Under the pieces are notes generated by a model. That model was not told the origin of the DNA. It was given only the letters and a program-made list of their open reading frames with translations, and ran no database searches. Shown piece after piece: positions 1 to 64,000 of a stretch of DNA of 64,000 nt. Source of the stretch: Gammaproteobacteria bacterium. GTDB taxonomy: Bacteria > Pseudomonadota > Gammaproteobacteria > CAJXQU01. The stretch is taken from the NCBI GenBank assembly GCA_965238175.1, contig CBDEGZ010000003.1:896001-960000 (forward strand), in the 5' to 3' direction. Every line of letters begins with the position of its first letter. Position 1 is the stretch's first letter. The translations under genes were made by a program, and so were the position numbers.

Positions 1-86
1 TCGCATTTGATCGATCAGGTTTTAAATATCATGGTCGTGTAAAAGCTCTAGCTGACGCTGCGCGCGAAGCTGGTCTGAAGTTCTAG
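1..86 (+). CDS. rplR: 50S ribosomal protein L18 (3' partial)
   Basis: Frame from nt 3 reads AFDRSGFKYHGRVKALADAAREAGLKF*, the conserved L18 C-terminus; lies upstream of rpsE. Confidence 0.97.
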   Translation, partial: AFDRSGFKYHGRVKALADAAREAGLKF

Positions 87-111
87 TTGAATACTAGGGA
101 AAAGGTAAATT

Positions 112-612
112 ATGGCAGTTAATACAGAACAAGGTGAAGGTTACATAGAAAAATTGGTTCATGTGAATCGCGTAGCTAAAGTAGTCAAAGGTGGCCGAAT
201 TTTTGGTTTCTCTGCCCTAACAGTCGTTGGTGATGGTGAAGGTAAAGTTGGTTTCGGAAGAGGCAAGGCTCGAGAGGTTCCTGTTGCTATCCAAAAAGCA
301 ATGGAAAACGCACGGCGAAATATGAAAAAAGTTCCACTTAAAGAAGGAACGCTTCAATATTCAATCACCTCTGAATTTGGTGCGGCTAAAGTTCATATGC
401 AACCAGCATCAGAAGGAACCGGGATAATTGCCGGTGGTCCAATGCGCGCTGTTTTCGAAGCTGTTGGTATACACAATGTTCTTGCCAAGTGCATCGGTAC
501 AAATAATCCGATTAACGTAGTTCGTGCTACTATCAAAGGTCTTGTTGAAATGAATGATCCGAACTATTACGCCAGCAAGCGTGGAAAAACAGTAGAAGAA
601 ATTACGGAATAA
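112..612 (+). CDS. rpsE: 30S ribosomal protein S5
   Basis: [25 protein letters not shown] motif; spc operon order. Confidence 0.99.
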
Positions 613-614
613 TA

Positions 615-803
615 ATGGCTAAGCAAAACGAACTGAAAGTAACTTTGTTGAAAAGTTTGAATGGTCGAAAGGTATCTCACAAGGCTTGTGTTAGAGGCTT
701 AGGGCTAAGACGCATTCGTCACAGTGTTGTTGTGGCAGATACTCCTGAAAACCGTGGGATGATCAATGCAGTGACGTATTTGTTACAGGTTGAGGAAGTA
801 TAA
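615..803 (+). CDS. rpmD: 50S ribosomal protein L30
   Basis: [24 protein letters not shown]; operon position. Confidence 0.98.
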
Positions 804-804
804 A

Positions 805-1239
805 ATGCAATTAAATACGATTAAGCCAAGTGCAGGCGCAAAACGATCTCGAAAAAGAGTTGGACGAGGGATCGGTTGTGGTCAAGGTAAAACTTGTGGT
901 CGAGGTCATAAAGGACAACATTCAAGATCTGGTGGTTATCATAAAGTTGGTTTTGAAGGTGGTCAAATGCCATTACAACGACGCCTTCCTAAATTTGGTT
1001 TTAGATCTAGAAAGTCTCTAACAAGAGCAGAGATCAGGTTAAACGAACTTGTTATTGCAAATGTGGATGTGGTTGATCTAGATGCATTAAAAAACGCCGA
1101 CATTATTTCTAATAAAATTAAAACAGTAAAAGTAATCCTATCTGGCGAAATTAATAAAGCAATTACACTGAAAGGAATTAAAGCAACAAAAGGTGCTAAA
1201 GAAGCTATCGAGGCTGCTGGCGGGAATTTGGAAAACTAG
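805..1239 (+). CDS. rplO: 50S ribosomal protein L15
   Basis: [21 protein letters not shown] and [15 protein letters not shown]; ATG at 805 preferred. Confidence 0.98.
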
Positions 1240-2585
1240 TGGCAAAAAAGAAACAACAAGCAGCATTACCAGGCGGGTTATCAGGTGTTGGTGAGGTGTC
1301 GGAGTTAAGGCAAAGGCTTTTATTTTTATTAGGAGCATTAATTGTATTTAGGATCTGTACTCACATACCGGTACCAGGAATAAACCCTTATGCATTAGCT
1401 GCGTTATTCGAGCAGCAGCGCGGCACCATTTTAGATATGTTTAACATGTTTTCTGGTGGTGCATTAGAAAGGTTCTCAGTAGTTGCCTTAGGAATAATGC
1501 CTTACATTTCTGCATCAATCATAATGCAGTTATTAACGGTTGTTCATCCTAAACTCGAACAATTGAAAAAAGAAGGTGAAGCTGGTCGGAGAAAGATTAC
1601 TCAATACACTCGCTACGGAACAGTTGTATTAGCTACATTCCAAGCTTTAGGGATTGCTATTGCATTAGAAGGACAATCGGCGGGTGCACAAGGGTTAGTT
1701 ATAGATCCTGGAATGGCGTTTAGATTGACAGCTGTAACCACATTAGTGACAGGTACGCTTTTTCTGATGTGGCTAGGAGAGCAGATCACTGAACGAGGCA
1801 TTGGTAATGGCATATCAATAATTATTTTTGCTGGAATTGTGGCAGGTTTACCAGCTGCAATTGGTGGAACATTAGAGTTAGCAAGAACTGGTGAATTGCA
1901 TTGGTTGATGGTGTTTGGTCTGTTTGGACTTGCTTTATTAGTGACTGCATTTGTAATTTTTGTCGAAAGAGCACAAAGAAGAATTACGGTTAATTATGCG
2001 AAAAAGCAGGTCGGGCGGAAAATGTATGGTGGGCAATCTAGTCATCTACCATTGAAATTAAATATGGCTGGTGTTATTCCACCAATTTTCGCATCTAGTA
2101 TTATTTTATTTCCGAGTACTATTGCAGGTTGGTTTGGAAGTAAAGATGGCATGGGTTGGCTGAAGGATATTAGTACAACACTTTCACCAGGTCAGCCACT
2201 TTACGTAATGTTTTATGCAGCTGCGATAATATTTTTCTGTTTCTTTTATACAGCATTGGTTTTTAATCCACGAGAAACTGCGGACAATTTAAAGAAGTCT
2301 GGTGCATTTATCCCTGGAATAAGACCTGGTGAACAAACATCAAATTATATTGACGGTGTAATGACACGGCTGACAATGGCCGGTGCTATATATATAACCT
2401 TGGTTTGCTTGCTACCAGAGTTCTTAATATTAAAATTCAATGTGCCATTTTATTTTGGTGGCACATCATTACTGATAATTGTTGTTGTGGTTATGGACTT
2501 TATGGCTCAAGTTCAATCCCATCTAATGTCACATCAATATGAAGGTCTGATGAAAAAGGCTAACCTAAAAGGTTATGGTCGTTAA
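1239..2585 (+). CDS. secY: Preprotein translocase subunit SecY
   Basis: Multi-TM protein with [19 protein letters not shown] and FIPGIRPG motifs. Confidence 0.99.
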
Positions 2586-2604
2586 GGTTGTTTGAGGAAT
2601 AGAA

Positions 2605-2718
2605 ATGAAAGTAAGAGCATCAGTAAAAAAAATGTGCAGAAACTGTAAAGTAGTACGTCGCAAAGGTGTAGTTAGAGTAATTTGCAAAGATGGCAGACAT
2701 AAACAAAGGCAAGGTTAA
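2605..2718 (+). CDS. rpmJ: 50S ribosomal protein L36 (Zn-ribbon type)
   Basis: Not in ORF track; hand translation [44 protein letters not shown] upstream. Confidence 0.98.
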
Positions 2719-2797
2719 ACCCTTGATTAAATGCGCATTAAAGAATAAAATTTCGCGCTTTTTCAGTATTAAACGGCAAGGTTAGGAGATTATAAGC

Positions 2798-3154
2798 ATG
2801 GCTCGTGTTGCAGGGGTAAACATCCCGGATCAAAAACACACCGTAATAGCATTAACATATATATACGGTGTTGGGCGTAGTCGAGCTCAAGATATTTGCT
2901 TGAATACAGGAGTTGCTCCGAACCAAAAGGTTAAAGAGTTGACTGAAGAACAGCTTGAAAAGTTAAGAACTGCAGTTGCTAGTTTTCAGGTGGAAGGTGA
3001 TCTTCGTCGAGAAGTTTCAATGAACATTAAACGTCTTATGGATTTAGGCTGCTTCAGAGGTATTCGCCATCGAAGAGGGTTACCTTTACGTGGTCAAAGA
3101 ACGAAGACAAACGCAAGGACTAGAAAAGGTCCTAGAAAGCCAATCCGTAAATAA
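2798..3154 (+). CDS. rpsM: 30S ribosomal protein S13
   Basis: [10 protein letters not shown]...[14 protein letters not shown]. Confidence 0.99.
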
Positions 3155-3178
3155 TTAATAGAGCAGGTTTTTGTAAAT

Positions 3179-3568
3179 ATGGCTAAATCACCAGGACGAG
3201 TTAAAAAAAGAGCGAAAAGAACAGTAGTAGATGCTGCAGCTCATGTGCATTCTTCGTTTAATAATACGATTATCACGATTACAGATCGTCAGGGTAATGC
3301 TTTAGGTTGGTCTACTGCTGGAGGTAGTGGATTTCGCGGCTCCCGGAAAAGTACACCATTTGCTGCTCAAGTAGCTGCAGAAAACTTGGCTGATACTATG
3401 AACGAATACGGAATTAAAAATCTTGAAGTTTATATAAAAGGACCTGGGCCTGGCCGTGATTCGGCCGTTCGTGCACTAAACAATGCAGGATTTAAAGTTA
3501 TTAACATAACCGATGTTACACCGATACCACACAATGGGTGTCGGCCACCAAAGAAAAGAAGAGTATAG
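3179..3568 (+). CDS. rpsK: 30S ribosomal protein S11
   Basis: [11 protein letters not shown] and [18 protein letters not shown]. Confidence 0.99.
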
Positions 3569-3580
3569 AGTAGATACCCC

Positions 3581-4204
3581 ATGGCTAGATACATAGGACC
3601 AAAATGTAAGTTAAGTAGACGACACGGTGTCGACCTTTTTTTAAAAAGTCACGCTCGTCCGTTAGAATCTAAATGTCAGCTAGAAAAAGCACCAGGCCAA
3701 CATGGAGATAGCAGACAAAGAAGAATGTCTGATTATGCTGTGCAGCTAAATGAGAAACAAAAATTACGACAGATTTATGGCGTACTTGAGCGTCAGTTTA
3801 GGAATTACTACAAAAAAGCCTCAAAAATAAAAGGCTCTACAGGTGAAAACCTACTTAAACTATTGGAATGTAGATTAGACAACGTTGTGTACCGTATGGG
3901 TTTTGGCGCAACACGTGCTGAATCAAGGCAACTTGTCAGTCACAAGGCTATCTTGGTAAATGGTCAATCTGTAAATATTCCTTCTTATACAGTTAAGGCG
4001 GATGATGTTATTTCGGTTAGAGAAAAAAGTCGTAAACAGGTTCGCATACAAGATTCTTTAGTACTAGCAGAACAATTCGGTATCCCAGAATGGATGCAAG
4101 TGGATGCTAAGAAAATGGAAGGTTTATTTAAATCGGTTCCTGATCGTAGTGATTTACCTGCGGATATCAATGAATCACTTGTTGTCGAATTATATTCTAA
4201 ATAA
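3581..4204 (+). CDS. rpsD: 30S ribosomal protein S4
   Basis: [14 protein letters not shown]; [14 protein letters not shown]. Confidence 0.99.
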
Positions 4205-4227
4205 TACTGGTTAGGAGAGATTACCAT

Positions 4228-5226
4228 ATGGGCACATCCGCTACGGAATTTTTAAAACCACGTGTTGTTGACGTTGAATTTGTCGAAGACAAGGTTGCGA
4301 AGCTAGTTCTTGAGCCACTGGATAGAGGCTTTGGACATACGATGGGGAATGCACTTCGTCGAGTACTTTTATCTTCTATCACTGGTGCAGCTGTTGTAGA
4401 AGTAGAAATTGAAGGTGTTCTTCATGAATATACTACGATTGAAGGCGTACAAGAAGATGTGACAGATATTTTGCTCAATCTCAAAGGTCTCGCAATTGAG
4501 ATGCATGCAAAAGAAGAGTCAACGATAACAATAAACAAGAAAGGTCCAACTAATGTTGTTGCTGGAGATATTACAGTCGATCATGATGTTGAGATAGTAA
4601 ATAAAGAGCATCATATTGCTACTCTCACTGAAGGTGCTGAGCTCAACATGACGATGAAAGTCAAGTCTGGTCGAGGATATGTTGCAGCTACAACACAAGT
4701 AAATGATGAAGACGAAGATCAAGCAATTGGAAGTTTGAAATTAGATGCTTCTTTTAGTCCGATACGCAGAGTTGCTTATGAAGTACAGAGTGCACGTGTT
4801 GATCAAAGAACTGACCTTGATCGTCTCGTTCTGGAAATTGAAACAAATGGTGCGGTTGATCCAGAAGAAGCATTGAAAGGCGCTGTTAAAATACTAATTG
4901 ATCAATTAGCAGTTTTTGTAGATTTAAGTACTATGGAAGCAAGTGTTCCAGAGAAAGAGGAAGAAGTTGAAATTGATCCTATTCTATTACGATCAATTGA
5001 TGATTTAGAATTGACTGTCAGATCAGCCAATTGTCTTAAAGCAGAAAGTATTTGTTACATCGGCGATTTGATACAAAGAACAGAAGTAGAGTTACTGAAG
5101 ACGCCTAATCTTGGTAAGAAGTCATTGACTGAAATTAAGAGTGTACTCGCTGCACGAGGGCTTTCATTAGGTATGCGGCTTGAAAATTGGCCACCAAAAG
5201 ATTTGATCGGTACGCTTACAGCTTAA
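4228..5226 (+). CDS. rpoA: RNA polymerase alpha subunit
   Basis: [18 protein letters not shown]; alpha-[15 protein letters not shown]. Confidence 0.99.
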
Positions 5227-5267
5227 TTATTGATCAAAAATAAAGATAACATCAGGAAGTAAAGAAA

Positions 5268-5654
5268 ATGCGCCATTTAAAAAGCGGACGAAAGCTAAAT
5301 AGAAATAGTAGTCATAGAAAAGCTATGTTTAAAAACATGTCTAATTCACTGTTTCGTCATGAACTGATCAAAACAACTTTACCAAAAGCAAAAGAATTAC
5401 GACGCACAGCTGAACCTCTTATTACACTCGCAAAAAAAGATTCGGTTGCTAATCGACGACTTGCCTTTGCTAGATTACGCGATAAAGAAATGGTCGCGAA
5501 ACTTTTTACGGAGCTTGGTCCAAGGTATGCAAATCGTCCTGGTGGATATATCCGAATACTTAAATGTGGTTTCCGAGCTGGTGATGCGGCACCTATGGCA
5601 ATCGTTGAGTTAGTCGATCGTCCAGAAGAAGTTGAAGAGGATATAGAAGAGTAA
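5268..5654 (+). CDS. rplQ: 50S ribosomal protein L17
   Basis: [20 protein letters not shown]. Confidence 0.99.
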
Positions 5655-5679
5655 AGGTTACCTGGATATATTAAAATTA

Positions 5680-5708
5680 AAAAGCCGGTATAAAACCGGC
5701 TTTTTTTT
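5680..5708 (+). terminator. Rho-independent terminator of the alpha operon
   Basis: AAAAGCCGGT-ATAAA-ACCGGCTTTT followed by a T tract. Confidence 0.9.
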
Positions 5709-5729
5709 GATCATTCCACTGTTATCAAG

Positions 5730-6955
5730 TGTAGAAGTTTAGACCCAATCTGACACATCACTAAATCAAGCGGAGCGTAGCGACGCTTGATTTAGTGAGA
5801 GTTACCCGCTTTGATGTAACTGCAACGTAAACATCAAAACACAAAGAGGTAACTCTCATGATTCATACTAATGACAAAGTTATAAAACATAAAGTTGGTC
5901 TACTCAATCTCGCTGAAGAACTCGGCAATGTCTCAAAAGCCTGCAAGATGATGGGTTTGTCCAGAGATACATTTTATCGCTACAAAGAAGCGGCTGATGA
6001 AGGCGGTGTAGAAGCCTTGTTTGATCGTAATCGGCGTACCCCAAATCTTAAAAACAGAATCGACCCGGCTATTGAAACCGTTGTGCTCGAGTATGCACTG
6101 GAAGAGCCCGCACATGGTCAAACGCGCACCAGTAACGAGCTGCGCAAACGGGGAACATTTGTCTCACCCAGTGGCGTTCGTTGTATCTGGCTTCGTCATG
6201 GTCTTGCTTGCTTTAAAGATCGCCTGAAGGCATTGTCTGATAAGGTAGCTGGTGAAGGCTTGATCCTCACTGAGTCTCAAGTCGCGGCGATGGAACGCAA
6301 GAAAGACGACGATGAGGCTTGTGGCGAGATAGAGACGGCACACCCTGGTTATCTTGGCTCGCAAGATACTTACTATGTCGGTACTTTCAAAGGCATTGGT
6401 CGGGTTTATCAACAAACGTTTGTTGATACTTACAGCAAGGTCGCTCACGCGAAACTGTACCCGACTAAAACACCGATTACGGCAGCTGACATGCTCAATG
6501 ACCGCGTCCTCCCATTCTACGAAGAACAACGTTTGCCTATGTTGCGCATTTTGACAGATAGAGGGACGGAGTATTGTGGGCGAGCTGACCAGCATGATTA
6601 TCAGCTTTATATGGCGTTGAACAATATCGAACACACCAAAACCAAGGTCAAATCACCTCAGACGAATGGTATTTGTGAGCGATTCCATAAGACGATCCTC
6701 AATGAGTTTTATCAAGTCGCTTTGCGTAAGAAAATTTACCAATCGATTGATGAACTGCAACTCGACCTTGACGAATGGTTGCTCAAATACAATACTCAAC
6801 GAACTCACCAAGGCAAAATGTGCTGCGGGAGGACGCCGATGGAAACACTCATCGACGGACAAGCTATCTGGAAGGAAAAGTTTGTGAATTAAACTTAACC
6901 TGACAGTCGGTTACTGATAATTGGGTAACTGTCAGATCAAATCTGAATTTCTACA
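5730..6955 (+). mobile_element. IS481-family insertion sequence, copy 1 (1226 bp)
   Basis: TGTAGAA...TTCTACA ends with imperfect IRs; flanked by the 7-bp direct repeat TATCAAG (5723-5729 and 6956-6962); near-identical copy at 50626-51851. Confidence 0.93.
5858..6892 (+). CDS. IS481-family DDE transposase
   Basis: N-terminal HTH (GNVSKACKMMGLSRDTFYRY); rve core with ILTDRGTEY and PQTNGICERFH. Confidence 0.93.
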   Translation: MIHTNDKVIKHKVGLLNLAEELGNVSKACKMMGLSRDTFYRYKEAADEGGVEALFDRNRRTPNLKNRIDPAIETVVLEYALEEPAHGQTRTSNELRKRGTFVSPSGVRCIWLRHGLACFKDRLKALSDKVAGEGLILTESQVAAMERKKDDDEACGEIETAHPGYLGSQDTYYVGTFKGIGRVYQQTFVDTYSKVAHAKLYPTKTPITAADMLNDRVLPFYEEQRLPMLRILTDRGTEYCGRADQHDYQLYMALNNIEHTKTKVKSPQTNGICERFHKTILNEFYQVALRKKIYQSIDELQLDLDEWLLKYNTQRTHQGKMCCGRTPMETLIDGQAIWKEKFVN

Positions 6956-6957
6956 TA

Positions 6958-8628
6958 TCAAGGTAATGGGCGATATTTAACTCGTCGAGGTTGATCTGCA
7001 TCATCCCCCAAGCGTTTCTTTCGATCTTTCTCATAATCAGAATAATCACCTTCAAACCAAGTAATCTGACTATCCCCTTCAAAGGCTAGAATATGAGTTG
7101 CTATTCGATCTAGAAACCAGCGGTCATGCGATATAACAACGACACAACCTGGGAAATTAAGTATTGCTTCTTCTAATGCCCGCAGTGTTTCAACATCAAG
7201 ATCATTTGTAGGCTCATCAAGGAGTAAAACATTACCTCCTGAGCGTAACATTTTAGCGAGATGTACTCTATTTCGTTCTCCACCTGAAAGTTGTCCAATT
7301 TGTTTTTGTTGATCACCGCCTTTGAAGTTGAAGCGTCCGACATAACTTCTAGACGGGCATTCATAAGTGTCGACTTTAATAATATCTTGTCCATCAGAGA
7401 TCTCTTCCCAGACAGTTTTTGTATCATCAAGTGAATCTCTAGATTGATCAACATAAGCAAACTTAACAGAATCGCCTACTTTTATTTCTCCTCCATCAGG
7501 ACTTTCTTGTTCAGTCATAAGTCTAAATAAGGTTGATTTACCCGCACCATTTGGACCAATAATTCCAACAATACCCCCTGGAGGTAAATTAAACGTTAGT
7601 TGATCATAGAGAAGCTTATCTCCATAGGCTTTTTTAAGATTTGTTGCCGTTACAACAACATCGCCAAGCCGTGGACCTGGTGGAATGTATATTTCATTAG
7701 TCTCATTACGCTGTTGGAAATCTTTTGAATTAAGATCATTAAATTGTTGCAGTCGAGCCTTACTTTTTGCATGTCTTCCCTTAGCCCCTTTTCTTACCCA
7801 TTCTAATTCTGCTTTAATTGCCTTCTGATGAGAGCGTTGTTGTTTTTCTTCATTAGCCAAACGATCATCTTTTTGTTCTAGCCAAGATGAATAGTTTCCT
7901 TCCCAAGGAATTCCATGACCTCTATCAAGTTCTAAAATCCAACCAGCGACATTATCTAAAAAGTAACGATCATGTGTAACCGCAACGACAGTGCCTTCGA
8001 ATTGTTCGAGAAAACGTTCTAACCAGGCGACTGATTCCGCATCTAAATGATTAGTTGGTTCATCAAGCAATAACATATCTGGAGAAGATAATAGTAATCG
8101 ACAGAGTGCGACTCGTCGACGTTCGCCACCGGATAATGTTGTAACATCAGCATCCCAAGGTGGTAATCGCAAAGCATCAGCAGCCATTTCAAGTTTTCGA
8201 TCTAATTCCCAAGCACCTGCAGCATCAATGGCTGTCTGAACTTTTGATTGTTCTTCAAGTAACTGAGTCATTTGATCATCATCCATAGGCTCTGCAAAAC
8301 GAGCATTGATGTCATCAAATTGTTTTAATAGTAATGCAATTTCAGCTACAGCTTCCTCGACATTCCCTCGAACATCTTTTGTAGGGTCAAGTTGCGGTTC
8401 TTGTGGTAGATAGCCTATATTTAGCTGCTTCATGGGGATGGCTTCACCATCAAATTCTTTATCTACACCTGCCATAATTTTTAGAAGAGTAGATTTTCCA
8501 GAACCATTAAGTCCAAGTACGCCGATTTTTGCACCAGGGAAAAAACTTAGTGAAATATCACGCAGGATTGTCCGCTTGGGTGGAACAATCTTATTGACGC
8601 GATTCATTGAAAACACATATTGTGCCAT
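6958..8628 (-). CDS. ettA: Energy-dependent translational throttle protein (ABC-F)
   Basis: [19 protein letters not shown] start; two ABC domains ([16 protein letters not shown]). Confidence 0.96.
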
Positions 8629-8658
8629 TAAATTACCTCATTTATTGAACAGGATTAA

Positions 8659-9432
8659 CTAGGCTGTGATTTGATCTCGAGTAAAGACCCAATTATTATT
8701 TTCGGACAAAGCAGGGTCAAATTTATATCCATTTAAGCTAAAACTTTTGATCTTGTCAGGATCTTTGATTTTATTCTCAATAATAAAGCGACTCATTAGT
8801 CCACGCGCTTTTTTTGCATAAAAGCTGATCAACTTATAAGTACCATTTTTGTTATCTTTAAAGATCGGAGTAATTATTTCTGCTTCAATATTTTTAGTTT
8901 TTAATACTTTTGAATATTCGTTTGAAGCTAAATTAATAAGGACAGAATTTTTATCAAATTCATGGTTAATGGCCTCTGTTAATTTGTTGCCCCAGAATTC
9001 ATACAAATTAGATCCTCGTAGGTTCGTAAAACGAGTCCCCATTTCAAGACGATAGGCTTGTATTAAGTCTAAAGGTTTTAATAAACCGTATAATCCTGAC
9101 AAAACTTTCAAATGTTTTTGTGCAAATTGAATATCTTTTTTGTTTAGCGATTCGGCATCAAGACCAGTATAAACATCACCTTTAAAAGCATAGATACATT
9201 GTTTTGAATTTTTAGGTGTAAAAGGTGTTTGCCAAGACTGATTTCGATTGTAATTAAGTTCGCCCAGTTTTTCGCTGATCTTCATAAGTGAACTGAGATC
9301 GTGAGGACCGAGTTGTTTTAACTCATCCATTAACTGACAACTGTCTTCTAGAAAATCAGGTGTAGTATAGTCCTCGAACTTAGGTTTTGATTCAAAATCC
9401 AGTGTTTTAGCCGGAGAGATAATAATTTGCAT
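8659..9432 (-). CDS. yaaA: Peroxide stress protein YaaA (DUF328)
   Basis: IISPAKTLDF, YRLEMGT and ISFYAKKARG motifs; ATG at 9432 preferred. Confidence 0.93.
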   Translation of the reverse strand: MQIIISPAKTLDFESKPKFEDYTTPDFLEDSCQLMDELKQLGPHDLSSLMKISEKLGELNYNRNQSWQTPFTPKNSKQCIYAFKGDVYTGLDAESLNKKDIQFAQKHLKVLSGLYGLLKPLDLIQAYRLEMGTRFTNLRGSNLYEFWGNKLTEAINHEFDKNSVLINLASNEYSKVLKTKNIEAEIITPIFKDNKNGTYKLISFYAKKARGLMSRFIIENKIKDPDKIKSFSLNGYKFDPALSENNNWVFTRDQITA

Positions 9433-9497
9433 GAGTAATCTCCATAAGTGATGTACCCTATTGTACAACTTTTTAGCATTATATTTGGAGGCACATT

Positions 9498-10181
9498 ATG
9501 GTTGATGAAACCGAAAAATTAGCTCAAGCAATGTATGATCTTGGCGAAATCACCTTAGTAGAGATTACAGATAATCTAAAACAAGATCCTTTTGATCAAC
9601 AAAAGATATACGAAAAATGGATTAAAGAAGAAGAATGGCAGTTACGTGATCAAGGTTTACCATTAGCAATTGGTTTGGATCCCGGCAAATGGCAAGAACT
9701 TTTTAAACTTGCTGGATTTGAAGAAATTGAAAATGCGGCATGGAATGCTTTGAAGCAATTATCCCCTACAGATCAAGGCCCAAATGTTCTTAATCCTGAA
9801 GATGAAGTTGAAAACTGGAAAGTAAACTCAGCTGAGTTTTATCGATGGTTGAATCAACAGGGGATTAGCGTACCAGATGCACTAGATAGCTTGATGCAGT
9901 TTGTAATGACTATCGTTAAAAAGCCCGTGAGCGAAGCAATGGCGGCTGATCAGGCTGGTGCAATTCCGCAAACTCGATCAAGCGATAGAGAGAAGGTACT
10001 AGGTGCGGCATTTAATATAGTCTCCAAAGAGCCCAATGCTTGTCGTGATGATTCAGGTTTAACCAATGGCAGTAAATTAGCCGAAATGATCGCAGCGCAA
10101 TCTGTGCTCTGGTTTGAATCTTCAAAACCACCGATGAGTGTTAAAGACATGGGCGAGTTTTTGGAAAAATGGCTGGAGTGA
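9498..10181 (+). CDS. Hypothetical protein
   Basis: 227-aa ORF with GGAGG RBS; family not recognised. Confidence 0.75.
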   Translation: MVDETEKLAQAMYDLGEITLVEITDNLKQDPFDQQKIYEKWIKEEEWQLRDQGLPLAIGLDPGKWQELFKLAGFEEIENAAWNALKQLSPTDQGPNVLNPEDEVENWKVNSAEFYRWLNQQGISVPDALDSLMQFVMTIVKKPVSEAMAADQAGAIPQTRSSDREKVLGAAFNIVSKEPNACRDDSGLTNGSKLAEMIAAQSVLWFESSKPPMSVKDMGEFLEKWLE

Positions 10182-10224
10182 TCTTTCTAAAATGAATTTT
10201 ATGGCAAAATCAAAGGTTAAAAAT

Positions 10225-10641
10225 TTAAGGAGTAATCTGCAACTCAACTTTTTCAAATGAGTCACCTGTAAATAGAAATGAACCTAATACAGGCTCACCG
10301 TTCATCAGCGAAATAATAAAATAAGCGGTGCCAGGATATGCGGCTTCTTGCAAATCTTGATTCGATGGTAATGCTTCACTCCTGGGATGTGAATGATAAA
10401 TTCCACACAGATGTTCTCCATGTTCACGCATGGTTTTCAGTGCAGAAATTTGTGATTGAGGCTGCATAAAAAAGGAAGTTGCGGGATCAACGGCAATGTT
10501 TGGAATTCGATATAAACTTACTGGTAGCTGTTCTTCGATAGCCATATGAGTTGCCAGTAAACCGCATACTTCTTCATCTGGTGTTTCTAAAGCATGATTG
10601 AACATATGCTTTTTGAGTTGCTGCGGTAATTTAAATAACAT
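10225..10641 (-). CDS. JAB/Mov34 (M67 family) metallopeptidase
   Basis: JAMM motif: EVCGLL...YHSHPRSEALPSNQD. Confidence 0.9.
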   Translation of the reverse strand: MLFKLPQQLKKHMFNHALETPDEEVCGLLATHMAIEEQLPVSLYRIPNIAVDPATSFFMQPQSQISALKTMREHGEHLCGIYHSHPRSEALPSNQDLQEAAYPGTAYFIISLMNGEPVLGSFLFTGDSFEKVELQITP

Positions 10642-10648
10642 TTAGTGG

Positions 10649-11395
10649 CTAACTGGATCCACAAACAGGACAGTTAGGATCTTTTTTGTAATTCATCGTT
10701 TGAAATTCTGACGTTGTTGCATCAAACAGCATTAATTTACCGATTAGACTATTACCAATGTTGGTTATTAATTTGATTGCCTCCAAAGCTTGCATCGATC
10801 CGATAATGCCTAATAGTGGGGCAATCACACCCGTCAGGCTACAAGTCTCGTCTGAAAATTCATCATCATTGTATAAACAGCGATAACAAGGAGTAGCAGA
10901 ATCACGATGATCAAAAACACTTAACTGCCCTTCGAAACGAATTGCCGCGCCAGAAACCAGTGGCGTTTTTGTTTCATGACATGCCTTGTTAACAGAAAAT
11001 CGAGTTGCAAAATTATCACTACCATCGATAACGACAGCAACATTTTTTGTTTGCTGGATTAGTTCTTTATCATCCAGCTGTTTGTTAATAGTGGTAATTT
11101 TGCAATCAGGGTTTAATTCAAGAAGTCGATCTCTGGCTGATTCAACTTTTGCGCGATCTATATCATTCGTAGAGTGGACAATCTGTCTTTGTAAATTAGA
11201 TAATTCAACGATATCAAAATCGACCAAAATCAAATGGCCTACACCTGCCGACGCCAGATACATAGAAACAGGAGAGCCTAGACCGCCCAAGCCGATCAAT
11301 AAAACGGACGAATTCAGGAGTTTTTGTTGGCCTTCAATATCGATTTTCGGCAGCATGATCTGTCGGCTATATCGAAGTAATTGTTCGTCTTTCAT
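10649..11395 (-). CDS. moeB: MoeB/ThiF-family sulfur-carrier adenylyltransferase
   Basis: RYSRQI, GLGGLG, SNLQRQ, CYRC and CPVC Zn motifs. Confidence 0.9.
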   Translation of the reverse strand: MKDEQLLRYSRQIMLPKIDIEGQQKLLNSSVLLIGLGGLGSPVSMYLASAGVGHLILVDFDIVELSNLQRQIVHSTNDIDRAKVESARDRLLELNPDCKITTINKQLDDKELIQQTKNVAVVIDGSDNFATRFSVNKACHETKTPLVSGAAIRFEGQLSVFDHRDSATPCYRCLYNDDEFSDETCSLTGVIAPLLGIIGSMQALEAIKLITNIGNSLIGKLMLFDATTSEFQTMNYKKDPNCPVCGSS

Positions 11396-11559
11396 TGATC
11401 TAAATATTGATGCCAGTGCCGCGGACGATCATCTTTTTTGGTTTTATTTTGACGTAATTGATAATAACAAACATAAACAGTTTGGACGTGCGTTTCCCAC
11501 CCGCGTGGTGTTTCTTGCCACGCTTCATCTATTTTCTTTTTCCAGTCTGATATTTTCAT
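11392..11559 (-). CDS. Small hypothetical protein (55 aa), translationally coupled to moeB
   Basis: Hand translation MKISDWKKKIDEAWQETPRGWETHVQTVYVCYYQLRQNKTKKDDRPRHWHQYLDQ*; its TGA overlaps the moeB ATG (ATGA). Confidence 0.5.
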   Translation of the reverse strand: MKISDWKKKIDEAWQETPRGWETHVQTVYVCYYQLRQNKTKKDDRPRHWHQYLDQ

Positions 11560-11605
11560 AGAATGATCTTACAGAAAATTATTATGAGAATTATTCCAGC
11601 TCCAA

Positions 11606-12442
11606 TCAAGGCCATTGCCCAAGTGTTACTCTATCAAGGTTAGCATAATCTTGCAGTGTTTCGATCGCTCGGAAACCACGACTATCCAATAATTTCTGAA
11701 CAGTTTGTTTTTGATCATAACCGTGTTCAAGAACTAACCAGCCATTTTTATTTAAATGTTCAGGTGTTTCTTGAATGATTTCTCGTATGGCATCTAAACC
11801 ATCCGGTCCACTTGTTAGCGCCAGCAAGGGTTCATATTGAACATCGCCTTGTTTCAAACAGGAATGATCGTCAGCAATATAGGGAGGGTTACTGACGATA
11901 AGATCAAAACTAGACAGCCCTAACGCCTCACACCAATGCCCTTGCTGTAGTTTGATATTTTTCAGCTGCAGTTGATCAATATTTTTAGCCGTAACCTTTA
12001 AAGTGTCTTCGAATATATCTGTCGCAAGGATTTCACAATCAGAATTCTCCGTGGCTATTGAAACTGCAATTGCACCGCTTCCTGTTCCTAGATCAGCAAT
12101 AGTTTTGATTGAATGTTTTGTGAGCAAAGAATTTGCCAGTGCAACCAGATGCTCAGTTTCCGGGCGCGGAATCAGCGTGTTTTGATCAACAAATAAATCA
12201 AGCGACCAGAATTCGCGGTGTCCGGTTAGATGAGCAATAGGAATTCCTGAAACTCTTTTTTCTACCAGATCAGAGAATTGTTTCTGTTTTTGATCAGAAA
12301 TAATTTCTTCAGGATATTTATATAAATAACTGCGATCAATATTGAAGACATGGCAAAGTAAAACCTGTGCATCAATCTGAGGAGATTCTGATCCGTACAG
12401 TTTTTTTTGACCCTGCTCAAGCAAGGTCGCGATGGAACTCAT
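11606..12442 (-). CDS. prmC: Release factor glutamine methyltransferase
   Basis: [18 protein letters not shown] and NPPY motifs; follows prfA. Confidence 0.96.
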
Positions 12443-13524
12443 GCGGAGGCCATAGAGGCAAATAGATCGGCCTGATGTTCCTGAATAAGTGGCTCGATAA
12501 TTTGATCAAGATCACCTTCTAAAATTTGATCAAGTTTATACAGCGTCAAATTAATTCGATGATCGGTAATGCGACCTTGAGGGAAATTATAAGTTCGGAT
12601 CCGTTCGGAACGATCACCACTTCCAACCAGACTACGACGATTTTCAGCTTGTTCCGATTCTTGTTTTTCGCGTTCGGCCGAAAGCAATCTTGATTTCAGA
12701 AAGTTCATCGCGTGCGCTTTGTTTTTATGCTGCGAACGCTCATCCTGACATTCAACAACAACACCAGTAGGTAGATGAGTGATCCGGATGGCAGAATCGG
12801 TTTTATTAACATGTTGCCCACCCGCGCCAGATGCACGAAATGTATCAATGCGAAGATCAGCCGGATTAATTTCTATGTCATCGACTTCTTCAACTTCTGG
12901 CAAAATCGCGACAGTACAAGCGGAGGTATGAATACGACCTTGAGATTCTGTTTCAGGTACACGCTGAACTCGATGTGCACCAGATTCAAACTTCATTCTG
13001 GAATAGGCACCTTGCCCAATAACACGAATAATTACCTCTTTGTAGCCACCGATTTCACTAATGCTCTGACTGATGGGTTCTATTTTCCAGTTTCGAGATT
13101 CCGTATAACGTGTATACATGCGTAAAAGAGCGCCAACAAACAGCGCCGCTTCATCGCCGCCCGTTCCAGCGCGTATCTCAAGAAAAATATTACTGTCATC
13201 GGAAGGATCTTTAGGTAATAACAAGATCTGTAATTCGTGTTCTAGTGCTTTAATTTGGTCTTCAGCTTCTTTCAATTCTTCTGCCGCGAGTTCTCGCATA
13301 TCAGGGTCAGAATCTTTGAGCATTTCCTGAGAACTAGTAATGGTTTCCTGATTCTCCTGATATTTCTGAAAGCAGAAAACGACAGGTTCTACTTCGGAAT
13401 ATTCACGTGAAAGTTCACGGAATTTATTTTGATCATTAATAATCTCTGGTGCAGAAAGCATGCCTTCCAGCTCTGTCTTACGTTCGGACAGGTTTTCCAG
13501 TTTTAGAATCAGGGAGTTTTTCAT
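12439..13524 (-). CDS. prfA: Peptide chain release factor 1
   Basis: GGQ motif and RF1-specific PxT (VPETE). Confidence 0.98.
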
Positions 13525-13672
13525 GAATAAAGTTCAGGTTGTTGTAGAAAAAGGGTAAAGCGTATCTTATAGATCAAGCAAGCCATTTTACCTGAAATAA
13601 AGATGAATTTGGGGCTTATCCCGAACCACGAAAAATCACGGGTTCGGATGCTTAAAAATGTTTTAGATATTA

Positions 13673-14035
13673 TTAATCAGAACTGCTGAGTTTTTTCGTA
13701 TCAGAATTTTGATCTTTAGCCATTACAAGGTTACCTTCGAAAATCGCACCTTCTGCGATGACTAAATCACGCGTGCTGACTTTGCCTTTGATCTTGCCTG
13801 TTTTAGCAATCTCAACCCGCGTAGCCGCAGTAATATCCCCTTCAAAGGTACCTTCTACAATACAAATATTTGTGACAACATTCGCCTCAACAGAACCAGC
13901 CTCACTAATTAAAAGTGTGCCGTTAATCCCTTTGATGGAACCATTCACCTTCCCATCAATATTAAGCGAGCCTTCAAAATTAATCTCACCCGAAAACTCA
14001 AAGCCTTGTCCCACAAGACCAATAGAATCCTTCAT
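13673..14035 (-). CDS. Bactofilin (polymer-forming cytoskeletal protein)
   Basis: Beta-helical Gly-rich repeats (FSGEINFEGSLNIDGKVNG...IAEGAIFEG). Confidence 0.88.
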   Translation of the reverse strand: MKDSIGLVGQGFEFSGEINFEGSLNIDGKVNGSIKGINGTLLISEAGSVEANVVTNICIVEGTFEGDITAATRVEIAKTGKIKGKVSTRDLVIAEGAIFEGNLVMAKDQNSDTKKLSSSD

Positions 14036-14077
14036 TACCTTTCCTCTAATAAATATTTAATACCGTAGGAAATATTC

Positions 14078-14094
14078 AGCATCTTTTATGCCAG
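14078..14094 (-). promoter_or_regulatory. Putative sigma-54 promoter for the bactofilin gene
   Basis: Minus strand CTGGCATAAAAGATGCT with GG-N10-GC spacing, about 40 nt upstream of the ATG. Confidence 0.5.
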
Positions 14095-14343
14095 CTAAGC
14101 AAGATATGGGCTAATAACATTTGTGAACGTGATGTTAAAGAGTAATTTTCCAAATTGGCCTATAAATAGAGGAAGCAGAAAATTTGAGTGTTCGTTATAA
14201 ATACCACACCCAAATTAAGCTTGATTAGTTAGTATGAAACAAACTTAAGGTATTTTTTATTGTCGAGTTTTAAGATCTACTATTTGTATTTATATAGGTC
14301 AGTGGAACAGGCTTATTTTTTAGTACAGCTACTCCTAAAAAAA

Positions 14344-14359
14344 TGGCACAAAAATTGAA
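14344..14359 (+). promoter_or_regulatory. Possible sigma-54 promoter for the adhesin-Rhs operon
   Basis: TGGCACAAAAATTGAA, one mismatch to TGGCAC-N5-TTGC. Confidence 0.35.
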
Positions 14360-14486
14360 TGTACAAACACAGAAGCACCAAACATTGACACAACAGTCAG
14401 GCTAAAAAACTGAACAACATAATCTAAGACAACCCCTGGGGCAGACCGTATTTGTGGACTCCCTGGGTCTGCATAGGAGAGCCGCA

Positions 14487-17400
14487 TTGAACATGCACCG
14501 CACATCTGCCCCAAGAACGCCACTCCCGACTTTCTTTCTCCTCAGTATTTTAATGAGTGCCAGCCAATCGGCATTTGCCGTCTGCGGCCCCTTAACCCAA
14601 GAAGCCGAAACAGGGACATTAAATGGTGATTTTGGTGTAGTCGCCGACAGCACCGCCAGCGGTGGCCAATACGTGGAAGTCCCGGCCAACAGCACCTCCA
14701 CCCAAAGCGGACTCTCCAATCACTATACCGAATATTGCTTTAATGTCACCCAAGCCGGCACCTACCGAATTGAAGGCACCGCCCGCGCATCAAACAGCTC
14801 ATACAACTCCTTCCGCGTGACCGTGAACGACAACCCAAGCAGTGGTCATGCCTGGGCCTTCAGCCACGGTAATGGCTTTGTGACCGAAGAAATAGCCGGT
14901 GGCAATGGCAGTGGCAGCCCCGAAGACTTCAGCCTAAACGCCGGTGACAACACCGTGCGCTTCTACCTGCGCGAAGACGGTGCCCAATTAGACAAAGTCC
15001 GCCTTGTCCTACAAGGTGGTAGTTCAAACAACACCGCCCCCAATGTCACCATCAGCAGCCCCAACAACGGCACCAACGTCACCCAAGGCAGCAATATAAC
15101 CTTAACCGCCACCGCCAATGACACCGAAGACGGCAGCCTAACCAACACTATCAGCTGGAGCTCAAACCACGATGGCAGCTTAGGCACCGGTGGCAGCGTG
15201 AGCCTAAGTAATTTAAGTGCAAACACCCATACGATAACCGCCAGCGTCACCGACAGTGGCGGATTGTCTGGAAACAGCACTATCAGTCTTACCGTCACCG
15301 TCACGACTACCGGTGGCAGTACCGTCACCGACATCATCGTCGACAACAGCGATAACAACACCCACACAACCGGCACCTGGTTAAACTCAAGCACAACACC
15401 AACACACGATGGAAGCAACTCTGTTTATAGCAATACCAATGGCAGCTTTCGGTGGACACCGAACATTATCACCGCCGGAGAATACACCGTCTATGCCTGG
15501 TGGACCTATTACGCAAGCCGACCTTCGGCCGCGTCCTACACCCTTCAACACAGTAGTGGCAGCAGTGTGGTGACCAAAGCCCAGAACGATCAATCACTGG
15601 GCGGACAATGGGTTGAATTAGGCACCTACACCTTCGCCGCCGGTAGTGCAGGCTATGTTGAACTCACCAGTAACACCAGCGGCAACTTCAGTGCTGATGC
15701 GATTAGATTAGTCCATAGCGGTGGTGGGAGTGAGCCGAGCGGTGGTGGCGGCAGCTGCGGCCCCTTAACCCAAGAAGCCGAAACAGGGACATTAAATGGT
15801 GATTTTGGTGTAGTCGCCGACAGCACCGCCAGCGGTGGCCAATACGTGGAAGTCCCGGCCAACAGCACCTCCACCCAAAGCGGACTCTCCAATCACTATA
15901 CCGAATATTGCTTTAATGTCACCCAAGCCGGCACCTACCGAATTGAAGGCACCGCCCGCGCATCAAACAGCTCATACAACTCCTTCCGCGTGACCGTGAA
16001 CGACAACCCAAGCAGTGGTCATGCCTGGGCCTTCAGCCACGGTAATGGCTTTGTGACCGAAGAAATAGCCGGTGGCAATGGCAGTGGCAGCCCCGAAGAC
16101 TTCAGCCTAAACGCCGGCGACAACACCGTGCGCTTCTACCTACGCGAAGACGGTGCTCAACTGGACAAAGTCCGCCTTGTCCTACAAGGTGGCGGTAACA
16201 CCGCCCCCAGTGTCACCATCAGCAACCCCAACAACGGCACCAACGTCACCCAAGGCAGCAATATAACCTTAACCGCCACCGCCAATGACACCGAAGACGG
16301 CAGCCTAACCAACACTATCAGCTGGAGCTCAAACCACGATGGCAGCTTAGGCACCGGTGGCAGCGTGAGCCTAAGTAATTTAAGTGCAAACACCCATACG
16401 ATAACCGCCAGCGTCACCGACAGTGGCGGATTGTCTGGAAACAGCACTATCAGTCTTACCGTCACCGTCACGACTACCGGTGGCAGTACCGTCACCGACA
16501 TCATCGTCGACAACAGCGATAACAACACCCACACAACCGGCACCTGGTTAAACTCAAGCACAACACCAACACACGATGGAAGCAACTCTGTTTATAGCAA
16601 TACCAATGGCAGCTTTCGGTGGACACCGAACATTATCACCGCCGGAGAATACACCGTCTATGCCTGGTGGACCTATTACGCAAGCCGACCTTCGGCCGCG
16701 TCCTACACCCTTCAACACAATGGTGGCAGCAGTGTGGTGACCAAAGCCCAGAACGATCAATCACTGGGCGGACAATGGGTTGAATTAGGCACCTACACCT
16801 TCGCCGCCGGTAGTGCAGGCTATGTTGAACTCACCAGTAACACCAGCGGTAACTTCAGTGCCGATGCAATTAAATTAGTCCATGGTGGTGGGAGTAGGCC
16901 GAGCAGTAGTAATGCTGATCCAGTAATCAGCACAATTGGTACCCAAACGGCGACGGTGGGCAGTAGCAAGACCATCAATGTGAGTGCCAGCGACAGTGAT
17001 AGTGGTGACACCTTGAGCTTTATTCTGGAGAGTGCGCCGAGTTTTGTGAGCTTGACCGACAATGGCAATCGCACCGCCACTCTCGCTGTGAGTAGCAACA
17101 GTACATCAGGTCATCACAACATTGTTGTGAGTGTACGTGATGCTAACGGTAGCAGTGACAGCGAGAGCGTTGTGTTGACAGTGAGTGGTCAAATTGCCGC
17201 AAACCTCGTTGACTGGCAAGTAGTTGGAACGAATGATTTTGATGGCGATGGCAAGTTCGACACCTTGTTACACAACTTCAGTACGGGTGAAGTTTGGATG
17301 TATCTCATGGACGCGGCTCAAGTGAGCACGAGTGCCCATGTTACCAATGTTGGCGCGAATTGGCGCGTTGCAGGAACGGGTGATTTTAATGGCGACGGCA

Positions 17401-18491
17401 AAGCGGATGTTCTGTGGCGAGAAACAATCACACATAAGACCCGAGTCTACCTGATGAATGGAACAACGGTGAGTGCAGATCAAGCGGTCAGTAATGCTAC
17501 GGAACTTCCAGAGTGGCAGATAAGAGGCGTCGATGATTTTGACGGTGATGGTAAAGCAGATATTTTGTGGCGCAATATCAATACAGAACGAAGCTGGATG
17601 TACTTAATGAATGGTTCCACCATCGTTAGTCAGGGGATTGTCGCTGATCACGGACCTAATTGGAGAATTAAAGGGACAGGTGATTTTAATGGCGATGGCA
17701 AGGCCGATATCTTATTTAGAAATACGGTATCAGACAAGAATATTATCTTCCTGATGAACGGCAACAGCATCTTGCAGCAAAGCGCAGAGCTCACGTTTGC
17801 CGCCTTGGTTTGGGAAGTTCGCGGTGTTGCTGACTTCAATGGCGATGGTAAAGCAGACATCCTGTGGCGACACAAGACGACCGGTGAAAATCGGATCTAT
17901 ATGATGAATTCCTTCACGGTAACGTCCAACCAGAGCGTGAATACAGAAGCGGATCTCGCCTGGAAGATTGTGGGTGTCGGTGATTTTAATGGCGATGGTA
18001 AATCGGATATCTATTGGCGTTATGACACGGATGGTCAGCACCGTTTGTACTTAATGAATGGCGCTAGCATCAATGCGAGTGTGCTTATCGATCAAACCCT
18101 TCCTCAGCAGACACTTACGGTTAGTGTTTCCACGCTCTCCTTTACATTAGACGAAGGGACTACTGGAACGCAGAGCATCTTTTTTACTAGCACGAGCAAT
18201 GACGGTGTGAGTAGTCTACCTGACTTAATATCGCTAGAGGGATGGTTATCGTCAACGAATGGAAGATTTTCAAATGGCGCCAAGATCACGGTTGATACGA
18301 CGGGATTAGCACTAGGCACCTACACCAGTGATGTCATCGCAATATTAGCGAATCATACAACGGCCACGATACGCGTAACGTTAGAGGTCACGCAAGCATC
18401 AGGCCTAGGCCCAGGACCCGTCCTCGTCTTTGTCGAAAACGACTGCCCTACTGAGCCGGATGTTGCGTTCCCAACGCCCCTGACACCCTAA
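14487..18491 (+). CDS. Large secreted adhesin-like protein: 2x (CBM-like, Ig-like, golvesin-like) + cadherin-like + FG-GAP/VCBS repeats + BACON-like C-terminus
   Basis: Signal peptide (FFLLSILMSASQSAFA); QEAETG, NTAPxVTI and IIVDNSD domains; about six GDFNGDGKADILWR repeats; AGGAG RBS before TTG 14487/ATG 14493. Confidence 0.8.
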   Translation: MNMHRTSAPRTPLPTFFLLSILMSASQSAFAVCGPLTQEAETGTLNGDFGVVADSTASGGQYVEVPANSTSTQSGLSNHYTEYCFNVTQAGTYRIEGTARASNSSYNSFRVTVNDNPSSGHAWAFSHGNGFVTEEIAGGNGSGSPEDFSLNAGDNTVRFYLREDGAQLDKVRLVLQGGSSNNTAPNVTISSPNNGTNVTQGSNITLTATANDTEDGSLTNTISWSSNHDGSLGTGGSVSLSNLSANTHTITASVTDSGGLSGNSTISLTVTVTTTGGSTVTDIIVDNSDNNTHTTGTWLNSSTTPTHDGSNSVYSNTNGSFRWTPNIITAGEYTVYAWWTYYASRPSAASYTLQHSSGSSVVTKAQNDQSLGGQWVELGTYTFAAGSAGYVELTSNTSGNFSADAIRLVHSGGGSEPSGGGGSCGPLTQEAETGTLNGDFGVVADSTASGGQYVEVPANSTSTQSGLSNHYTEYCFNVTQAGTYRIEGTARASNSSYNSFRVTVNDNPSSGHAWAFSHGNGFVTEEIAGGNGSGSPEDFSLNAGDNTVRFYLREDGAQLDKVRLVLQGGGNTAPSVTISNPNNGTNVTQGSNITLTATANDTEDGSLTNTISWSSNHDGSLGTGGSVSLSNLSANTHTITASVTDSGGLSGNSTISLTVTVTTTGGSTVTDIIVDNSDNNTHTTGTWLNSSTTPTHDGSNSVYSNTNGSFRWTPNIITAGEYTVYAWWTYYASRPSAASYTLQHNGGSSVVTKAQNDQSLGGQWVELGTYTFAAGSAGYVELTSNTSGNFSADAIKLVHGGGSRPSSSNADPVISTIGTQTATVGSSKTINVSASDSDSGDTLSFILESAPSFVSLTDNGNRTATLAVSSNSTSGHHNIVVSVRDANGSSDSESVVLTVSGQIAANLVDWQVVGTNDFDGDGKFDTLLHNFSTGEVWMYLMDAAQVSTSAHVTNVGANWRVAGTGDFNGDGKADVLWRETITHKTRVYLMNGTTVSADQAVSNATELPEWQIRGVDDFDGDGKADILWRNINTERSWMYLMNGSTIVSQGIVADHGPNWRIKGTGDFNGDGKADILFRNTVSDKNIIFLMNGNSILQQSAELTFAALVWEVRGVADFNGDGKADILWRHKTTGENRIYMMNSFTVTSNQSVNTEADLAWKIVGVGDFNGDGKSDIYWRYDTDGQHRLYLMNGASINASVLIDQTLPQQTLTVSVSTLSFTLDEGTTGTQSIFFTSTSNDGVSSLPDLISLEGWLSSTNGRFSNGAKITVDTTGLALGTYTSDVIAILANHTTATIRVTLEVTQASGLGPGPVLVFVENDCPTEPDVAFPTPLTP
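14582..16907 (+). repeat. Intragenic tandem duplication, about 1.16 kb x2 (14582-15740 and 15755-16907)
   Basis: Near-identical DNA at offset 1173/1167; shadow ORFs in the track are duplicated. Confidence 0.95.
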
Positions 18492-18597
18492 AGGATACAC
18501 ACACAACAACCGATAAAGACAGCCGCCTCAACACATTGTGCTGAGGAAGCCTAAAGAGACACGGCACAGACGTGCCACACACGACAGGAAAATGCAG

Positions 18598-21500
18598 ATG
18601 ACACGCCAAACACAGACAGGCCTTGGAACTCACCCACGCAGAGTTAACGCTTTTGTTGCCAGCTTAATTTTCGCCTTAATGTCATTAACCACATCGGTGA
18701 TGCAAGCGGCAGTGCCGGGCCTCACCCCGGGAGAGCTGAGTGTTGGTCAGTCGGGTGCGGCAGAATACAATGTGCCGATTGCAGTGCCACCGGGCACGGC
18801 TGGCATGGCACCGATCTTATCGTTGAACTACAGCAGCAACAGCGGCAATGGGCCGCTAGGGGTCGGGTGGTCATTAAGTGGTCTATCGGCGATTACCCGC
18901 TGTCCACAGACCCTGGCACAAGATGGACAAATACGCGCAGTGAAGTTTGACACTCAGGATAAGTTTTGTCTGGATGGCCAGCGTCTAGTCGTCTCAAACG
19001 GCGGTGCCTATGGTGCCAATGGTACACAATATCGCACTGAGATGGATAACTTTAGTTTGATTACTTCGCACGGCAGTGGCTCAGGCTCACCTGTCAGTGG
19101 ACCAAACTACTTCACCGTCAAAACCAAAGCCGGTCAAACGATGTTTTACGGCACGACAACGGACTCAAACATTGACAGCCTCAACGGCGGACACGTGCGC
19201 ACCTGGGCCTTAAACCAGCTCCACGACACGGTCGGTAACTACATCAATTTCACTTATGAAGAAGATACCGACAAGCAAGATTACCGGATAGCGCGGATAG
19301 ATTACACCGGCAACGTTAATGGCAGGGGCCCCTACAGCTCGGTACGGTTTGCGTACATGCCACGGCCAAGACTGGCCAAAGGTTACATTGCAGGCCACCC
19401 CTTTGCACAACGTAAGCTGATGACAAACATCAAGACCTATGCAGGTGAGACGCAGGTGAAAGACTATCGGCTGCATTATGAGATGACCGGTGTGGTGGGG
19501 CAACCGCGCATCGAAGAAATCAAAGAGTGTGATGGTGGTGGTCAGTGTTTTAATCCGTTGACGTTTGACTGGTCGCCGGAGTTGATGGGGTATAGTGATT
19601 CGCGGAGTATTTTCCTAGTGCCGCTTAAAGAAAGCGACGGTGTACAGTGGGTCGATCATAATGGCGATGGCAACACCGATTTTTGTTATATCAACAAATA
19701 CGGTACGCCTATCTGTCATGTCTCTAATGGCACAATGCTTAATCAAACCCCCATCAGCGCCGGTTTTACCGTTAATAAAGGCTATGATGAAGGCCGTGAA
19801 TGGATCGACGTTAATGGCGATGGCAAGGCGGATTTTTGTCGCGTCGTTGGAAACTCAAGTAATCCACAGATAGCCTGTAACACATCAACTGGTAATGGGT
19901 TAAATAGCGCGTTCTCAGGTAGCCTCTCACCGGAAGGCTGGGGGCAGGGGCAGGGTCGCCGATGGGTGGATTTTAATGGTGATGGACGAGCGGATTATTG
20001 TCGAGTGACAGGATCTAACCGTGCCGCCTGTACGCTCTCAACCGGTACTGGCTTTGGTCAGACTATTATCGGCACAGGTTTAGTTTATGGAACCGGTGCG
20101 AATGGAAAAAATATCCGTGACTGGGAAGACGTCAATGGCGATGGTCTGGTGGATTTTTGTCGGACGCTGACGGATAACAGTAAGGTTTGTAACCTTTCTA
20201 CCGGTACCGGGTTTGATCCCACTCCCTATCAAACGGCAGCCCATGCAGTAAGTGGTTACTCTGGCTCCACCGCCTGGGTGGATATCAATGGCGATGGCAA
20301 TAAAGATCTCTGTGGCCTCTTCAAAGAAGGAGAAATCCAAAGCAAGACCCCCCTCGTTCCAGGCCTTTTGGAGAATCAACAATATAAATTCACCATTAGT
20401 GAAGCTCGATTTTATGCTAAGTGTAATTTGTATACCGGTACGGGTTTCGCCAACACCATTGAAAAAGAAATGTTATATGTTCCTGAGAAATCGTGTTTCA
20501 GCTATGAAGGTATTTCATGTGACATATTGCAAAGGGAACCCGAAACAAACGTTAAACTTAAGTGGAAAGACGTCAACAACGATGGGCTTGTTGATGCGTG
20601 TAGATTTGGTGCATGCGCACTCTCTAATGGCAGTGGCTTTGGGCCACTGGTGACTGGGGTAAACACACATTTTGAGAATAGCAAGACAACCGATGAGATT
20701 TTTGCCGATGTCAACGGCGATGCCATCGCCGACGCTTGTTACATTCGTTTTCGTAGTCAAAAAGACGATAATATCACTTGCAGAATCGGCAACACCCGCC
20801 CCCAGATGCGCATTATCAAAGTCACCAACAGCCTTGGTAGCCCCACCGAGATTGAATACAAACCGATGACCGACAGCAGCGTCTACAGTAAATCTGCGGA
20901 TGTGGTTCCGAAAACAACAGGCTACCCTTACCTTGACGTCCAAGCCCCGATGTACGTAGTCTCCAAGGTTAAAAATGACAATGGCCTCGGCCTCGGCATC
21001 ACCAACGACGTCGACTACACCTATGCAGGCGCCAAAGTCCACCTAAAAGGCCGTGGTTTTGCTGGTTTTCGTTGGATGTTTGCCTACAACAGAGCCCAAG
21101 GCACCTATGCGGCGACCGAGTTCCATCAAGACTTCCCACTCGCCGGCATGGTCGCCTACACACGTAGCAACCTGATTGCAGACAATAGCCTGATTAGTCA
21201 AACCAACAACACCTATAACGTTGTGGCAAGAACCGACGGCAGCTATTTTCCCTATCTTCAAACCAGTAACCAAGTCACATACGAACTCGGCGGAGCCATG
21301 GTCAAACAAACCGTTACAGACTACGTCTACGATGATTATGGTAACCCGATCTCGATTAAAGTGGCCACCGCAGGCCTCGACCAAAATACCTTCCGCACAG
21401 AAACCACCAACACCTACGACGCGTCCAGTACCGCCATCAGCAAATGGTACCTAGGCCGCTTAACCACCACCGCCGTCACGCAAACCGCCAACGGCAAGAC

Positions 21501-24500
21501 CGCAACCCGTAAATCAGCGTTTGAATACGACATCAATGGTCACGGCATGCTGATGAAAGAAATCATCGAGCCGAATAACCCCGCACTTCGATTAGAAACC
21601 GCCTATCAATACGACGCCTACGGTAACAAAACCCGCGTCACCGCCTTGGGCGGCAGCGGATCTACCGCCATCACCGCCCGCAGCACACGAACAGAATATA
21701 GCGGCGGCGGTCACAACACCGGGCAATTCCCGATCAAAATCACCAATGCGATGGGCGAATCTGAAACCCATACCTACGATGCGCGCTTTGGCGTCATGAC
21801 CAAACTCACCGGCCCCAATGGTCTGGAGACCACCTGGCAATACGATAGCTTTGGACGCAAGATAAAAGAGACACGGGCAGATAGCACGACAACCACCTTT
21901 ACTCGTAACTGGTGTGCTAAATACTGTAAGACCTCCCTGACCACCCAAAGCACTGGCAGTGCGCCTGCTCTGGAAGCCTTTGACCGACTCGGCCGAATTC
22001 AATATGTCAATACCTATGGTCTTGGAAATGATCTGTCTGGCAGCAATGTCTACACAGATCTAAATATCATTAACCCCCGCATTATCAGTGTAGCAACCCA
22101 ATACAATATTCGCGGTGAAATCAAACGAACCTCACAACCCTTCTATCTTCAGAGCCCCATTCACTGGACCAACTTCACCTACGACGCCCTCGGCCGGCCG
22201 CTAACCGAAACCGACGCCAACGGCACCACCGGTTATGAATATAAGGGACTAACATCAACCCTCACCAACCGCCTCAACCAAAAAACCACCCGGCGAGTTA
22301 ATGCGCGTGACGAATTGATCCAAACCACCGACAACCTAGGCTTCAACACCTATTACCAATATGATGCACAGGGCAACCAAACCCAAGTCACTGACCACCT
22401 CGGCAACATCACCACCATTGACTACGACGCCCGTGGTCGCAAAATCGCCATGAACGACCCCGACATGGGCGACTGGGAATACAGCTACAACGCCCTCGGA
22501 GAGCTGATAAGCCAAACCGACGCCAAAGGCCAAATCACCCGCATGGAATACGATATTCTAGGGCGCATGATCACACGCACAGACGCGGAATGTAACAGCT
22601 TCTGGGTCTATGGCTCACACAGCAACACCGGCGCAAGTGATAAGGCCATCGGCAAACTCATCTACAGCCAAAAAGGCCAGCAAGAAAAAATCTTCACTCG
22701 CTACGACAGCCTAGGCCGTCCGAATGAAATTGAAACAAGACTACAGTTTGAAGCCACCAACAAAACCTACCTCACCCAAACAAATTACGACACGCTCGGA
22801 CGAGTACAAGACATCACCTATCCGGCCAGCAACGACTACCCAACAGGCCTCGTAGTCAGAAACCACTACGACGCCAACGGCCATATGCACAAAGTCACCG
22901 GCCCCAACAACATCACCTACTGGCAAGCCACCAAACAAAATGCGCGAGGCCAGATAACCGAGTTCCGTATGGGCAATGGCGCCACCGAAACCCAACGGTC
23001 TTATAATGCAATAAACGGCCTGGTAAGCAACATCAACACCCGTAACGATAATGGAACTGACAACATTCAGAAACTTGGCTTTACCTTTGACGTCGCCGGC
23101 AACCTCAAAACCCGCCGAGGCTACGACCAAGGCAATAACACCAACCTCGAAGAAAACTTCCATTATGACGGCATCAATCGCCTCATCGTGTCACAGCTTG
23201 GCGATGGGTCACATCGAAAGCAATACGACTACGACGCGCTCGGCAACCTCACCTTCAAAACCGGGGTTGGCACCTACGACTACACCAACGGCCGTCCACA
23301 TGCGGTGAGCAACACCTCGATTGGGAGTAAACAATACCAATACGACGACAATGGCAACATGATGAGCGGTGATGGTCGAACCATCACCTGGTCACCGTAC
23401 AACAAACCGATCAAAATTGAGAAAGACGGTGTACAAACCGCCACCCAATTTGACTACGGCGCGAACCGCAACCGCATTCGGCAGGTAAATGATCAAAAAA
23501 TCATTTATTACGTCAACGGCCTGTTTGAGCAGGAATACGATGGCACCACCACCACCGACGTGCACTACATCAAAGCCGGTGGCAGCACCATTGCGATTGT
23601 TAAATCCAAAGGCACCAACGACCCACTAGAAACCCGCTACCTGCACAAAGACCACTTAGGCGGCATTGAGTCGATTACAAATGAACAAGGTAACCTAGTC
23701 CAACAGTTTAGCTATGACCCGCATGGCAAACGCCGGGCGGTTAACTGGACCGATGATGACAATGTCAGCAACCCGGCTATTTATCAATTTGACACCCAAC
23801 GTGGCTTTACCGGGCATGAACACCTGGACGAGGTGGGGCTAATTCACATGAACGGCCGAGTCTATGACCCGACGCTTGGACGGTTTATCAGTGCAGATCC
23901 GTTTGTGCAGTTCCCGGACAATGGCCAGTCATTGAACCGCTATTCGTATGTGTTGAACAATCCACTCAGTTATTCTGACCCCAGTGGGTTCTTTTTTAAG
24001 AAGTTGTTTAGGAATAAGATTTTTAGGATTGTGGCGAGTATTGCAGTTAACTTTTTACCCGGGTTTCAAGCACTTGGGCCTTTATTGAATGCTGCACTGA
24101 AAGGGTTTGCGGCAAGTTTTATAGGCAGCGGCGGTGATTTAAGATCAGGGTTTATTGGTGCAGTGACGATGGGCGCATTCCAGAAACTGGGAGGTGCCGG
24201 TGCAATTGCAGGGAAAATTGGAGGTTTTACAGGTGATGTTGTCGAGGTCGTGGCTCATGGTGTTGTTGGAGGTGTCTCTGCCATCGCCCGTGGTGGTAGG
24301 TTTATCCAGGGGTTCTTGCCTGCCGGGTTGAGTAGTGCAACGAGCTTGTCTGGTTTCTTAAGGAACTTAGATGATGTGACGCAAGGTTTTGCGCAGGCTG
24401 TTATTGGTGGAACCGCTTCTGTGTTGGGTGGCGGTAAGTTTGCTAATGGCGCGGTGACGAGTGCGTTTGTTTATGCGGCGGGGAGGGTTGGGCAGGCGAG

Positions 24501-24999
24501 AGCGGGAGCCGGTGGGGGGGCTGGGGCTGGGGGGGATGCTGGTGGGTTTGCTCGGGGGAAGAGAGCTGGTCAGGGCGTGAAATCTGCTGGAGTGGAAGTT
24601 GATAATAATCTATTATTAAGGAAACTTGGTGAGGTAAATGGGAAAGGTGATGTTCTTATTGTTGATGCAGGTACAGAAATCTTTATTGAACCATATGGCA
24701 ATAGTTTAGGTGGAGAAGGTTTTTCATATAACATCAATTACCATTATTATGACGCAGTTGGTAATATAATCCCACAAATGGCTCCTCTCAATGCCTTTGG
24801 GAGAGGAATTCCTGCATTCACCGGACAGGCATTTGTTGGTCAAAATGGAGGTGGTCCTGATTTGCCATTTAGTGCTCCAAATGTGGGGGGGAATAACTAT
24901 AACGGGAGTGTAAGATGGTCAATCTCAATACCTAGACAAGCCTCGTCACATGATGCAAGCTTGGGAGTGAATTTGAGAGTTTACGAGGTAATAAGGTGA
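18598..24999 (+). CDS. Rhs/YD-repeat polymorphic toxin with Sec signal, SpvB-like N-terminus, FG-GAP repeats, TcdB-middle-like region, Rhs core and variable C-terminus
   Basis: GELSVGQSGAAEYNVPIAVPPG...LSLNYSS (SpvB-like); DVNGDG repeats; YD repeats; core RGFTGHE...HMNGRVYDP...NPLSYSDPSG (DPSG at 23977-23988). Confidence 0.92.
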   Translation: MTRQTQTGLGTHPRRVNAFVASLIFALMSLTTSVMQAAVPGLTPGELSVGQSGAAEYNVPIAVPPGTAGMAPILSLNYSSNSGNGPLGVGWSLSGLSAITRCPQTLAQDGQIRAVKFDTQDKFCLDGQRLVVSNGGAYGANGTQYRTEMDNFSLITSHGSGSGSPVSGPNYFTVKTKAGQTMFYGTTTDSNIDSLNGGHVRTWALNQLHDTVGNYINFTYEEDTDKQDYRIARIDYTGNVNGRGPYSSVRFAYMPRPRLAKGYIAGHPFAQRKLMTNIKTYAGETQVKDYRLHYEMTGVVGQPRIEEIKECDGGGQCFNPLTFDWSPELMGYSDSRSIFLVPLKESDGVQWVDHNGDGNTDFCYINKYGTPICHVSNGTMLNQTPISAGFTVNKGYDEGREWIDVNGDGKADFCRVVGNSSNPQIACNTSTGNGLNSAFSGSLSPEGWGQGQGRRWVDFNGDGRADYCRVTGSNRAACTLSTGTGFGQTIIGTGLVYGTGANGKNIRDWEDVNGDGLVDFCRTLTDNSKVCNLSTGTGFDPTPYQTAAHAVSGYSGSTAWVDINGDGNKDLCGLFKEGEIQSKTPLVPGLLENQQYKFTISEARFYAKCNLYTGTGFANTIEKEMLYVPEKSCFSYEGISCDILQREPETNVKLKWKDVNNDGLVDACRFGACALSNGSGFGPLVTGVNTHFENSKTTDEIFADVNGDAIADACYIRFRSQKDDNITCRIGNTRPQMRIIKVTNSLGSPTEIEYKPMTDSSVYSKSADVVPKTTGYPYLDVQAPMYVVSKVKNDNGLGLGITNDVDYTYAGAKVHLKGRGFAGFRWMFAYNRAQGTYAATEFHQDFPLAGMVAYTRSNLIADNSLISQTNNTYNVVARTDGSYFPYLQTSNQVTYELGGAMVKQTVTDYVYDDYGNPISIKVATAGLDQNTFRTETTNTYDASSTAISKWYLGRLTTTAVTQTANGKTATRKSAFEYDINGHGMLMKEIIEPNNPALRLETAYQYDAYGNKTRVTALGGSGSTAITARSTRTEYSGGGHNTGQFPIKITNAMGESETHTYDARFGVMTKLTGPNGLETTWQYDSFGRKIKETRADSTTTTFTRNWCAKYCKTSLTTQSTGSAPALEAFDRLGRIQYVNTYGLGNDLSGSNVYTDLNIINPRIISVATQYNIRGEIKRTSQPFYLQSPIHWTNFTYDALGRPLTETDANGTTGYEYKGLTSTLTNRLNQKTTRRVNARDELIQTTDNLGFNTYYQYDAQGNQTQVTDHLGNITTIDYDARGRKIAMNDPDMGDWEYSYNALGELISQTDAKGQITRMEYDILGRMITRTDAECNSFWVYGSHSNTGASDKAIGKLIYSQKGQQEKIFTRYDSLGRPNEIETRLQFEATNKTYLTQTNYDTLGRVQDITYPASNDYPTGLVVRNHYDANGHMHKVTGPNNITYWQATKQNARGQITEFRMGNGATETQRSYNAINGLVSNINTRNDNGTDNIQKLGFTFDVAGNLKTRRGYDQGNNTNLEENFHYDGINRLIVSQLGDGSHRKQYDYDALGNLTFKTGVGTYDYTNGRPHAVSNTSIGSKQYQYDDNGNMMSGDGRTITWSPYNKPIKIEKDGVQTATQFDYGANRNRIRQVNDQKIIYYVNGLFEQEYDGTTTTDVHYIKAGGSTIAIVKSKGTNDPLETRYLHKDHLGGIESITNEQGNLVQQFSYDPHGKRRAVNWTDDDNVSNPAIYQFDTQRGFTGHEHLDEVGLIHMNGRVYDPTLGRFISADPFVQFPDNGQSLNRYSYVLNNPLSYSDPSGFFFKKLFRNKIFRIVASIAVNFLPGFQALGPLLNAALKGFAASFIGSGGDLRSGFIGAVTMGAFQKLGGAGAIAGKIGGFTGDVVEVVAHGVVGGVSAIARGGRFIQGFLPAGLSSATSLSGFLRNLDDVTQGFAQAVIGGTASVLGGGKFANGAVTSAFVYAAGRVGQARAGAGGGAGAGGDAGGFARGKRAGQGVKSAGVEVDNNLLLRKLGEVNGKGDVLIVDAGTEIFIEPYGNSLGGEGFSYNINYHYYDAVGNIIPQMAPLNAFGRGIPAFTGQAFVGQNGGGPDLPFSAPNVGGNNYNGSVRWSISIPRQASSHDASLGVNLRVYEVIR

Positions 25000-25439
25000 A
25001 AAATCTAAATATTGGCACTTTATCATTTTGGGTTGTTATTTTATTAATCACAGGTTGTAGTAAACAGCAGGAAAATAAGGAGCCCAGAAATCTGACATAT
25101 GGAAAGTATTCGTTGCAAGAATGTGTTGTGCAAGTAAATCTAAATTGGGAGGATGATATTGGGAGTGCTGAGAAGTATGAAGCAATTAAGAATATAGGGC
25201 ATCAAATAGTTTTAGCAATGAATTCTAGAGAATTTCCATTATTTGGTTCAAATACAACTCGCTCTATGAATTACTATCTTTTCTACTACGCTGATAAGTG
25301 CGAAAAAAGAGAAAGGTATACTGAGAGTATAATTAATGATTTTATACTTAATAAAGTAACTAATTTTCCTCCGTATAAAATTCTAACTAAACCTATTAAG
25401 TTTGAAAATGGTGCAGAACCAAGAGGTTGGTGGAAATAA
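24996..25439 (+). CDS. Putative immunity lipoprotein for Rhs C-terminal toxin 1
   Basis: Overlaps the Rhs stop (GTGA); AT-rich; lipobox LITG-C. Confidence 0.75.
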   Translation: MKNLNIGTLSFWVVILLITGCSKQQENKEPRNLTYGKYSLQECVVQVNLNWEDDIGSAEKYEAIKNIGHQIVLAMNSREFPLFGSNTTRSMNYYLFYYADKCEKRERYTESIINDFILNKVTNFPPYKILTKPIKFENGAEPRGWWK

Positions 25440-25562
25440 AATCAAGGGGTCAGCCAGCTTGATTATCTCGATAAGCCTTACTTTTCCTATCTCCACCGTG
25501 CGAGGTTAATTTTGTCGGTCTCGATAATTTTGCAGCCATTTGTGTATGAAAACCCGCCTTAC
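25440..25562 (-). mobile_element. Inverted fragment of the RAYT element right end
   Basis: Reverse complement of about 29845-29968 with about 3 mismatches. Confidence 0.9.
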
Positions 25563-25582
25563 TGAATTAAATAGGGTCAGAC

Positions 25583-25705
25583 TAAGGTAGCCCAGGTATT
25601 CCGGACACTTCAAAAGAGAGACAATACTTTTAGAGGTGAGCCATGTCAAAACGTCAAAGTTATACCCGAGAATTCAAGTTAGAGGCCGTGCGACTGCTTG
25701 AGCAG
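25583..25705 (+). pseudogene. IS3-family left end with truncated orfA
   Basis: IRL-like GGTAGCCCAGGTATTCCGGACAC; ATG 25643 reads MSKRQSYTREFKLEAVRLLEQ and is then cut off. Confidence 0.75.
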
Positions 25706-25721
25706 AAAATAAGTGGGGTCA

Positions 25722-25803
25722 GCAACTGTCTTGAGCCAGCTGCTCATTCCAGGGTTTATCATCTCTCACCATCGCGTTAATCATGACCAATAATTTGCGC
25801 ATG
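25722..25803 (-). pseudogene. IS110-family transposase C-terminal fragment
   Basis: Minus strand MRKLLVMINAMVRDDKPWNEQ, a typical IS110 C-terminal motif. Confidence 0.65.
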
Positions 25804-25835
25804 AGAAATCAAGGGGTCAGCCAGCTTGATTATCT

Positions 25836-28685
25836 CAATACAATATTCGCGGTGAAATCAAACGAACCTCACAACCCTTCTATCTTCAGAGCCCCATTCA
25901 CTGGACCAACTTCACCTACGACGCCCTCGGCCGGCCGCTAACCGAAACCGACGCCAACGGCACCACCGGTTATGAATATAAGGGACTAACATCAACCCTC
26001 ACCAACCGCCTCAACCAAAAAACCACCCGGCGAGTTAATGCGCGTGACGAATTGATCCAAACCACCGACAACCTAGGCTTCAACACCTATTACCAATATG
26101 ATGCACAGGGCAACCAAACCCAAGTCACTGACCACCTCGGCAACATCACCACCATTGACTACGACGCCCGTGGTCGCAAAATCGCCATGAACGACCCCGA
26201 CATGGGCGACTGGGAATACAGCTACAACGCCCTCGGAGAGCTGATAAGCCAAACCGACGCCAAAGGCCAAATCACCCGCATGGAATACGATATTCTAGGG
26301 CGCATGATCACACGCACAGACGCGGAATGTAACAGCTTCTGGGTCTATGGCTCACACAGCAACACCGGCGCAAGTGATAAGGCCATCGGCAAACTCATCT
26401 ACAGCCAAAAAGGCCAGCAAGAAAAAATCTTCACTCGCTACGACAGCCTAGGCCGTCCGAATGAAATTGAAACAAGACTACAGTTTGAAGCCACCAACAA
26501 AACCTACCTCACCCAAACAAATTACGACACGCTCGGACGAGTACAAGACATCACCTATCCGGCCAGCAACGACTACCCAACAGGCCTCGTAGTCAGAAAC
26601 CACTACGACGCCAACGGCCATATGCACAAAGTCACCGGCCCCAACAACATCACCTACTGGCAAGCCACCAAACAAAATGCGCGAGGCCAGATAACCGAGT
26701 TCCGTATGGGCAATGGCGCCACCGAAACCCAACGGTCTTATAATGCAATAAACGGCCTGGTAAGCAACATCAACACCCGTAACGATAATGGAACTGACAA
26801 CATTCAGAAACTTGGCTTTACCTTTGACGTCGCCGGCAACCTCAAAACCCGCCGAGGCTACGACCAAGGCAATAACACCAACCTCGAAGAAAACTTCCAT
26901 TATGACGGCATCAATCGCCTCATCGTGTCACAGCTTGGCGATGGGTCACATCGAAAGCAATACGACTACGACGCGCTCGGCAACCTCACCTTCAAAACCG
27001 GGGTTGGCACCTACGACTACACCAACGGCCGTCCACATGCGGTGAGCAACACCTCGATTGGGAGTAAACAATACCAATACGACGACAATGGCAACATGAT
27101 GAGCGGTGATGGTCGAACCATCACCTGGTCACCGTACAACAAACCGATCAAAATTGAGAAAGACGGTGTACAAACCGCCACCCAATTTGACTACGGCGCG
27201 AACCGCAACCGTATTCGGCAGGTAAATGATCAAAAAATCATTTATTACATCAACGGCCTGTATGAACAAGAGTTTGATGGCACCACCACCACCGACGTGC
27301 ACTACATCAAAGCCGGTGGCAGCACCATTGCGATTGTTAAATCCAAAAAATCTAAAGGCACCAACGACCCACTAGAAACCCGCTACCTGCACAAAGACCA
27401 CTTAGGCGGCATTGAGTCGATTACAAATGAACAAGGTAACCTAGTCCAACAGTTTAGCTATGACCCGCATGGCAAACGCCGGGCGGTTAACTGGACCGAT
27501 GATGACAATGTCAGCAACCCGGCTATTTATCAATTTGACACCCAACGTGGCTTTACCGGGCATGAACACCTGGACGAGGTGGGGCTAATTCACATGAACG
27601 GCCGAGTCTATGACCCGACGCTTGGACGGTTTATCAGTGCAGATCCGTTTATACAAGCACCGGAAAATGGCCAGTCGTTGAATCGCTATTCGTATGTGTT
27701 GAACAATCCACTCAGTTATTCTGACCCCAGTGGGTTCTTTTTTAAGAAATTGTTTAAGAATAAGATTTTTAGGATTGTGGCTCAGGTAGTGCTTGCCTAC
27801 TTCACTGCTGGTCAGTCATTACTGTTTGAACAAGCTGTTGCCTTAGGGTTTGTGAGTGGGTTTGTATTCAGTGGCGGTGATTTTAAGGCCGGGTTTATTG
27901 GAGGGTTAACGGCCGGGGCGTTTCATGGAGTGGGGACATATTTTAAGGGGTTGGCTGGAAAAATAAGCGCTGGAACGCTCAAGGCCTTGAAGGTTGTCGC
28001 CCACGGTGTCGTGGGAGGTGTGTCTCAGGTTGCAAGCGGCGGTAAGTTTGCGGCAGGGTTCTTGTCGGCGGGAGTTACTCAGGCCGCTTCGAATATCGAA
28101 GGTTTGTTTACTGAGGGGGAAGGTATTACACTCGGCAATACGGTGAAAGCGGCGGTCATTGGTGGGACAGCGTCGGTGATTGGTGGGGGTAAGTTTGCAA
28201 ATGGGGCCATTACGGGGGCGTTTTCTAGGTTGTTTAATGATGATGCGGCAGGTCATAGTGGGGAAATAAAGAAAAGTGTTTTCTCAACAGAAGCATCATG
28301 TACTGTTCCTAGCCAATGCGAGCGTGAAAAATTCTACGGTAGGGAGCGAGTAAATAGATACGAAACATTACCGATGTTGACGTCACCATCAAGACCTGGA
28401 AAACCTACTATTATTGATGGCATTGTCTTGGCGATAGATGGAGTCACTCAATCATTTAGTTCTCATTATATAGATACAGTAAAGGTGACTTATACAGAAC
28501 GTCTATATGATGTAACAGAAACACAGTGGGCAGACGGTGGTGAACTAATCGGTCAAAGGACTTATCAGTCATGGTTTCCTGGAGAACGTGTTGGAGATGG
28601 TTTTACACGAAACGTGATTAATAGTGAATGGCAAGGTCTTGTTCATTCCAGTGACAGAAGGAATAAATATAATGTTGATAATTAA
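25836..28685 (+). pseudogene. Orphan Rhs module (5'-truncated core plus a different C-terminal toxin)
   Basis: About 1.9 kb near-identical to 22099-24035 (offset 3737); no N-terminal domains or clear start; sequence diverges shortly after DPSG. Confidence 0.88.
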
Positions 28686-28689
28686 GCAT

Positions 28690-29148
28690 ATGAAAAAATT
28701 AAATATTTATATTACTATTTTTAGTTTTATAGTCATTGTAATCGCTGGTTGTGATGGCTCTTCAATAGAAGATAATGAAAGTTTCAAATTTATAGTATTA
28801 AAAGAATGTGAAGAACATGTCATAAGCTATCTATCATCTATATCTGAGGATATGGGGTTATCAGTTGAATATTTTCCTTTTGATTTCCAAGTTCCCTCAC
28901 ACTCAGAGGTTGTAGGGTATATTGAATTATCCAGTAAATATGAAGGAAAAGAAGAACTAGAAACATATGCAAATGCAGTATGGTTAGATTGTTATCCTAC
29001 GGCTACTGAGCGAATTTCTAGGGGTAATCCTGATTATCCCTCTGAGGTTTTTAGGTCTGTTGAATTAGGTGAAAAATTTGGTGATAAGTCTCGTTATTTT
29101 CAGGTGGGTAAAGATGAGGTTATTATTCATTTTAGACAGAATAAATGA
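28690..29148 (+). CDS. Putative immunity lipoprotein for orphan Rhs C-terminal toxin 2
   Basis: Directly after the orphan stop; MKKLNIYITIFSFIVIVIAG-C lipobox; AT-rich. Confidence 0.75.
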   Translation: MKKLNIYITIFSFIVIVIAGCDGSSIEDNESFKFIVLKECEEHVISYLSSISEDMGLSVEYFPFDFQVPSHSEVVGYIELSSKYEGKEELETYANAVWLDCYPTATERISRGNPDYPSEVFRSVELGEKFGDKSRYFQVGKDEVIIHFRQNK

Positions 29149-29190
29149 TCGGAGATCGGTCAGGGTCAGGCTATCTTTTATCAATTAAAT

Positions 29191-29970
29191 AAAACCAAGG
29201 GGTCAGCCATCTTGATATTTCACTTTGAAGCAAGTAATCTACCCAAATGGCGCGCCTACCAAGAATAGTTATCCCAGACCAAGCACTGCATATCATGCAC
29301 AGAGGCAATAATCGTCAAGTCATCTTTGAAACAGAAGAAGATTTTATAAGGCTTAAGGATGATATTAACCACACCTTATTAAAAGCAGACTGTCAGCTTC
29401 ATGCCTATGTGATAATGAATAACCACCTACACTTACTACTTACACCCAAAGATAAAGAGCAGCTCAAAGTCTTTATGCAATCGTTGAGTAATCGCTATGT
29501 GCGTTACTTCAATGCTGTACGAAAACGAACCGGCACTCTTTGGGAAGGACGCTATAAATCTTGCTTAATCGACAGTGACAACTACCTGTTCACGCTCTAT
29601 AAATACATCGAAATGAACCCGGTGAAAGCCAATATTGTTGATAACTTAGAAGCCTATCGATGGTCGAGTTATCACCACAATGCGTTAGGAAAGAAAGACA
29701 AGCTCATCGCTACCCATCCACTCTATAAGAAATTAGGAAAGACATTTGATCAACAAACAGCTGCCTACAAGGCTTTGTTTGAAGGGTTAGACCTATCGCA
29801 AGATGTTGACATTACCCAAGCGACTCAAAAGGGTGAGGTTTTTGGTAAGGCGGGTTTTCATACACAAATGGCTGCAAAATTATCGAGACCGACAAAATTA
29901 ACCTCGCACGGTGGAGATAGGAAAAGTGAGGCTTATCGAGATAATCATGCTGGCTGACCCCTTGGTTTTC
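29191..29970 (+). mobile_element. RAYT element bounded by short inverted repeats (AAAACCAAGGGGTCAGCCA)
   Basis: Left AAAACCAAGGGGTCAGCCATCTTGAT (from 29191); right ATCATGCTGGCTGACCCCTTGGTTTT (to 29969). Confidence 0.8.
29247..29957 (+). CDS. REP-associated tyrosine transposase (RAYT, Y1/HUH family)
   Basis: MARLPR, HIMHRGNNRQ, HUH motif MNNHLHLLL, WEGRYKS, catalytic Y in YIEMNPVKA, WSSY. Confidence 0.92.
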   Translation: MARLPRIVIPDQALHIMHRGNNRQVIFETEEDFIRLKDDINHTLLKADCQLHAYVIMNNHLHLLLTPKDKEQLKVFMQSLSNRYVRYFNAVRKRTGTLWEGRYKSCLIDSDNYLFTLYKYIEMNPVKANIVDNLEAYRWSSYHHNALGKKDKLIATHPLYKKLGKTFDQQTAAYKALFEGLDLSQDVDITQATQKGEVFGKAGFHTQMAAKLSRPTKLTSHGGDRKSEAYRDNHAG

Positions 29971-30285
29971 GAGGAATTAATTAATAACTATGGCTGGTTT
30001 TCAGCTAATAGACATGACTTTAAAGGTGTTGAAAACATCTTGACCTTTGTAGCAATTTTACTACCGAAGTGGAGTCCAAAAGATATATCACTCATTGAAT
30101 CACAGGGAGATTACATTAACGATTTTGGTCATGATGTATATGTGTTTGATATTGATAACTTTGAAACACAAGCGCAAATAGAGGAAACCTTAATTGGTTT
30201 CCCTAAGGTAAGTCAGACTCCTATAGTTGGGGTGTACGAGGATGGAATTCTTAAAAGCTTTGTATGTGGAATGGAAGAAAAATAA
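29971..30285 (+). pseudogene. 5'-truncated AT-rich gene fragment, possibly an orphan immunity gene
   Basis: Open frame with no own start, beginning at the RAYT right end; composition resembles the immunity genes. Confidence 0.4.
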
Positions 30286-30305
30286 AATGGCAAAAGAAAT
30301 AAGTG

Positions 30306-30644
30306 GGCGGCTTCAACTCCAAAGCGCGCCACTAGCCGTGATTAAAAAGACATGACTTTCCGTCTTGCTAGAATGAGATTGTCGAGATCTTATTCTATTG
30401 GAGAAAAAGCCATGCCTTATCATCATTTTAGCGCAAAAGAACGTCACACCTTAATGTATTTATTGTACTGGGGATTAAGCTATCGAGACATTGGACGACG
30501 CCTCAATCGTCACCACAGTACCATTGCCCGAGAAGTCACACGCAATGGTCGCCTACGAAACTTATCTTACTGTAACGAATTTGCTGATAGACAAGCCTGT
30601 CTTCGTAAGACACAGGCTCGCCATTATCGAAAACGTGGGCCGAG
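30306..30644 (+). pseudogene. IS30-family left end with truncated transposase
   Basis: IR-like GGCGGCTTCAACTCCAAAGCGC; MPYHHFSAKERH...LNRHHSTIAREVTRN (HTH_38-like); cut off at 30645. Confidence 0.8.
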
Positions 30645-30721
30645 CAGGGTCAGGCCTTACATTTCACATAAAATAGAAACATAGAAGCTGTAGAAAATGT
30701 CAATTGTAAGGCCTGACCCTG
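30645..30721. repeat. 77-bp mini-element with 24-bp inverted repeats (GGGTCAG core)
   Basis: CAGGGTCAGGCCTTACATTTCACA vs reverse complement CAGGGTCAGGCCTTACAATTGACA (2 mismatches). Confidence 0.85.
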
Positions 30722-31015
30722 ATGAATCCTAATAGATCATAACCTCCTAATTCACCAAATCCTGCTTGCGCCCCAGCAGCATAAAACCCAGCAAGAAAAT
30801 CTTCACCGGAAAGTTCAGCAGAAACACCCCCGATCGCCCCATGAGCGAGTACTTTTGTAAATCCTTCGGTGTTATGGACCCCATTAAATGCACTAGTAGT
30901 GGCGTATGATATCGCTGCAGATTTAGCAATATCACCAAGACTACCCCCATTCACTGCCGTATTAAAAGCCGAAGAAGCTGCCGCGCATTGAGCGGCATAT
31001 GGACCGCCCCAAAAT
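30722..31015 (-). pseudogene. Inverted fragment of a third Rhs post-core Gly/Ala-rich linker
   Basis: KVLAHGAIGGVSAELSGEDFLAGFYAAG resembles KVVAHGVVGGVSQVASGGKFAAGFLSAG of the orphan Rhs. Confidence 0.75.
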
Positions 31016-31112
31016 ATATTTCCAAATTCATGTTGCTGAGGCGTGGTGATGTAGCTAGAATTCCCGTTCTTTTGTTAAACCCACATTTCGGGCTTGGAAA
31101 CCACATAGTTAC

Positions 31113-34100
31113 ATGACGAAAATTATCAATAATATCGAGCCTTTGGTTCTTAACATCTCTGGGTTTGAGTACGCGGATCTTTATGATCCTTTGCGTCTTG
31201 AAGATCTTTCGGATCAATTTAATCGTAGCGTTGAAAAGCTTGATCCTGAGCTTGCTCGAGCATTTACAGAGTATCGAGATTGTCAGGGAGAAGGTATGTC
31301 GCCCCAGGCAATTTCTGAGCTGCTGGTTCGCATGGCACCATACGTGGGTACTTTTATCGCAAAGTTATTCAACATTGTCAGTGAACAAGCACAACAGAAG
31401 GCTGAAATTCTTGCAGATGTTGAGAGTATTTTTGTGCTTAAAAAGGAAGTCTTGGCTAAACTCGTCGCTAAATTCCGTGGTGAGGATTGTTCTGAATGGG
31501 ATATTGCAGATGTCAAAAATAATCTCGATCGTTTGACGGAAATCGCTTTCCCGGACACCTACGCAGCATATGTAAAAGATGGTGATCAAGAACGCGCAAT
31601 TGGACGTGTTGGTGCTGTTCTCGGCAAGCTTGCGAATCATTTCAAATTGATTGCTAAGGGTAAAGAAGGTGACTACGTTGGTGCTGATAAAGAGGTTTCG
31701 AGATTAAGAAATGTCGTTTTTTCCGATCAGATTTTTTCACGTGCAGCTGAACTTGATAATGACGCTGAATTTATAGATACGCTGTTGGAGGTAGTGCAGC
31801 GTTGGTGCTTTATCGCTCAAAATGATGAAGAATTAAAACAAGAAGTTGCCAGTTGGGTACTTTTTAAAACGCCGCATAAAACTGATTTTGATCATCTTGT
31901 TCATCATTTAACGATCGAAAAAGACGGTTACACCGTTTGGATGGGACCGGAGCAACGTCGCCGTCGCCGCGATGGGTTTGGCCTAACTGATCAGCGTTTC
32001 AACGAACGGCAAGCGCAATACGAAATTGATCATTGTATTTATTGTCATGATCGTGATACCGATTCTTGTTCGAAAGGTATGCGTAATAAAAAAACAGAGA
32101 TTTTCAAGGTCAATCCGCTTGGCGAAAATGTAACGGGTTGTCCGTTAGAAGAAAAGATTTCCGAGATGCATCTGGTGAAACAACAGGGCGATAATATTGG
32201 CGCGCTTGCATTGATCGTCATCGATAATCCTATGTGTCCAGGTACGGGACACAGGATTTGTAATGATTGCATGCGTGGTTGTATCTATCAGAAAACCGAA
32301 CCGGTGAATATTCCACAGATTGAAACCAGTGCGCTAACTGATGTTTTATTTATGCCGTGGGGTTTTGAGGTATACAGTTTATTAACACGTTGGAATCCAC
32401 TCAATGTTAAACGTCCCCAAATGCTTCCGTATAACGGTAAAAATGTCATGGTTGTTGGTATGGGGCCAGCGGGTTATACGCTTTCACATTACCTTTTGAA
32501 TGAAGGTTTTGGGGTGGTCGGCATTGATGGTTTGAAAATAGAACCATTACCCGAAGAGTTGACGGGAACGGCTGATCAAGCGCCAGTACCTATTCAGGAT
32601 TTTAACCAGATATATGAAGATCTGGACAAGCGAACTATGCTGGGTTTTGGTGGTGTAGCGGAATACGGTATTACCGTCCGCTGGGATAAAAATTTCCTCA
32701 AAGTTATCTATCTGAATTTGCTCAGGCAGCAGTCTTTCCGTTGTTACGGCGGTATTCGTTTTGGTGGCACATTGACGATTGATGATGCTTGGGATCTAGG
32801 TTTTGATCATATAGCAATCGCGAGTGGTGCTGGTAAACCAACTGTTATTGGGTTGAAAAATAATTTGATCCGCGGTATCCGTAAAGCTTCTGATTTTCTT
32901 ATGGCATTACAGCTTACCGGTGCTGCTAAAGAATCATCAATGGCGAACTTACAAGTACGTCTTCCAGCGGGGGTAATCGGTGGTGGATTAACCGGGATAG
33001 ATACGACGACAGAACTGATGGCCTATTATCCGGTACAGGTTGAGAAAGTCTTACATCGTTATGAAAAGTTAGTCGATATTTATGGAGAGAAAAAGGTTCG
33101 TGCGGGGTACGATGATGAAGAATTGATCATTCTCAACGAGTTTCTTGCACATGGGAAAGAGATCGCCGCTGAACGAACACGTGCCGAAGCCGTAAATGAA
33201 ACACCGGATTTTCAACCATTGGTTGAGAAATGGGGTGGGGCGACCATGTTCTATCGTAAAGGTATGGCGGATTCACCGGCGTATCGTCAAAATCACGAAG
33301 AGATTGCTGAAGCGTTGGACGAAGGAATTGAACTGGCTGAAGGAATGAGTCCGGTTGCTGCGCATGCGGATCAATATGATCATTTAAATGCTGTTACGTT
33401 TGATAAATTAGAGCAACAAGACGGTAAGTGGGTCAATACGGGTAGACAGGTTGATATACCACTCAAAAGTCTGTTTGTTGCGGCGGGCACTTCGCCAAAT
33501 ACGATCTATCAGGAAGAGTTTCCGGATACCTTTAAAATGGACTGGAAGTTTTATCAACGTCATGAACCACAATGGGTCAAAGACAATCCTGATTTGACGC
33601 CAATGGACGATGAGACAAATCCGAAGATAGGCAAACCGGCGCCGTTTACTTCATATCATAAACGCGGACGTTACATTACTTTTTATGGCGACAACCATCC
33701 CGTCTATGCCGGTAATGTTGTAAAAGCAATGGCCAGCGCAAAAGATGGATACTCTTATGTTGTGAAATTATTTGCGGATCAAATTTCAAATCTAGATCCT
33801 GCAGATCAGGCAGAACGAGATGAAAAGTTAACTGCTTTACAGAGTCGATTGGATGACGCGTTTGTTGCAACGGTTGTTGAAGTAAATAGATTAACGCCGA
33901 CGATTATAGAAGTGATCGTTAAAGCACCAATGCAGGCAGAAAAGTTTGAGCCTGGTCAATTTTATCGAGTACAAAATCTTGAAGTATTTGCCCCAGTGGT
34001 AGAAGGAACGGTTCTAGCAACAGAAGGTTTGGCTTTAACTGGTGCATGGGTTGATCGTGACAAAGGTTTGATCTCATTGATTACACTGGAAATGGGTAGT

Positions 34101-34829
34101 TCATCGAGACTTTGTGCATTATGGAAACCAGGCGAACAACTCGTTGTAATGGGCGTCACTGGTGCGCCGACGGAGATATCTGGCAACGAAACGGTTGTGC
34201 TTGTTGGTGGTGGTTTAGGAAATGCTGTATTGTTTTCCATTGGAAAAGCATTACGTGCAGCTGGCAATAAAGTGATCTATTTTGCTGGTTATAAATACAA
34301 TCAGGATGTTTTCAGGGTTGAGGATATTGAAGCCGCTTCAGATGTGATTATCTGGTCGGTGGATAAAGCGGAAGGTGTCGAAGCCATTCCAACAACACGA
34401 TCCCAAGATAAATCGTTTGTTGGGAATATTATCGAAGCGATGATCGCCTATGGTTCGGGTGAGCTAGGTGATAACCTCCTTTCATTGGAAGAAATGGATC
34501 GCATGATCGTAATTGGATCTGATCGCATGATGAGTGCGGTCAAAGATGCGCGTTCAGGCATACTCGCACCCTATATCAAACAGGATCATGAAGCTGTTGG
34601 TTCTATAAACTCACCGATGCAATGCATGATGAAGGGTGTATGTGCCCAATGTATGTGTAAACATGTTGATCCAGAAACGGGTGAAGAGAGCTTTGTGTAC
34701 TCTTGCTATAATCAGGATCAAGATCTAAATAAGGTTGATTTTGTTAATCTGAATGCGCGTTTGCGACAAAATTCTGTACAGGAAAAGCTTTCTAATCTTT
34801 GGTTAGATCACCTTTTTGAGAGTATGTAA
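31113..34829 (+). CDS. Fused FAD/Fe-S oxidoreductase (GltD/NfnB-like N-part plus PyrK/NfnA-like FNR C-part)
   Basis: CIYCH..C..CP and CPGTGHRICNDC..GC clusters; GMGPAG; GGGLTG; GGGLGNA; C-terminal MQCMMKGVCAQC 2Fe-2S motif. Confidence 0.82.
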   Translation: MTKIINNIEPLVLNISGFEYADLYDPLRLEDLSDQFNRSVEKLDPELARAFTEYRDCQGEGMSPQAISELLVRMAPYVGTFIAKLFNIVSEQAQQKAEILADVESIFVLKKEVLAKLVAKFRGEDCSEWDIADVKNNLDRLTEIAFPDTYAAYVKDGDQERAIGRVGAVLGKLANHFKLIAKGKEGDYVGADKEVSRLRNVVFSDQIFSRAAELDNDAEFIDTLLEVVQRWCFIAQNDEELKQEVASWVLFKTPHKTDFDHLVHHLTIEKDGYTVWMGPEQRRRRRDGFGLTDQRFNERQAQYEIDHCIYCHDRDTDSCSKGMRNKKTEIFKVNPLGENVTGCPLEEKISEMHLVKQQGDNIGALALIVIDNPMCPGTGHRICNDCMRGCIYQKTEPVNIPQIETSALTDVLFMPWGFEVYSLLTRWNPLNVKRPQMLPYNGKNVMVVGMGPAGYTLSHYLLNEGFGVVGIDGLKIEPLPEELTGTADQAPVPIQDFNQIYEDLDKRTMLGFGGVAEYGITVRWDKNFLKVIYLNLLRQQSFRCYGGIRFGGTLTIDDAWDLGFDHIAIASGAGKPTVIGLKNNLIRGIRKASDFLMALQLTGAAKESSMANLQVRLPAGVIGGGLTGIDTTTELMAYYPVQVEKVLHRYEKLVDIYGEKKVRAGYDDEELIILNEFLAHGKEIAAERTRAEAVNETPDFQPLVEKWGGATMFYRKGMADSPAYRQNHEEIAEALDEGIELAEGMSPVAAHADQYDHLNAVTFDKLEQQDGKWVNTGRQVDIPLKSLFVAAGTSPNTIYQEEFPDTFKMDWKFYQRHEPQWVKDNPDLTPMDDETNPKIGKPAPFTSYHKRGRYITFYGDNHPVYAGNVVKAMASAKDGYSYVVKLFADQISNLDPADQAERDEKLTALQSRLDDAFVATVVEVNRLTPTIIEVIVKAPMQAEKFEPGQFYRVQNLEVFAPVVEGTVLATEGLALTGAWVDRDKGLISLITLEMGSSSRLCALWKPGEQLVVMGVTGAPTEISGNETVVLVGGGLGNAVLFSIGKALRAAGNKVIYFAGYKYNQDVFRVEDIEAASDVIIWSVDKAEGVEAIPTTRSQDKSFVGNIIEAMIAYGSGELGDNLLSLEEMDRMIVIGSDRMMSAVKDARSGILAPYIKQDHEAVGSINSPMQCMMKGVCAQCMCKHVDPETGEESFVYSCYNQDQDLNKVDFVNLNARLRQNSVQEKLSNLWLDHLFESM

Positions 34830-34861
34830 CTACTGCTCCTTGTTATTGGGTTGGTTTTGTT

Positions 34862-35092
34862 TTAAACGCCAGCCCATTTCAGGACGAGTTTTACCAGTAG
34901 TATGATGTGTAATATGCTGAAAATAGTGACAACAATTCCGACAATAATAAATTGGTGTAGCTTGCCATATTTAAATTGACGTTCTCTTTTCTCTTCGCTT
35001 TGTATGCCGATAAACATTGCAAAAACACCTTGGAAAACTTCCCATAATGAGAGAGTTTCTTCCTCTTCTTTCTGGTCTTCAATATTGTTCAT
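34862..35092 (-). CDS. DUF2970-like small membrane protein
   Basis: SLWEVFQGVFAMFIGIQSEEKRERQF pattern; typical cox-cluster neighbour. Confidence 0.7.
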   Translation of the reverse strand: MNNIEDQKEEEETLSLWEVFQGVFAMFIGIQSEEKRERQFKYGKLHQFIIVGIVVTIFSILHIILLVKLVLKWAGV

Positions 35093-35191
35093 TTAACATC
35101 GCTCACTTGTTATTCATTATAGATTTTTATAGCATTCTATTTCAGATTTATTCAGATCAAAATCAGTATTGGCCGTAATTTTGGTTAAGAA

Positions 35192-36412
35192 CTATTGACT
35201 AAGATTAAGCAGCTCTTCAGCAATTTGTTTTCTTAAATTATATTTGGCTGCTTGATTGATCATAATAACGAACGGTTCCCATTTGTTATTTTTTCTTAAA
35301 TATCCAGCGTAGGTGCTGACTCCATTTAAGGTCCCACTTTTGGCCAGAATATGATTATTTTGTTGGCTGAGTAATTGTTTGTAGGGAGCAAACTGTTTGA
35401 GAACGTCGATCAGTTGTCGAGCACTTAAACGATTGCCTCGAGAAAGCCCCGAACCTTCGAGGATAATTTGATCTTTCCAATTGAATAATGCGTAAATTTT
35501 TTGATCAATAGTAGAACGAGATTTTGCCATACTAGCAGGCGCACCTTTGGCTTCTACGCCAAGCAATAAAAATAATTGGTTGGCGATAAAGTTATTTGAA
35601 TATTTCAGCATTGCAGAAATTATCGTACTCAGGTCATGACTATTTTTGTGGCGATAATAAGGAGTTTGCGAATTGGGTAGTTTTTCTTCTTTTAATATAT
35701 CTCCAACTTCAATGTCAGATGCTTGTAATTTCATAGAGAATATTTGTGCGAAGTTGAGTGAACTGTATTCTTGTTTACCCAGATTAATTCGATGTTTCCC
35801 CTTTGGTAATTTGCCGGATAGATATTTCATTAAAGGTGTCAGGGGAGTTTGTGATTCTGCACTTCGCAGGCCATTTTCATCACGAATAACATTGAAGGTA
35901 TTAAAGTTTGCTGCAAGCGCACTTAAAGAAGCATCATACGGATTATCAGTTTGAGATTGTCCATCCACCTTTATATCATCTGAAAAATAGTTGTCATCAA
36001 TTCCGATCCCGGCGATTTTTTTTAAACCTTTCTTTTTCAAAGCAGTAACGATCAGATTTAATTCTTCCGAGATCAAAAATGGATCACCATAGCCCTTAAG
36101 CCATAAAATATTATTTTTATCTAAATAAAAATCGGTAATGAATTTATGATCTGATCCCCATGTTTGGAGTGCGAACAAAGCGGTTAACAGTTTTAAGGTC
36201 GACGCTGGAATAAGTGGAAGCTCGGGTCGTATGGCTTTGTCTGGATTGTCAGCAGATCCTGTGATCAAGCTTGCTTGATCCATATTCAGGATTTGTTCTA
36301 AGCCTTGTGTATTAGAACTTTCTTTACAATCGCCATAAGCAGAAAAGGCGAGAAGGATGAAGCATAAAAGAAGTAAACGCCAGCTGTCGGTCGTGGATCC
36401 AACAACTGGCAT
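35192..36412 (-). CDS. dacB: D-Ala-D-Ala carboxypeptidase/endopeptidase (PBP4, S13)
   Basis: PASTLK (SxxK), SNN and KSG motifs; GSGLSRGN. Confidence 0.88.
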   Translation of the reverse strand: MPVVGSTTDSWRLLLLCFILLAFSAYGDCKESSNTQGLEQILNMDQASLITGSADNPDKAIRPELPLIPASTLKLLTALFALQTWGSDHKFITDFYLDKNNILWLKGYGDPFLISEELNLIVTALKKKGLKKIAGIGIDDNYFSDDIKVDGQSQTDNPYDASLSALAANFNTFNVIRDENGLRSAESQTPLTPLMKYLSGKLPKGKHRINLGKQEYSSLNFAQIFSMKLQASDIEVGDILKEEKLPNSQTPYYRHKNSHDLSTIISAMLKYSNNFIANQLFLLLGVEAKGAPASMAKSRSTIDQKIYALFNWKDQIILEGSGLSRGNRLSARQLIDVLKQFAPYKQLLSQQNNHILAKSGTLNGVSTYAGYLRKNNKWEPFVIMINQAAKYNLRKQIAEELLNLSQ

Positions 36413-36442
36413 AAGATTTATTTTGATAGTTTGGGTTGAGAG

Positions 36443-36625
36443 TTAACTAAACAATTCTTTTATTGTTGTAACGATAATATCGGATGATTGACCTATGTTT
36501 AATGGAGCGGTTGTGTTGCTCCCATATTTGCCACCCAGAAAGTAGAAAACAACCATTAAAATTGTGATAGCAATAACTACAAGGGTAAACAGGGTGAAAA
36601 ACTTCTTATCGCTTTCTTTACTCAT
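36443..36625 (-). CDS. Small single-TM membrane protein
   Basis: 60 aa with one TM helix; GAGG RBS upstream. Confidence 0.55.
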   Translation of the reverse strand: MSKESDKKFFTLFTLVVIAITILMVVFYFLGGKYGSNTTAPLNIGQSSDIIVTTIKELFS

Positions 36626-36721
36626 GACGGATTATCCTCTTTTAGATATTTACTGTTGTTACTGATTTTTATTATATTTAATAGATTAATTTTTATTTGT
36701 TCTGGCAATTATACTCTGACA

Positions 36722-37642
36722 CTAGTCAAAAAACATTCCAAGGTCTAGTTTGATGTAATGATCAATTAACAATGCTGCGAAGATTACCGTCAAATAAATG
36801 AGTGAATATTTGAAGGTTTCCATTGCTAACTTATCGGAGTCTGACGAATATAATCTGATCGCATAACGCAAAAAGATAACGCCTGTTATAACGGCAGTAA
36901 TCAAATACAGTAAGCCACTCATGTAGGTGAGGTAAGGCAGTAGACTTACGATGAATAATAAAATCGTATAAAGCAATATGTGCAGCCGTGTGAATTCAAC
37001 ACCATGTGTTACAGGCAGCATGGGGATATCAACTTTTGCGTATTCTTTTCTACGATAAATTGCCAGAGCCCAAAAGTGCGGTGGCGTCCAGGCAAAAATG
37101 ATCAGAAAAAGTAGTAAGGAATTAGGATCCAGTGTTCCAGTAACGGCTGTCCAACCTAGTACTGGCGGTGCAGCACCGGCTGCGCCACCAATGACGATAT
37201 TCATCGGCGTTGCGCGCTTCAAGTACATTGAATATATAATGCCGTAGCCTATTAATGAAATGAGCGTTAAAATTGCGGTGAGAGGGTTGACTAGAAAGGT
37301 CAAAATTAACATGGCTATTGCGCCGATGATGGCAGCAAAGATGATCGCGTTCTGAGGTGACATATTTCCTTCTGGTAATGGGCGACGCTTAGTTCTCGCC
37401 ATTTCGGAATCTATTTTTTCGTCAACCACATGGTTGATTGCAGCGGCAGAAGCCGATGCTAAACCTATTCCGATTATGCCAAAGATGAGCGGTTGCCAAG
37501 GCACCATGCCTGGTACAGCAAGAAACATCCCGACAATTGCGGTGAATACGATCAGCGCTACAACTTTTAATTTACATAGGCCGAGATAATCTTTCAGTGA
37601 AGGTGTCGAGGAAACGATCGGCGTATTAATGGATTGACTCAT
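36722..37642 (-). CDS. cyoE: Protoheme IX farnesyltransferase (heme o synthase)
   Basis: DEKIDSEMARTKRRPLP; WTPPHFWALA. Confidence 0.95.
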   Translation of the reverse strand: MSQSINTPIVSSTPSLKDYLGLCKLKVVALIVFTAIVGMFLAVPGMVPWQPLIFGIIGIGLASASAAAINHVVDEKIDSEMARTKRRPLPEGNMSPQNAIIFAAIIGAIAMLILTFLVNPLTAILTLISLIGYGIIYSMYLKRATPMNIVIGGAAGAAPPVLGWTAVTGTLDPNSLLLFLIIFAWTPPHFWALAIYRRKEYAKVDIPMLPVTHGVEFTRLHILLYTILLFIVSLLPYLTYMSGLLYLITAVITGVIFLRYAIRLYSSDSDKLAMETFKYSLIYLTVIFAALLIDHYIKLDLGMFFD

Positions 37643-37813
37643 ATCTATTATATTATCTTAATGATTATGTGGTTAGATTTGATCCGGACGCTGAGCTATA
37701 TGACCGTTTACGGCGCTAAGCAACTTATTTGAGCGTCCTTACTCACTGGTTTTTATTAGTTAGGCATAGACTATATCAGCAACTTATTCTTTGCTTCAAG
37801 GTTTTCGTTATGG

Positions 37814-37981
37814 TAAAGGAGCCTCTAATGTGTCATGAATGATCGGTTTGGATCAAAATAGTCAATCTCACTCAGCGTTACAAAACTGAGCAATAGAACC
37901 ACTATTGCTTGCATTTCGCGTCTTGAGTTTGAATATTTTGATTCTTAACCTGTTTTGCCCAGACGTATCAGAGATTCCTTA
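37814..37981. repeat. Possible MITE-like element
   Basis: Imperfect ends TAAAGGAGCCTCTAAT / TATCAGAGATTCCTTA; central hairpin AGCAATAG-N5-CTATTGCT; right end overlaps a TAA stop. Confidence 0.35.
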
Positions 37982-38590
37982 GATCCTTGAAACACGGAAT
38001 ATCTTAGTTAGATCCTTGATAATATCTCCTGGATTTTGATCAACTGAATAGCTCATCATCAAGTTTCCGAGTGGATCAATTATGTATAGTCTTCCACTGT
38101 CGTAGGGATCTTCGGCTTCGTCAATTTTAAATGCATTTATAAATTCAGCAGAAACATTATCCGCTTTGATGATCAGCTGACCTTGAAAATCTTTTAATGA
38201 CTCCTTCATTTTTACAGTATCGGTAATTTCTTTTACAACTAAAACCCGTTTAACCCGATCATAATGCTTACCTATTGCTAAGCGTATTTGACGCATGCGA
38301 TAGACATTGCTGATACATTTTTCGTCACAGTCTGTCTTTGTGAAAGTTAACAGACTCCAGCGTTTGTGCAGCTTTATTTCTTCTTCAGGCTTATGTGGGT
38401 CAAGTAAATCAACATTTTCGAGTGTTATCACTGGCTGGATCAATTGGCCCTTGCTTGCTGCGCCGCCATCACGTCCTAGATCGGTATATTTGTAGAGTAT
38501 TTGTGATCCGATAAATGGCGTGAGGAAGATGACAAAGAGAAGGATCAGTGTCAGCCTGGATTTAAGTTTTTGCGATTTTTCAGTCGTCAT
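37979..38590 (-). CDS. Cytochrome oxidase assembly-associated membrane protein (SCO/thioredoxin-like)
   Basis: N-terminal TM, CDEKC and LYIIDPLGNLMMSY; conserved cox-cluster position. Confidence 0.75.
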   Translation of the reverse strand: MTTEKSQKLKSRLTLILLFVIFLTPFIGSQILYKYTDLGRDGGAASKGQLIQPVITLENVDLLDPHKPEEEIKLHKRWSLLTFTKTDCDEKCISNVYRMRQIRLAIGKHYDRVKRVLVVKEITDTVKMKESLKDFQGQLIIKADNVSAEFINAFKIDEAEDPYDSGRLYIIDPLGNLMMSYSVDQNPGDIIKDLTKIFRVSRI

Positions 38591-39326
38591 TGCGTCCCTT
38601 TTTTATATTTATTGTAAGATAAATGATGATAAGTGCAGCGGTCATTGCAAACCATTGGAAGGCATAACCGTAATGTTTTTCAGCGCCAAAACCGGGTAAG
38701 ACCCAGTCTCGGAGATAACCTTGAGGACTTTCTTTGTCGAGTCTTACTATGTAGGGCAAGAGATTCTGTCCAGTGGTTGATGCCACATTTTTAATATCAA
38801 TTTGTTGGACTCTTGAGATACCATTCTCCAGGTTTTCTACTAGATCGTCGCTGAGTTTAATACCCGAAAAAGGTGTTTTCTTGGCAGCACCTGAGATTGT
38901 GATCAGTTCAGTAGAAAGATCGTCAATTTTGGGCAGAATACGTCGATCGGGATCCGCCGGGATCCAACCTCGGTTGACCAAAATATGTGTGGGCTCATTC
39001 TCAAGTTTAAACGGTGTAAATACGAGGTAACCTGTCTTGAAGTTCATCGGCTGATTATCAAGCAAAAACTGGTGCTCAGCCTCGAAAGTTCCACGGACGA
39101 TGACTTTCTTCCATTGCATAAGAGTTGGATCGAGTCGATCTGAGGATTTTTCATTAAGATCAAAAGGCACACCGTAATAATTAGTTTCGAAATCTTTCTT
39201 TACTTGTTCTTTTTCTGCAGCTCTATCTAATTGCCAATTGCCCAATGAAAGTAACAGCGGAAGGCACAACAGTGTAGCGAGGCTGGGCCATAAAGATGGC
39301 TGAAAATTCCAGATTCCAATTTGCAT
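38580..39326 (-). CDS. SURF1/Shy1 family protein
   Basis: LGNWQLDRA, LVNRGW and HYGYAFQWF. Confidence 0.93.
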   Translation of the reverse strand: MQIGIWNFQPSLWPSLATLLCLPLLLSLGNWQLDRAAEKEQVKKDFETNYYGVPFDLNEKSSDRLDPTLMQWKKVIVRGTFEAEHQFLLDNQPMNFKTGYLVFTPFKLENEPTHILVNRGWIPADPDRRILPKIDDLSTELITISGAAKKTPFSGIKLSDDLVENLENGISRVQQIDIKNVASTTGQNLLPYIVRLDKESPQGYLRDWVLPGFGAEKHYGYAFQWFAMTAALIIIYLTINIKKGRNDD

Positions 39327-39424
39327 TCTAATAGTGTGGCCGGCTACCAATTAAATGATCGTAATGTTATGGTCGCGATAATACCTCAAATTGAAACCAA
39401 TGTGCTCTTGGAGCCCAATTAGAT

Positions 39425-39694
39425 ATGTCGATAAGCGAAATTTACAAACTTATTATTTTGATCGTTTTTATTGGCATATTGCTTTCTCTTGCTTCAAGTG
39501 CTTTCTTTTTAACTAAGGAACAAGGCAAGGCCAACAGGATGGTCCAGTCATTGACGGTGAGAGTTATACTCTCTGTGACACTTTTTTGTATGTTGATTTT
39601 TGGATATTTCACCGGTTTGCTTAAGCCACATGGTTTAATGTTACCAGCAAAAAAATCTCTGCAAGAGCATGTGCAAGATTACAACTCGCAATAA
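39425..39694 (+). CDS. Twin-transmembrane small protein (DUF2909-like)
   Basis: Two TM helices; SLTVRVILSV...GLLKPH. Confidence 0.75.
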   Translation: MSISEIYKLIILIVFIGILLSLASSAFFLTKEQGKANRMVQSLTVRVILSVTLFCMLIFGYFTGLLKPHGLMLPAKKSLQEHVQDYNSQ

Positions 39695-40006
39695 TACCTA
39701 TTAGGTTCAACTAGAGACCTCTGGTTTTTGGTGAAATATGTTGAGAATAAATATCGAGAGATTAATTAGTTAGTAGAAGACAGAGGCTTTATTGCATATG
39801 TGCAATATTAAACAAAGCAATTTCTTGCTTTGTTTAATCTACTTTTTTAGGTAGTATTGCGTTCTTACAATAATAACCACGTTAATCAAGTGGTAATGTT
39901 TAAAGATGGCAAATTGTCGAGGGGCATAGTTGTTGTTGAATATCACATATAAAATCAATAATTCAAGAATTCATATATTAAATAATCTGGTGTTGAGGGA
40001 AGTTTT

Positions 40007-41161
40007 ATGACTAAGCCGCTAATTTCTATGCTGCGAACTTTTTATCTGATCGTTGTTTCATCATTAACTTCCATGCTTTTAGTAAGTCCTGCTCGGGCTG
40101 ACTGGGCACTGAATCTGACTCAAGGTGTTACACCTATTAGTCATCAGGTTTATGACCTGCATATGCAAATTTTATGGATAGTGACCATTGTCGGCATTGT
40201 TGTTTTTGCAGTGATGTTCTGGTCAATATTCATGCACCGTAAGGATAAGGGTGTCGTTCCTGCAACATTCCATCACAGCACATCATTGGAGCTGTTGTGG
40301 ACTGCCATTCCTATCGCTATTTTGGTTGTCATCGCAATACCTGCAACCAAAACATTAATTGCAATGGAAACTACAGCTGATGCTGATATCACGATTAAAG
40401 TGACAGGCTATCAATGGAAGTGGAAATATGACTATATGGGAGAGGATCTGAGTTTCTTCAGCTCATTAGATGCGGAGAGTCGTGCTATTGCAGACAATAA
40501 TAGTGATAACGCTCCAGAAGATATCGAGCATTATCTACTAGACGTTGATAACCCAATTGTTTTACCAATCAAAACGAAAATCAGGATTCTTACAACCGCT
40601 GCTGATGTAATACATGCATGGTGGGTGCCGGCTTTAGGTTGGAAACGTGATGCTATTCCAGGATTTATAAATGATAACTGGACATATATTGAAGAGCCTG
40701 GTGTATATCGAGGACAGTGTGCAGAATTGTGTGGTAAAGATCACGGATATATGCCGATTGTTGTCAGGGCAGTGCCTGAAGCGGAATACGATGCCTGGAT
40801 TACAGAAACGAAGCAGAAAATAGCCAAAGCATCTTCTGGCGCAGATCGAGAGTGGACGATGGACGAGTTAATGGCCAGAGGTGAAGAAGTTTATGGAGCG
40901 AATTGCGCTGCTTGTCACCAGGCTAATGGTAAGGGCCTTCCGGGTGCATTTCCTGCGATAGATGGAAGTGCCATCGCAATAGGCGCTGTGGCGGATCACA
41001 TTGATATTGTTATGAATGGTAAAGCTGGTACAGCAATGGCGGCTTATGGCCCGCAATTGAATGATATAGATATTGCCGCAGTTGTGACCTACGAAAGAAA
41101 TGCATGGGGCAATAAGGCAGGTGATCTGGTACAGCCTTCGGCAATTAAAGATGCTCGGTAG
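40007..41161 (+). CDS. coxB: Cytochrome c oxidase subunit II with fused cytochrome c
   Basis: CuA motif CAELCGKDHGYM; heme c motif CAACH. Confidence 0.96.
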   Translation: MTKPLISMLRTFYLIVVSSLTSMLLVSPARADWALNLTQGVTPISHQVYDLHMQILWIVTIVGIVVFAVMFWSIFMHRKDKGVVPATFHHSTSLELLWTAIPIAILVVIAIPATKTLIAMETTADADITIKVTGYQWKWKYDYMGEDLSFFSSLDAESRAIADNNSDNAPEDIEHYLLDVDNPIVLPIKTKIRILTTAADVIHAWWVPALGWKRDAIPGFINDNWTYIEEPGVYRGQCAELCGKDHGYMPIVVRAVPEAEYDAWITETKQKIAKASSGADREWTMDELMARGEEVYGANCAACHQANGKGLPGAFPAIDGSAIAIGAVADHIDIVMNGKAGTAMAAYGPQLNDIDIAAVVTYERNAWGNKAGDLVQPSAIKDAR

Positions 41162-41224
41162 CTAGTAAATAACTTAAGGTCTGAAAGTTACTAATAGTAA
41201 AAAATTTATTTAGAGGATATAACG

Positions 41225-42820
41225 ATGAGTGAAGCAGTAGCCCACCACGACGATCATCATGATCATAAACCAACAGGTATTGGTCGTTGGTTGTTTTCTA
41301 CAAATCATAAAGATATAGGTACTATGTACCTGTTGTTTGCACTACTGATGTTTTTTATTGGTGGTGCGATGGCAATGGTTATCCGTGCTGAGCTTTTCCA
41401 GCCCGGTCTTCAGTTTGTTAATCCTCAATTTTTTAACTCAATGACCACAATTCATGCTCTGGTAATGATATTTGGTGCGGTTATGCCAGCGGGTGTTGGT
41501 TTAGCAAACTGGTTGATCCCTCTGATGATTGGTGCACCTGACATGGCGCTTCCAAGGATGAACAATATGAGTTTTTGGATACTGCCTTTTGGTTTTACTC
41601 TATTGCTGTCAACCTTCTTCATGGATGGTGGTGCTCCTGCAGGTGGTTGGACAATGTATCCTCCATTAGTTTTGCAAACAGGTAACGCGTTTCCATTTTT
41701 GATCTTTACTGTTCATATTCTTGGTGTCTCATCAATCATGGGGGCAATTAATATTATTGCTACGGTGTTCAATATGCGTGCGCCTGGCATGACATTTATG
41801 AGATTGCCTCTTTTTGTCTGGACTTGGATCATTACAGCATTTTTGTTAATTGCTTCTTTACCAGTATTTGCTGGGGCAGTTACCATGCTGTTGACCGATA
41901 AATATTTTGGTACAAGTTTCTTTGCTGCTGCCGGTGGTGGTGATCCGGTAATGTTCCAGCATTTATTCTGGTTCTTCGGTCATCCAGAAGTATATATTTT
42001 GATATTGCCAGCATTCGGTATTGTGTCACAGATCATTCCAACGTTTGCACGTAAACCATTATTTGGATACGCATCAATGGTTTATGCAACGGCAGCCATT
42101 GCATTTTTATCATTTTTTGTTTGGGCACATCACATGTTTACAGTCGGCATGCCACTTGCTGGTGAGTTGTTCTTTATGTATGCAACCATGACGATAGCGG
42201 TGCCGACAGGCGTGAAGATATTTAACTGGGTGGCGACGATGTGGAGAGGGTCGATGACCTTTGAAACACCGATGTTGTTCTCTCTAGCCTTTGTTATTCT
42301 TTTCTCTATAGGTGGCTTTACGGGCTTGATGATGTCGGTTACACCCGTTGATTTTCAATACCATGACACCTATTTTATTGTAGCCCATTTCCATTATGTT
42401 CTAGTAACCGGTGCTGTTTTTGCGCTGATGGCAGCTGCGTATTACTGGTTACCTAAATGGACTGGTTATATGTACGACGAAAAGTTAGGGAAACTACATT
42501 TCTGGATTTCTACGATAACGGTAAATATCTTATTTTTCCCACAGCATTTCTTGGGATTAGCAGGTATGCCTAGACGAATTCCAGACTATGCAGTTCAGTT
42601 TGCTGATTGGAACATGGTGTCTAGTCTTGGTGGGTTTGCTTTCGGTCTGAGCCAATTGATATTTGTTGTGGTTGTATTCAAATGTATTCGTGGTGGTGAG
42701 AAAGCAACGGATCAAGTATGGGAAGGAGCTCATGGATTGGAGTGGACATTATCTTCACCACCACCTTTCCATTCGTTTACTGTACCTCCTAAGGTTACAG
42801 AAGAAACGGCTCATTCATAA
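41225..42820 (+). CDS. coxA: Cytochrome c oxidase subunit I (A1 type)
   Basis: GHPEVY, WAHH and HFHY motifs. Confidence 0.97.
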   Translation: MSEAVAHHDDHHDHKPTGIGRWLFSTNHKDIGTMYLLFALLMFFIGGAMAMVIRAELFQPGLQFVNPQFFNSMTTIHALVMIFGAVMPAGVGLANWLIPLMIGAPDMALPRMNNMSFWILPFGFTLLLSTFFMDGGAPAGGWTMYPPLVLQTGNAFPFLIFTVHILGVSSIMGAINIIATVFNMRAPGMTFMRLPLFVWTWIITAFLLIASLPVFAGAVTMLLTDKYFGTSFFAAAGGGDPVMFQHLFWFFGHPEVYILILPAFGIVSQIIPTFARKPLFGYASMVYATAAIAFLSFFVWAHHMFTVGMPLAGELFFMYATMTIAVPTGVKIFNWVATMWRGSMTFETPMLFSLAFVILFSIGGFTGLMMSVTPVDFQYHDTYFIVAHFHYVLVTGAVFALMAAAYYWLPKWTGYMYDEKLGKLHFWISTITVNILFFPQHFLGLAGMPRRIPDYAVQFADWNMVSSLGGFAFGLSQLIFVVVVFKCIRGGEKATDQVWEGAHGLEWTLSSPPPFHSFTVPPKVTEETAHS

Positions 42821-42831
42821 GAGAACTTCTA

Positions 42832-42966
42832 ATGACTGATCAAGATCAAAATTATAGTAAAAAAGATATGGCAGCGCGTAGCGCTGCCACTAATCGTACT
42901 GTCGGTTTTTTAGTTTTACTTGTTGTTAGTATTTACGGTGGTTACATTTTTTATCACTATATGTGA
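42832..42966 (+). CDS. Small single-TM protein within the cox operon (44 aa)
   Basis: Hand translation MTDQDQNYSKKDMAARSAATNRTVGFLVLLVVSIYGGYIFYHYM*; fills the coxA-ctaG gap. Confidence 0.6.
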   Translation: MTDQDQNYSKKDMAARSAATNRTVGFLVLLVVSIYGGYIFYHYM

Positions 42967-43532
42967 TTCACAGAGAAGGGCATATTTTGAAAAAGGAAGG
43001 AATCAAATTAACGACGAAGAGATTGTATCTGCTTGCTATCTTTATGTTTGGCTTTGGTTTTGCATTGGTTCCTATATATAACGTTTTTTGTGAAGTCACC
43101 GGTTTAAATGGGAAAACTGGAGAGCTCGCTGTTAGCGAAACTGAAGCACTTGTTGTGGATGAAGATAGATTGGTGACTGTTGAGTTTGATACTAATTTAA
43201 ACGAAGAGTTGCCTTGGAGTTTTACTGCAAAAGAATACAAAATGAAAGTGCATCCAGGTCAGGTTTCTGATGCAATTTTTGTGGTTAAGAACAAGACTAG
43301 TCGGTCAATAATTGGTCAAGCAATACCAAGTGTGGCACCAGCACAAGCATCTCTATTTTTTAACAAAACAGAATGTTTTTGTTTTACACGACAAACTTTA
43401 CAAGCACATGAAGAGCGTGAAATGTTAGTGCGGTTTGTCGTTGATACAAAATTGCCCGAAAAAATAGAAACAATGACGCTTTCTTATACATTCTTTTTAG
43501 CCACGGATGAAAATGAAATTACAAAACTCTGA
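42963..43532 (+). CDS. ctaG: Cytochrome c oxidase assembly protein CtaG/Cox11
   Basis: FCEVTG and KTECFCF motifs. Confidence 0.94.
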   Translation: MIHREGHILKKEGIKLTTKRLYLLAIFMFGFGFALVPIYNVFCEVTGLNGKTGELAVSETEALVVDEDRLVTVEFDTNLNEELPWSFTAKEYKMKVHPGQVSDAIFVVKNKTSRSIIGQAIPSVAPAQASLFFNKTECFCFTRQTLQAHEEREMLVRFVVDTKLPEKIETMTLSYTFFLATDENEITKL

Positions 43533-43602
43533 ATGATTGAAGTTTGATGAAGCAGTTTATTAAGTAGAAATTAAAAAGAAGTAATAATATAGAGGAAAAA
43601 TT

Positions 43603-44487
43603 ATGTCTGATTCTGAAACTTATTTTATTCCAGAACCAAGCGCTTGGCCGATAGTTGGTTCGGCTGCTCTGTTCATTGCCTTTGTTGGTGGTGCATTGTT
43701 TCTGAATGGGTCAATGCCAATGTTCGGATCATTTGTTCTTGGACTAGGTATTGCAGCCATTATTTATATGTACTTTGGTTGGTTTTCAGACGTTATCGAT
43801 GAGAGCTTGGCAGGAAAATACAGTAGCCAGGTGGATATTAGTTTCCGGTGGGGGATGGCCTGGTTCATATTCTCAGAAGTAATGTTCTTCGCGGCCTTTT
43901 TTGGCGCCCTTTATTATGCCCGAGTTTTATCAGTTCCATGGCTTGGGGGGGAAGGAGCGGGTCTTCTGACTAACCAGGTTTTATGGCCTGATTTTGCACC
44001 TGAATGGCCAATTGATGTTGTTCCAGATTTTGCTCAGTTTACAGCCCACATATATGACGAAGTTATTCATGCGTGGGGTGTACCTGCAATTAACACGGCG
44101 ATACTTCTTTTAAGTGGTGTGACAGTTACCTTTGCTCACTGGGCTCTTAAAAAAGATAATCAGAAAGGTCTGGTTACTTGGTTATTGATTACCGTGTTAC
44201 TTGGTGTCCTTTTTGTATACCTACAAGCTCTTGAATATCATGAAGCGTACAGCGTATTAAATCTTAAAATGTCTTCAGGTATTTATGGTTCGACTTTCTT
44301 TATGTTAACTGGCTTCCATGGTTTTCACGTAACAATGGGTACATTGATGCTAGCTGTGATCATGTTCAGAGCAATGAAAGGACATTTCACACATGAAAAT
44401 CATTTTGCTTTTGAAGCAGTTGCCTGGTATTGGCATTTTGTAGATGTGGTTTGGTTAGGATTGTTTATTTTTGTTTATTGGTTGTAA
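43603..44487 (+). CDS. coxC: Cytochrome c oxidase subunit III
   Basis: FIFSEVMFF, TGFHGFHV and WYWHFVDVVW. Confidence 0.96.
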   Translation: MSDSETYFIPEPSAWPIVGSAALFIAFVGGALFLNGSMPMFGSFVLGLGIAAIIYMYFGWFSDVIDESLAGKYSSQVDISFRWGMAWFIFSEVMFFAAFFGALYYARVLSVPWLGGEGAGLLTNQVLWPDFAPEWPIDVVPDFAQFTAHIYDEVIHAWGVPAINTAILLLSGVTVTFAHWALKKDNQKGLVTWLLITVLLGVLFVYLQALEYHEAYSVLNLKMSSGIYGSTFFMLTGFHGFHVTMGTLMLAVIMFRAMKGHFTHENHFAFEAVAWYWHFVDVVWLGLFIFVYWL

Positions 44488-44509
44488 GAAACCAGATCAA
44501 AGATTGAAT

Positions 44510-44537
44510 AAAAAAGCGCCTATATGGCGCTTTTTTT
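44510..44537 (+). terminator. Rho-independent terminator (possibly bidirectional)
   Basis: AAAAAAGCGCC-TATAT-GGCGCTTTTTTT. Confidence 0.9.
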
Positions 44538-44662
44538 GTGTTGAATTAAGCCGTAGGTAGAAAAGTAATTTTTTATTGACTGCGTCCTGATCTACAAATT
44601 TACTAAACTTGTATTAGTAAAAATTAATATAGACATAAATTACTGCGTTTGGAGGTGTTCAA

Positions 44663-44767
44663 ATGTGGTTTGTCATATTTCATGTCTTAGCAATTTTAGT
44701 ATTGATCAGACATTTTAGTGGTTTGTTGTTTGGAATTTTAGTTTTTGTCGCTGCGATATTTTTATGA
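44663..44767 (+). CDS. 34-aa hydrophobic small protein
   Basis: GGAGGT RBS; MWFVIFHVLAILVLIRHFSGLLFGILVFVAAIFL*. Confidence 0.5.
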   Translation: MWFVIFHVLAILVLIRHFSGLLFGILVFVAAIFL

Positions 44768-44769
44768 TT

Positions 44770-44862
44770 CAAAAAGAAGGGGTGGGTTGCCATCCGTAGC
44801 AAGATGACTTCCTGTCAAAGGCCATCCTTAGGAGCCTGCATCCTGCTGCCACGCCCACCTGA
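44770..44862 (-). ncRNA. Candidate Csr/Rsm-like GGA-hairpin RNA or repeat
   Basis: Four GGA motifs in short hairpin loops, closed by a GGTGGG/CCCACC stem and followed by a U tract. Confidence 0.4.
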
Positions 44863-44924
44863 ATACAGTAACGGCAGGCGTGACAATAACTTTAAGAATG
44901 AAATGACTCGATTTTATTTTTGAG

Positions 44925-45473
44925 CTAAATTTTGCCGTCTAGACCCATTTGATAATACTTGTGAGTAAGAGAGTCCTGATTTTCCAATAACCAGTCAATA
45001 GATGGTTCATTATTCATAGCTTTGTGTATGGCTTGTGTGGTGGCTTTACGATGTATATCAAATAAGATTTTATGATCTAGATTGTCATCGGTCGCAACAG
45101 AAGGGTTTAACCATACTGATACGATGATTCCAAGATCATTTGCTTTTTCTTTAGGTATATCCCCTGCGCGTACGGCATCTAAAACACCATTCGCAATTGC
45201 ACCTTGGACAGTTCCCATCAGGATATTTGTATAACGGCTATTATTCACTGTGACTTTACTAACCATTAAAGTGACGGGCCGCACTTGTATATCTGTGTTC
45301 ATAATCGCAAAAACTCGCGAATGTCCTTTTACTTGATCGCCGGTCAAAGTAGCAAGTGCTGTCCCTACTGGGCCATCTAGCTCACCAATAATAATTTCTG
45401 GTTCCGCTGCTGTGCCGGGAGGGCCACCTGCTACCAATGCCTCACCGGTACGCATAATAATTCTTTCACTCAT
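44925..45473 (-). CDS. fae: Formaldehyde-activating enzyme homolog (divergent Fae2/Fae3 type)
   Basis: GEALV, PVTLMVSKVT, QGAIANGVLDAV and EPSIDWLL motifs. Confidence 0.85.
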   Translation of the reverse strand: MSERIIMRTGEALVAGGPPGTAAEPEIIIGELDGPVGTALATLTGDQVKGHSRVFAIMNTDIQVRPVTLMVSKVTVNNSRYTNILMGTVQGAIANGVLDAVRAGDIPKEKANDLGIIVSVWLNPSVATDDNLDHKILFDIHRKATTQAIHKAMNNEPSIDWLLENQDSLTHKYYQMGLDGKI

Positions 45474-45627
45474 ATGTTTTCTCCTAAAATCAGCGATGGT
45501 ATCAGACAGTGAAGATTTTTTGTATTAAATAGTGAAGGTGACAATGAAACTATTAAGAATTGGGCGCTAAGAGAAAAAACGTTTTGTAGTTTAAGAAAAA
45601 AGCATACTACGAGATTTTGAAATTATT

Positions 45628-46143
45628 TTAAGGTAGTAATTTCGGCTTCATATAGTCTACTATTTGCCAAGCTCCTGATTGTGTAGAACTAGTGACATCG
45701 ATCAATTTTAGCACTGTTATCGCGGCCGTAGGCATCAGGTTTCCAGTTGCTTGTTTGGGGATTTGATTCCCACTGAGATATAAAATTAATTCACTCAGAC
45801 CTGGGTTATGACCGACGAGCATATTGATTTTATTTTGCTCTAGATCGCCAGTTATGATGGCTAATAACTGTGTAAGTTTTGCATTGTAAATGGAATGCTC
45901 CCATTGAATATTCTCTTGTGATAACGGCCAAGATTTTCCTACTAAATTAATTGTCTCTTTAACACGTTGAGCGGGTGAACAGATAACACGATCCGGCGTA
46001 TAATTTTGATCAATTATCCATTTGCCGATAAGAGGAGCATCTTTGTATCCGCGATCAGATAAAACGCGATCGAAATCAGGTTGATCACTGATATTCCAAT
46101 CAGATTTTGCGTGGCGCATAATGAGAAGCATTGTTGAATTCAT
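45628..46143 (-). CDS. sixA: Phosphohistidine phosphatase SixA family
   Basis: RHAKS and VGHNPG motifs. Confidence 0.85.
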   Translation of the reverse strand: MNSTMLLIMRHAKSDWNISDQPDFDRVLSDRGYKDAPLIGKWIIDQNYTPDRVICSPAQRVKETINLVGKSWPLSQENIQWEHSIYNAKLTQLLAIITGDLEQNKINMLVGHNPGLSELILYLSGNQIPKQATGNLMPTAAITVLKLIDVTSSTQSGAWQIVDYMKPKLLP

Positions 46144-46262
46144 AAGCAAAGGTTATCACAGAAAAAAGCATTGGTAATCTGTAGAGTTGATACTGACAGA
46201 CTAATTCAAAAGCCACTACTATATTAACTAAGTACTATGATAATAAAAGTTTGGAGATAAAC

Positions 46263-47537
46263 ATGAAGATTGAAACACTTGCAATACATGCCGGATATGA
46301 ACCGGACCCAACAACAAAAGCAGTCGCTGTACCGATTTATCAAACTACATCCTACGCATTCGATAACACTCAGCATGGGGCGGATCTTTTTGATCTAAAA
46401 GTTGAGGGTAATATCTATACCCGAATAATGAATCCAACAACTGCGGTTTTGGAGCAGCGCGTAGCAGCAATGGAAGGTGGTATAGGTGGGCTCGGATTAA
46501 GCTCTGGTATGTCAGCGATCACATATTCGATTATGACACTTGCGCAGGGTGGATCTAATATTATTAGTACGTCTACACTTTACGGCGGAACATACAATTT
46601 ATTTGCTCATACATTGCCGCAATATGGAATTGATGTTCGTTTTGCAGCTTCTTCTGATCTGGACAAAATGGCTTCCTTAATCGATGAAAATACCAGAGCA
46701 ATCTTCTGCGAATCTATTGGGAATCCAGCAGGGAATGTCGTTGATATCGAAGCGATTTCCGAAATGGCTCACAGTCATGGTATTCCAGTTATTGTTGATA
46801 ATACAGTTCCTACGCCGTATTTATGTCAACCGATTAATTGGGGTTGCGATATTATCGTGCACTCTCTGACAAAATATATGGGTGGTCATGGAACCAGCAT
46901 TGGTGGTGTATTAGTAGATTCAGGTAAATTTGATTGGTCGGCAAACAAAGAACGGTTTGCATGCCTGAATGAACCTGATCCTTCCTATCATGGTGTGGTC
47001 TATACAGAAGCATTAGGACCAGCGGCATATATAGGTCGAGCGCGTGTGGTGCCACTGCGTAATATGGGAGCAGCAATTTCACCAATGAACAGCTTCCAGA
47101 TCCTTCAAGGTATCGAAACGCTACCTGTAAGAATGGATAGACATTGTGAAAATGCACTCGCGGCGGCAAAATATTTGCGTGATCTGCCACAAGTTGAATG
47201 GGTGAACTATTCTGGTTTGGATGATCATCCAGATCATGAGTTGGTTCAAAAATATATGGGTGGCCGGGCTGCCGGTCTTTTGTGTTTTGGAATTAAAGGC
47301 GGCAAAGAAGCAGGTGCAAAATTTATTGATGCACTGAAATTGATCACACGACTGGTTAATATTGGTGATGCAAAATCCTTAGCTTGTCATCCTGCCAGCA
47401 CAACTCATAGACAATTATCAGAAGACGAATTAGCAACCGCTGGCGTTAGTGAAGATTTGGTTAGACTTTCTATTGGTATAGAACATATTGACGATATTAT
47501 TGAGGATATTGAGCAGGCCCTAGCTGCAGCAAAATAA
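46263..47537 (+). CDS. metY: O-acetylhomoserine/O-acetylserine sulfhydrylase
   Basis: PIYQTTSY, YTRIMNPT, HSLTKY (PLP lysine) and HPASTTHRQL. Confidence 0.9.
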   Translation: MKIETLAIHAGYEPDPTTKAVAVPIYQTTSYAFDNTQHGADLFDLKVEGNIYTRIMNPTTAVLEQRVAAMEGGIGGLGLSSGMSAITYSIMTLAQGGSNIISTSTLYGGTYNLFAHTLPQYGIDVRFAASSDLDKMASLIDENTRAIFCESIGNPAGNVVDIEAISEMAHSHGIPVIVDNTVPTPYLCQPINWGCDIIVHSLTKYMGGHGTSIGGVLVDSGKFDWSANKERFACLNEPDPSYHGVVYTEALGPAAYIGRARVVPLRNMGAAISPMNSFQILQGIETLPVRMDRHCENALAAAKYLRDLPQVEWVNYSGLDDHPDHELVQKYMGGRAAGLLCFGIKGGKEAGAKFIDALKLITRLVNIGDAKSLACHPASTTHRQLSEDELATAGVSEDLVRLSIGIEHIDDIIEDIEQALAAAK

Positions 47538-48469
47538 TGCAAAAAACGTTTTTTTTGATTGTAGTTCTATTAAGTGTACCCGCTTTGGCGATTGATGCCG
47601 AAACAGGTGCGCAGTATGCTGCAAAAGGAGATTATGCAACGGCATATAATATTTGGAAGGTTTTTGCTGAGGAAGGTGATCCACTGTCGCAGTTCTATTT
47701 GGGTGTTTTGTACGAAAAAGGTAGTGGTGTAGAAAAAGACTATCCACAAGCATTATTCTGGTATATCAAATCAGCCGAACAAGGTGTCGCAAAAGCAAGC
47801 TATAACATCGGTAATATGTTTTTTAATGGTCGTGGCGTAAGTCGGGATTATAAGGAAGCTGAACGGCGTTTTAGGCTTGCTGCCGAGCTGAACTACCCAC
47901 CTGCACAATATAATCTTGCTTACACCTTAGACAAAAGTTTAAATGGCGAAAAAAATCCAACAGAAGTATTTAACTGGTATTTAAAAGCAGCTAAAAATGG
48001 TGTGCAAAAAGCAAAATCTAAAGTTGGTAAAATGTATGAGGTTGGTATTGGTGCTGCACAGGATAAAGAAAAAGCGATCTACTGGTACGAAAAAGTTGTG
48101 AGTAAAGATCCTGAGATCCGGATCCGTTTAGCCAAACTATATCTTGATGATCAAAATCGGGTGGAAGAAGGGATCCGTTTATTACGATCAAGTGCTGAAA
48201 ACGGCGATAAACTAGCCCAGTATCAACTTGGTTATCTTTATGGGCAAGGAGAAAAAGTTAAGCAGGATTATGAGCAAGCCACTTTTTGGTATAAACGTGC
48301 AGCGAAACAACAAGTCCCTGAAGCACAATATCTTTTATGTCTTTCCTACTCCTTAGGCAAAGGTGTCCCAGTGGATATGGCCGTAGCCCAAGCCTGGTGT
48401 GAGGCAGCTGTAATAAACAAAGCAGAAGGTGCCGAAGAAGCGTTAAAAGAGATCAAAGAGTCGCGATGA
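47537..48469 (+). CDS. Secreted Sel1-like repeat protein
   Basis: Signal peptide; multiple AQYxLGxxYxxGxGVxxD repeats. Confidence 0.9.
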   Translation: MQKTFFLIVVLLSVPALAIDAETGAQYAAKGDYATAYNIWKVFAEEGDPLSQFYLGVLYEKGSGVEKDYPQALFWYIKSAEQGVAKASYNIGNMFFNGRGVSRDYKEAERRFRLAAELNYPPAQYNLAYTLDKSLNGEKNPTEVFNWYLKAAKNGVQKAKSKVGKMYEVGIGAAQDKEKAIYWYEKVVSKDPEIRIRLAKLYLDDQNRVEEGIRLLRSSAENGDKLAQYQLGYLYGQGEKVKQDYEQATFWYKRAAKQQVPEAQYLLCLSYSLGKGVPVDMAVAQAWCEAAVINKAEGAEEALKEIKESR

Positions 48470-48554
48470 TAATTGAGTAGATCAAAGGAGTGGCTATACT
48501 TGCACTAATGTTGAACCAAGAATAATAGAAGATTCGTTGAGTAAATTATTATTT

Positions 48555-48631
48555 CGTAGGGCAGCTTACTAGTGCATGGATGCACGTAGTTAGAACAATG
48601 CGGGGGCAATTGTTGAGCGCAGCGTAAGCCG
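48555..48631 (+). repeat. GTAG-type REP-like palindrome with an internal hairpin insert
   Basis: CGTAGGGCAGCTTAC ... GTAAGCCG arms enclosing GTGCATGGATGCAC. Confidence 0.45.
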
Positions 48632-48746
48632 GCATTTAATCTTAATGAATAGAGCTGTGTTTAGTTTCGTGGTTCTGGTTAGATATAGCGTAATTTAGGA
48701 TAGATGGTGGCTGCATATTTAGGCTCTTAAATAAGTTCCATTGACG

Positions 48747-49211
48747 CTATTGTCCCGTTCGTCGGATCAATTCCATAATCTCTTCACGCAGTAGTAGGTC
48801 AGACAAAATGCTGTCATCTGCGCAAAGCAATTGTATATCCAATCCCTCTCTTCGCGCTATAAAGGAAGTCTTATGTAAAGTGCCAGAGACGCCGTTTATA
48901 ATGGAGGTGTCTGCTTTCACCATACCTAACAGGAACGCCGCTTGATCTGTTTTTTTCGAACCATCAATTATGGTTATCTCATAGTATTGCCGAGATAAAC
49001 GCAAAGCTATAGCCTCTGATCGCTTTCCTAGTGCAACCTTTGACTCAATAGATTTGTCTTCTATTTCAGCCATATCAATATGTTCGACAGCGTCCTCAAT
49101 GAGTGTCGGCGGTAAGCATGCCGTTGTTGCAGCTATAGGCCACAGTACAAAACAGATTAGTGTTAACTGTTTAGATATTATCTTCATTGAGGAATTATAT
49201 GCGTTTTCCAT
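48747..49211 (-). CDS. Hypothetical exported protein
   Basis: 154-aa ORF with an N-terminal hydrophobic signal; start may be 49187. Confidence 0.6.
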   Translation of the reverse strand: MENAYNSSMKIISKQLTLICFVLWPIAATTACLPPTLIEDAVEHIDMAEIEDKSIESKVALGKRSEAIALRLSRQYYEITIIDGSKKTDQAAFLLGMVKADTSIINGVSGTLHKTSFIARREGLDIQLLCADDSILSDLLLREEIMELIRRTGQ

Positions 49212-49275
49212 ACCAGACAGCTATAAACTGCCTAATTCACAAATAGGGTTCTAGGTGAGTAGTTAATAAATAACC

Positions 49276-50620
49276 TGATGTGATGGTCTCCTCCCCCTAA
49301 CGGCATCTAGGTGCCATGATTGAACTGACATACACACAATCAAAAGAGGAGAAGACCAAAATGAAGACTACAACAATCGGGTTAGACATAGCAAAAAACG
49401 TATTTCATGCTGTCTGCTGTAATCAACAAGGGCGTATAATCAAAAAGAAAATGTTAAAGCGAGCGCAGGTACTCTCCTTTTTTCAATCTCAACCTCCTTG
49501 TTTAGTCGCAATAGAATCTTGTGCAACGTCACAGTATTGGGCCCGAGCGATACAACAACAGGGACATCAGGTGAAATTACTACCACCTCAGCATGTTAAC
49601 GCATTTCTAATCGGCAATAAGAATGATTATAACGATGCCTTGGCCATCGCCGTTGCTGCGAAACAACCTCATTTAAAAAGTGTGGGCATTAAATCAGTTG
49701 AGCAACAAGACAACCAGGCACAACATAAAGCAAGAGACTTAGCGGTCAGACAAAGAACCGCATTATGTAACCAAATGAGAGCGCTTGTTGCAGAATATGG
49801 CATTAGCCTTCGTCCCGGCCTAAATACCCTACGTCAATCTATCCCGTTGCTATTAAGTGATGAGAACGAACGGTTGTCCGTTACTTTCAAAAGGATACTG
49901 CGCCAGCTAAAGGAACAATGGCAATCACTTGATGCCTGTATTGCGACATTTGACCAATTGATCATTCAATCGGCAAAAAACAATGCGATTTGCCAACGCT
50001 TACAAACTATTCCAGGGTTTGGGCCGATGGTCTCGAGCGCGTATTTTAATGAAGTGGGAAACGGCGCTCATTATCACAAAGGGCGCGATGTGTCCGCCTC
50101 ATTAGGACTTGTTCCACGACAGTACAGTAGTGGTGGTAAAGAGGTGCTACTGGGGATCAGTAAACGCGGCAATAAATACCTTCGTTGTTTGTTAATTCTA
50201 GGCGCGAAGGCCGTGGTATCAAGAGCCAAAACGAAAGGCGATAAACTGAGTCAATGGATTAATCGTTTAGTTGAGACGCGGGGGCATAATCGAGCGTGTG
50301 TGGCGTATGCCAACAAAATGGCAAGAATGGCCTGGGCTATAACGGTTTCTGGTGATGACTACTCACCGGCCTAAATAGAGAGAACAAATCATTTCAACGA
50401 ATTGCGAAGGTAAAACTAAAGATGGCATAACAGGTCAAACCAGCCTATTGAAAACCTGTCGAGCTCAGGGGTAACTAATACCGATAACCTGATAAGGAAA
50501 ATAGGCGCGTAATACATCCAGGTCAGAAGTTGAAAACTTCATTGAAGGCCGTATATATGACAGCAATCCTGTCCCTGTTATCTGAATGTTTTATCTTGCA
50601 ATACGGGAGGAGACCATATA
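49276..50620 (+). mobile_element. IS110 family, IS1111-group insertion sequence
   Basis: 13-bp sub-terminal IRs ATGGTCTCCTCCC (49283-49295) and GGGAGGAGACCAT (50605-50617), set 7 and 3 nt from the ends; long 3' non-coding region. Confidence 0.85.
49361..50374 (+). CDS. IS110-family DEDD recombinase/transposase
   Basis: IGLDIAK, AIESC, KNDYNDA and GLVPRQYSSGGK. Confidence 0.93.
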   Translation: MKTTTIGLDIAKNVFHAVCCNQQGRIIKKKMLKRAQVLSFFQSQPPCLVAIESCATSQYWARAIQQQGHQVKLLPPQHVNAFLIGNKNDYNDALAIAVAAKQPHLKSVGIKSVEQQDNQAQHKARDLAVRQRTALCNQMRALVAEYGISLRPGLNTLRQSIPLLLSDENERLSVTFKRILRQLKEQWQSLDACIATFDQLIIQSAKNNAICQRLQTIPGFGPMVSSAYFNEVGNGAHYHKGRDVSASLGLVPRQYSSGGKEVLLGISKRGNKYLRCLLILGAKAVVSRAKTKGDKLSQWINRLVETRGHNRACVAYANKMARMAWAITVSGDDYSPA

Positions 50621-50625
50621 TGAAC

Positions 50626-51851
50626 TGTAGAAGTTTAGACCCAATCTGACACATCACTAAATCAAGCGGAGCGTAGCGACGCTTGATTTAGTGAGAGTTA
50701 CCCGCTTTGATGTAACTGCAACGTAAACATCAAAACACAAAGAGGTAACTCTCATGATTCATACTAATGACAAAGTTATAAAACATAAAGTTGGTCTACT
50801 CAATCTCGCTGAAGAACTCGGCAATGTCTCAAAAGCCTGCAAGATGATGGGTTTGTCCAGAGATACATTTTATCGCTACAAAGAAGCGGCTGATGAAGGC
50901 GGTGTAGAAGCCTTGTTTGATCGTAATCGGCGTACCCCAAATCTTAAAAACAGAATCGACCCGGCTATTGAAACCGTTGTGCTCGAGTATGCACTGGAAG
51001 AGCCCGCACATGGTCAAACGCGCACCAGTAACGAGCTGCGCAAACGGGGAACATTTGTCTCACCCAGTGGCGTTCGTTGTATCTGGCTTCGTCATGGTCT
51101 TGCTTGCTTTAAAGATCGCCTGAAGGCATTGTCTGATAAGGTAGCTGGTGAAGGCTTGATCCTCACTGAGTCTCAAGTCGCGGCGATGGAACGCAAAAAA
51201 GACGACGATGAGGCTTGTGGCGAGATAGAGACGGCACACCCTGGTTATCTTGGCTCGCAAGATACTTACTATGTCGGTACTTTCAAAGGCATTGGTCGGG
51301 TTTATCAACAAACGTTTGTTGATACTTACAGCAAGGTCGCTCACGCGAAACTGTACCCGACTAAAACACCGATTACGGCAGCTGACATGCTCAATGACCG
51401 CGTCCTCCCATTCTACGAAGAACAACGTTTGCCTATGTTGCGCATTTTGACAGATAGAGGGACGGAGTATTGTGGGCGAGCTGACCAGCATGATTATCAG
51501 CTTTATATGGCGTTGAACAATATCGAACACACCAAAACCAAGGTCAAATCACCTCAGACGAATGGTATTTGTGAGCGATTCCATAAGACGATCCTCAATG
51601 AGTTTTATCAAGTCGCTTTGCGTAAGAAAATTTACCAATCGATTGATGAACTGCAACTCGACCTTGACGAATGGTTGCTCAAATACAATACTCAACGAAC
51701 TCACCAAGGCAAAATGTGCTGCGGGAGGACGCCGATGGAAACACTCATCGACGGACAAGCTATCTGGAAGGAAAAGTTTGTGAATTAAACTTAACCTGAC
51801 AGTCGGTTACTGATAATTGGGTAACTGTCAGATCAAATCTGAATTTCTACA
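50626..51851 (+). mobile_element. IS481-family insertion sequence, copy 2
   Basis: Same 1226-bp element as 5730-6955; one synonymous change seen; no target duplication. Confidence 0.93.
50754..51788 (+). CDS. IS481-family transposase
   Basis: Protein identical to that of 5858-6892. Confidence 0.93.
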   Translation: MIHTNDKVIKHKVGLLNLAEELGNVSKACKMMGLSRDTFYRYKEAADEGGVEALFDRNRRTPNLKNRIDPAIETVVLEYALEEPAHGQTRTSNELRKRGTFVSPSGVRCIWLRHGLACFKDRLKALSDKVAGEGLILTESQVAAMERKKDDDEACGEIETAHPGYLGSQDTYYVGTFKGIGRVYQQTFVDTYSKVAHAKLYPTKTPITAADMLNDRVLPFYEEQRLPMLRILTDRGTEYCGRADQHDYQLYMALNNIEHTKTKVKSPQTNGICERFHKTILNEFYQVALRKKIYQSIDELQLDLDEWLLKYNTQRTHQGKMCCGRTPMETLIDGQAIWKEKFVN

Positions 51852-51963
51852 GGTTAAGTAATAATAACCAAAGGGGCACATATTTATGTGCATCTTTTTT
51901 GTTTATCTTTCTACGTTATACTGATTTTGTAGGCCGTTACAATGGCACACAATTAATGCCCAC

Positions 51964-52385
51964 CTATTCGAATTTATACTTAATCAACTCACTATACTCA
52001 TCCATAAAATTAAAATACTGTCTATCATGGTTGATATAAATGCCCCACGTCCCATCTGTTTCAACTAGGGCGCCGACGCTCATAAACATTCTAGGATCAG
52101 TAAGATACTCGTAGGCATTCTTACATAACGCATCGCTATTAAGGTAAGAAACTTCTCTTTCTTCTATAGAAGATGTTCGATCTTCCCAATTTGATGTATA
52201 TAATTTTAAACATACACTTACTATCACTGTAACGATAGCTCATAATAGCCGACCCGCCGCCTTCACTAATCCAAGTAAAACCCAAAAGATTCCTCTCTGA
52301 CTGATAAAATAAGAGCAGCAAAAACCACTGAAATTATACCCAGCGTAATAAAGATTACCCGATATAGATATTGTTTAAATTTCAT
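51964..52385 (-). pseudogene. Frameshifted hypothetical membrane-anchored protein
   Basis: Three short overlapping ORFs (MKFKQYLYRVIFITLG..., ...FTWISEGGGSAIMSY..., ...YTSNWEDRTSS...) appear to form one gene with two frameshifts. Confidence 0.4.
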
Positions 52386-52603
52386 ATTAGTACATATCAA
52401 CTTCAACGGTGGGTGAAGTATGTTTGTATTTCGGTAGCATTTTGAATCGTCATTAACGAAGGTTAAGTCGTTCACCAGAACGCTTCGCTTTTTTATCAGT
52501 TTTCAAACATATTTCAATCAAGTACATCCGTTTAAACTGTCAAGTTTAGAGGTCAGCTTAACGATAGCGTAAACCGACTTGCGAGAGCTTGATATAATAC
52601 GAA

Positions 52604-53854
52604 TCAAGCTTGATTAAATTGAAAATAACTATCCCAAATTTGATCTAATTTTATTCTCGCATCGGCAAGTGGAACAACGGAAATTTGATCGTTATGCAAT
52701 TTGATTAATTCCAAATCCTCTAGTTTTCTAAGTGCATCGCTAATCTCGAAATTTAATGCGTGTTGATACTTTTTTTGAAACCATTGTTCTATTTGGTGAT
52801 CAAGTTGTTCCGCATTGATATTTTTGTCTGAGCGTAATAAAAAATAATAGGCGAGAATGGCTTCTTTACATTCCTCTTCTTCAGCAGCATCAATCAGTTG
52901 ATGAAAAACACCGGTGTTATTATCTAAATTTTTGAAATAAAGATTGTCTGCAAGCGTCTTCATGAATTTGATCTTGCGGTTTTTAAAATTACTAAATTGT
53001 TTCCACAAGAAAGCGCCGAGTGTTCCGAAGCCAGCCACTAGCGCTAGTAAAGCGGCTTGATCAAGCACGACAGGTTCATGATGTAGTCCGAACCAGAAAG
53101 CCAATAATGATCCAGTCAATATAAGGGTTGCCCCTAATTTTGTTGCAAGCATAATTATTCCACCGACAGCGGCAGGTATACCGATGATCAATTTGTCGAT
53201 GGTTTTCATTTTTACTTCCGTGTTTGGGAAAAGCATTTCAAGATCTGATCGAGGAATATTCTGGAACAGTTTTATCGTGGTTGATCCTGGTTTGAAAAAT
53301 AAGTCTTTTCGTTGCTGCTGATCAAAATATTTCTGTTCTTTATACTTCACATAGATCACAACACGATCATAATTTATAAACGAAATGAGTTTCTTTTTTA
53401 ATCCAAAAAAACTCAGTAAGGTTTCGTGCTTTTCTGATTCACCACGTCGAAAAAAGAGTACTTGTTCAAAATCATCAAAATCAACATTCAAACGGATCTT
53501 GAAAAGAGACTCTTCTAGTAAGGCACGATCTAAATCTTCTTGGGTAATGATTTCAAAATTAGCCGCATCTAATAATTTTTTTAATTCTGAAATTAAAACC
53601 TTCTCCATTTTGTTTCTTTGATCGCTGGATTTTTTGTAAACAAGTTTCGTATCCGCATCTGGGTTAACGGGTGCGTAATTATCTTTCAGAAGTTCAAGGC
53701 TTTTGTGAAATTTAAAATGGAAGATACTTTCAAGGAGTTTGCAGACATCCTGAAATTTCAGAAGATCTTGTGCCGATAAATGAGCCTCTTCGCAGCACAT
53801 CGAAACAATGTCAGATTTTCGATAGGGAATAAAACGTTGTTTGCTTTCAGTCAT
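52604..53854 (-). CDS. DUF3754/TMEM143-family membrane protein
   Basis: FIPYRK, KLFQNIPRSDLEMLFP, LYFKNLDNN and EEECKEAILAY. Confidence 0.8.
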   Translation of the reverse strand: MTESKQRFIPYRKSDIVSMCCEEAHLSAQDLLKFQDVCKLLESIFHFKFHKSLELLKDNYAPVNPDADTKLVYKKSSDQRNKMEKVLISELKKLLDAANFEIITQEDLDRALLEESLFKIRLNVDFDDFEQVLFFRRGESEKHETLLSFFGLKKKLISFINYDRVVIYVKYKEQKYFDQQQRKDLFFKPGSTTIKLFQNIPRSDLEMLFPNTEVKMKTIDKLIIGIPAAVGGIIMLATKLGATLILTGSLLAFWFGLHHEPVVLDQAALLALVAGFGTLGAFLWKQFSNFKNRKIKFMKTLADNLYFKNLDNNTGVFHQLIDAAEEEECKEAILAYYFLLRSDKNINAEQLDHQIEQWFQKKYQHALNFEISDALRKLEDLELIKLHNDQISVVPLADARIKLDQIWDSYFQFNQA

Positions 53855-53883
53855 TCTTTTGGATTCAAGCTGGTCAGAGTTCC

Positions 53884-55299
53884 TTACAGATGCAATGTCC
53901 TTCCGTCAACGCTCAAAGAGGCTTCATGCATGGCTTCTGATAATGTTGGATGTGCGTGAACAGTTCTGGCGATATCTTCGGTACTTGCTTCAAATGACAT
54001 CGCGAGTACAGCCTCACTGACCAATTCTGAGGCATTCGGGCCAAAGATATGAACACCGAGTAATTCATCGGTTTCAGCATCGCCGATCATTTTGATCAAT
54101 CCTGCAGTTTCGTTCATTGCGCGAGCGCGTCCGGTTGCGGCAAATGGAAAACTGCCGACTCGAATCTTCCGACCTTCTGCTTTTAGTTGTTGTTCTGTTT
54201 TCCCGACCCATGCAATTTCTGGCCAGGTGTAGACTACCCATGGAATATTATCGTGGCTAAAATCAGGTTTTTGACCATCGATCAATTCCGCGACCGCAAC
54301 GCCTTCTTCCATCGCTTTATGCGCGAGCATGGGCCCGTGGATCGCATCACCAATCGCAAAAACATTTTCCAAGTTGGTGCGGCATTGCTCATCGGTTTCG
54401 ATGAAACCACGCTGATCAACTTTTAAACCAACTTGATCAGCATTGAGACCTTCAGTATTTGGTTTTCGTCCGATGGCAACAATCAGTTTATCTACTTCCA
54501 AATTGCGGGATTCACCATTCTGATCGTACTGAACTTTTACCTTTCCATTGGCTTTTTCACAGCGGGTCATTTTTGCGCCGAGCTGAATATCTAATCCTTG
54601 TTTGATCAAATTCTTTTGGGCTTCTTTTGCGATATCATGATCTGCCGCTGCCATGAAATCATCCATGGCTTCGATGACGGTTACTTTTGAGCCAAGTCTG
54701 CGCCAGACGCTACCGAGTTCTAAACCAATGACACCAGCGCCGATCACACCCAATGTTTCCGGGACTTCAGCAAAAGATAAGGCACCCGTTGAATCAACAA
54801 TTTGATCATTATCAACAGGCGCGGGTGGTAATACCGCCGGAACAGATCCCGTCGCAATGATTATTTTTTTCGCGCTGACAGTTTGAATTTGATTATCAAT
54901 AGCTTTGATCTCAATTTCTGAATTTGATCGCAAGCTACCGGTGCCTTCCAATAGAGTGATATTGTGTTTTTTGAATAAGCCAGCAACACCCATTGTCAGG
55001 ATCTGGACAATTTTATCTTTACGCTTAAGCATTTTGCTGACATCCATTTGTGCGTTTTCAACAGTGATGCCGTGATCTTTTGCGTGTTTGTTAATGTCTT
55101 CAAAATGGTGTGATGAATCAAGCAATGCTTTCGATGGAATACAGCCGACATTGAGACAGGTTCCGCCGAGTACCGTCTTGCTTTTATCGCTTTGCCATTT
55201 TTCGACACAGGCGGTTTTCATGCCGAGTTGAGCACAACGAATAGCGGCAACATAACCACCGGGACCACCACCAATTACGACCACATCATAATTATCCAT
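53884..55299 (-). CDS. lpdA: Dihydrolipoamide dehydrogenase (E3)
   Basis: GGGPGG, GGTCLNVGCIPSK and HAHPTLSE. Confidence 0.96.
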   Translation of the reverse strand: MDNYDVVVIGGGPGGYVAAIRCAQLGMKTACVEKWQSDKSKTVLGGTCLNVGCIPSKALLDSSHHFEDINKHAKDHGITVENAQMDVSKMLKRKDKIVQILTMGVAGLFKKHNITLLEGTGSLRSNSEIEIKAIDNQIQTVSAKKIIIATGSVPAVLPPAPVDNDQIVDSTGALSFAEVPETLGVIGAGVIGLELGSVWRRLGSKVTVIEAMDDFMAAADHDIAKEAQKNLIKQGLDIQLGAKMTRCEKANGKVKVQYDQNGESRNLEVDKLIVAIGRKPNTEGLNADQVGLKVDQRGFIETDEQCRTNLENVFAIGDAIHGPMLAHKAMEEGVAVAELIDGQKPDFSHDNIPWVVYTWPEIAWVGKTEQQLKAEGRKIRVGSFPFAATGRARAMNETAGLIKMIGDAETDELLGVHIFGPNASELVSEAVLAMSFEASTEDIARTVHAHPTLSEAMHEASLSVDGRTLHL

Positions 55300-55331
55300 C
55301 TTTGTTCACCCACCTTAATTTTGTATCTTAG

Positions 55332-56573
55332 TTAGATCTCAAGAAACAGCATGGCTGGATCTTCTAATTGTTTTTTGATCGACACCAAAAAAGACACCGC
55401 TTCACGGCCGTCAATGATTCGATGATCATAAGATAATGCAACAAACATGACAGGTCGGATCACAACCTGGTTATTTTCTGCAACAGGACGATCTTGTATT
55501 GCGTGCATACCTAAAATCGCACTCTGAGGAGGGTTAATAATCGGTGTTGATAACATTGATCCAAATGTGCCGCCATTGGTAATAGTAAAAGTGCCGCCAG
55601 TCAGATCGTCTAATGTTAGATTAGAGTTTCTGGCTTTATCACCAAGCTCGCGTATTTCTCCTTCAATTCCAGAAAAGGATATTTGATCCGCATCACGAAT
55701 TACGGGTACGACCAAACCTCTGGGTGAGCTGATCGCGACGCCAATGTCGTAAAAGTCGTGATAGACGATATCTTGATTTTCAATCGATGCATTGATCAGC
55801 GGAAACTCTTTTAATGCATTGATCGCTGCTTGCACAAAAAATGGCATAAAGCCTAAACGATAACCATATTTTTCTTCGAATTTAGGTTGGATTTTTGTGC
55901 GTAGTTGTTTAACCGCATTTAAATTGATCTCATTAAATGTGGTCAGAATTGCATTTTCAGATTGAGCAGATAATAAACGCTCGGCCGCGCGTTGACGTAA
56001 GCGACTCATCGGTACGCGCCGTTCTTGTCTTTCTGTTACGGGTGGATTATCTTTTTGAGAAATAAAGCTGGCTTCAGTGACATTTGTTTCAGAGTGAGAT
56101 GGTGAATTTTTTATTTCTTCGTTTTGTTTTTGCAGATGGGTTTGCACATCGGATTTTGTAATTCGACCCTCTTTACCACTACCTTCAATTTTATTCGTAT
56201 CAAGACCTTTTTCTGTAATTAATTTGCGTACAGCAGGGCCTGGAGCAGGCGTTGTTTTAGATGATAGCTCTGGTGTTTCTTCATTAAGAATTTCTATTGA
56301 TGTTTTTTGGACATGTTTTTGATCGGGCATTTCAGCATCGGTATCAATAATCGCCAGAATATCTCCGGCGACAACAATATCGCCTTCACCTTTTATGATT
56401 TCTTTAATGATGCCATCGTTTTGTGCAGCAACTTCCAGGGTGACTTTATCTGTTTCCAGATCAATTAAACTTTCACCCCGTTTGATGAAATCACCGGGTG
56501 ATTTCTGCCATTCGAGTAAAGTGGCATCCGCGACGGATTCTGCTAAAGCCGGTACTTTTATTTCTTCTAACAT
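55332..56573 (-). CDS. sucB: 2-oxoglutarate dehydrogenase E2
   Basis: Lipoyl domain ETDKV; DHRIIDG; ATG 56573 overlaps the sucA stop. Confidence 0.95.
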
Positions 56574-59356
56574 TATTGATCCAGTTTCAGTGCTTCTTTG
56601 ATTATAACTTCTTGTTGTTTGATATGTTTGGAAAGATAACCAACCGCAGGCGACGCTGAATAAGGTCTGGCGATACAAGTTAATTGATGATGGCTATCTA
56701 CGGCTCCAGACAGATGTGATCGACCTAATAAATAAAACCAGCTTCCCTGATTGACCGGTTCTTCTTGAATCCATACTACCTCTTTAGCATTTGGGTATTT
56801 ATCAATTATGGTCTCTACTTCCGGTTTTGGAAATGGGTACAGTTGTTCAATTCGAAGAATAGCAATATCGTCAATCTGGTGAGAACGCCGAGCTTCGAGT
56901 AGATCGTAATAGATCTTGCCACTACAAAATAATAAGCGTGTGATGTTGTCTTTATTCAGTTCATCTTTTTCATCTAAAACGTATTCAAATTGTCCATGGG
57001 TAATGTCTTCTACTTCGGAGACAGATAACTTATGGCGTAACAAACTCTTCGGTGTCATGACGATCAATGGCTTGCGGTATGGACGCAGGATCTGACGACG
57101 GATCATATGGAACATTTGTGCCGGTGTGCTCGGAATGCAAACCTGCATATTGTCTTCAGCACAAAGTTGTAAATAACGCTCTAGTCGAGCAGAGGAATGT
57201 TCGGGGCCTTGGCCATCATAACCGTGTGGCAAGAACATAGTCAGGCCACAATGGCGGCCCCATTTTGCTTCACTGGAAGATATAAATTGATCAATAACAA
57301 CTTGTGCGCCGTTGGCAAAATCACCGAATTGGGCCTCCCAGATAACAAGTGCATCTGGCTCAGAGCTGCTGTAACCAAATTCATAAGCAAGAATGGCTTC
57401 TTCAGAGAGAATCGAATTGATGATCCGGAACTTCGCTTGATCAGGTTTTATATGCTTGAGTGGGACAAATACGTCACCAGTATTCATATCGTGGATAACT
57501 GCATGACGATGTGCAAATGTGCCGCGTTCGCTGTCTTGCCCTGATAATCTGATCGGGTAACCAGCTTCAACCAGACTGGCATATGCGAGGCTTTCAGCAA
57601 AGCCCCAGTCCATATTAATCTCTCCTGCTGCCATTAATTGACGATTACTGAGGATCTTTTTCACGCCACGATGTGTCGTAAAGCCGGTTGGTAAGGTGGT
57701 TAACTTTTCGCTCAATAGATCTAAATGAGATTTACTGATGGTCGTTGCTACTTCATCTCGCCAGTTTGTGCCTATATAAGGGTGGAAATTGGTTTTAAAT
57801 TCTTCTTCCCCAAGCGCACATAGTTGCTGGCCTGCGACAGGCTCATTTCTTTCCAGGGAAGCAATATAATTTTCTTTCATCTCACTGACTTGTTCCGACG
57901 TAACAACTTCTTCATTGACTAATTTGGTCGCATAAATTTGTCGTATATTTGGACGGTTTTTGATCTTTTGATACATCAATGGCTGGGTAATCATCGGTTC
58001 ATCTGCTTCACTATGGCCATGCTTTCTATAGCAGATCAAATCGATAACAATGTCTTTATTGAATTCTTGACGATAAGCGAATGCGAGCGAGCCTGCGTAA
58101 ACAACAGCTTCTGGATCATCACCATTGACATGAATGATTGGTGCCTGAACCATTTTTGCGACATCTGTGCAATATAGAGTTGAGCGTGAATCAAGCGGAT
58201 CGCTTGTCGTGAAGCCAATCTGATTATTGATCACGATATGAACGGTGCCGCCCGTTGCGTAACCTCGCGTTTGAGACAGGTTGAAGGTTTCCATGATCAC
58301 GCCTTGTCCTGCAAAGGCAGCGTCGCCATGGATCAAAACAGGCATTACCTGATCTCTTGCTATATCGTGCCGTCGATCCTGACGAGCTCGAACAGAGCCT
58401 TCGATGACAGGATCAATTATTTCCAAATGTGAGGGATTAAAGCCTAAAGTCAGGTGTACAGGCCCGTGGAGCGTGTCGATATCTGAAGAGAATCCCTGGT
58501 GATATTTGACATCGCCGGTTCTCGATTCGGTATCACCTTTGCCTTCAAATTCATCAAATAGATCGGCGGGTTGTTTGCCTAAGGTGTTGACAAGAACATT
58601 GATTCTGCCTCGATGAGCCATACCAATAACAAGCTCTTTCACGCCATCTTCTGCGGAGTCTTGTATGATGTTATTCAGGAGTGGAATAAGGCTTTCCCCA
58701 CCTTCTAGAGAGAATCTTTTTTGGCCGACATAACGACTATGAAGATATTCTTCGAGCGAACTTGCTGCGACGATTCGTTCGAGTATTCGGCGTTTTTTCT
58801 CAAAGGTGAATCCAGGGTTGCCACGATCAACCTCAAGACGTTGTTGTAACCAACGTTTTTGAGATGTTTCATTTATGTGCATGTATTCAATGCCGAGTGT
58901 TCGGCAGTAGGTTTTTTGCACAATATCGACAATTTCTCTTAAGGTTGCTTGTCTGATCCCTTGTAGTGAACCGGTATTGAAAACGGTGTCCATATCGGAC
59001 TCCGAGAGATTGTGATAGCTAGGTTCTAGCTCAGGTACTTCGGGGCGTTCATAGAGCTGTAACGGATCTAAATTTGCTCGTCGATGGCCACGGAAACGGT
59101 AAGCATTGATCAGTTGTAAAACAGATACTTGCTTACTAGCGTGACTGGCTAGTGCTTCATCAGAAAGCACTGCTTTAGGGTTGGTTAAGTTGGGCTTAGT
59201 TTCACTTTTTCCTAAGTCGGTTTTTTGTGATTCAGCTGCAGTGTTTTGAACAAAATACGTTTTCCATTGACTATCAACAGCATTGGGATTGTCTAAATAG
59301 ACTTCGTACAACGCCTCAATGTAGTTTATATTGTTACTGTTCAGGCACTTTGCCAT
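56573..59356 (-). CDS. sucA: 2-oxoglutarate dehydrogenase E1
   Basis: [23 protein letters not shown] and [11 protein letters not shown]. Confidence 0.97.
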
Positions 59357-59562
59357 TCGATCAGTTCCTGCGAATTGGTTTCAAAGATTAATACCGATTT
59401 AACGACTTAAAAACAGATTATGCTATACTTACGCGTTTTACCAATGCCAATTATCACAATAATTATTACATTATTTTTTATATTGCGTTAGCAATTACAA
59501 TACCAGTTTGCTTGGTGAGTTAAGGCTACGAGACAACTATAATATATCGCTGGAGTATTTTA

Positions 59563-60864
59563 ATGACATCTGAGACAGTAACCATAACGGATAATTCAAC
59601 AGGGAAGACGATTGAATGCCCAATTCTTAAAGGAACGTATGGAGCACCAGTTATTGACACTGCGGCACTCTATAAAGAGTTGGGAATGTTCACTCTTGAT
59701 CCCGGTTTTACGACAACGGCGAGTTGTCGTAGTGCTATCACTTACCTTGATGGTGAACAAGGTATCTTGCTGCATCGTGGATATCCCATTGAGCAGTTAG
59801 CAGAAGAAAGCTCATTTCTGGAGGTTTCTTATCTACTACTACATGGTGAATTGCCAACTACAACTGAATTTGCAGAATACGAAGGTAAGATCAAACAATA
59901 CAACATGGTGCATGAGCATTTGATGCGCTTTTTCAATGGTTATCGTTATGACGCACATCCAATGTCGATCATGGTGGGCGTCACAGGTGCAATGGCTTCT
60001 TTCTATCACGAACAAGTAGATGTAAAAGACCCGGAAGATAGAATGAAGATCGCGATGCGTTTGATCGCTAAGATGCCAAATATTGGTTCTAAGGTTTATA
60101 AACATGGGGTTGGTGAGCCGTTTATCTATCCCGATAATTCATTGGGTTATATCGAAAATCTAATGAACATGATGTTTGCTATCCCTTCTCAGCCTTATGA
60201 GCTTCATCCAAAAGCAGTCTCTGCACTTGATCAATTGATGATTTTGCATGCAGATCACGAACAAAATGCCAGTACGTCAACGGTACGTCTATCAGGTAGT
60301 TCAGAAGCAAATCCACTAGCTGCAATTTCTGCAGGCATTTCAACACTTTGGGGTAAGGCTCATGGTGGTGCTAACGAAGCTGTTCTGGAAATGCTCGAAG
60401 AAATTGGAGATGTGAAGAACATTTCTAAGTTTATCGCTCGTGCAAAAGATAAGAGTGATAACTATCGCCTAATGGGCTTTGGACATCGTGTCTACAAAAA
60501 CTTTGATCCTCGTGCGACAATTATTAGTAAAGCCTGTCACGAAGTGCTGGATGATATGGATGAAAACTCAGAACTACGTCCATTGATGGAAATTGCGATG
60601 GAGTTGGAACGAATTGCACTGGAAGACGAATACTTCATCGAGCGTAAGTTGTATCCAAATGTTGATTTTTACTCAGGTATAATCCTGCGCGCATTGGGTA
60701 TTCCAACAAACATGTTCACAGTATTCTTTGCAATGGCACGTTCTGCAGGATGGATAGCAAACTGGCATGAAATGATGGGAGATTCAGATTTCCGAATTGG
60801 CCGTCCACGTCAGCTTTATACGGGTTCAGCAACACGTGATTATGTGGCCATGGATAAACGTTAA
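59563..60864 (+). CDS. gltA: Citrate synthase (type II)
   Basis: [18 protein letters not shown] and YPNVDFYSG. Confidence 0.97.
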
Positions 60865-60937
60865 AATCGCAGTTAATAGCCAACATTAAATTAAACTTTT
60901 TTGTAGGTATTTATCTTGCTGGTAGTTAATGTTCTAG

Positions 60938-60969
60938 AGGCATCTCACTCAAAGTGAGGTGCCTTTTTT
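60938..60969 (+). terminator. Rho-independent terminator after gltA
   Basis: AGGCATCTCACT-CAA-AGTGAGGTGCCT followed by a T tract. Confidence 0.8.
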
Positions 60970-61001
60970 ATTAAGCGAAAGTTTAGGGGAGAGGATTGAT
61001 T

Positions 61002-61982
61002 ATGAAAAAACCTGTTCAGGTGGCAGTTACGGGTGCAGCTGGTCAAATAGCGTATTCAATATTATTTCGAATTGTTTCAGGTGAGATGTTGGGACCGGAT
61101 CAACCAGTAGTTTTACGGTGTCTTGAAATCACTCCAGCCATGCAAGCGCTAGAAGGTGTTGCGATGGAGATTGATGATTGTGCATTTCCATTATTAGAAG
61201 GGCTTGTGCTTAGCGATGATCCAAACGAAGCATTTAAGGGTGCTGACATTGCGATGTTGGTCGGTGCACGACCACGTGGACCAGGGATGGAGCGTTCTGA
61301 TCTGCTGGAAGCTAATGGCGGAATATTCAAAATTCAGGGTGAAGCCATTAACGGCAATGCTAATAGTGATGTAAAAGTTGTCGTAGTTGGTAATCCTGCA
61401 AATACTAATGCCCACACGGCAATGCGTTTTGCACCGGATCTAAACCCGCATAATTTTACCGCCCTTACACGACTTGATCATAATCGCGCTCTTTCGCAAT
61501 TGGCTGCAAAAACGGGAAGCAGTACGCGAGATATTAGAAAGATGACGATCTGGGGAAATCATTCCACAACTCAATATCCTGATATCAGCCATACAACAAT
61601 TGCTGGAAAAGCGGCAAAAGATCTTGTTGATCAGGCCTGGTATGCCGATGAATATATTCCACGCGTTGCTAAACGTGGTGCGGAAATTATTGCTGCAAGA
61701 GGTGCATCCAGTGCTGCATCTGCTGCAAATGGTGCGATCGAACATATCCGTGATTGGGTTCTAGGAACGCCTGAAGATGATTGGACAAGCATGGCTGTTC
61801 CAAGTGATGGTAGTTATGGTATCCCAGAGGGACTGATGTATTCATTTCCAGTACGTTGTAAGAATGGTGGTTATGAAATTATACAAGGGTTAGAAATTGA
61901 TGAATTTAGTCAAGCGAGAATGGATCTAACCCAGAAAGAGCTAGAAGAAGAACGTGATGCGGTTAAAGAACTGATTGGGTGA
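61002..61982 (+). CDS. mdh: Malate dehydrogenase
   Basis: [19 protein letters not shown] and WGNHS. Confidence 0.96.
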
Positions 61983-62212
61983 GCAAAATCTTTTGTCCAG
62001 TGGACAAAAGATTTTGCGAACGAGCGGCAAGGATGCCGTGCCGGAGAGATCCACCATGGATGGTTAGTATTACAAAACTGAAAAGAATGACTAGAGATAA
62101 TGTTATTGGAAAAAATATTGTCCAGTGGACAAAAGATTTTGCGAACGAGCGGCAAGGGTGCCGTACCGGAGAGATCCACCATGGATGGTTAGTATTACAA
62201 AACTAAAAAGAA
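61983..62212 (+). repeat. Tandem 95-bp direct repeat (period 125) with a perfect 17-bp-arm palindrome
   Basis: 61993-62087 vs 62118-62212 with 3 mismatches; GCAAAATCTTTTGTCCA-G-TGGACAAAAGATTTTGC at 61983-62017. Confidence 0.9.
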
Positions 62213-62292
62213 CGGTGTTTCTTACCGTTACCTGGAAAGATTATTTGTACGTTCTGGTTCATAGGATATTATTCAGAAAAAACTATATTTCA

Positions 62293-63093
62293 CTATAGTG
62301 AAGTTACGGCTGTTGTTTCAGTTGATGTTGCAGTCTCGGTATTGGCCATCCAATAACCTGCCCCCATAAACAGGCTGCCACCAATAATATTACCTAACGT
62401 AACCCAAAGAAGGTTATGTCCCATACCCACTAACGAGATGCTTTCAGGGTGCTGGCTAAGCAGGGCGATTGATAATAAGGTCATATTTGCAACGCTATGT
62501 TCAAAACCACTGGCAATGAATGCAAGCAAACACCAGAAGATAGCAATACACTTTGCCACTTCATTCCTTAGTCGTGCTGCCATCCATAATGCAAGGCAGA
62601 CCAGCCAATTACATAAGATAGCTCGGGAAACAAGCTCTATTACAGTGGAGTTCATCTTATAATCTGCGACCTTATGTAATAAGCCTACCCCTCCATGTAA
62701 TAACTCACCACCACCACCGGCGACAAAGATCAAGGCGAGTATGACTGAGCCGGTCAGATTCCCTATCCATGCGGCTACCCAAACTTTTCCCAAATCAACA
62801 AGCGTTGTTTTCTTTTTGAGCCAGCCGAAGACCATATACATGGTATGGCCGGTAAAGAGTTCAGAGCCAGCAAAGACCACGAGTGTCAGGGCTATGCCGA
62901 ATGTGGCACCCATAATTAATTTCTGAAAAGCCACGGGCACTTGTCCCGCAGTGCTAAAGATTAAAATAATTCCAAGCCCAACATAAGCACCTGCCATCAT
63001 TGCTCCTATTAAAAAAGCTAATGGAGAATTTCTGACTGCAGTTGCTTTTTGATCTGCAACATTAGAAAAATAATTGATTGTTTCTTTGTACAT
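62293..63093 (-). CDS. nirC: Formate/nitrite transporter, NirC type
   Basis: GSELFTGHT, CNWLVCLA and FEHSVANM; ATG 63093 (MYKETIN) preferred. Confidence 0.9.
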   Translation of the reverse strand: MYKETINYFSNVADQKATAVRNSPLAFLIGAMMAGAYVGLGIILIFSTAGQVPVAFQKLIMGATFGIALTLVVFAGSELFTGHTMYMVFGWLKKKTTLVDLGKVWVAAWIGNLTGSVILALIFVAGGGGELLHGGVGLLHKVADYKMNSTVIELVSRAILCNWLVCLALWMAARLRNEVAKCIAIFWCLLAFIASGFEHSVANMTLLSIALLSQHPESISLVGMGHNLLWVTLGNIIGGSLFMGAGYWMANTETATSTETTAVTSL

Positions 63094-63141
63094 ATTTTGA
63101 TCACTACCGTTAGTTAATTTTAAAAAATAAACAAATTTATT

Positions 63142-63176
63142 TTGACATTTTTTATTTGTTTCATATAAGATACAAC
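63142..63176 (+). promoter_or_regulatory. Sigma-70 promoter with an overlapping NsrR-like palindrome
   Basis: TTGACA (63142), TAAGAT (63166); GTTTCAT-N5-ATACAAC at 63158-63176. Confidence 0.5.
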
Positions 63177-63211
63177 TATAAATAATTTTTATCAATACAA
63201 GGAGATAAAAA

Positions 63212-63739
63212 ATGCAGGAAATAGCTTGGGGTATTTCTCTAGTGCTCATGTTAGTTATCATCGGTGTCTTTATGTTTGTTGTTATAAACTCTGGACAAAA
63301 AGTTGAATACGCGCCGGTACAAACGCGTTTCTATAAAGTGCGCAGTGGTTTGTTTTGGGTAATGGTCGCTGGTTTTTTCGTGGTGACATTCAGTACTATT
63401 CAAGGAATGCCATACGCAGCCAAGGATTTAGACACAAGCACAGGTGAGATACAGGTTATCGATGTAGAAGGCTTTCAATGGTATTGGAAGTTAAGCAATA
63501 GCAAAGTAAAGGTAAATCGACCGGTTTTGTTTAATGTCACAAGTGGGGATGTTAATCATGGTTTGGGGATCTATGACGAAAGCCTAACCTTGTTAGCACA
63601 AACACAGGCAATGCCTGACTATATCAATAAGCTTGAATACACCTTTAAGAAACCTGGCACTTATAAGATTTTGTGTATGGAATATTGTGGTATGGCACAT
63701 CATGTTATGACCGCCGTTATTGAAGTTACCTCAGAATAA
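63212..63739 (+). CDS. Heme-copper oxidase subunit II (CuA), sNOR/NorS-like
   Basis: Two TM helices; DVNHG and CMEYCGMAHHVM CuA motif. Confidence 0.85.
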   Translation: MQEIAWGISLVLMLVIIGVFMFVVINSGQKVEYAPVQTRFYKVRSGLFWVMVAGFFVVTFSTIQGMPYAAKDLDTSTGEIQVIDVEGFQWYWKLSNSKVKVNRPVLFNVTSGDVNHGLGIYDESLTLLAQTQAMPDYINKLEYTFKKPGTYKILCMEYCGMAHHVMTAVIEVTSE

Positions 63740-63754
63740 TTTCAGGAGAGAAGA

Positions 63755-64000
63755 ATGTCATCATCAATTTCCGTTACTCATCCAAATTTAAGCCACGGCG
63801 CACGTAATACGCTACTACTCTACCTCGCAATTAGCGCCGTGGTCTTTTTATTAATGATGGTTTTTGGAACCACATTACGTTACGAACAAGGGCAATGGTT
63901 AGGCTTAGGCCCCGAATATTTCTATCAAATAATGACTGCGCATGGTGTCGGTATGGTGGGTATATCCGGTTTAGCAGCCAGTGCCGTAATGTGGTTTTTC
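63755..64000 (+). CDS. Heme-copper oxidase subunit I, sNOR/NorY-like (3' partial)
   Basis: MSSSISVTHP...FYQIMTAHGVGMVG (helix II heme-ligand His); AGGAG RBS; runs off the window. Confidence 0.75.
   Translation, partial: MSSSISVTHPNLSHGARNTLLLYLAISAVVFLLMMVFGTTLRYEQGQWLGLGPEYFYQIMTAHGVGMVGISGLAASAVMWFF

What the first reader, a model, noticed from the sequence alone, without database searches (positions are those of the whole stretch)
25440..31015. Candidate new system: a RAYT (HUH) element whose GGGGTCAG ends mark the junctions of an Rhs toxin-immunity cassette array
Seen: the (G)GGGTCAG motif occurs about 10 times in 5.3 kb (25446, 25574, 25715, 25813, 27721-, 29163, 29199, 29954-, 30647, 30713-). 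A rough hand estimate gives well under one by chance. The motif forms the inverted ends of an intact RAYT gene. It also sits at module borders: just after both immunity stop codons, at the start of the orphan Rhs, before a truncated immunity-like fragment, and at an inverted third Rhs fragment. Known: RAYTs are single-strand HUH nucleases tied to short repeats, and orphan Rhs modules replace toxin tips by recombination. Inference: the RAYT and its ends capture or shuffle toxin-immunity cassettes, acting as an integron-like diversity generator for polymorphic toxins.
Basis: partly seen in the sequence, partly recalled or inferred. Interest (0 to 1): 0.85.

Follow-up and report, generated by a model that had tools for sequence, protein, structure and literature searches.

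The report
RAYT transposase units flank Rhs toxin cassettes
A small single-strand-DNA transposase gene with GGGGTCAG-headed inverted ends sits right behind Rhs toxin-immunity modules, here and in a dozen unrelated bacteria, which suggests but does not prove that it helps these toxin modules move or recombine.

Summary
About 0.26 would be expected from the genome-wide density.

What the 10 sites are:
- Four are ends or solo copies of a 776-bp RAYT element (RAYT-A).
- Two are the arms of a REPIN that belongs to a second RAYT.
- Two are REP heads of a third, broken RAYT. One adjoins an IS3-like fragment and the other an IS110 fragment.
- One is the Ser-Asp-Pro codons of the Rhs core-tip junction.
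- One is unassigned.

GGGGTCAG is the conserved head of this RAYT family's ends. It lies within 200 bp upstream of the gene in 26 of 29 close homologue loci and 30 of 42 distant ones. A reversed control motif gave 1 of 29 and 3 of 42.

The link to Rhs is strong. All 9 genome copies of AAGGGGTCAGCC, plus one variant, lie in three Rhs loci that make up 1.26% of the genome. In a sister species, 10 of 12 REP copies punctuate one orphan Rhs-tip and immunity array that ends in its RAYT.

RAYT units sit just downstream of Rhs immunity genes in at least 12 other lineages. Four genomes have such modules with no full-length rhs nearby.

Catalysed cassette shuffling is not shown.

The parts
18538..24999 (+). 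Main Rhs gene (Rhs1, 2153 aa) with SpvB-like, FG-GAP and RHS-repeat regions and toxin tip 1. The S-D-P codons at 23975-23982 read CTGACCCC.
24996..25439 (+). Presumed immunity gene 1 (147 aa). It has a lipoprotein-like N-terminus, and its start overlaps the Rhs1 stop (GTGA).
   Evidence: No Pfam family was found.
25438..25562 (-). A 125-bp inverted copy of the RAYT-A 3' end with its right-end REP. It is 97.6% identical to 29845-29969 and starts at the imm1 stop codon.
   Evidence: It folds as a 7-bp-stem hairpin, z -3.2.
25563..25582 (+). REP-C-like head (ATTAAATAGGGTCAGAC; the motif at 25574). It is cut off by the IS3-like fragment.
25583..25704 (+). IS3-like fragment: the left end and the OrfA N-terminus (MSKRQSYTREFK...). 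It is 97.7% identical to C3:2070709-2070838.
25705..25805 (-). 3' fragment of an IS110-family transposase gene. Its stop codon lies inside the motif at 25715. The same end is seen at C3:3183411-3183470.
25806..25835 (+). Solo 30-bp REP-A of the right-end type, inverted. It is joined directly to the 5'-truncated orphan Rhs core.
   Evidence: Hairpin z -4.9.
25836..28685 (+). Orphan Rhs module. The core remnant 25836-27781 is 98.6% identical to Rhs1 (window 22099-24035). The DPSG junction is at 27721, followed by toxin tip 2.
28690..29148 (+). Presumed immunity gene 2, with a lipoprotein-like N-terminus.
   Evidence: No Pfam family was found.
29163..29169 (+). Unassigned GGGTCAG, 15 nt after the imm2 stop.
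29192..29967 (+). RAYT-A element (776 bp): left end 29192-29221, Y1 HUH transposase gene 29247-29957 (236 aa), right end 29938-29967. The gene's stop codon lies inside CTGACCCC. It is 99.87% identical to C3:631058-631833.
29962..30285 (+). Open frame that runs out of the RAYT right end, about 107 aa after the end. Its function is unverified; there is only a thioredoxin-like lead.
30306..30637 (+). IS30-family fragment (HTH_38 N-terminus). It is 99.1% identical to four copies elsewhere in the genome.
30642..30721 (.). REPIN-B: two inverted GGGTCAGGCCTTACA repeats that form a hairpin (z -7.0). Copies of the whole 80-bp unit lie at C3:2528103-2528182 and C3:3039641-3039720; further REP-B copies flank the second RAYT at C3:971170-972012.
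30722..31090 (-). Inverted fragment of a polymorphic-toxin pre-toxin region, Gly/Ala-rich, with a weak DUF637 match (E 7.8e-4, below Pfam's cut-off). It ends at the REPIN-B arm.

Best explanation
Window 18.5-31.1 kb is a decaying Rhs toxin-immunity array. It has been colonised by IS-like RAYT units, each a Y1 HUH transposase gene bracketed by inverted ends whose conserved head is GGGGTCAG.

These units sit at, or travel with, the 3' flank of Rhs-tip and immunity modules. When modules are stacked, whole units, truncated units or solo 30-bp REPs end up as the separators. Each separator directly abuts the 5'-truncated core of the next orphan.

Shown:
- the anatomy;
- recent copying of RAYT-A into three Rhs loci with unrelated flanks, plus a deletion derivative that keeps both ends;
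- confinement of its ends to Rhs loci;
- recurrence of the Rhs - immunity - REP-RAYT-REP order in many lineages.

Inferred:
- the RAYT moves its own unit;
- module gain, loss and reshuffling then run mainly through host homologous recombination, using the Rhs core as the 5' homology and the RAYT/REP copies as the 3' homology ('bookends');
- the RAYT does not itself cut out cassettes.
For: 1. Family signature. GGGGTCAG lies within 200 bp upstream of the RAYT start in 26 of 29 close loci (at least 55% identity) and 30 of 42 distant loci. The reversed 6-mer control gave 1 of 29 and 3 of 42.

2. Mobility.
- The two full copies are 99.87% identical over 776 bp and have unrelated flanks.
- A third copy keeps both ends but lacks the gene's 3' half.
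- A 125-bp fragment and solo REPs also exist.

3. Confinement. All 9 copies of AAGGGGTCAGCC, plus one variant, lie in three of the four Rhs neighbourhoods.

4. Rhs loci are not a general IS sink. Other repeat families fill 1,228 of 42,004 bp (2.9%) of the Rhs neighbourhoods, against 6.2% repeated DNA elsewhere. All partners of those families lie outside Rhs loci. RAYT-A is the only repeat family besides the Rhs core repeats whose copies all lie in the Rhs neighbourhoods.

5. Joints.
- The solo REP meets the orphan core at 25835/25836.
- At the third locus the RAYT left end meets an Rhs fragment that is 99.87% identical to Rhs1 nt 1177-4315.
- REP-B lies 11 bp from that fragment's 3' break.

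6. Sister species G010. REPINs abut the core remnants of successive orphans, and the array is bounded by a RAYT 3' fragment and an intact RAYT. 10 of the 12 genome copies of GGGTCAGGTCTAG lie in this 9.4-kb array.

7. Recurrence.
- Rhs lies within the flank of 6 of 79 RAYT loci.
- Both Rhs loci of G005 have a RAYT homologue just downstream.
- 1 of 13 metagenome loci shows it.
- In the 400-genome class sample, by my count 5 of the 49 listed RAYT rows that lie in Rhs-positive genomes are 1.1-2.6 kb downstream of a core end. They come from five families. I expect about 0.1 by chance.

8. Position. In all 16 cases I catalogued, the RAYT lies on the 3' side of the Rhs end. The REP starts 20 nt or less after the presumed immunity stop in 7 of 12 measured cases.
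Against: - No direct evidence shows any rearrangement in progress. Contigs of public runs only reproduce the assembled joints.
- 73 of 79 RAYT homologue loci show no Rhs in the DNA held, and only 33 of the 79 have at least 5 kb on both sides. Neighbours in the close clade are a mix of housekeeping genes, toxin-antitoxin pairs and other IS.
- Rhs orphan arrays exist without a RAYT. L115 has 7 core ends and none.
- The IS110 control is underpowered. 1 of 22 listed rows in Rhs-positive genomes lies within 6 kb of a core end, against 5 of 49 for RAYT. Only 150 of 428 RAYT rows and 150 of 333 IS110 rows were listed.
- The three RAYT-A loci all carry the same Rhs1-type core family, so they may not be independent events.
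- I drew the Rhs neighbourhoods after seeing the data.
- The 'immunity' labels rest on position only for most ORFs.
Confidence: 0.5

Rival explanations
1. The RAYT itself cuts and rejoins single-stranded DNA at the REP or REPIN sites. It thereby excises, captures and re-inserts whole tip-immunity cassettes, like an integron for polymorphic toxins.
For: - The RAYT keeps its HUH and Tyr motifs.
- In G010 and at 30642-30721 the separators are strong ssDNA hairpins, z -6.95 and -7.0.
- Both solo REP-A copies are cut to the same unit size of about 29-31 nt, with different DNA on each side.
- The segment 25806-29967 is bounded by inverted REP-A copies with the orphan module as cargo. In L001 a 258-bp Rhs fragment sits between a solo REP and the RAYT.
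- RAYT-linked orphan modules occur without any full-length rhs. G010 and G003 have 0 RHS_repeat matches in the whole genome. G123 has only the truncated 665-aa frame. In G272 the main gene lies on another contig.
Against: - No circle, empty site or alternative module order was seen.
- The ends of the intact RAYT-A do not fold (z 0.14 and 0.42).
- The orphan core joins the inner side of the solo REP, not the element's terminus.
- No module was found twice in different places, and the tip 2 toxin has no homologue in the 400 class genomes searched.
- As far as I recall, RAYT enzymes have not been shown to move cargo.
- 8,000 bases of G010 are withheld, and the completeness of G003 is not given.
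Confidence: 0.2
2. Passive accumulation. Rhs arrays are dispensable DNA where insertions are tolerated. RAYT units and REPs pile up there like other debris, have no role, and mark junctions only because deletions end at them.
For: - The 5.6-kb region also holds IS3-like, IS110 and IS30 fragments.
- RAYT-A is inserted into another RAYT pseudogene at the third locus.
- Most RAYT homologues sit in variable regions beside toxin-antitoxin genes and IS, not beside Rhs.
Against: - Other repeat families are not enriched in Rhs neighbourhoods (2.9% against 6.2%), and their other copies lie elsewhere. RAYT-A is confined to those neighbourhoods.
- Single-copy RAYT units sit at the same place, 20 nt or less after the immunity stop, in unrelated genomes whose REPs number only 2-7.
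- In all 16 catalogued cases the RAYT is on the 3' side.
Confidence: 0.2
3. The REPs act at the RNA level. A hairpin right after the immunity gene would terminate transcription, stabilise the immunity message or tune its translation. It would be kept by selection for that reason, with the RAYT only maintaining it.
For: - The REP starts 20 nt or less after the presumed immunity stop in 7 of 12 measured cases.
- REP effects on mRNA stability, and on translation when the REP lies close to a stop codon, are mentioned in passages of bioRxiv 10.1101/2024.07.17.603846.
Against: - This does not explain the joints inside Rhs coding sequence.
- It does not explain the presence of the whole transposase gene at each site.
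- The ends of the intact RAYT-A do not fold.
- No expression data were obtainable.
Confidence: 0.05

Closest known systems
REPIN-RAYT systems (REP-associated tyrosine transposases). The general description is recalled; passages of PMC5581495 were read.
   Same: A Y1 HUH transposase gene flanked by inverted short repeats, with hairpin doublets (REPIN-B and the G010 REPIN). The profile fits the paper's 'Group 1', which has the highest duplicate rate among RAYT groups (6.2%) and flanking 16-mers at about 12 copies.
   Different: The repeats number only 2-12 per genome. They are concentrated in Rhs arrays rather than dispersed through extragenic space. RAYT-A has two intact copies. The ends of the intact copy are not palindromes. 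Group membership was not tested here.
IS200/IS605 insertion sequences (recalled).
   Same: A small Y1 transposase, near-identical multiple copies, a deletion derivative that keeps both ends, and no visible target duplication.
   Different: RAYT-A has imperfect terminal inverted repeats of about 27 bp. The family, as I recall it, has different subterminal hairpins at its two ends.
Rhs orphan arrays formed by C-terminal displacement (PMC2935791, abstract and passages).
   Same: A main rhs gene, then a tip and immunity gene, followed by an orphan that keeps a core remnant 98.6% identical to the main core.
   Different: The word search of that paper found neither 'transposase' nor 'insertion sequence'. 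Here the 5' edge of the orphan core is a RAYT repeat, and some RAYT-linked orphan modules have no main gene in the genome.
Integron gene cassettes (recalled).
   Same: Arrays of promoterless-looking modules are separated by imperfect palindromes that could fold from single strands, with one recombinase gene at an end of the array (G010).
   Different: The enzyme is a HUH nuclease, not a tyrosine recombinase. No attI-like site, cassette circle or reordering is shown. This is a resemblance in layout only.
Other mobile or site-specific elements beside toxin-immunity loci: H-rpt/ISAs1 in E. coli Rhs elements (recalled), and IS sites and Xer-dependent recombination next to poly-immunity loci in Xenorhabdus and Photorhabdus (passage of bioRxiv 10.64898/2026.07.13.738213).
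   Same: A mobile or recombination element is recurrently placed at the variable 3' side of toxin loci.
   Different: The enzyme class and repeat are different. The RAYT link did not appear in any of my searches.
IS110-family elements that insert into REP sequences (ISPpu9; abstract in the listing).
   Same: In G010 an intact IS110 gene follows a solo REP where the second REPIN arm is missing. In the window and at the third locus, IS110 3' ends are joined at ...GGGGTCAG.
   Different: This explains two of the ten motif sites. It is a side effect of the REPs being there, not part of the RAYT-Rhs link.

Membership tests
RAYT / REPIN system | Y1 HUH transposase with an HUH motif and a catalytic Tyr | tested here: met
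   Pfam Y1_Tnp scores E 1.6e-13, 51.3 bits, against a cut-off of 23. NHxHLL and Y[KR]YIxxNP are invariant in 13 aligned homologues. No solved structure matched by sequence.
RAYT / REPIN system | Gene flanked by at least two copies of the repeat in inverted orientation | tested here: met
   29192-29221 (+) and 29938-29967 (-). The same holds in L001. The motif is conserved upstream in 26 of 29 and 30 of 42 homologue loci.
RAYT / REPIN system | The repeat is a palindrome that folds as a hairpin | tested here: inconclusive
   The intact left and right ends give z 0.14 and 0.42. The solo and fragment copies give z -4.9 and -3.2. REPIN-B gives z -7.0 and the G010 REPIN z -6.95.
RAYT / REPIN system | Repeats dispersed in high copy number in extragenic DNA, with the RAYT in single copy | tested here: not met
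   There are 10 REP-A copies, all in Rhs loci, and two intact RAYT-A genes plus one deleted copy. REP counts are 2, 7 and 2 in G122, G272 and G005, and 12 in G010.
IS200/IS605 insertion sequence | Multiple near-identical copies with different flanks | tested here: met
   99.87% identity over 776 bp between the two full copies, with unrelated flanks.
IS200/IS605 insertion sequence | No terminal inverted repeats; distinct subterminal hairpins at each end (recalled definition) | tested here: not met
   The two ends are imperfect inverted repeats of about 27 bp and do not fold by themselves.
IS200/IS605 insertion sequence | Insertion 3' of a fixed 4-5 nt target | tested here: inconclusive
   I saw no shared motif in the outer flanks of ten ends. 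There are too few independent sites to decide.
Rhs orphan array | Main rhs gene with RHS repeats, a PxxxxDPxG junction, a variable tip and a downstream small ORF | tested here: met
   RHS_repeat scores E 7.3e-31. The junction is at 23977 and 27723. ORFs 24996-25439 and 28690-29148 follow. Immunity function was not tested.
Rhs orphan array | Orphan with a 5'-truncated core highly similar to the main core | tested here: met
   25836-27781 is 98.6% identical to window 22099-24035.
Integron-like cassette system | Cassettes excised and inserted at the repeats by the linked enzyme | not testable with these tools
   Only contigs were available, and they show the assembled forms only.

The most novel reading that the evidence does not exclude
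RAYT units with GGGGTCAG-headed REPs or REPINs are the long-missing vehicle for Rhs toxin tips. In this reading a cassette made of a 5'-truncated core, a toxin tip, an immunity gene and a REP/RAYT moves as single-stranded DNA by HUH cleavage and joining at the repeats. It then docks behind resident rhs genes, or elsewhere. That would explain orphan modules in genomes that have no rhs gene, and it would give this RAYT clade a cellular function.
Probability: 0.2. Interest if true: 0.9.

Novelty: new variant of a known kind. Interest (0 to 1): 0.68.

Why it matters
Two open questions meet here: what RAYT transposases are for, and how Rhs toxin tips and their immunity genes travel and get stacked into orphan arrays.

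A RAYT unit placed within a few bases of the immunity stop codon recurs in unrelated bacteria. In two species of this genus its repeats are almost confined to toxin arrays. This gives a concrete, testable pairing.

Even if the RAYT only provides portable homology, it would be a marker for finding toxin-tip cassettes, and a handle for predicting where Rhs arrays break and recombine.

I found no paper making this link. The searches were:
- RAYT + Rhs;
- Rhs + orphan + IS200 + immunity;
- 'REP-associated tyrosine transposase' + 'polymorphic toxin';
- 'polymorphic toxin' + IS200 + transposase;
- Rhs / 'C-terminal displacement' / 'repetitive extragenic palindromic'

. The library holds open-access papers and preprints only.

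Tried and rejected
- **Public sequencing runs.** Two runs of one sample hold the stretch, and no RNA holder is listed. Only contigs were laid. The joints 19714/29193 (opposite strands) and 29600>29939 merely reproduce the third-locus copy. The joint 24500>29191 comes from a diverged contig that I take to be the paralogous L001 locus. None of this bears on active rearrangement.
- **Co-mobility of a cassette with its REP.** The tip 2 toxin domain matched no genome other than G000 among the 401 searched, so the test could not be made.
- **The idea that CTGACCC(C) at the Rhs DPxG junction is a RAYT pseudo-site.** It was found only in the G000 lineage and in G272, among the 15 junctions (about 13 independent) that my pattern caught. 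I take it as coincidence. The pattern missed several junctions.
- **Relatives in the same genus.** None of the 5 genomes searched holds AAGGGGTCAGCC. No empty site or orthologous array was available for RAYT-A.
- **Solved structures by sequence.** No match at E 0.01 or better.
- **IS110 control for 'any transposase sits near Rhs'.** It is underpowered: 1 of 22 rows against 5 of 49. Only the best 150 rows of each search were listed.
- **ORF 29911-30285 as immunity gene.** There was no Pfam hit. The atlas gave thioredoxin-like clusters at 0.92, which is only a lead.
- **NCBIfam scan.** It failed on a wrong frame in one of my references and I did not repeat it.
- **First self-comparison of the genome.** It was truncated by a hit cap and is superseded.
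Full report
**1. The observation**

An eleventh copy at 23975(-) was missed.

- Shuffles of the window give 4.0 +/- 1.9 copies of the 7-mer against 12 seen. They give 0.9 +/- 0.9 copies of the 8-mer against 7 seen. No shuffle of 100 reached either count.
- The genome has 155 copies of the 7-mer and 33 of the 8-mer. By my arithmetic, about 0.26 copies of the 7-mer are expected in the 5.6-kb region; ten are seen.

**2. Anatomy of 18.5-31.1 kb**

In order along the window:

1. The main Rhs gene (18538-24999), with SpvB-like, FG-GAP and RHS-repeat regions.
2. A small lipoprotein-like ORF, imm1 (24996-25439).
3. Starting at the imm1 stop codon, a 125-bp inverted copy of the RAYT 3' end (25438-25562).
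4. A REP-C-like head, cut by an IS3-like fragment (to 25704).
5. A 3' fragment of an IS110 transposase gene on the minus strand (25705-25805).
6. A solo 30-bp REP (25806-25835).
7. With no spacer, an orphan Rhs. Its core (25836-27781) is 98.6% identical to the main core from its nt 3562 onward. Tip 2 follows.
8. imm2 (28690-29148).
9. The 776-bp RAYT-A element (29192-29967).
10. An open frame running out of the RAYT right end (to 30285).
11. An IS30 fragment.
12. An 80-bp hairpin REPIN of another family (30642-30721).
13. An inverted Gly/Ala-rich pre-toxin fragment that gives a weak DUF637 match (to about 31090).

A housekeeping-type oxidoreductase gene starts at 31113.

**3. What the ten sites are**

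- Four are RAYT-A ends (25446, 25813, 29199 and 29954).
- Two are REPIN-B arms (30647 and 30713). Their own RAYT, 281 aa, lies at C3:971170-972012 between inverted REP-B copies.
- Two are REP-C-like heads (25574 and 25715). REP-C flanks a third RAYT, a pseudogene at C3:3182284-3182600, which is itself interrupted by the RAYT-A right end.
- One (27721-) is the codons TCT GAC CCC for Ser-Asp-Pro at the core-tip junction. The copy at 23975- is the same.
- 29163 is unassigned.

So the motif count lumps three REP families with plain coding sequence. Eight of the ten sites are nevertheless REP heads of one transposase family.

**4. The motif is a family signature**

Among 79 loci from other species that encode relatives of RAYT-A (41-72% identity), 71 had a full N-terminus and at least 100 bp of upstream DNA.

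- GGGGTCAG lies within 200 bp upstream of the start in 26 of 29 close loci. In 21 of them it sits at -50 to -45, as in the window.
- It does so in 30 of 42 distant loci.
- The reversed 6-mer control gave 1 of 29 and 3 of 42.

The HUH and Tyr motifs are invariant across 13 aligned proteins. These include the two other subfamilies, which are only 27-30% identical to RAYT-A.

**5. RAYT-A behaves like a small insertion sequence that lives only in Rhs loci**

- A second full copy at C3:631058-631833 is 99.87% identical and has unrelated flanks. It lies behind a 2788-aa Rhs gene and a small ORF. Two solo REPs and a 258-bp fragment of a divergent Rhs N-terminus precede it.
- A third copy at C3:3181881-3182315 keeps both ends but lacks the gene's 3' half. 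Its left terminus is joined to an Rhs fragment that is 99.87% identical to Rhs1 nt 1177-4315. The other end of that fragment lies 11 bp from a REP-B.
- All 9 genome copies of AAGGGGTCAGCC, and one variant, lie in these three loci.
- The genome has four Rhs neighbourhoods, so three of the four are occupied.

As a control, a chunked self-comparison shows that other repeat families fill 1,228 of 42,004 bp (2.9%) of the Rhs neighbourhoods, against 6.2% repeated DNA elsewhere. All their partners lie outside those neighbourhoods. RAYT-A is the only repeat family besides the Rhs core repeats whose copies all lie in the Rhs neighbourhoods.

Caveats:
- I drew the neighbourhoods after seeing the data.
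- All three loci share one Rhs core family that is 97.6-99.9% identical, so the three may not be independent events.

**6. The same layout in a sister species**

G010 is a one-contig genome of the same genus. It has a 9.4-kb array of orphan Rhs tips and small ORFs.

- 62-bp REPINs (GATTGGGGTCAGGTCTAGC...) stand before successive orphans. Each directly abuts a 5'-truncated core remnant.
- The array starts with a RAYT 3' fragment and ends with an intact 281-aa RAYT between inverted REPs.
- One REPIN has lost an arm where an intact IS110 gene sits.
- 10 of the 12 genome copies of GGGTCAGGTCTAG lie in this array.
- The whole genome gives 0 RHS_repeat matches, with 8,000 bases withheld. These orphans therefore have no detectable main gene.

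**7. Recurrence elsewhere**

- *The 79 RAYT loci.* Six hold Rhs homologues in their flanks. They are two syntenic Microbulbifer species, a Dyella, a Rhodanobacter, a Pseudomonadales MAG and a Neptunicella. Pfam mapping gives the order Rhs - small ORF - RAYT. In Rhodanobacter the RAYT lies between orphan modules, with its right end against a core remnant.
- *G005.* In the MAG's genome both Rhs loci have a RAYT homologue just downstream, at 72% and 49% identity.
- *Metagenome scan.* A scan with the G010 RAYT gave 13 mostly short loci. One of them carries Rhs - ORF - REP - RAYT - REP.
- *Class sample of 400 genomes.* The Rhs core-end query matched 76 genomes, with about 153 matches. RAYT-A matched 186 genomes with 428 matches, of which 150 were listed. 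By my count 49 listed rows lie in Rhs-positive genomes other than G000 and G010. Five of these, from five families, lie 1.1-2.6 kb downstream of a core end on the same contig. I expect about 0.1 by chance.
- *The five cases mapped.* I fetched and mapped them. Four show the order Rhs - small ORF - REP - RAYT - REP. The fifth is looser and has no REP.
- *Side and spacing.* In all 16 cases I catalogued the RAYT lies on the 3' side of the Rhs end. The REP starts 20 nt or less after the presumed immunity stop in 7 of 12 measured cases, 43-78 nt after it in 3, and more than 300 nt after it in 2.
- *REP copy number.* The REPs in these genomes are few: 2, 7 and 2 copies in G122, G272 and G005.
- *Orphans without a main gene.* G123 has only the truncated 665-aa Rhs frame beside its RAYT. 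G003 has no RHS_repeat match at all. In G272 the main gene is on another contig.

**8. Results against a special role**

- 73 of the 79 RAYT loci show no Rhs in the DNA held. Only 33 have at least 5 kb on both sides.
- Neighbours in the close clade are mixed.
- An Rhs array with seven core ends has no RAYT (L115).
- The IS110 control gave 1 of 22 listed rows within 6 kb of a core end, on the upstream side. It also picked up the G010 copy inside a REPIN. This is too few rows to separate RAYT from 'any transposase' statistically.
- The ends of the intact RAYT-A do not fold significantly.
- The orphan core joins the inner side of the solo REP, not the element's terminus.
- Public contigs show only the assembled forms.

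**9. Reading**

The best-supported account is that these are IS-like RAYT units specialised on, or carried with, the 3' flank of Rhs tip-immunity modules. Their ends and solo REPs become the separators when modules stack. The repeated core at the 5' side and the repeated RAYT/REP at the 3' side then give two homologies for exchange.

Whether the HUH enzyme itself moves cassettes remains open. Points in its favour are the orphan-only genomes, the uniform size of the solo REPs and the inverted-REP-bounded segment 25806-29967. I give it about one chance in five.

**10. Literature**

I read passages of PMC5581495. They describe a 'Group 1' of RAYTs with the highest duplicate rate among RAYT groups and flanking 16-mers at about 12 copies. 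This fits RAYT-A, but I did not test group membership.

The other papers I opened do not link RAYT or REP elements with Rhs loci:
- PMC2935791 (abstract and passages);
- bioRxiv 10.1101/2024.07.17.603846 (passages);
- PMC6329079 (passages);
- PMC9846239 (passages);
- bioRxiv 10.64898/2026.07.13.738213 (passages).

The last of these cites IS sites and Xer-dependent recombination next to poly-immunity loci in other genera.

Five searches found no paper making the link. A search for the motif itself returned only unrelated papers in its 10 listed rows. I read no supplements.

The tallies include genomes that the tool marks as unpublished (G050, G151, G305 and G317). No case described here rests on them.

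Noticed in passing
L092 12939-14125 (G010), window 25705-25805, L002 11411-11470: IS110-family elements sit exactly at REP heads. In G010 an intact IS110 gene replaces one arm of a REPIN. In G000 two IS110 3' fragments end in ...GTTGCTGACCCC followed by REP-C-like sequence. This fits the known habit of this IS family of inserting into REPs.
   Followed up: partly
L002 10316-10625 (C3:3182284-3182614): A third RAYT gene (MARLARFYV...) with its own REP head (GGGGTCAGACTCGAC) is broken by the right end of the deleted RAYT-A copy. One RAYT unit is nested in another, beside a DDE transposase fragment.
   Followed up: partly
L001 2-8419 (C3:622000-630419): A single open frame of more than 2800 codons (3338 aa open) appears to fuse two Rhs cores. 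The first is 97.6% identical to the window's core over the 1,946 bp shared with the window's orphan. It continues into a second DUF6531/RHS region before the tip.
   Followed up: no
window 23975-23982 and 27721-27728; L111 5473: The Rhs core-tip junction codons (S/T-D-P) spell CTGACCC(C), the complement of the REP head. This is so in G000 and in G272 but not in most other junctions checked. It is probably a coincidence of codon choice.
   Followed up: yes
window 29938-29967: The RAYT stop codon (TGA) lies inside the right-end motif. An ATG inside the same end opens the downstream frame 29911-30285, so the element could supply a start codon to the gene behind it.
   Followed up: no
L095 (C3:966000-975000): The second RAYT (281 aa, with a C-terminal extension shared with the G010 RAYT) lies just beyond the window. 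It is flanked by REP-B copies and by small ORFs with no Pfam family. I did not test whether these are toxin or immunity genes.
   Followed up: no
G000 contigs C1 and C2: Two small contigs (10,967 bp at 55.8% G+C and 8,481 bp at 43.9% G+C) differ in composition from the 40.4% chromosome. They may be plasmids or foreign DNA.
   Followed up: no
C3:2790809-2791251: A diverged copy (80% identical) of the RAYT-A 3' half with a stop inside lies outside the Rhs loci. It looks like an older, decayed insertion. A GGGTCAG lies nearby at 2790126 and a REP-B copy at 2786089.
   Followed up: no
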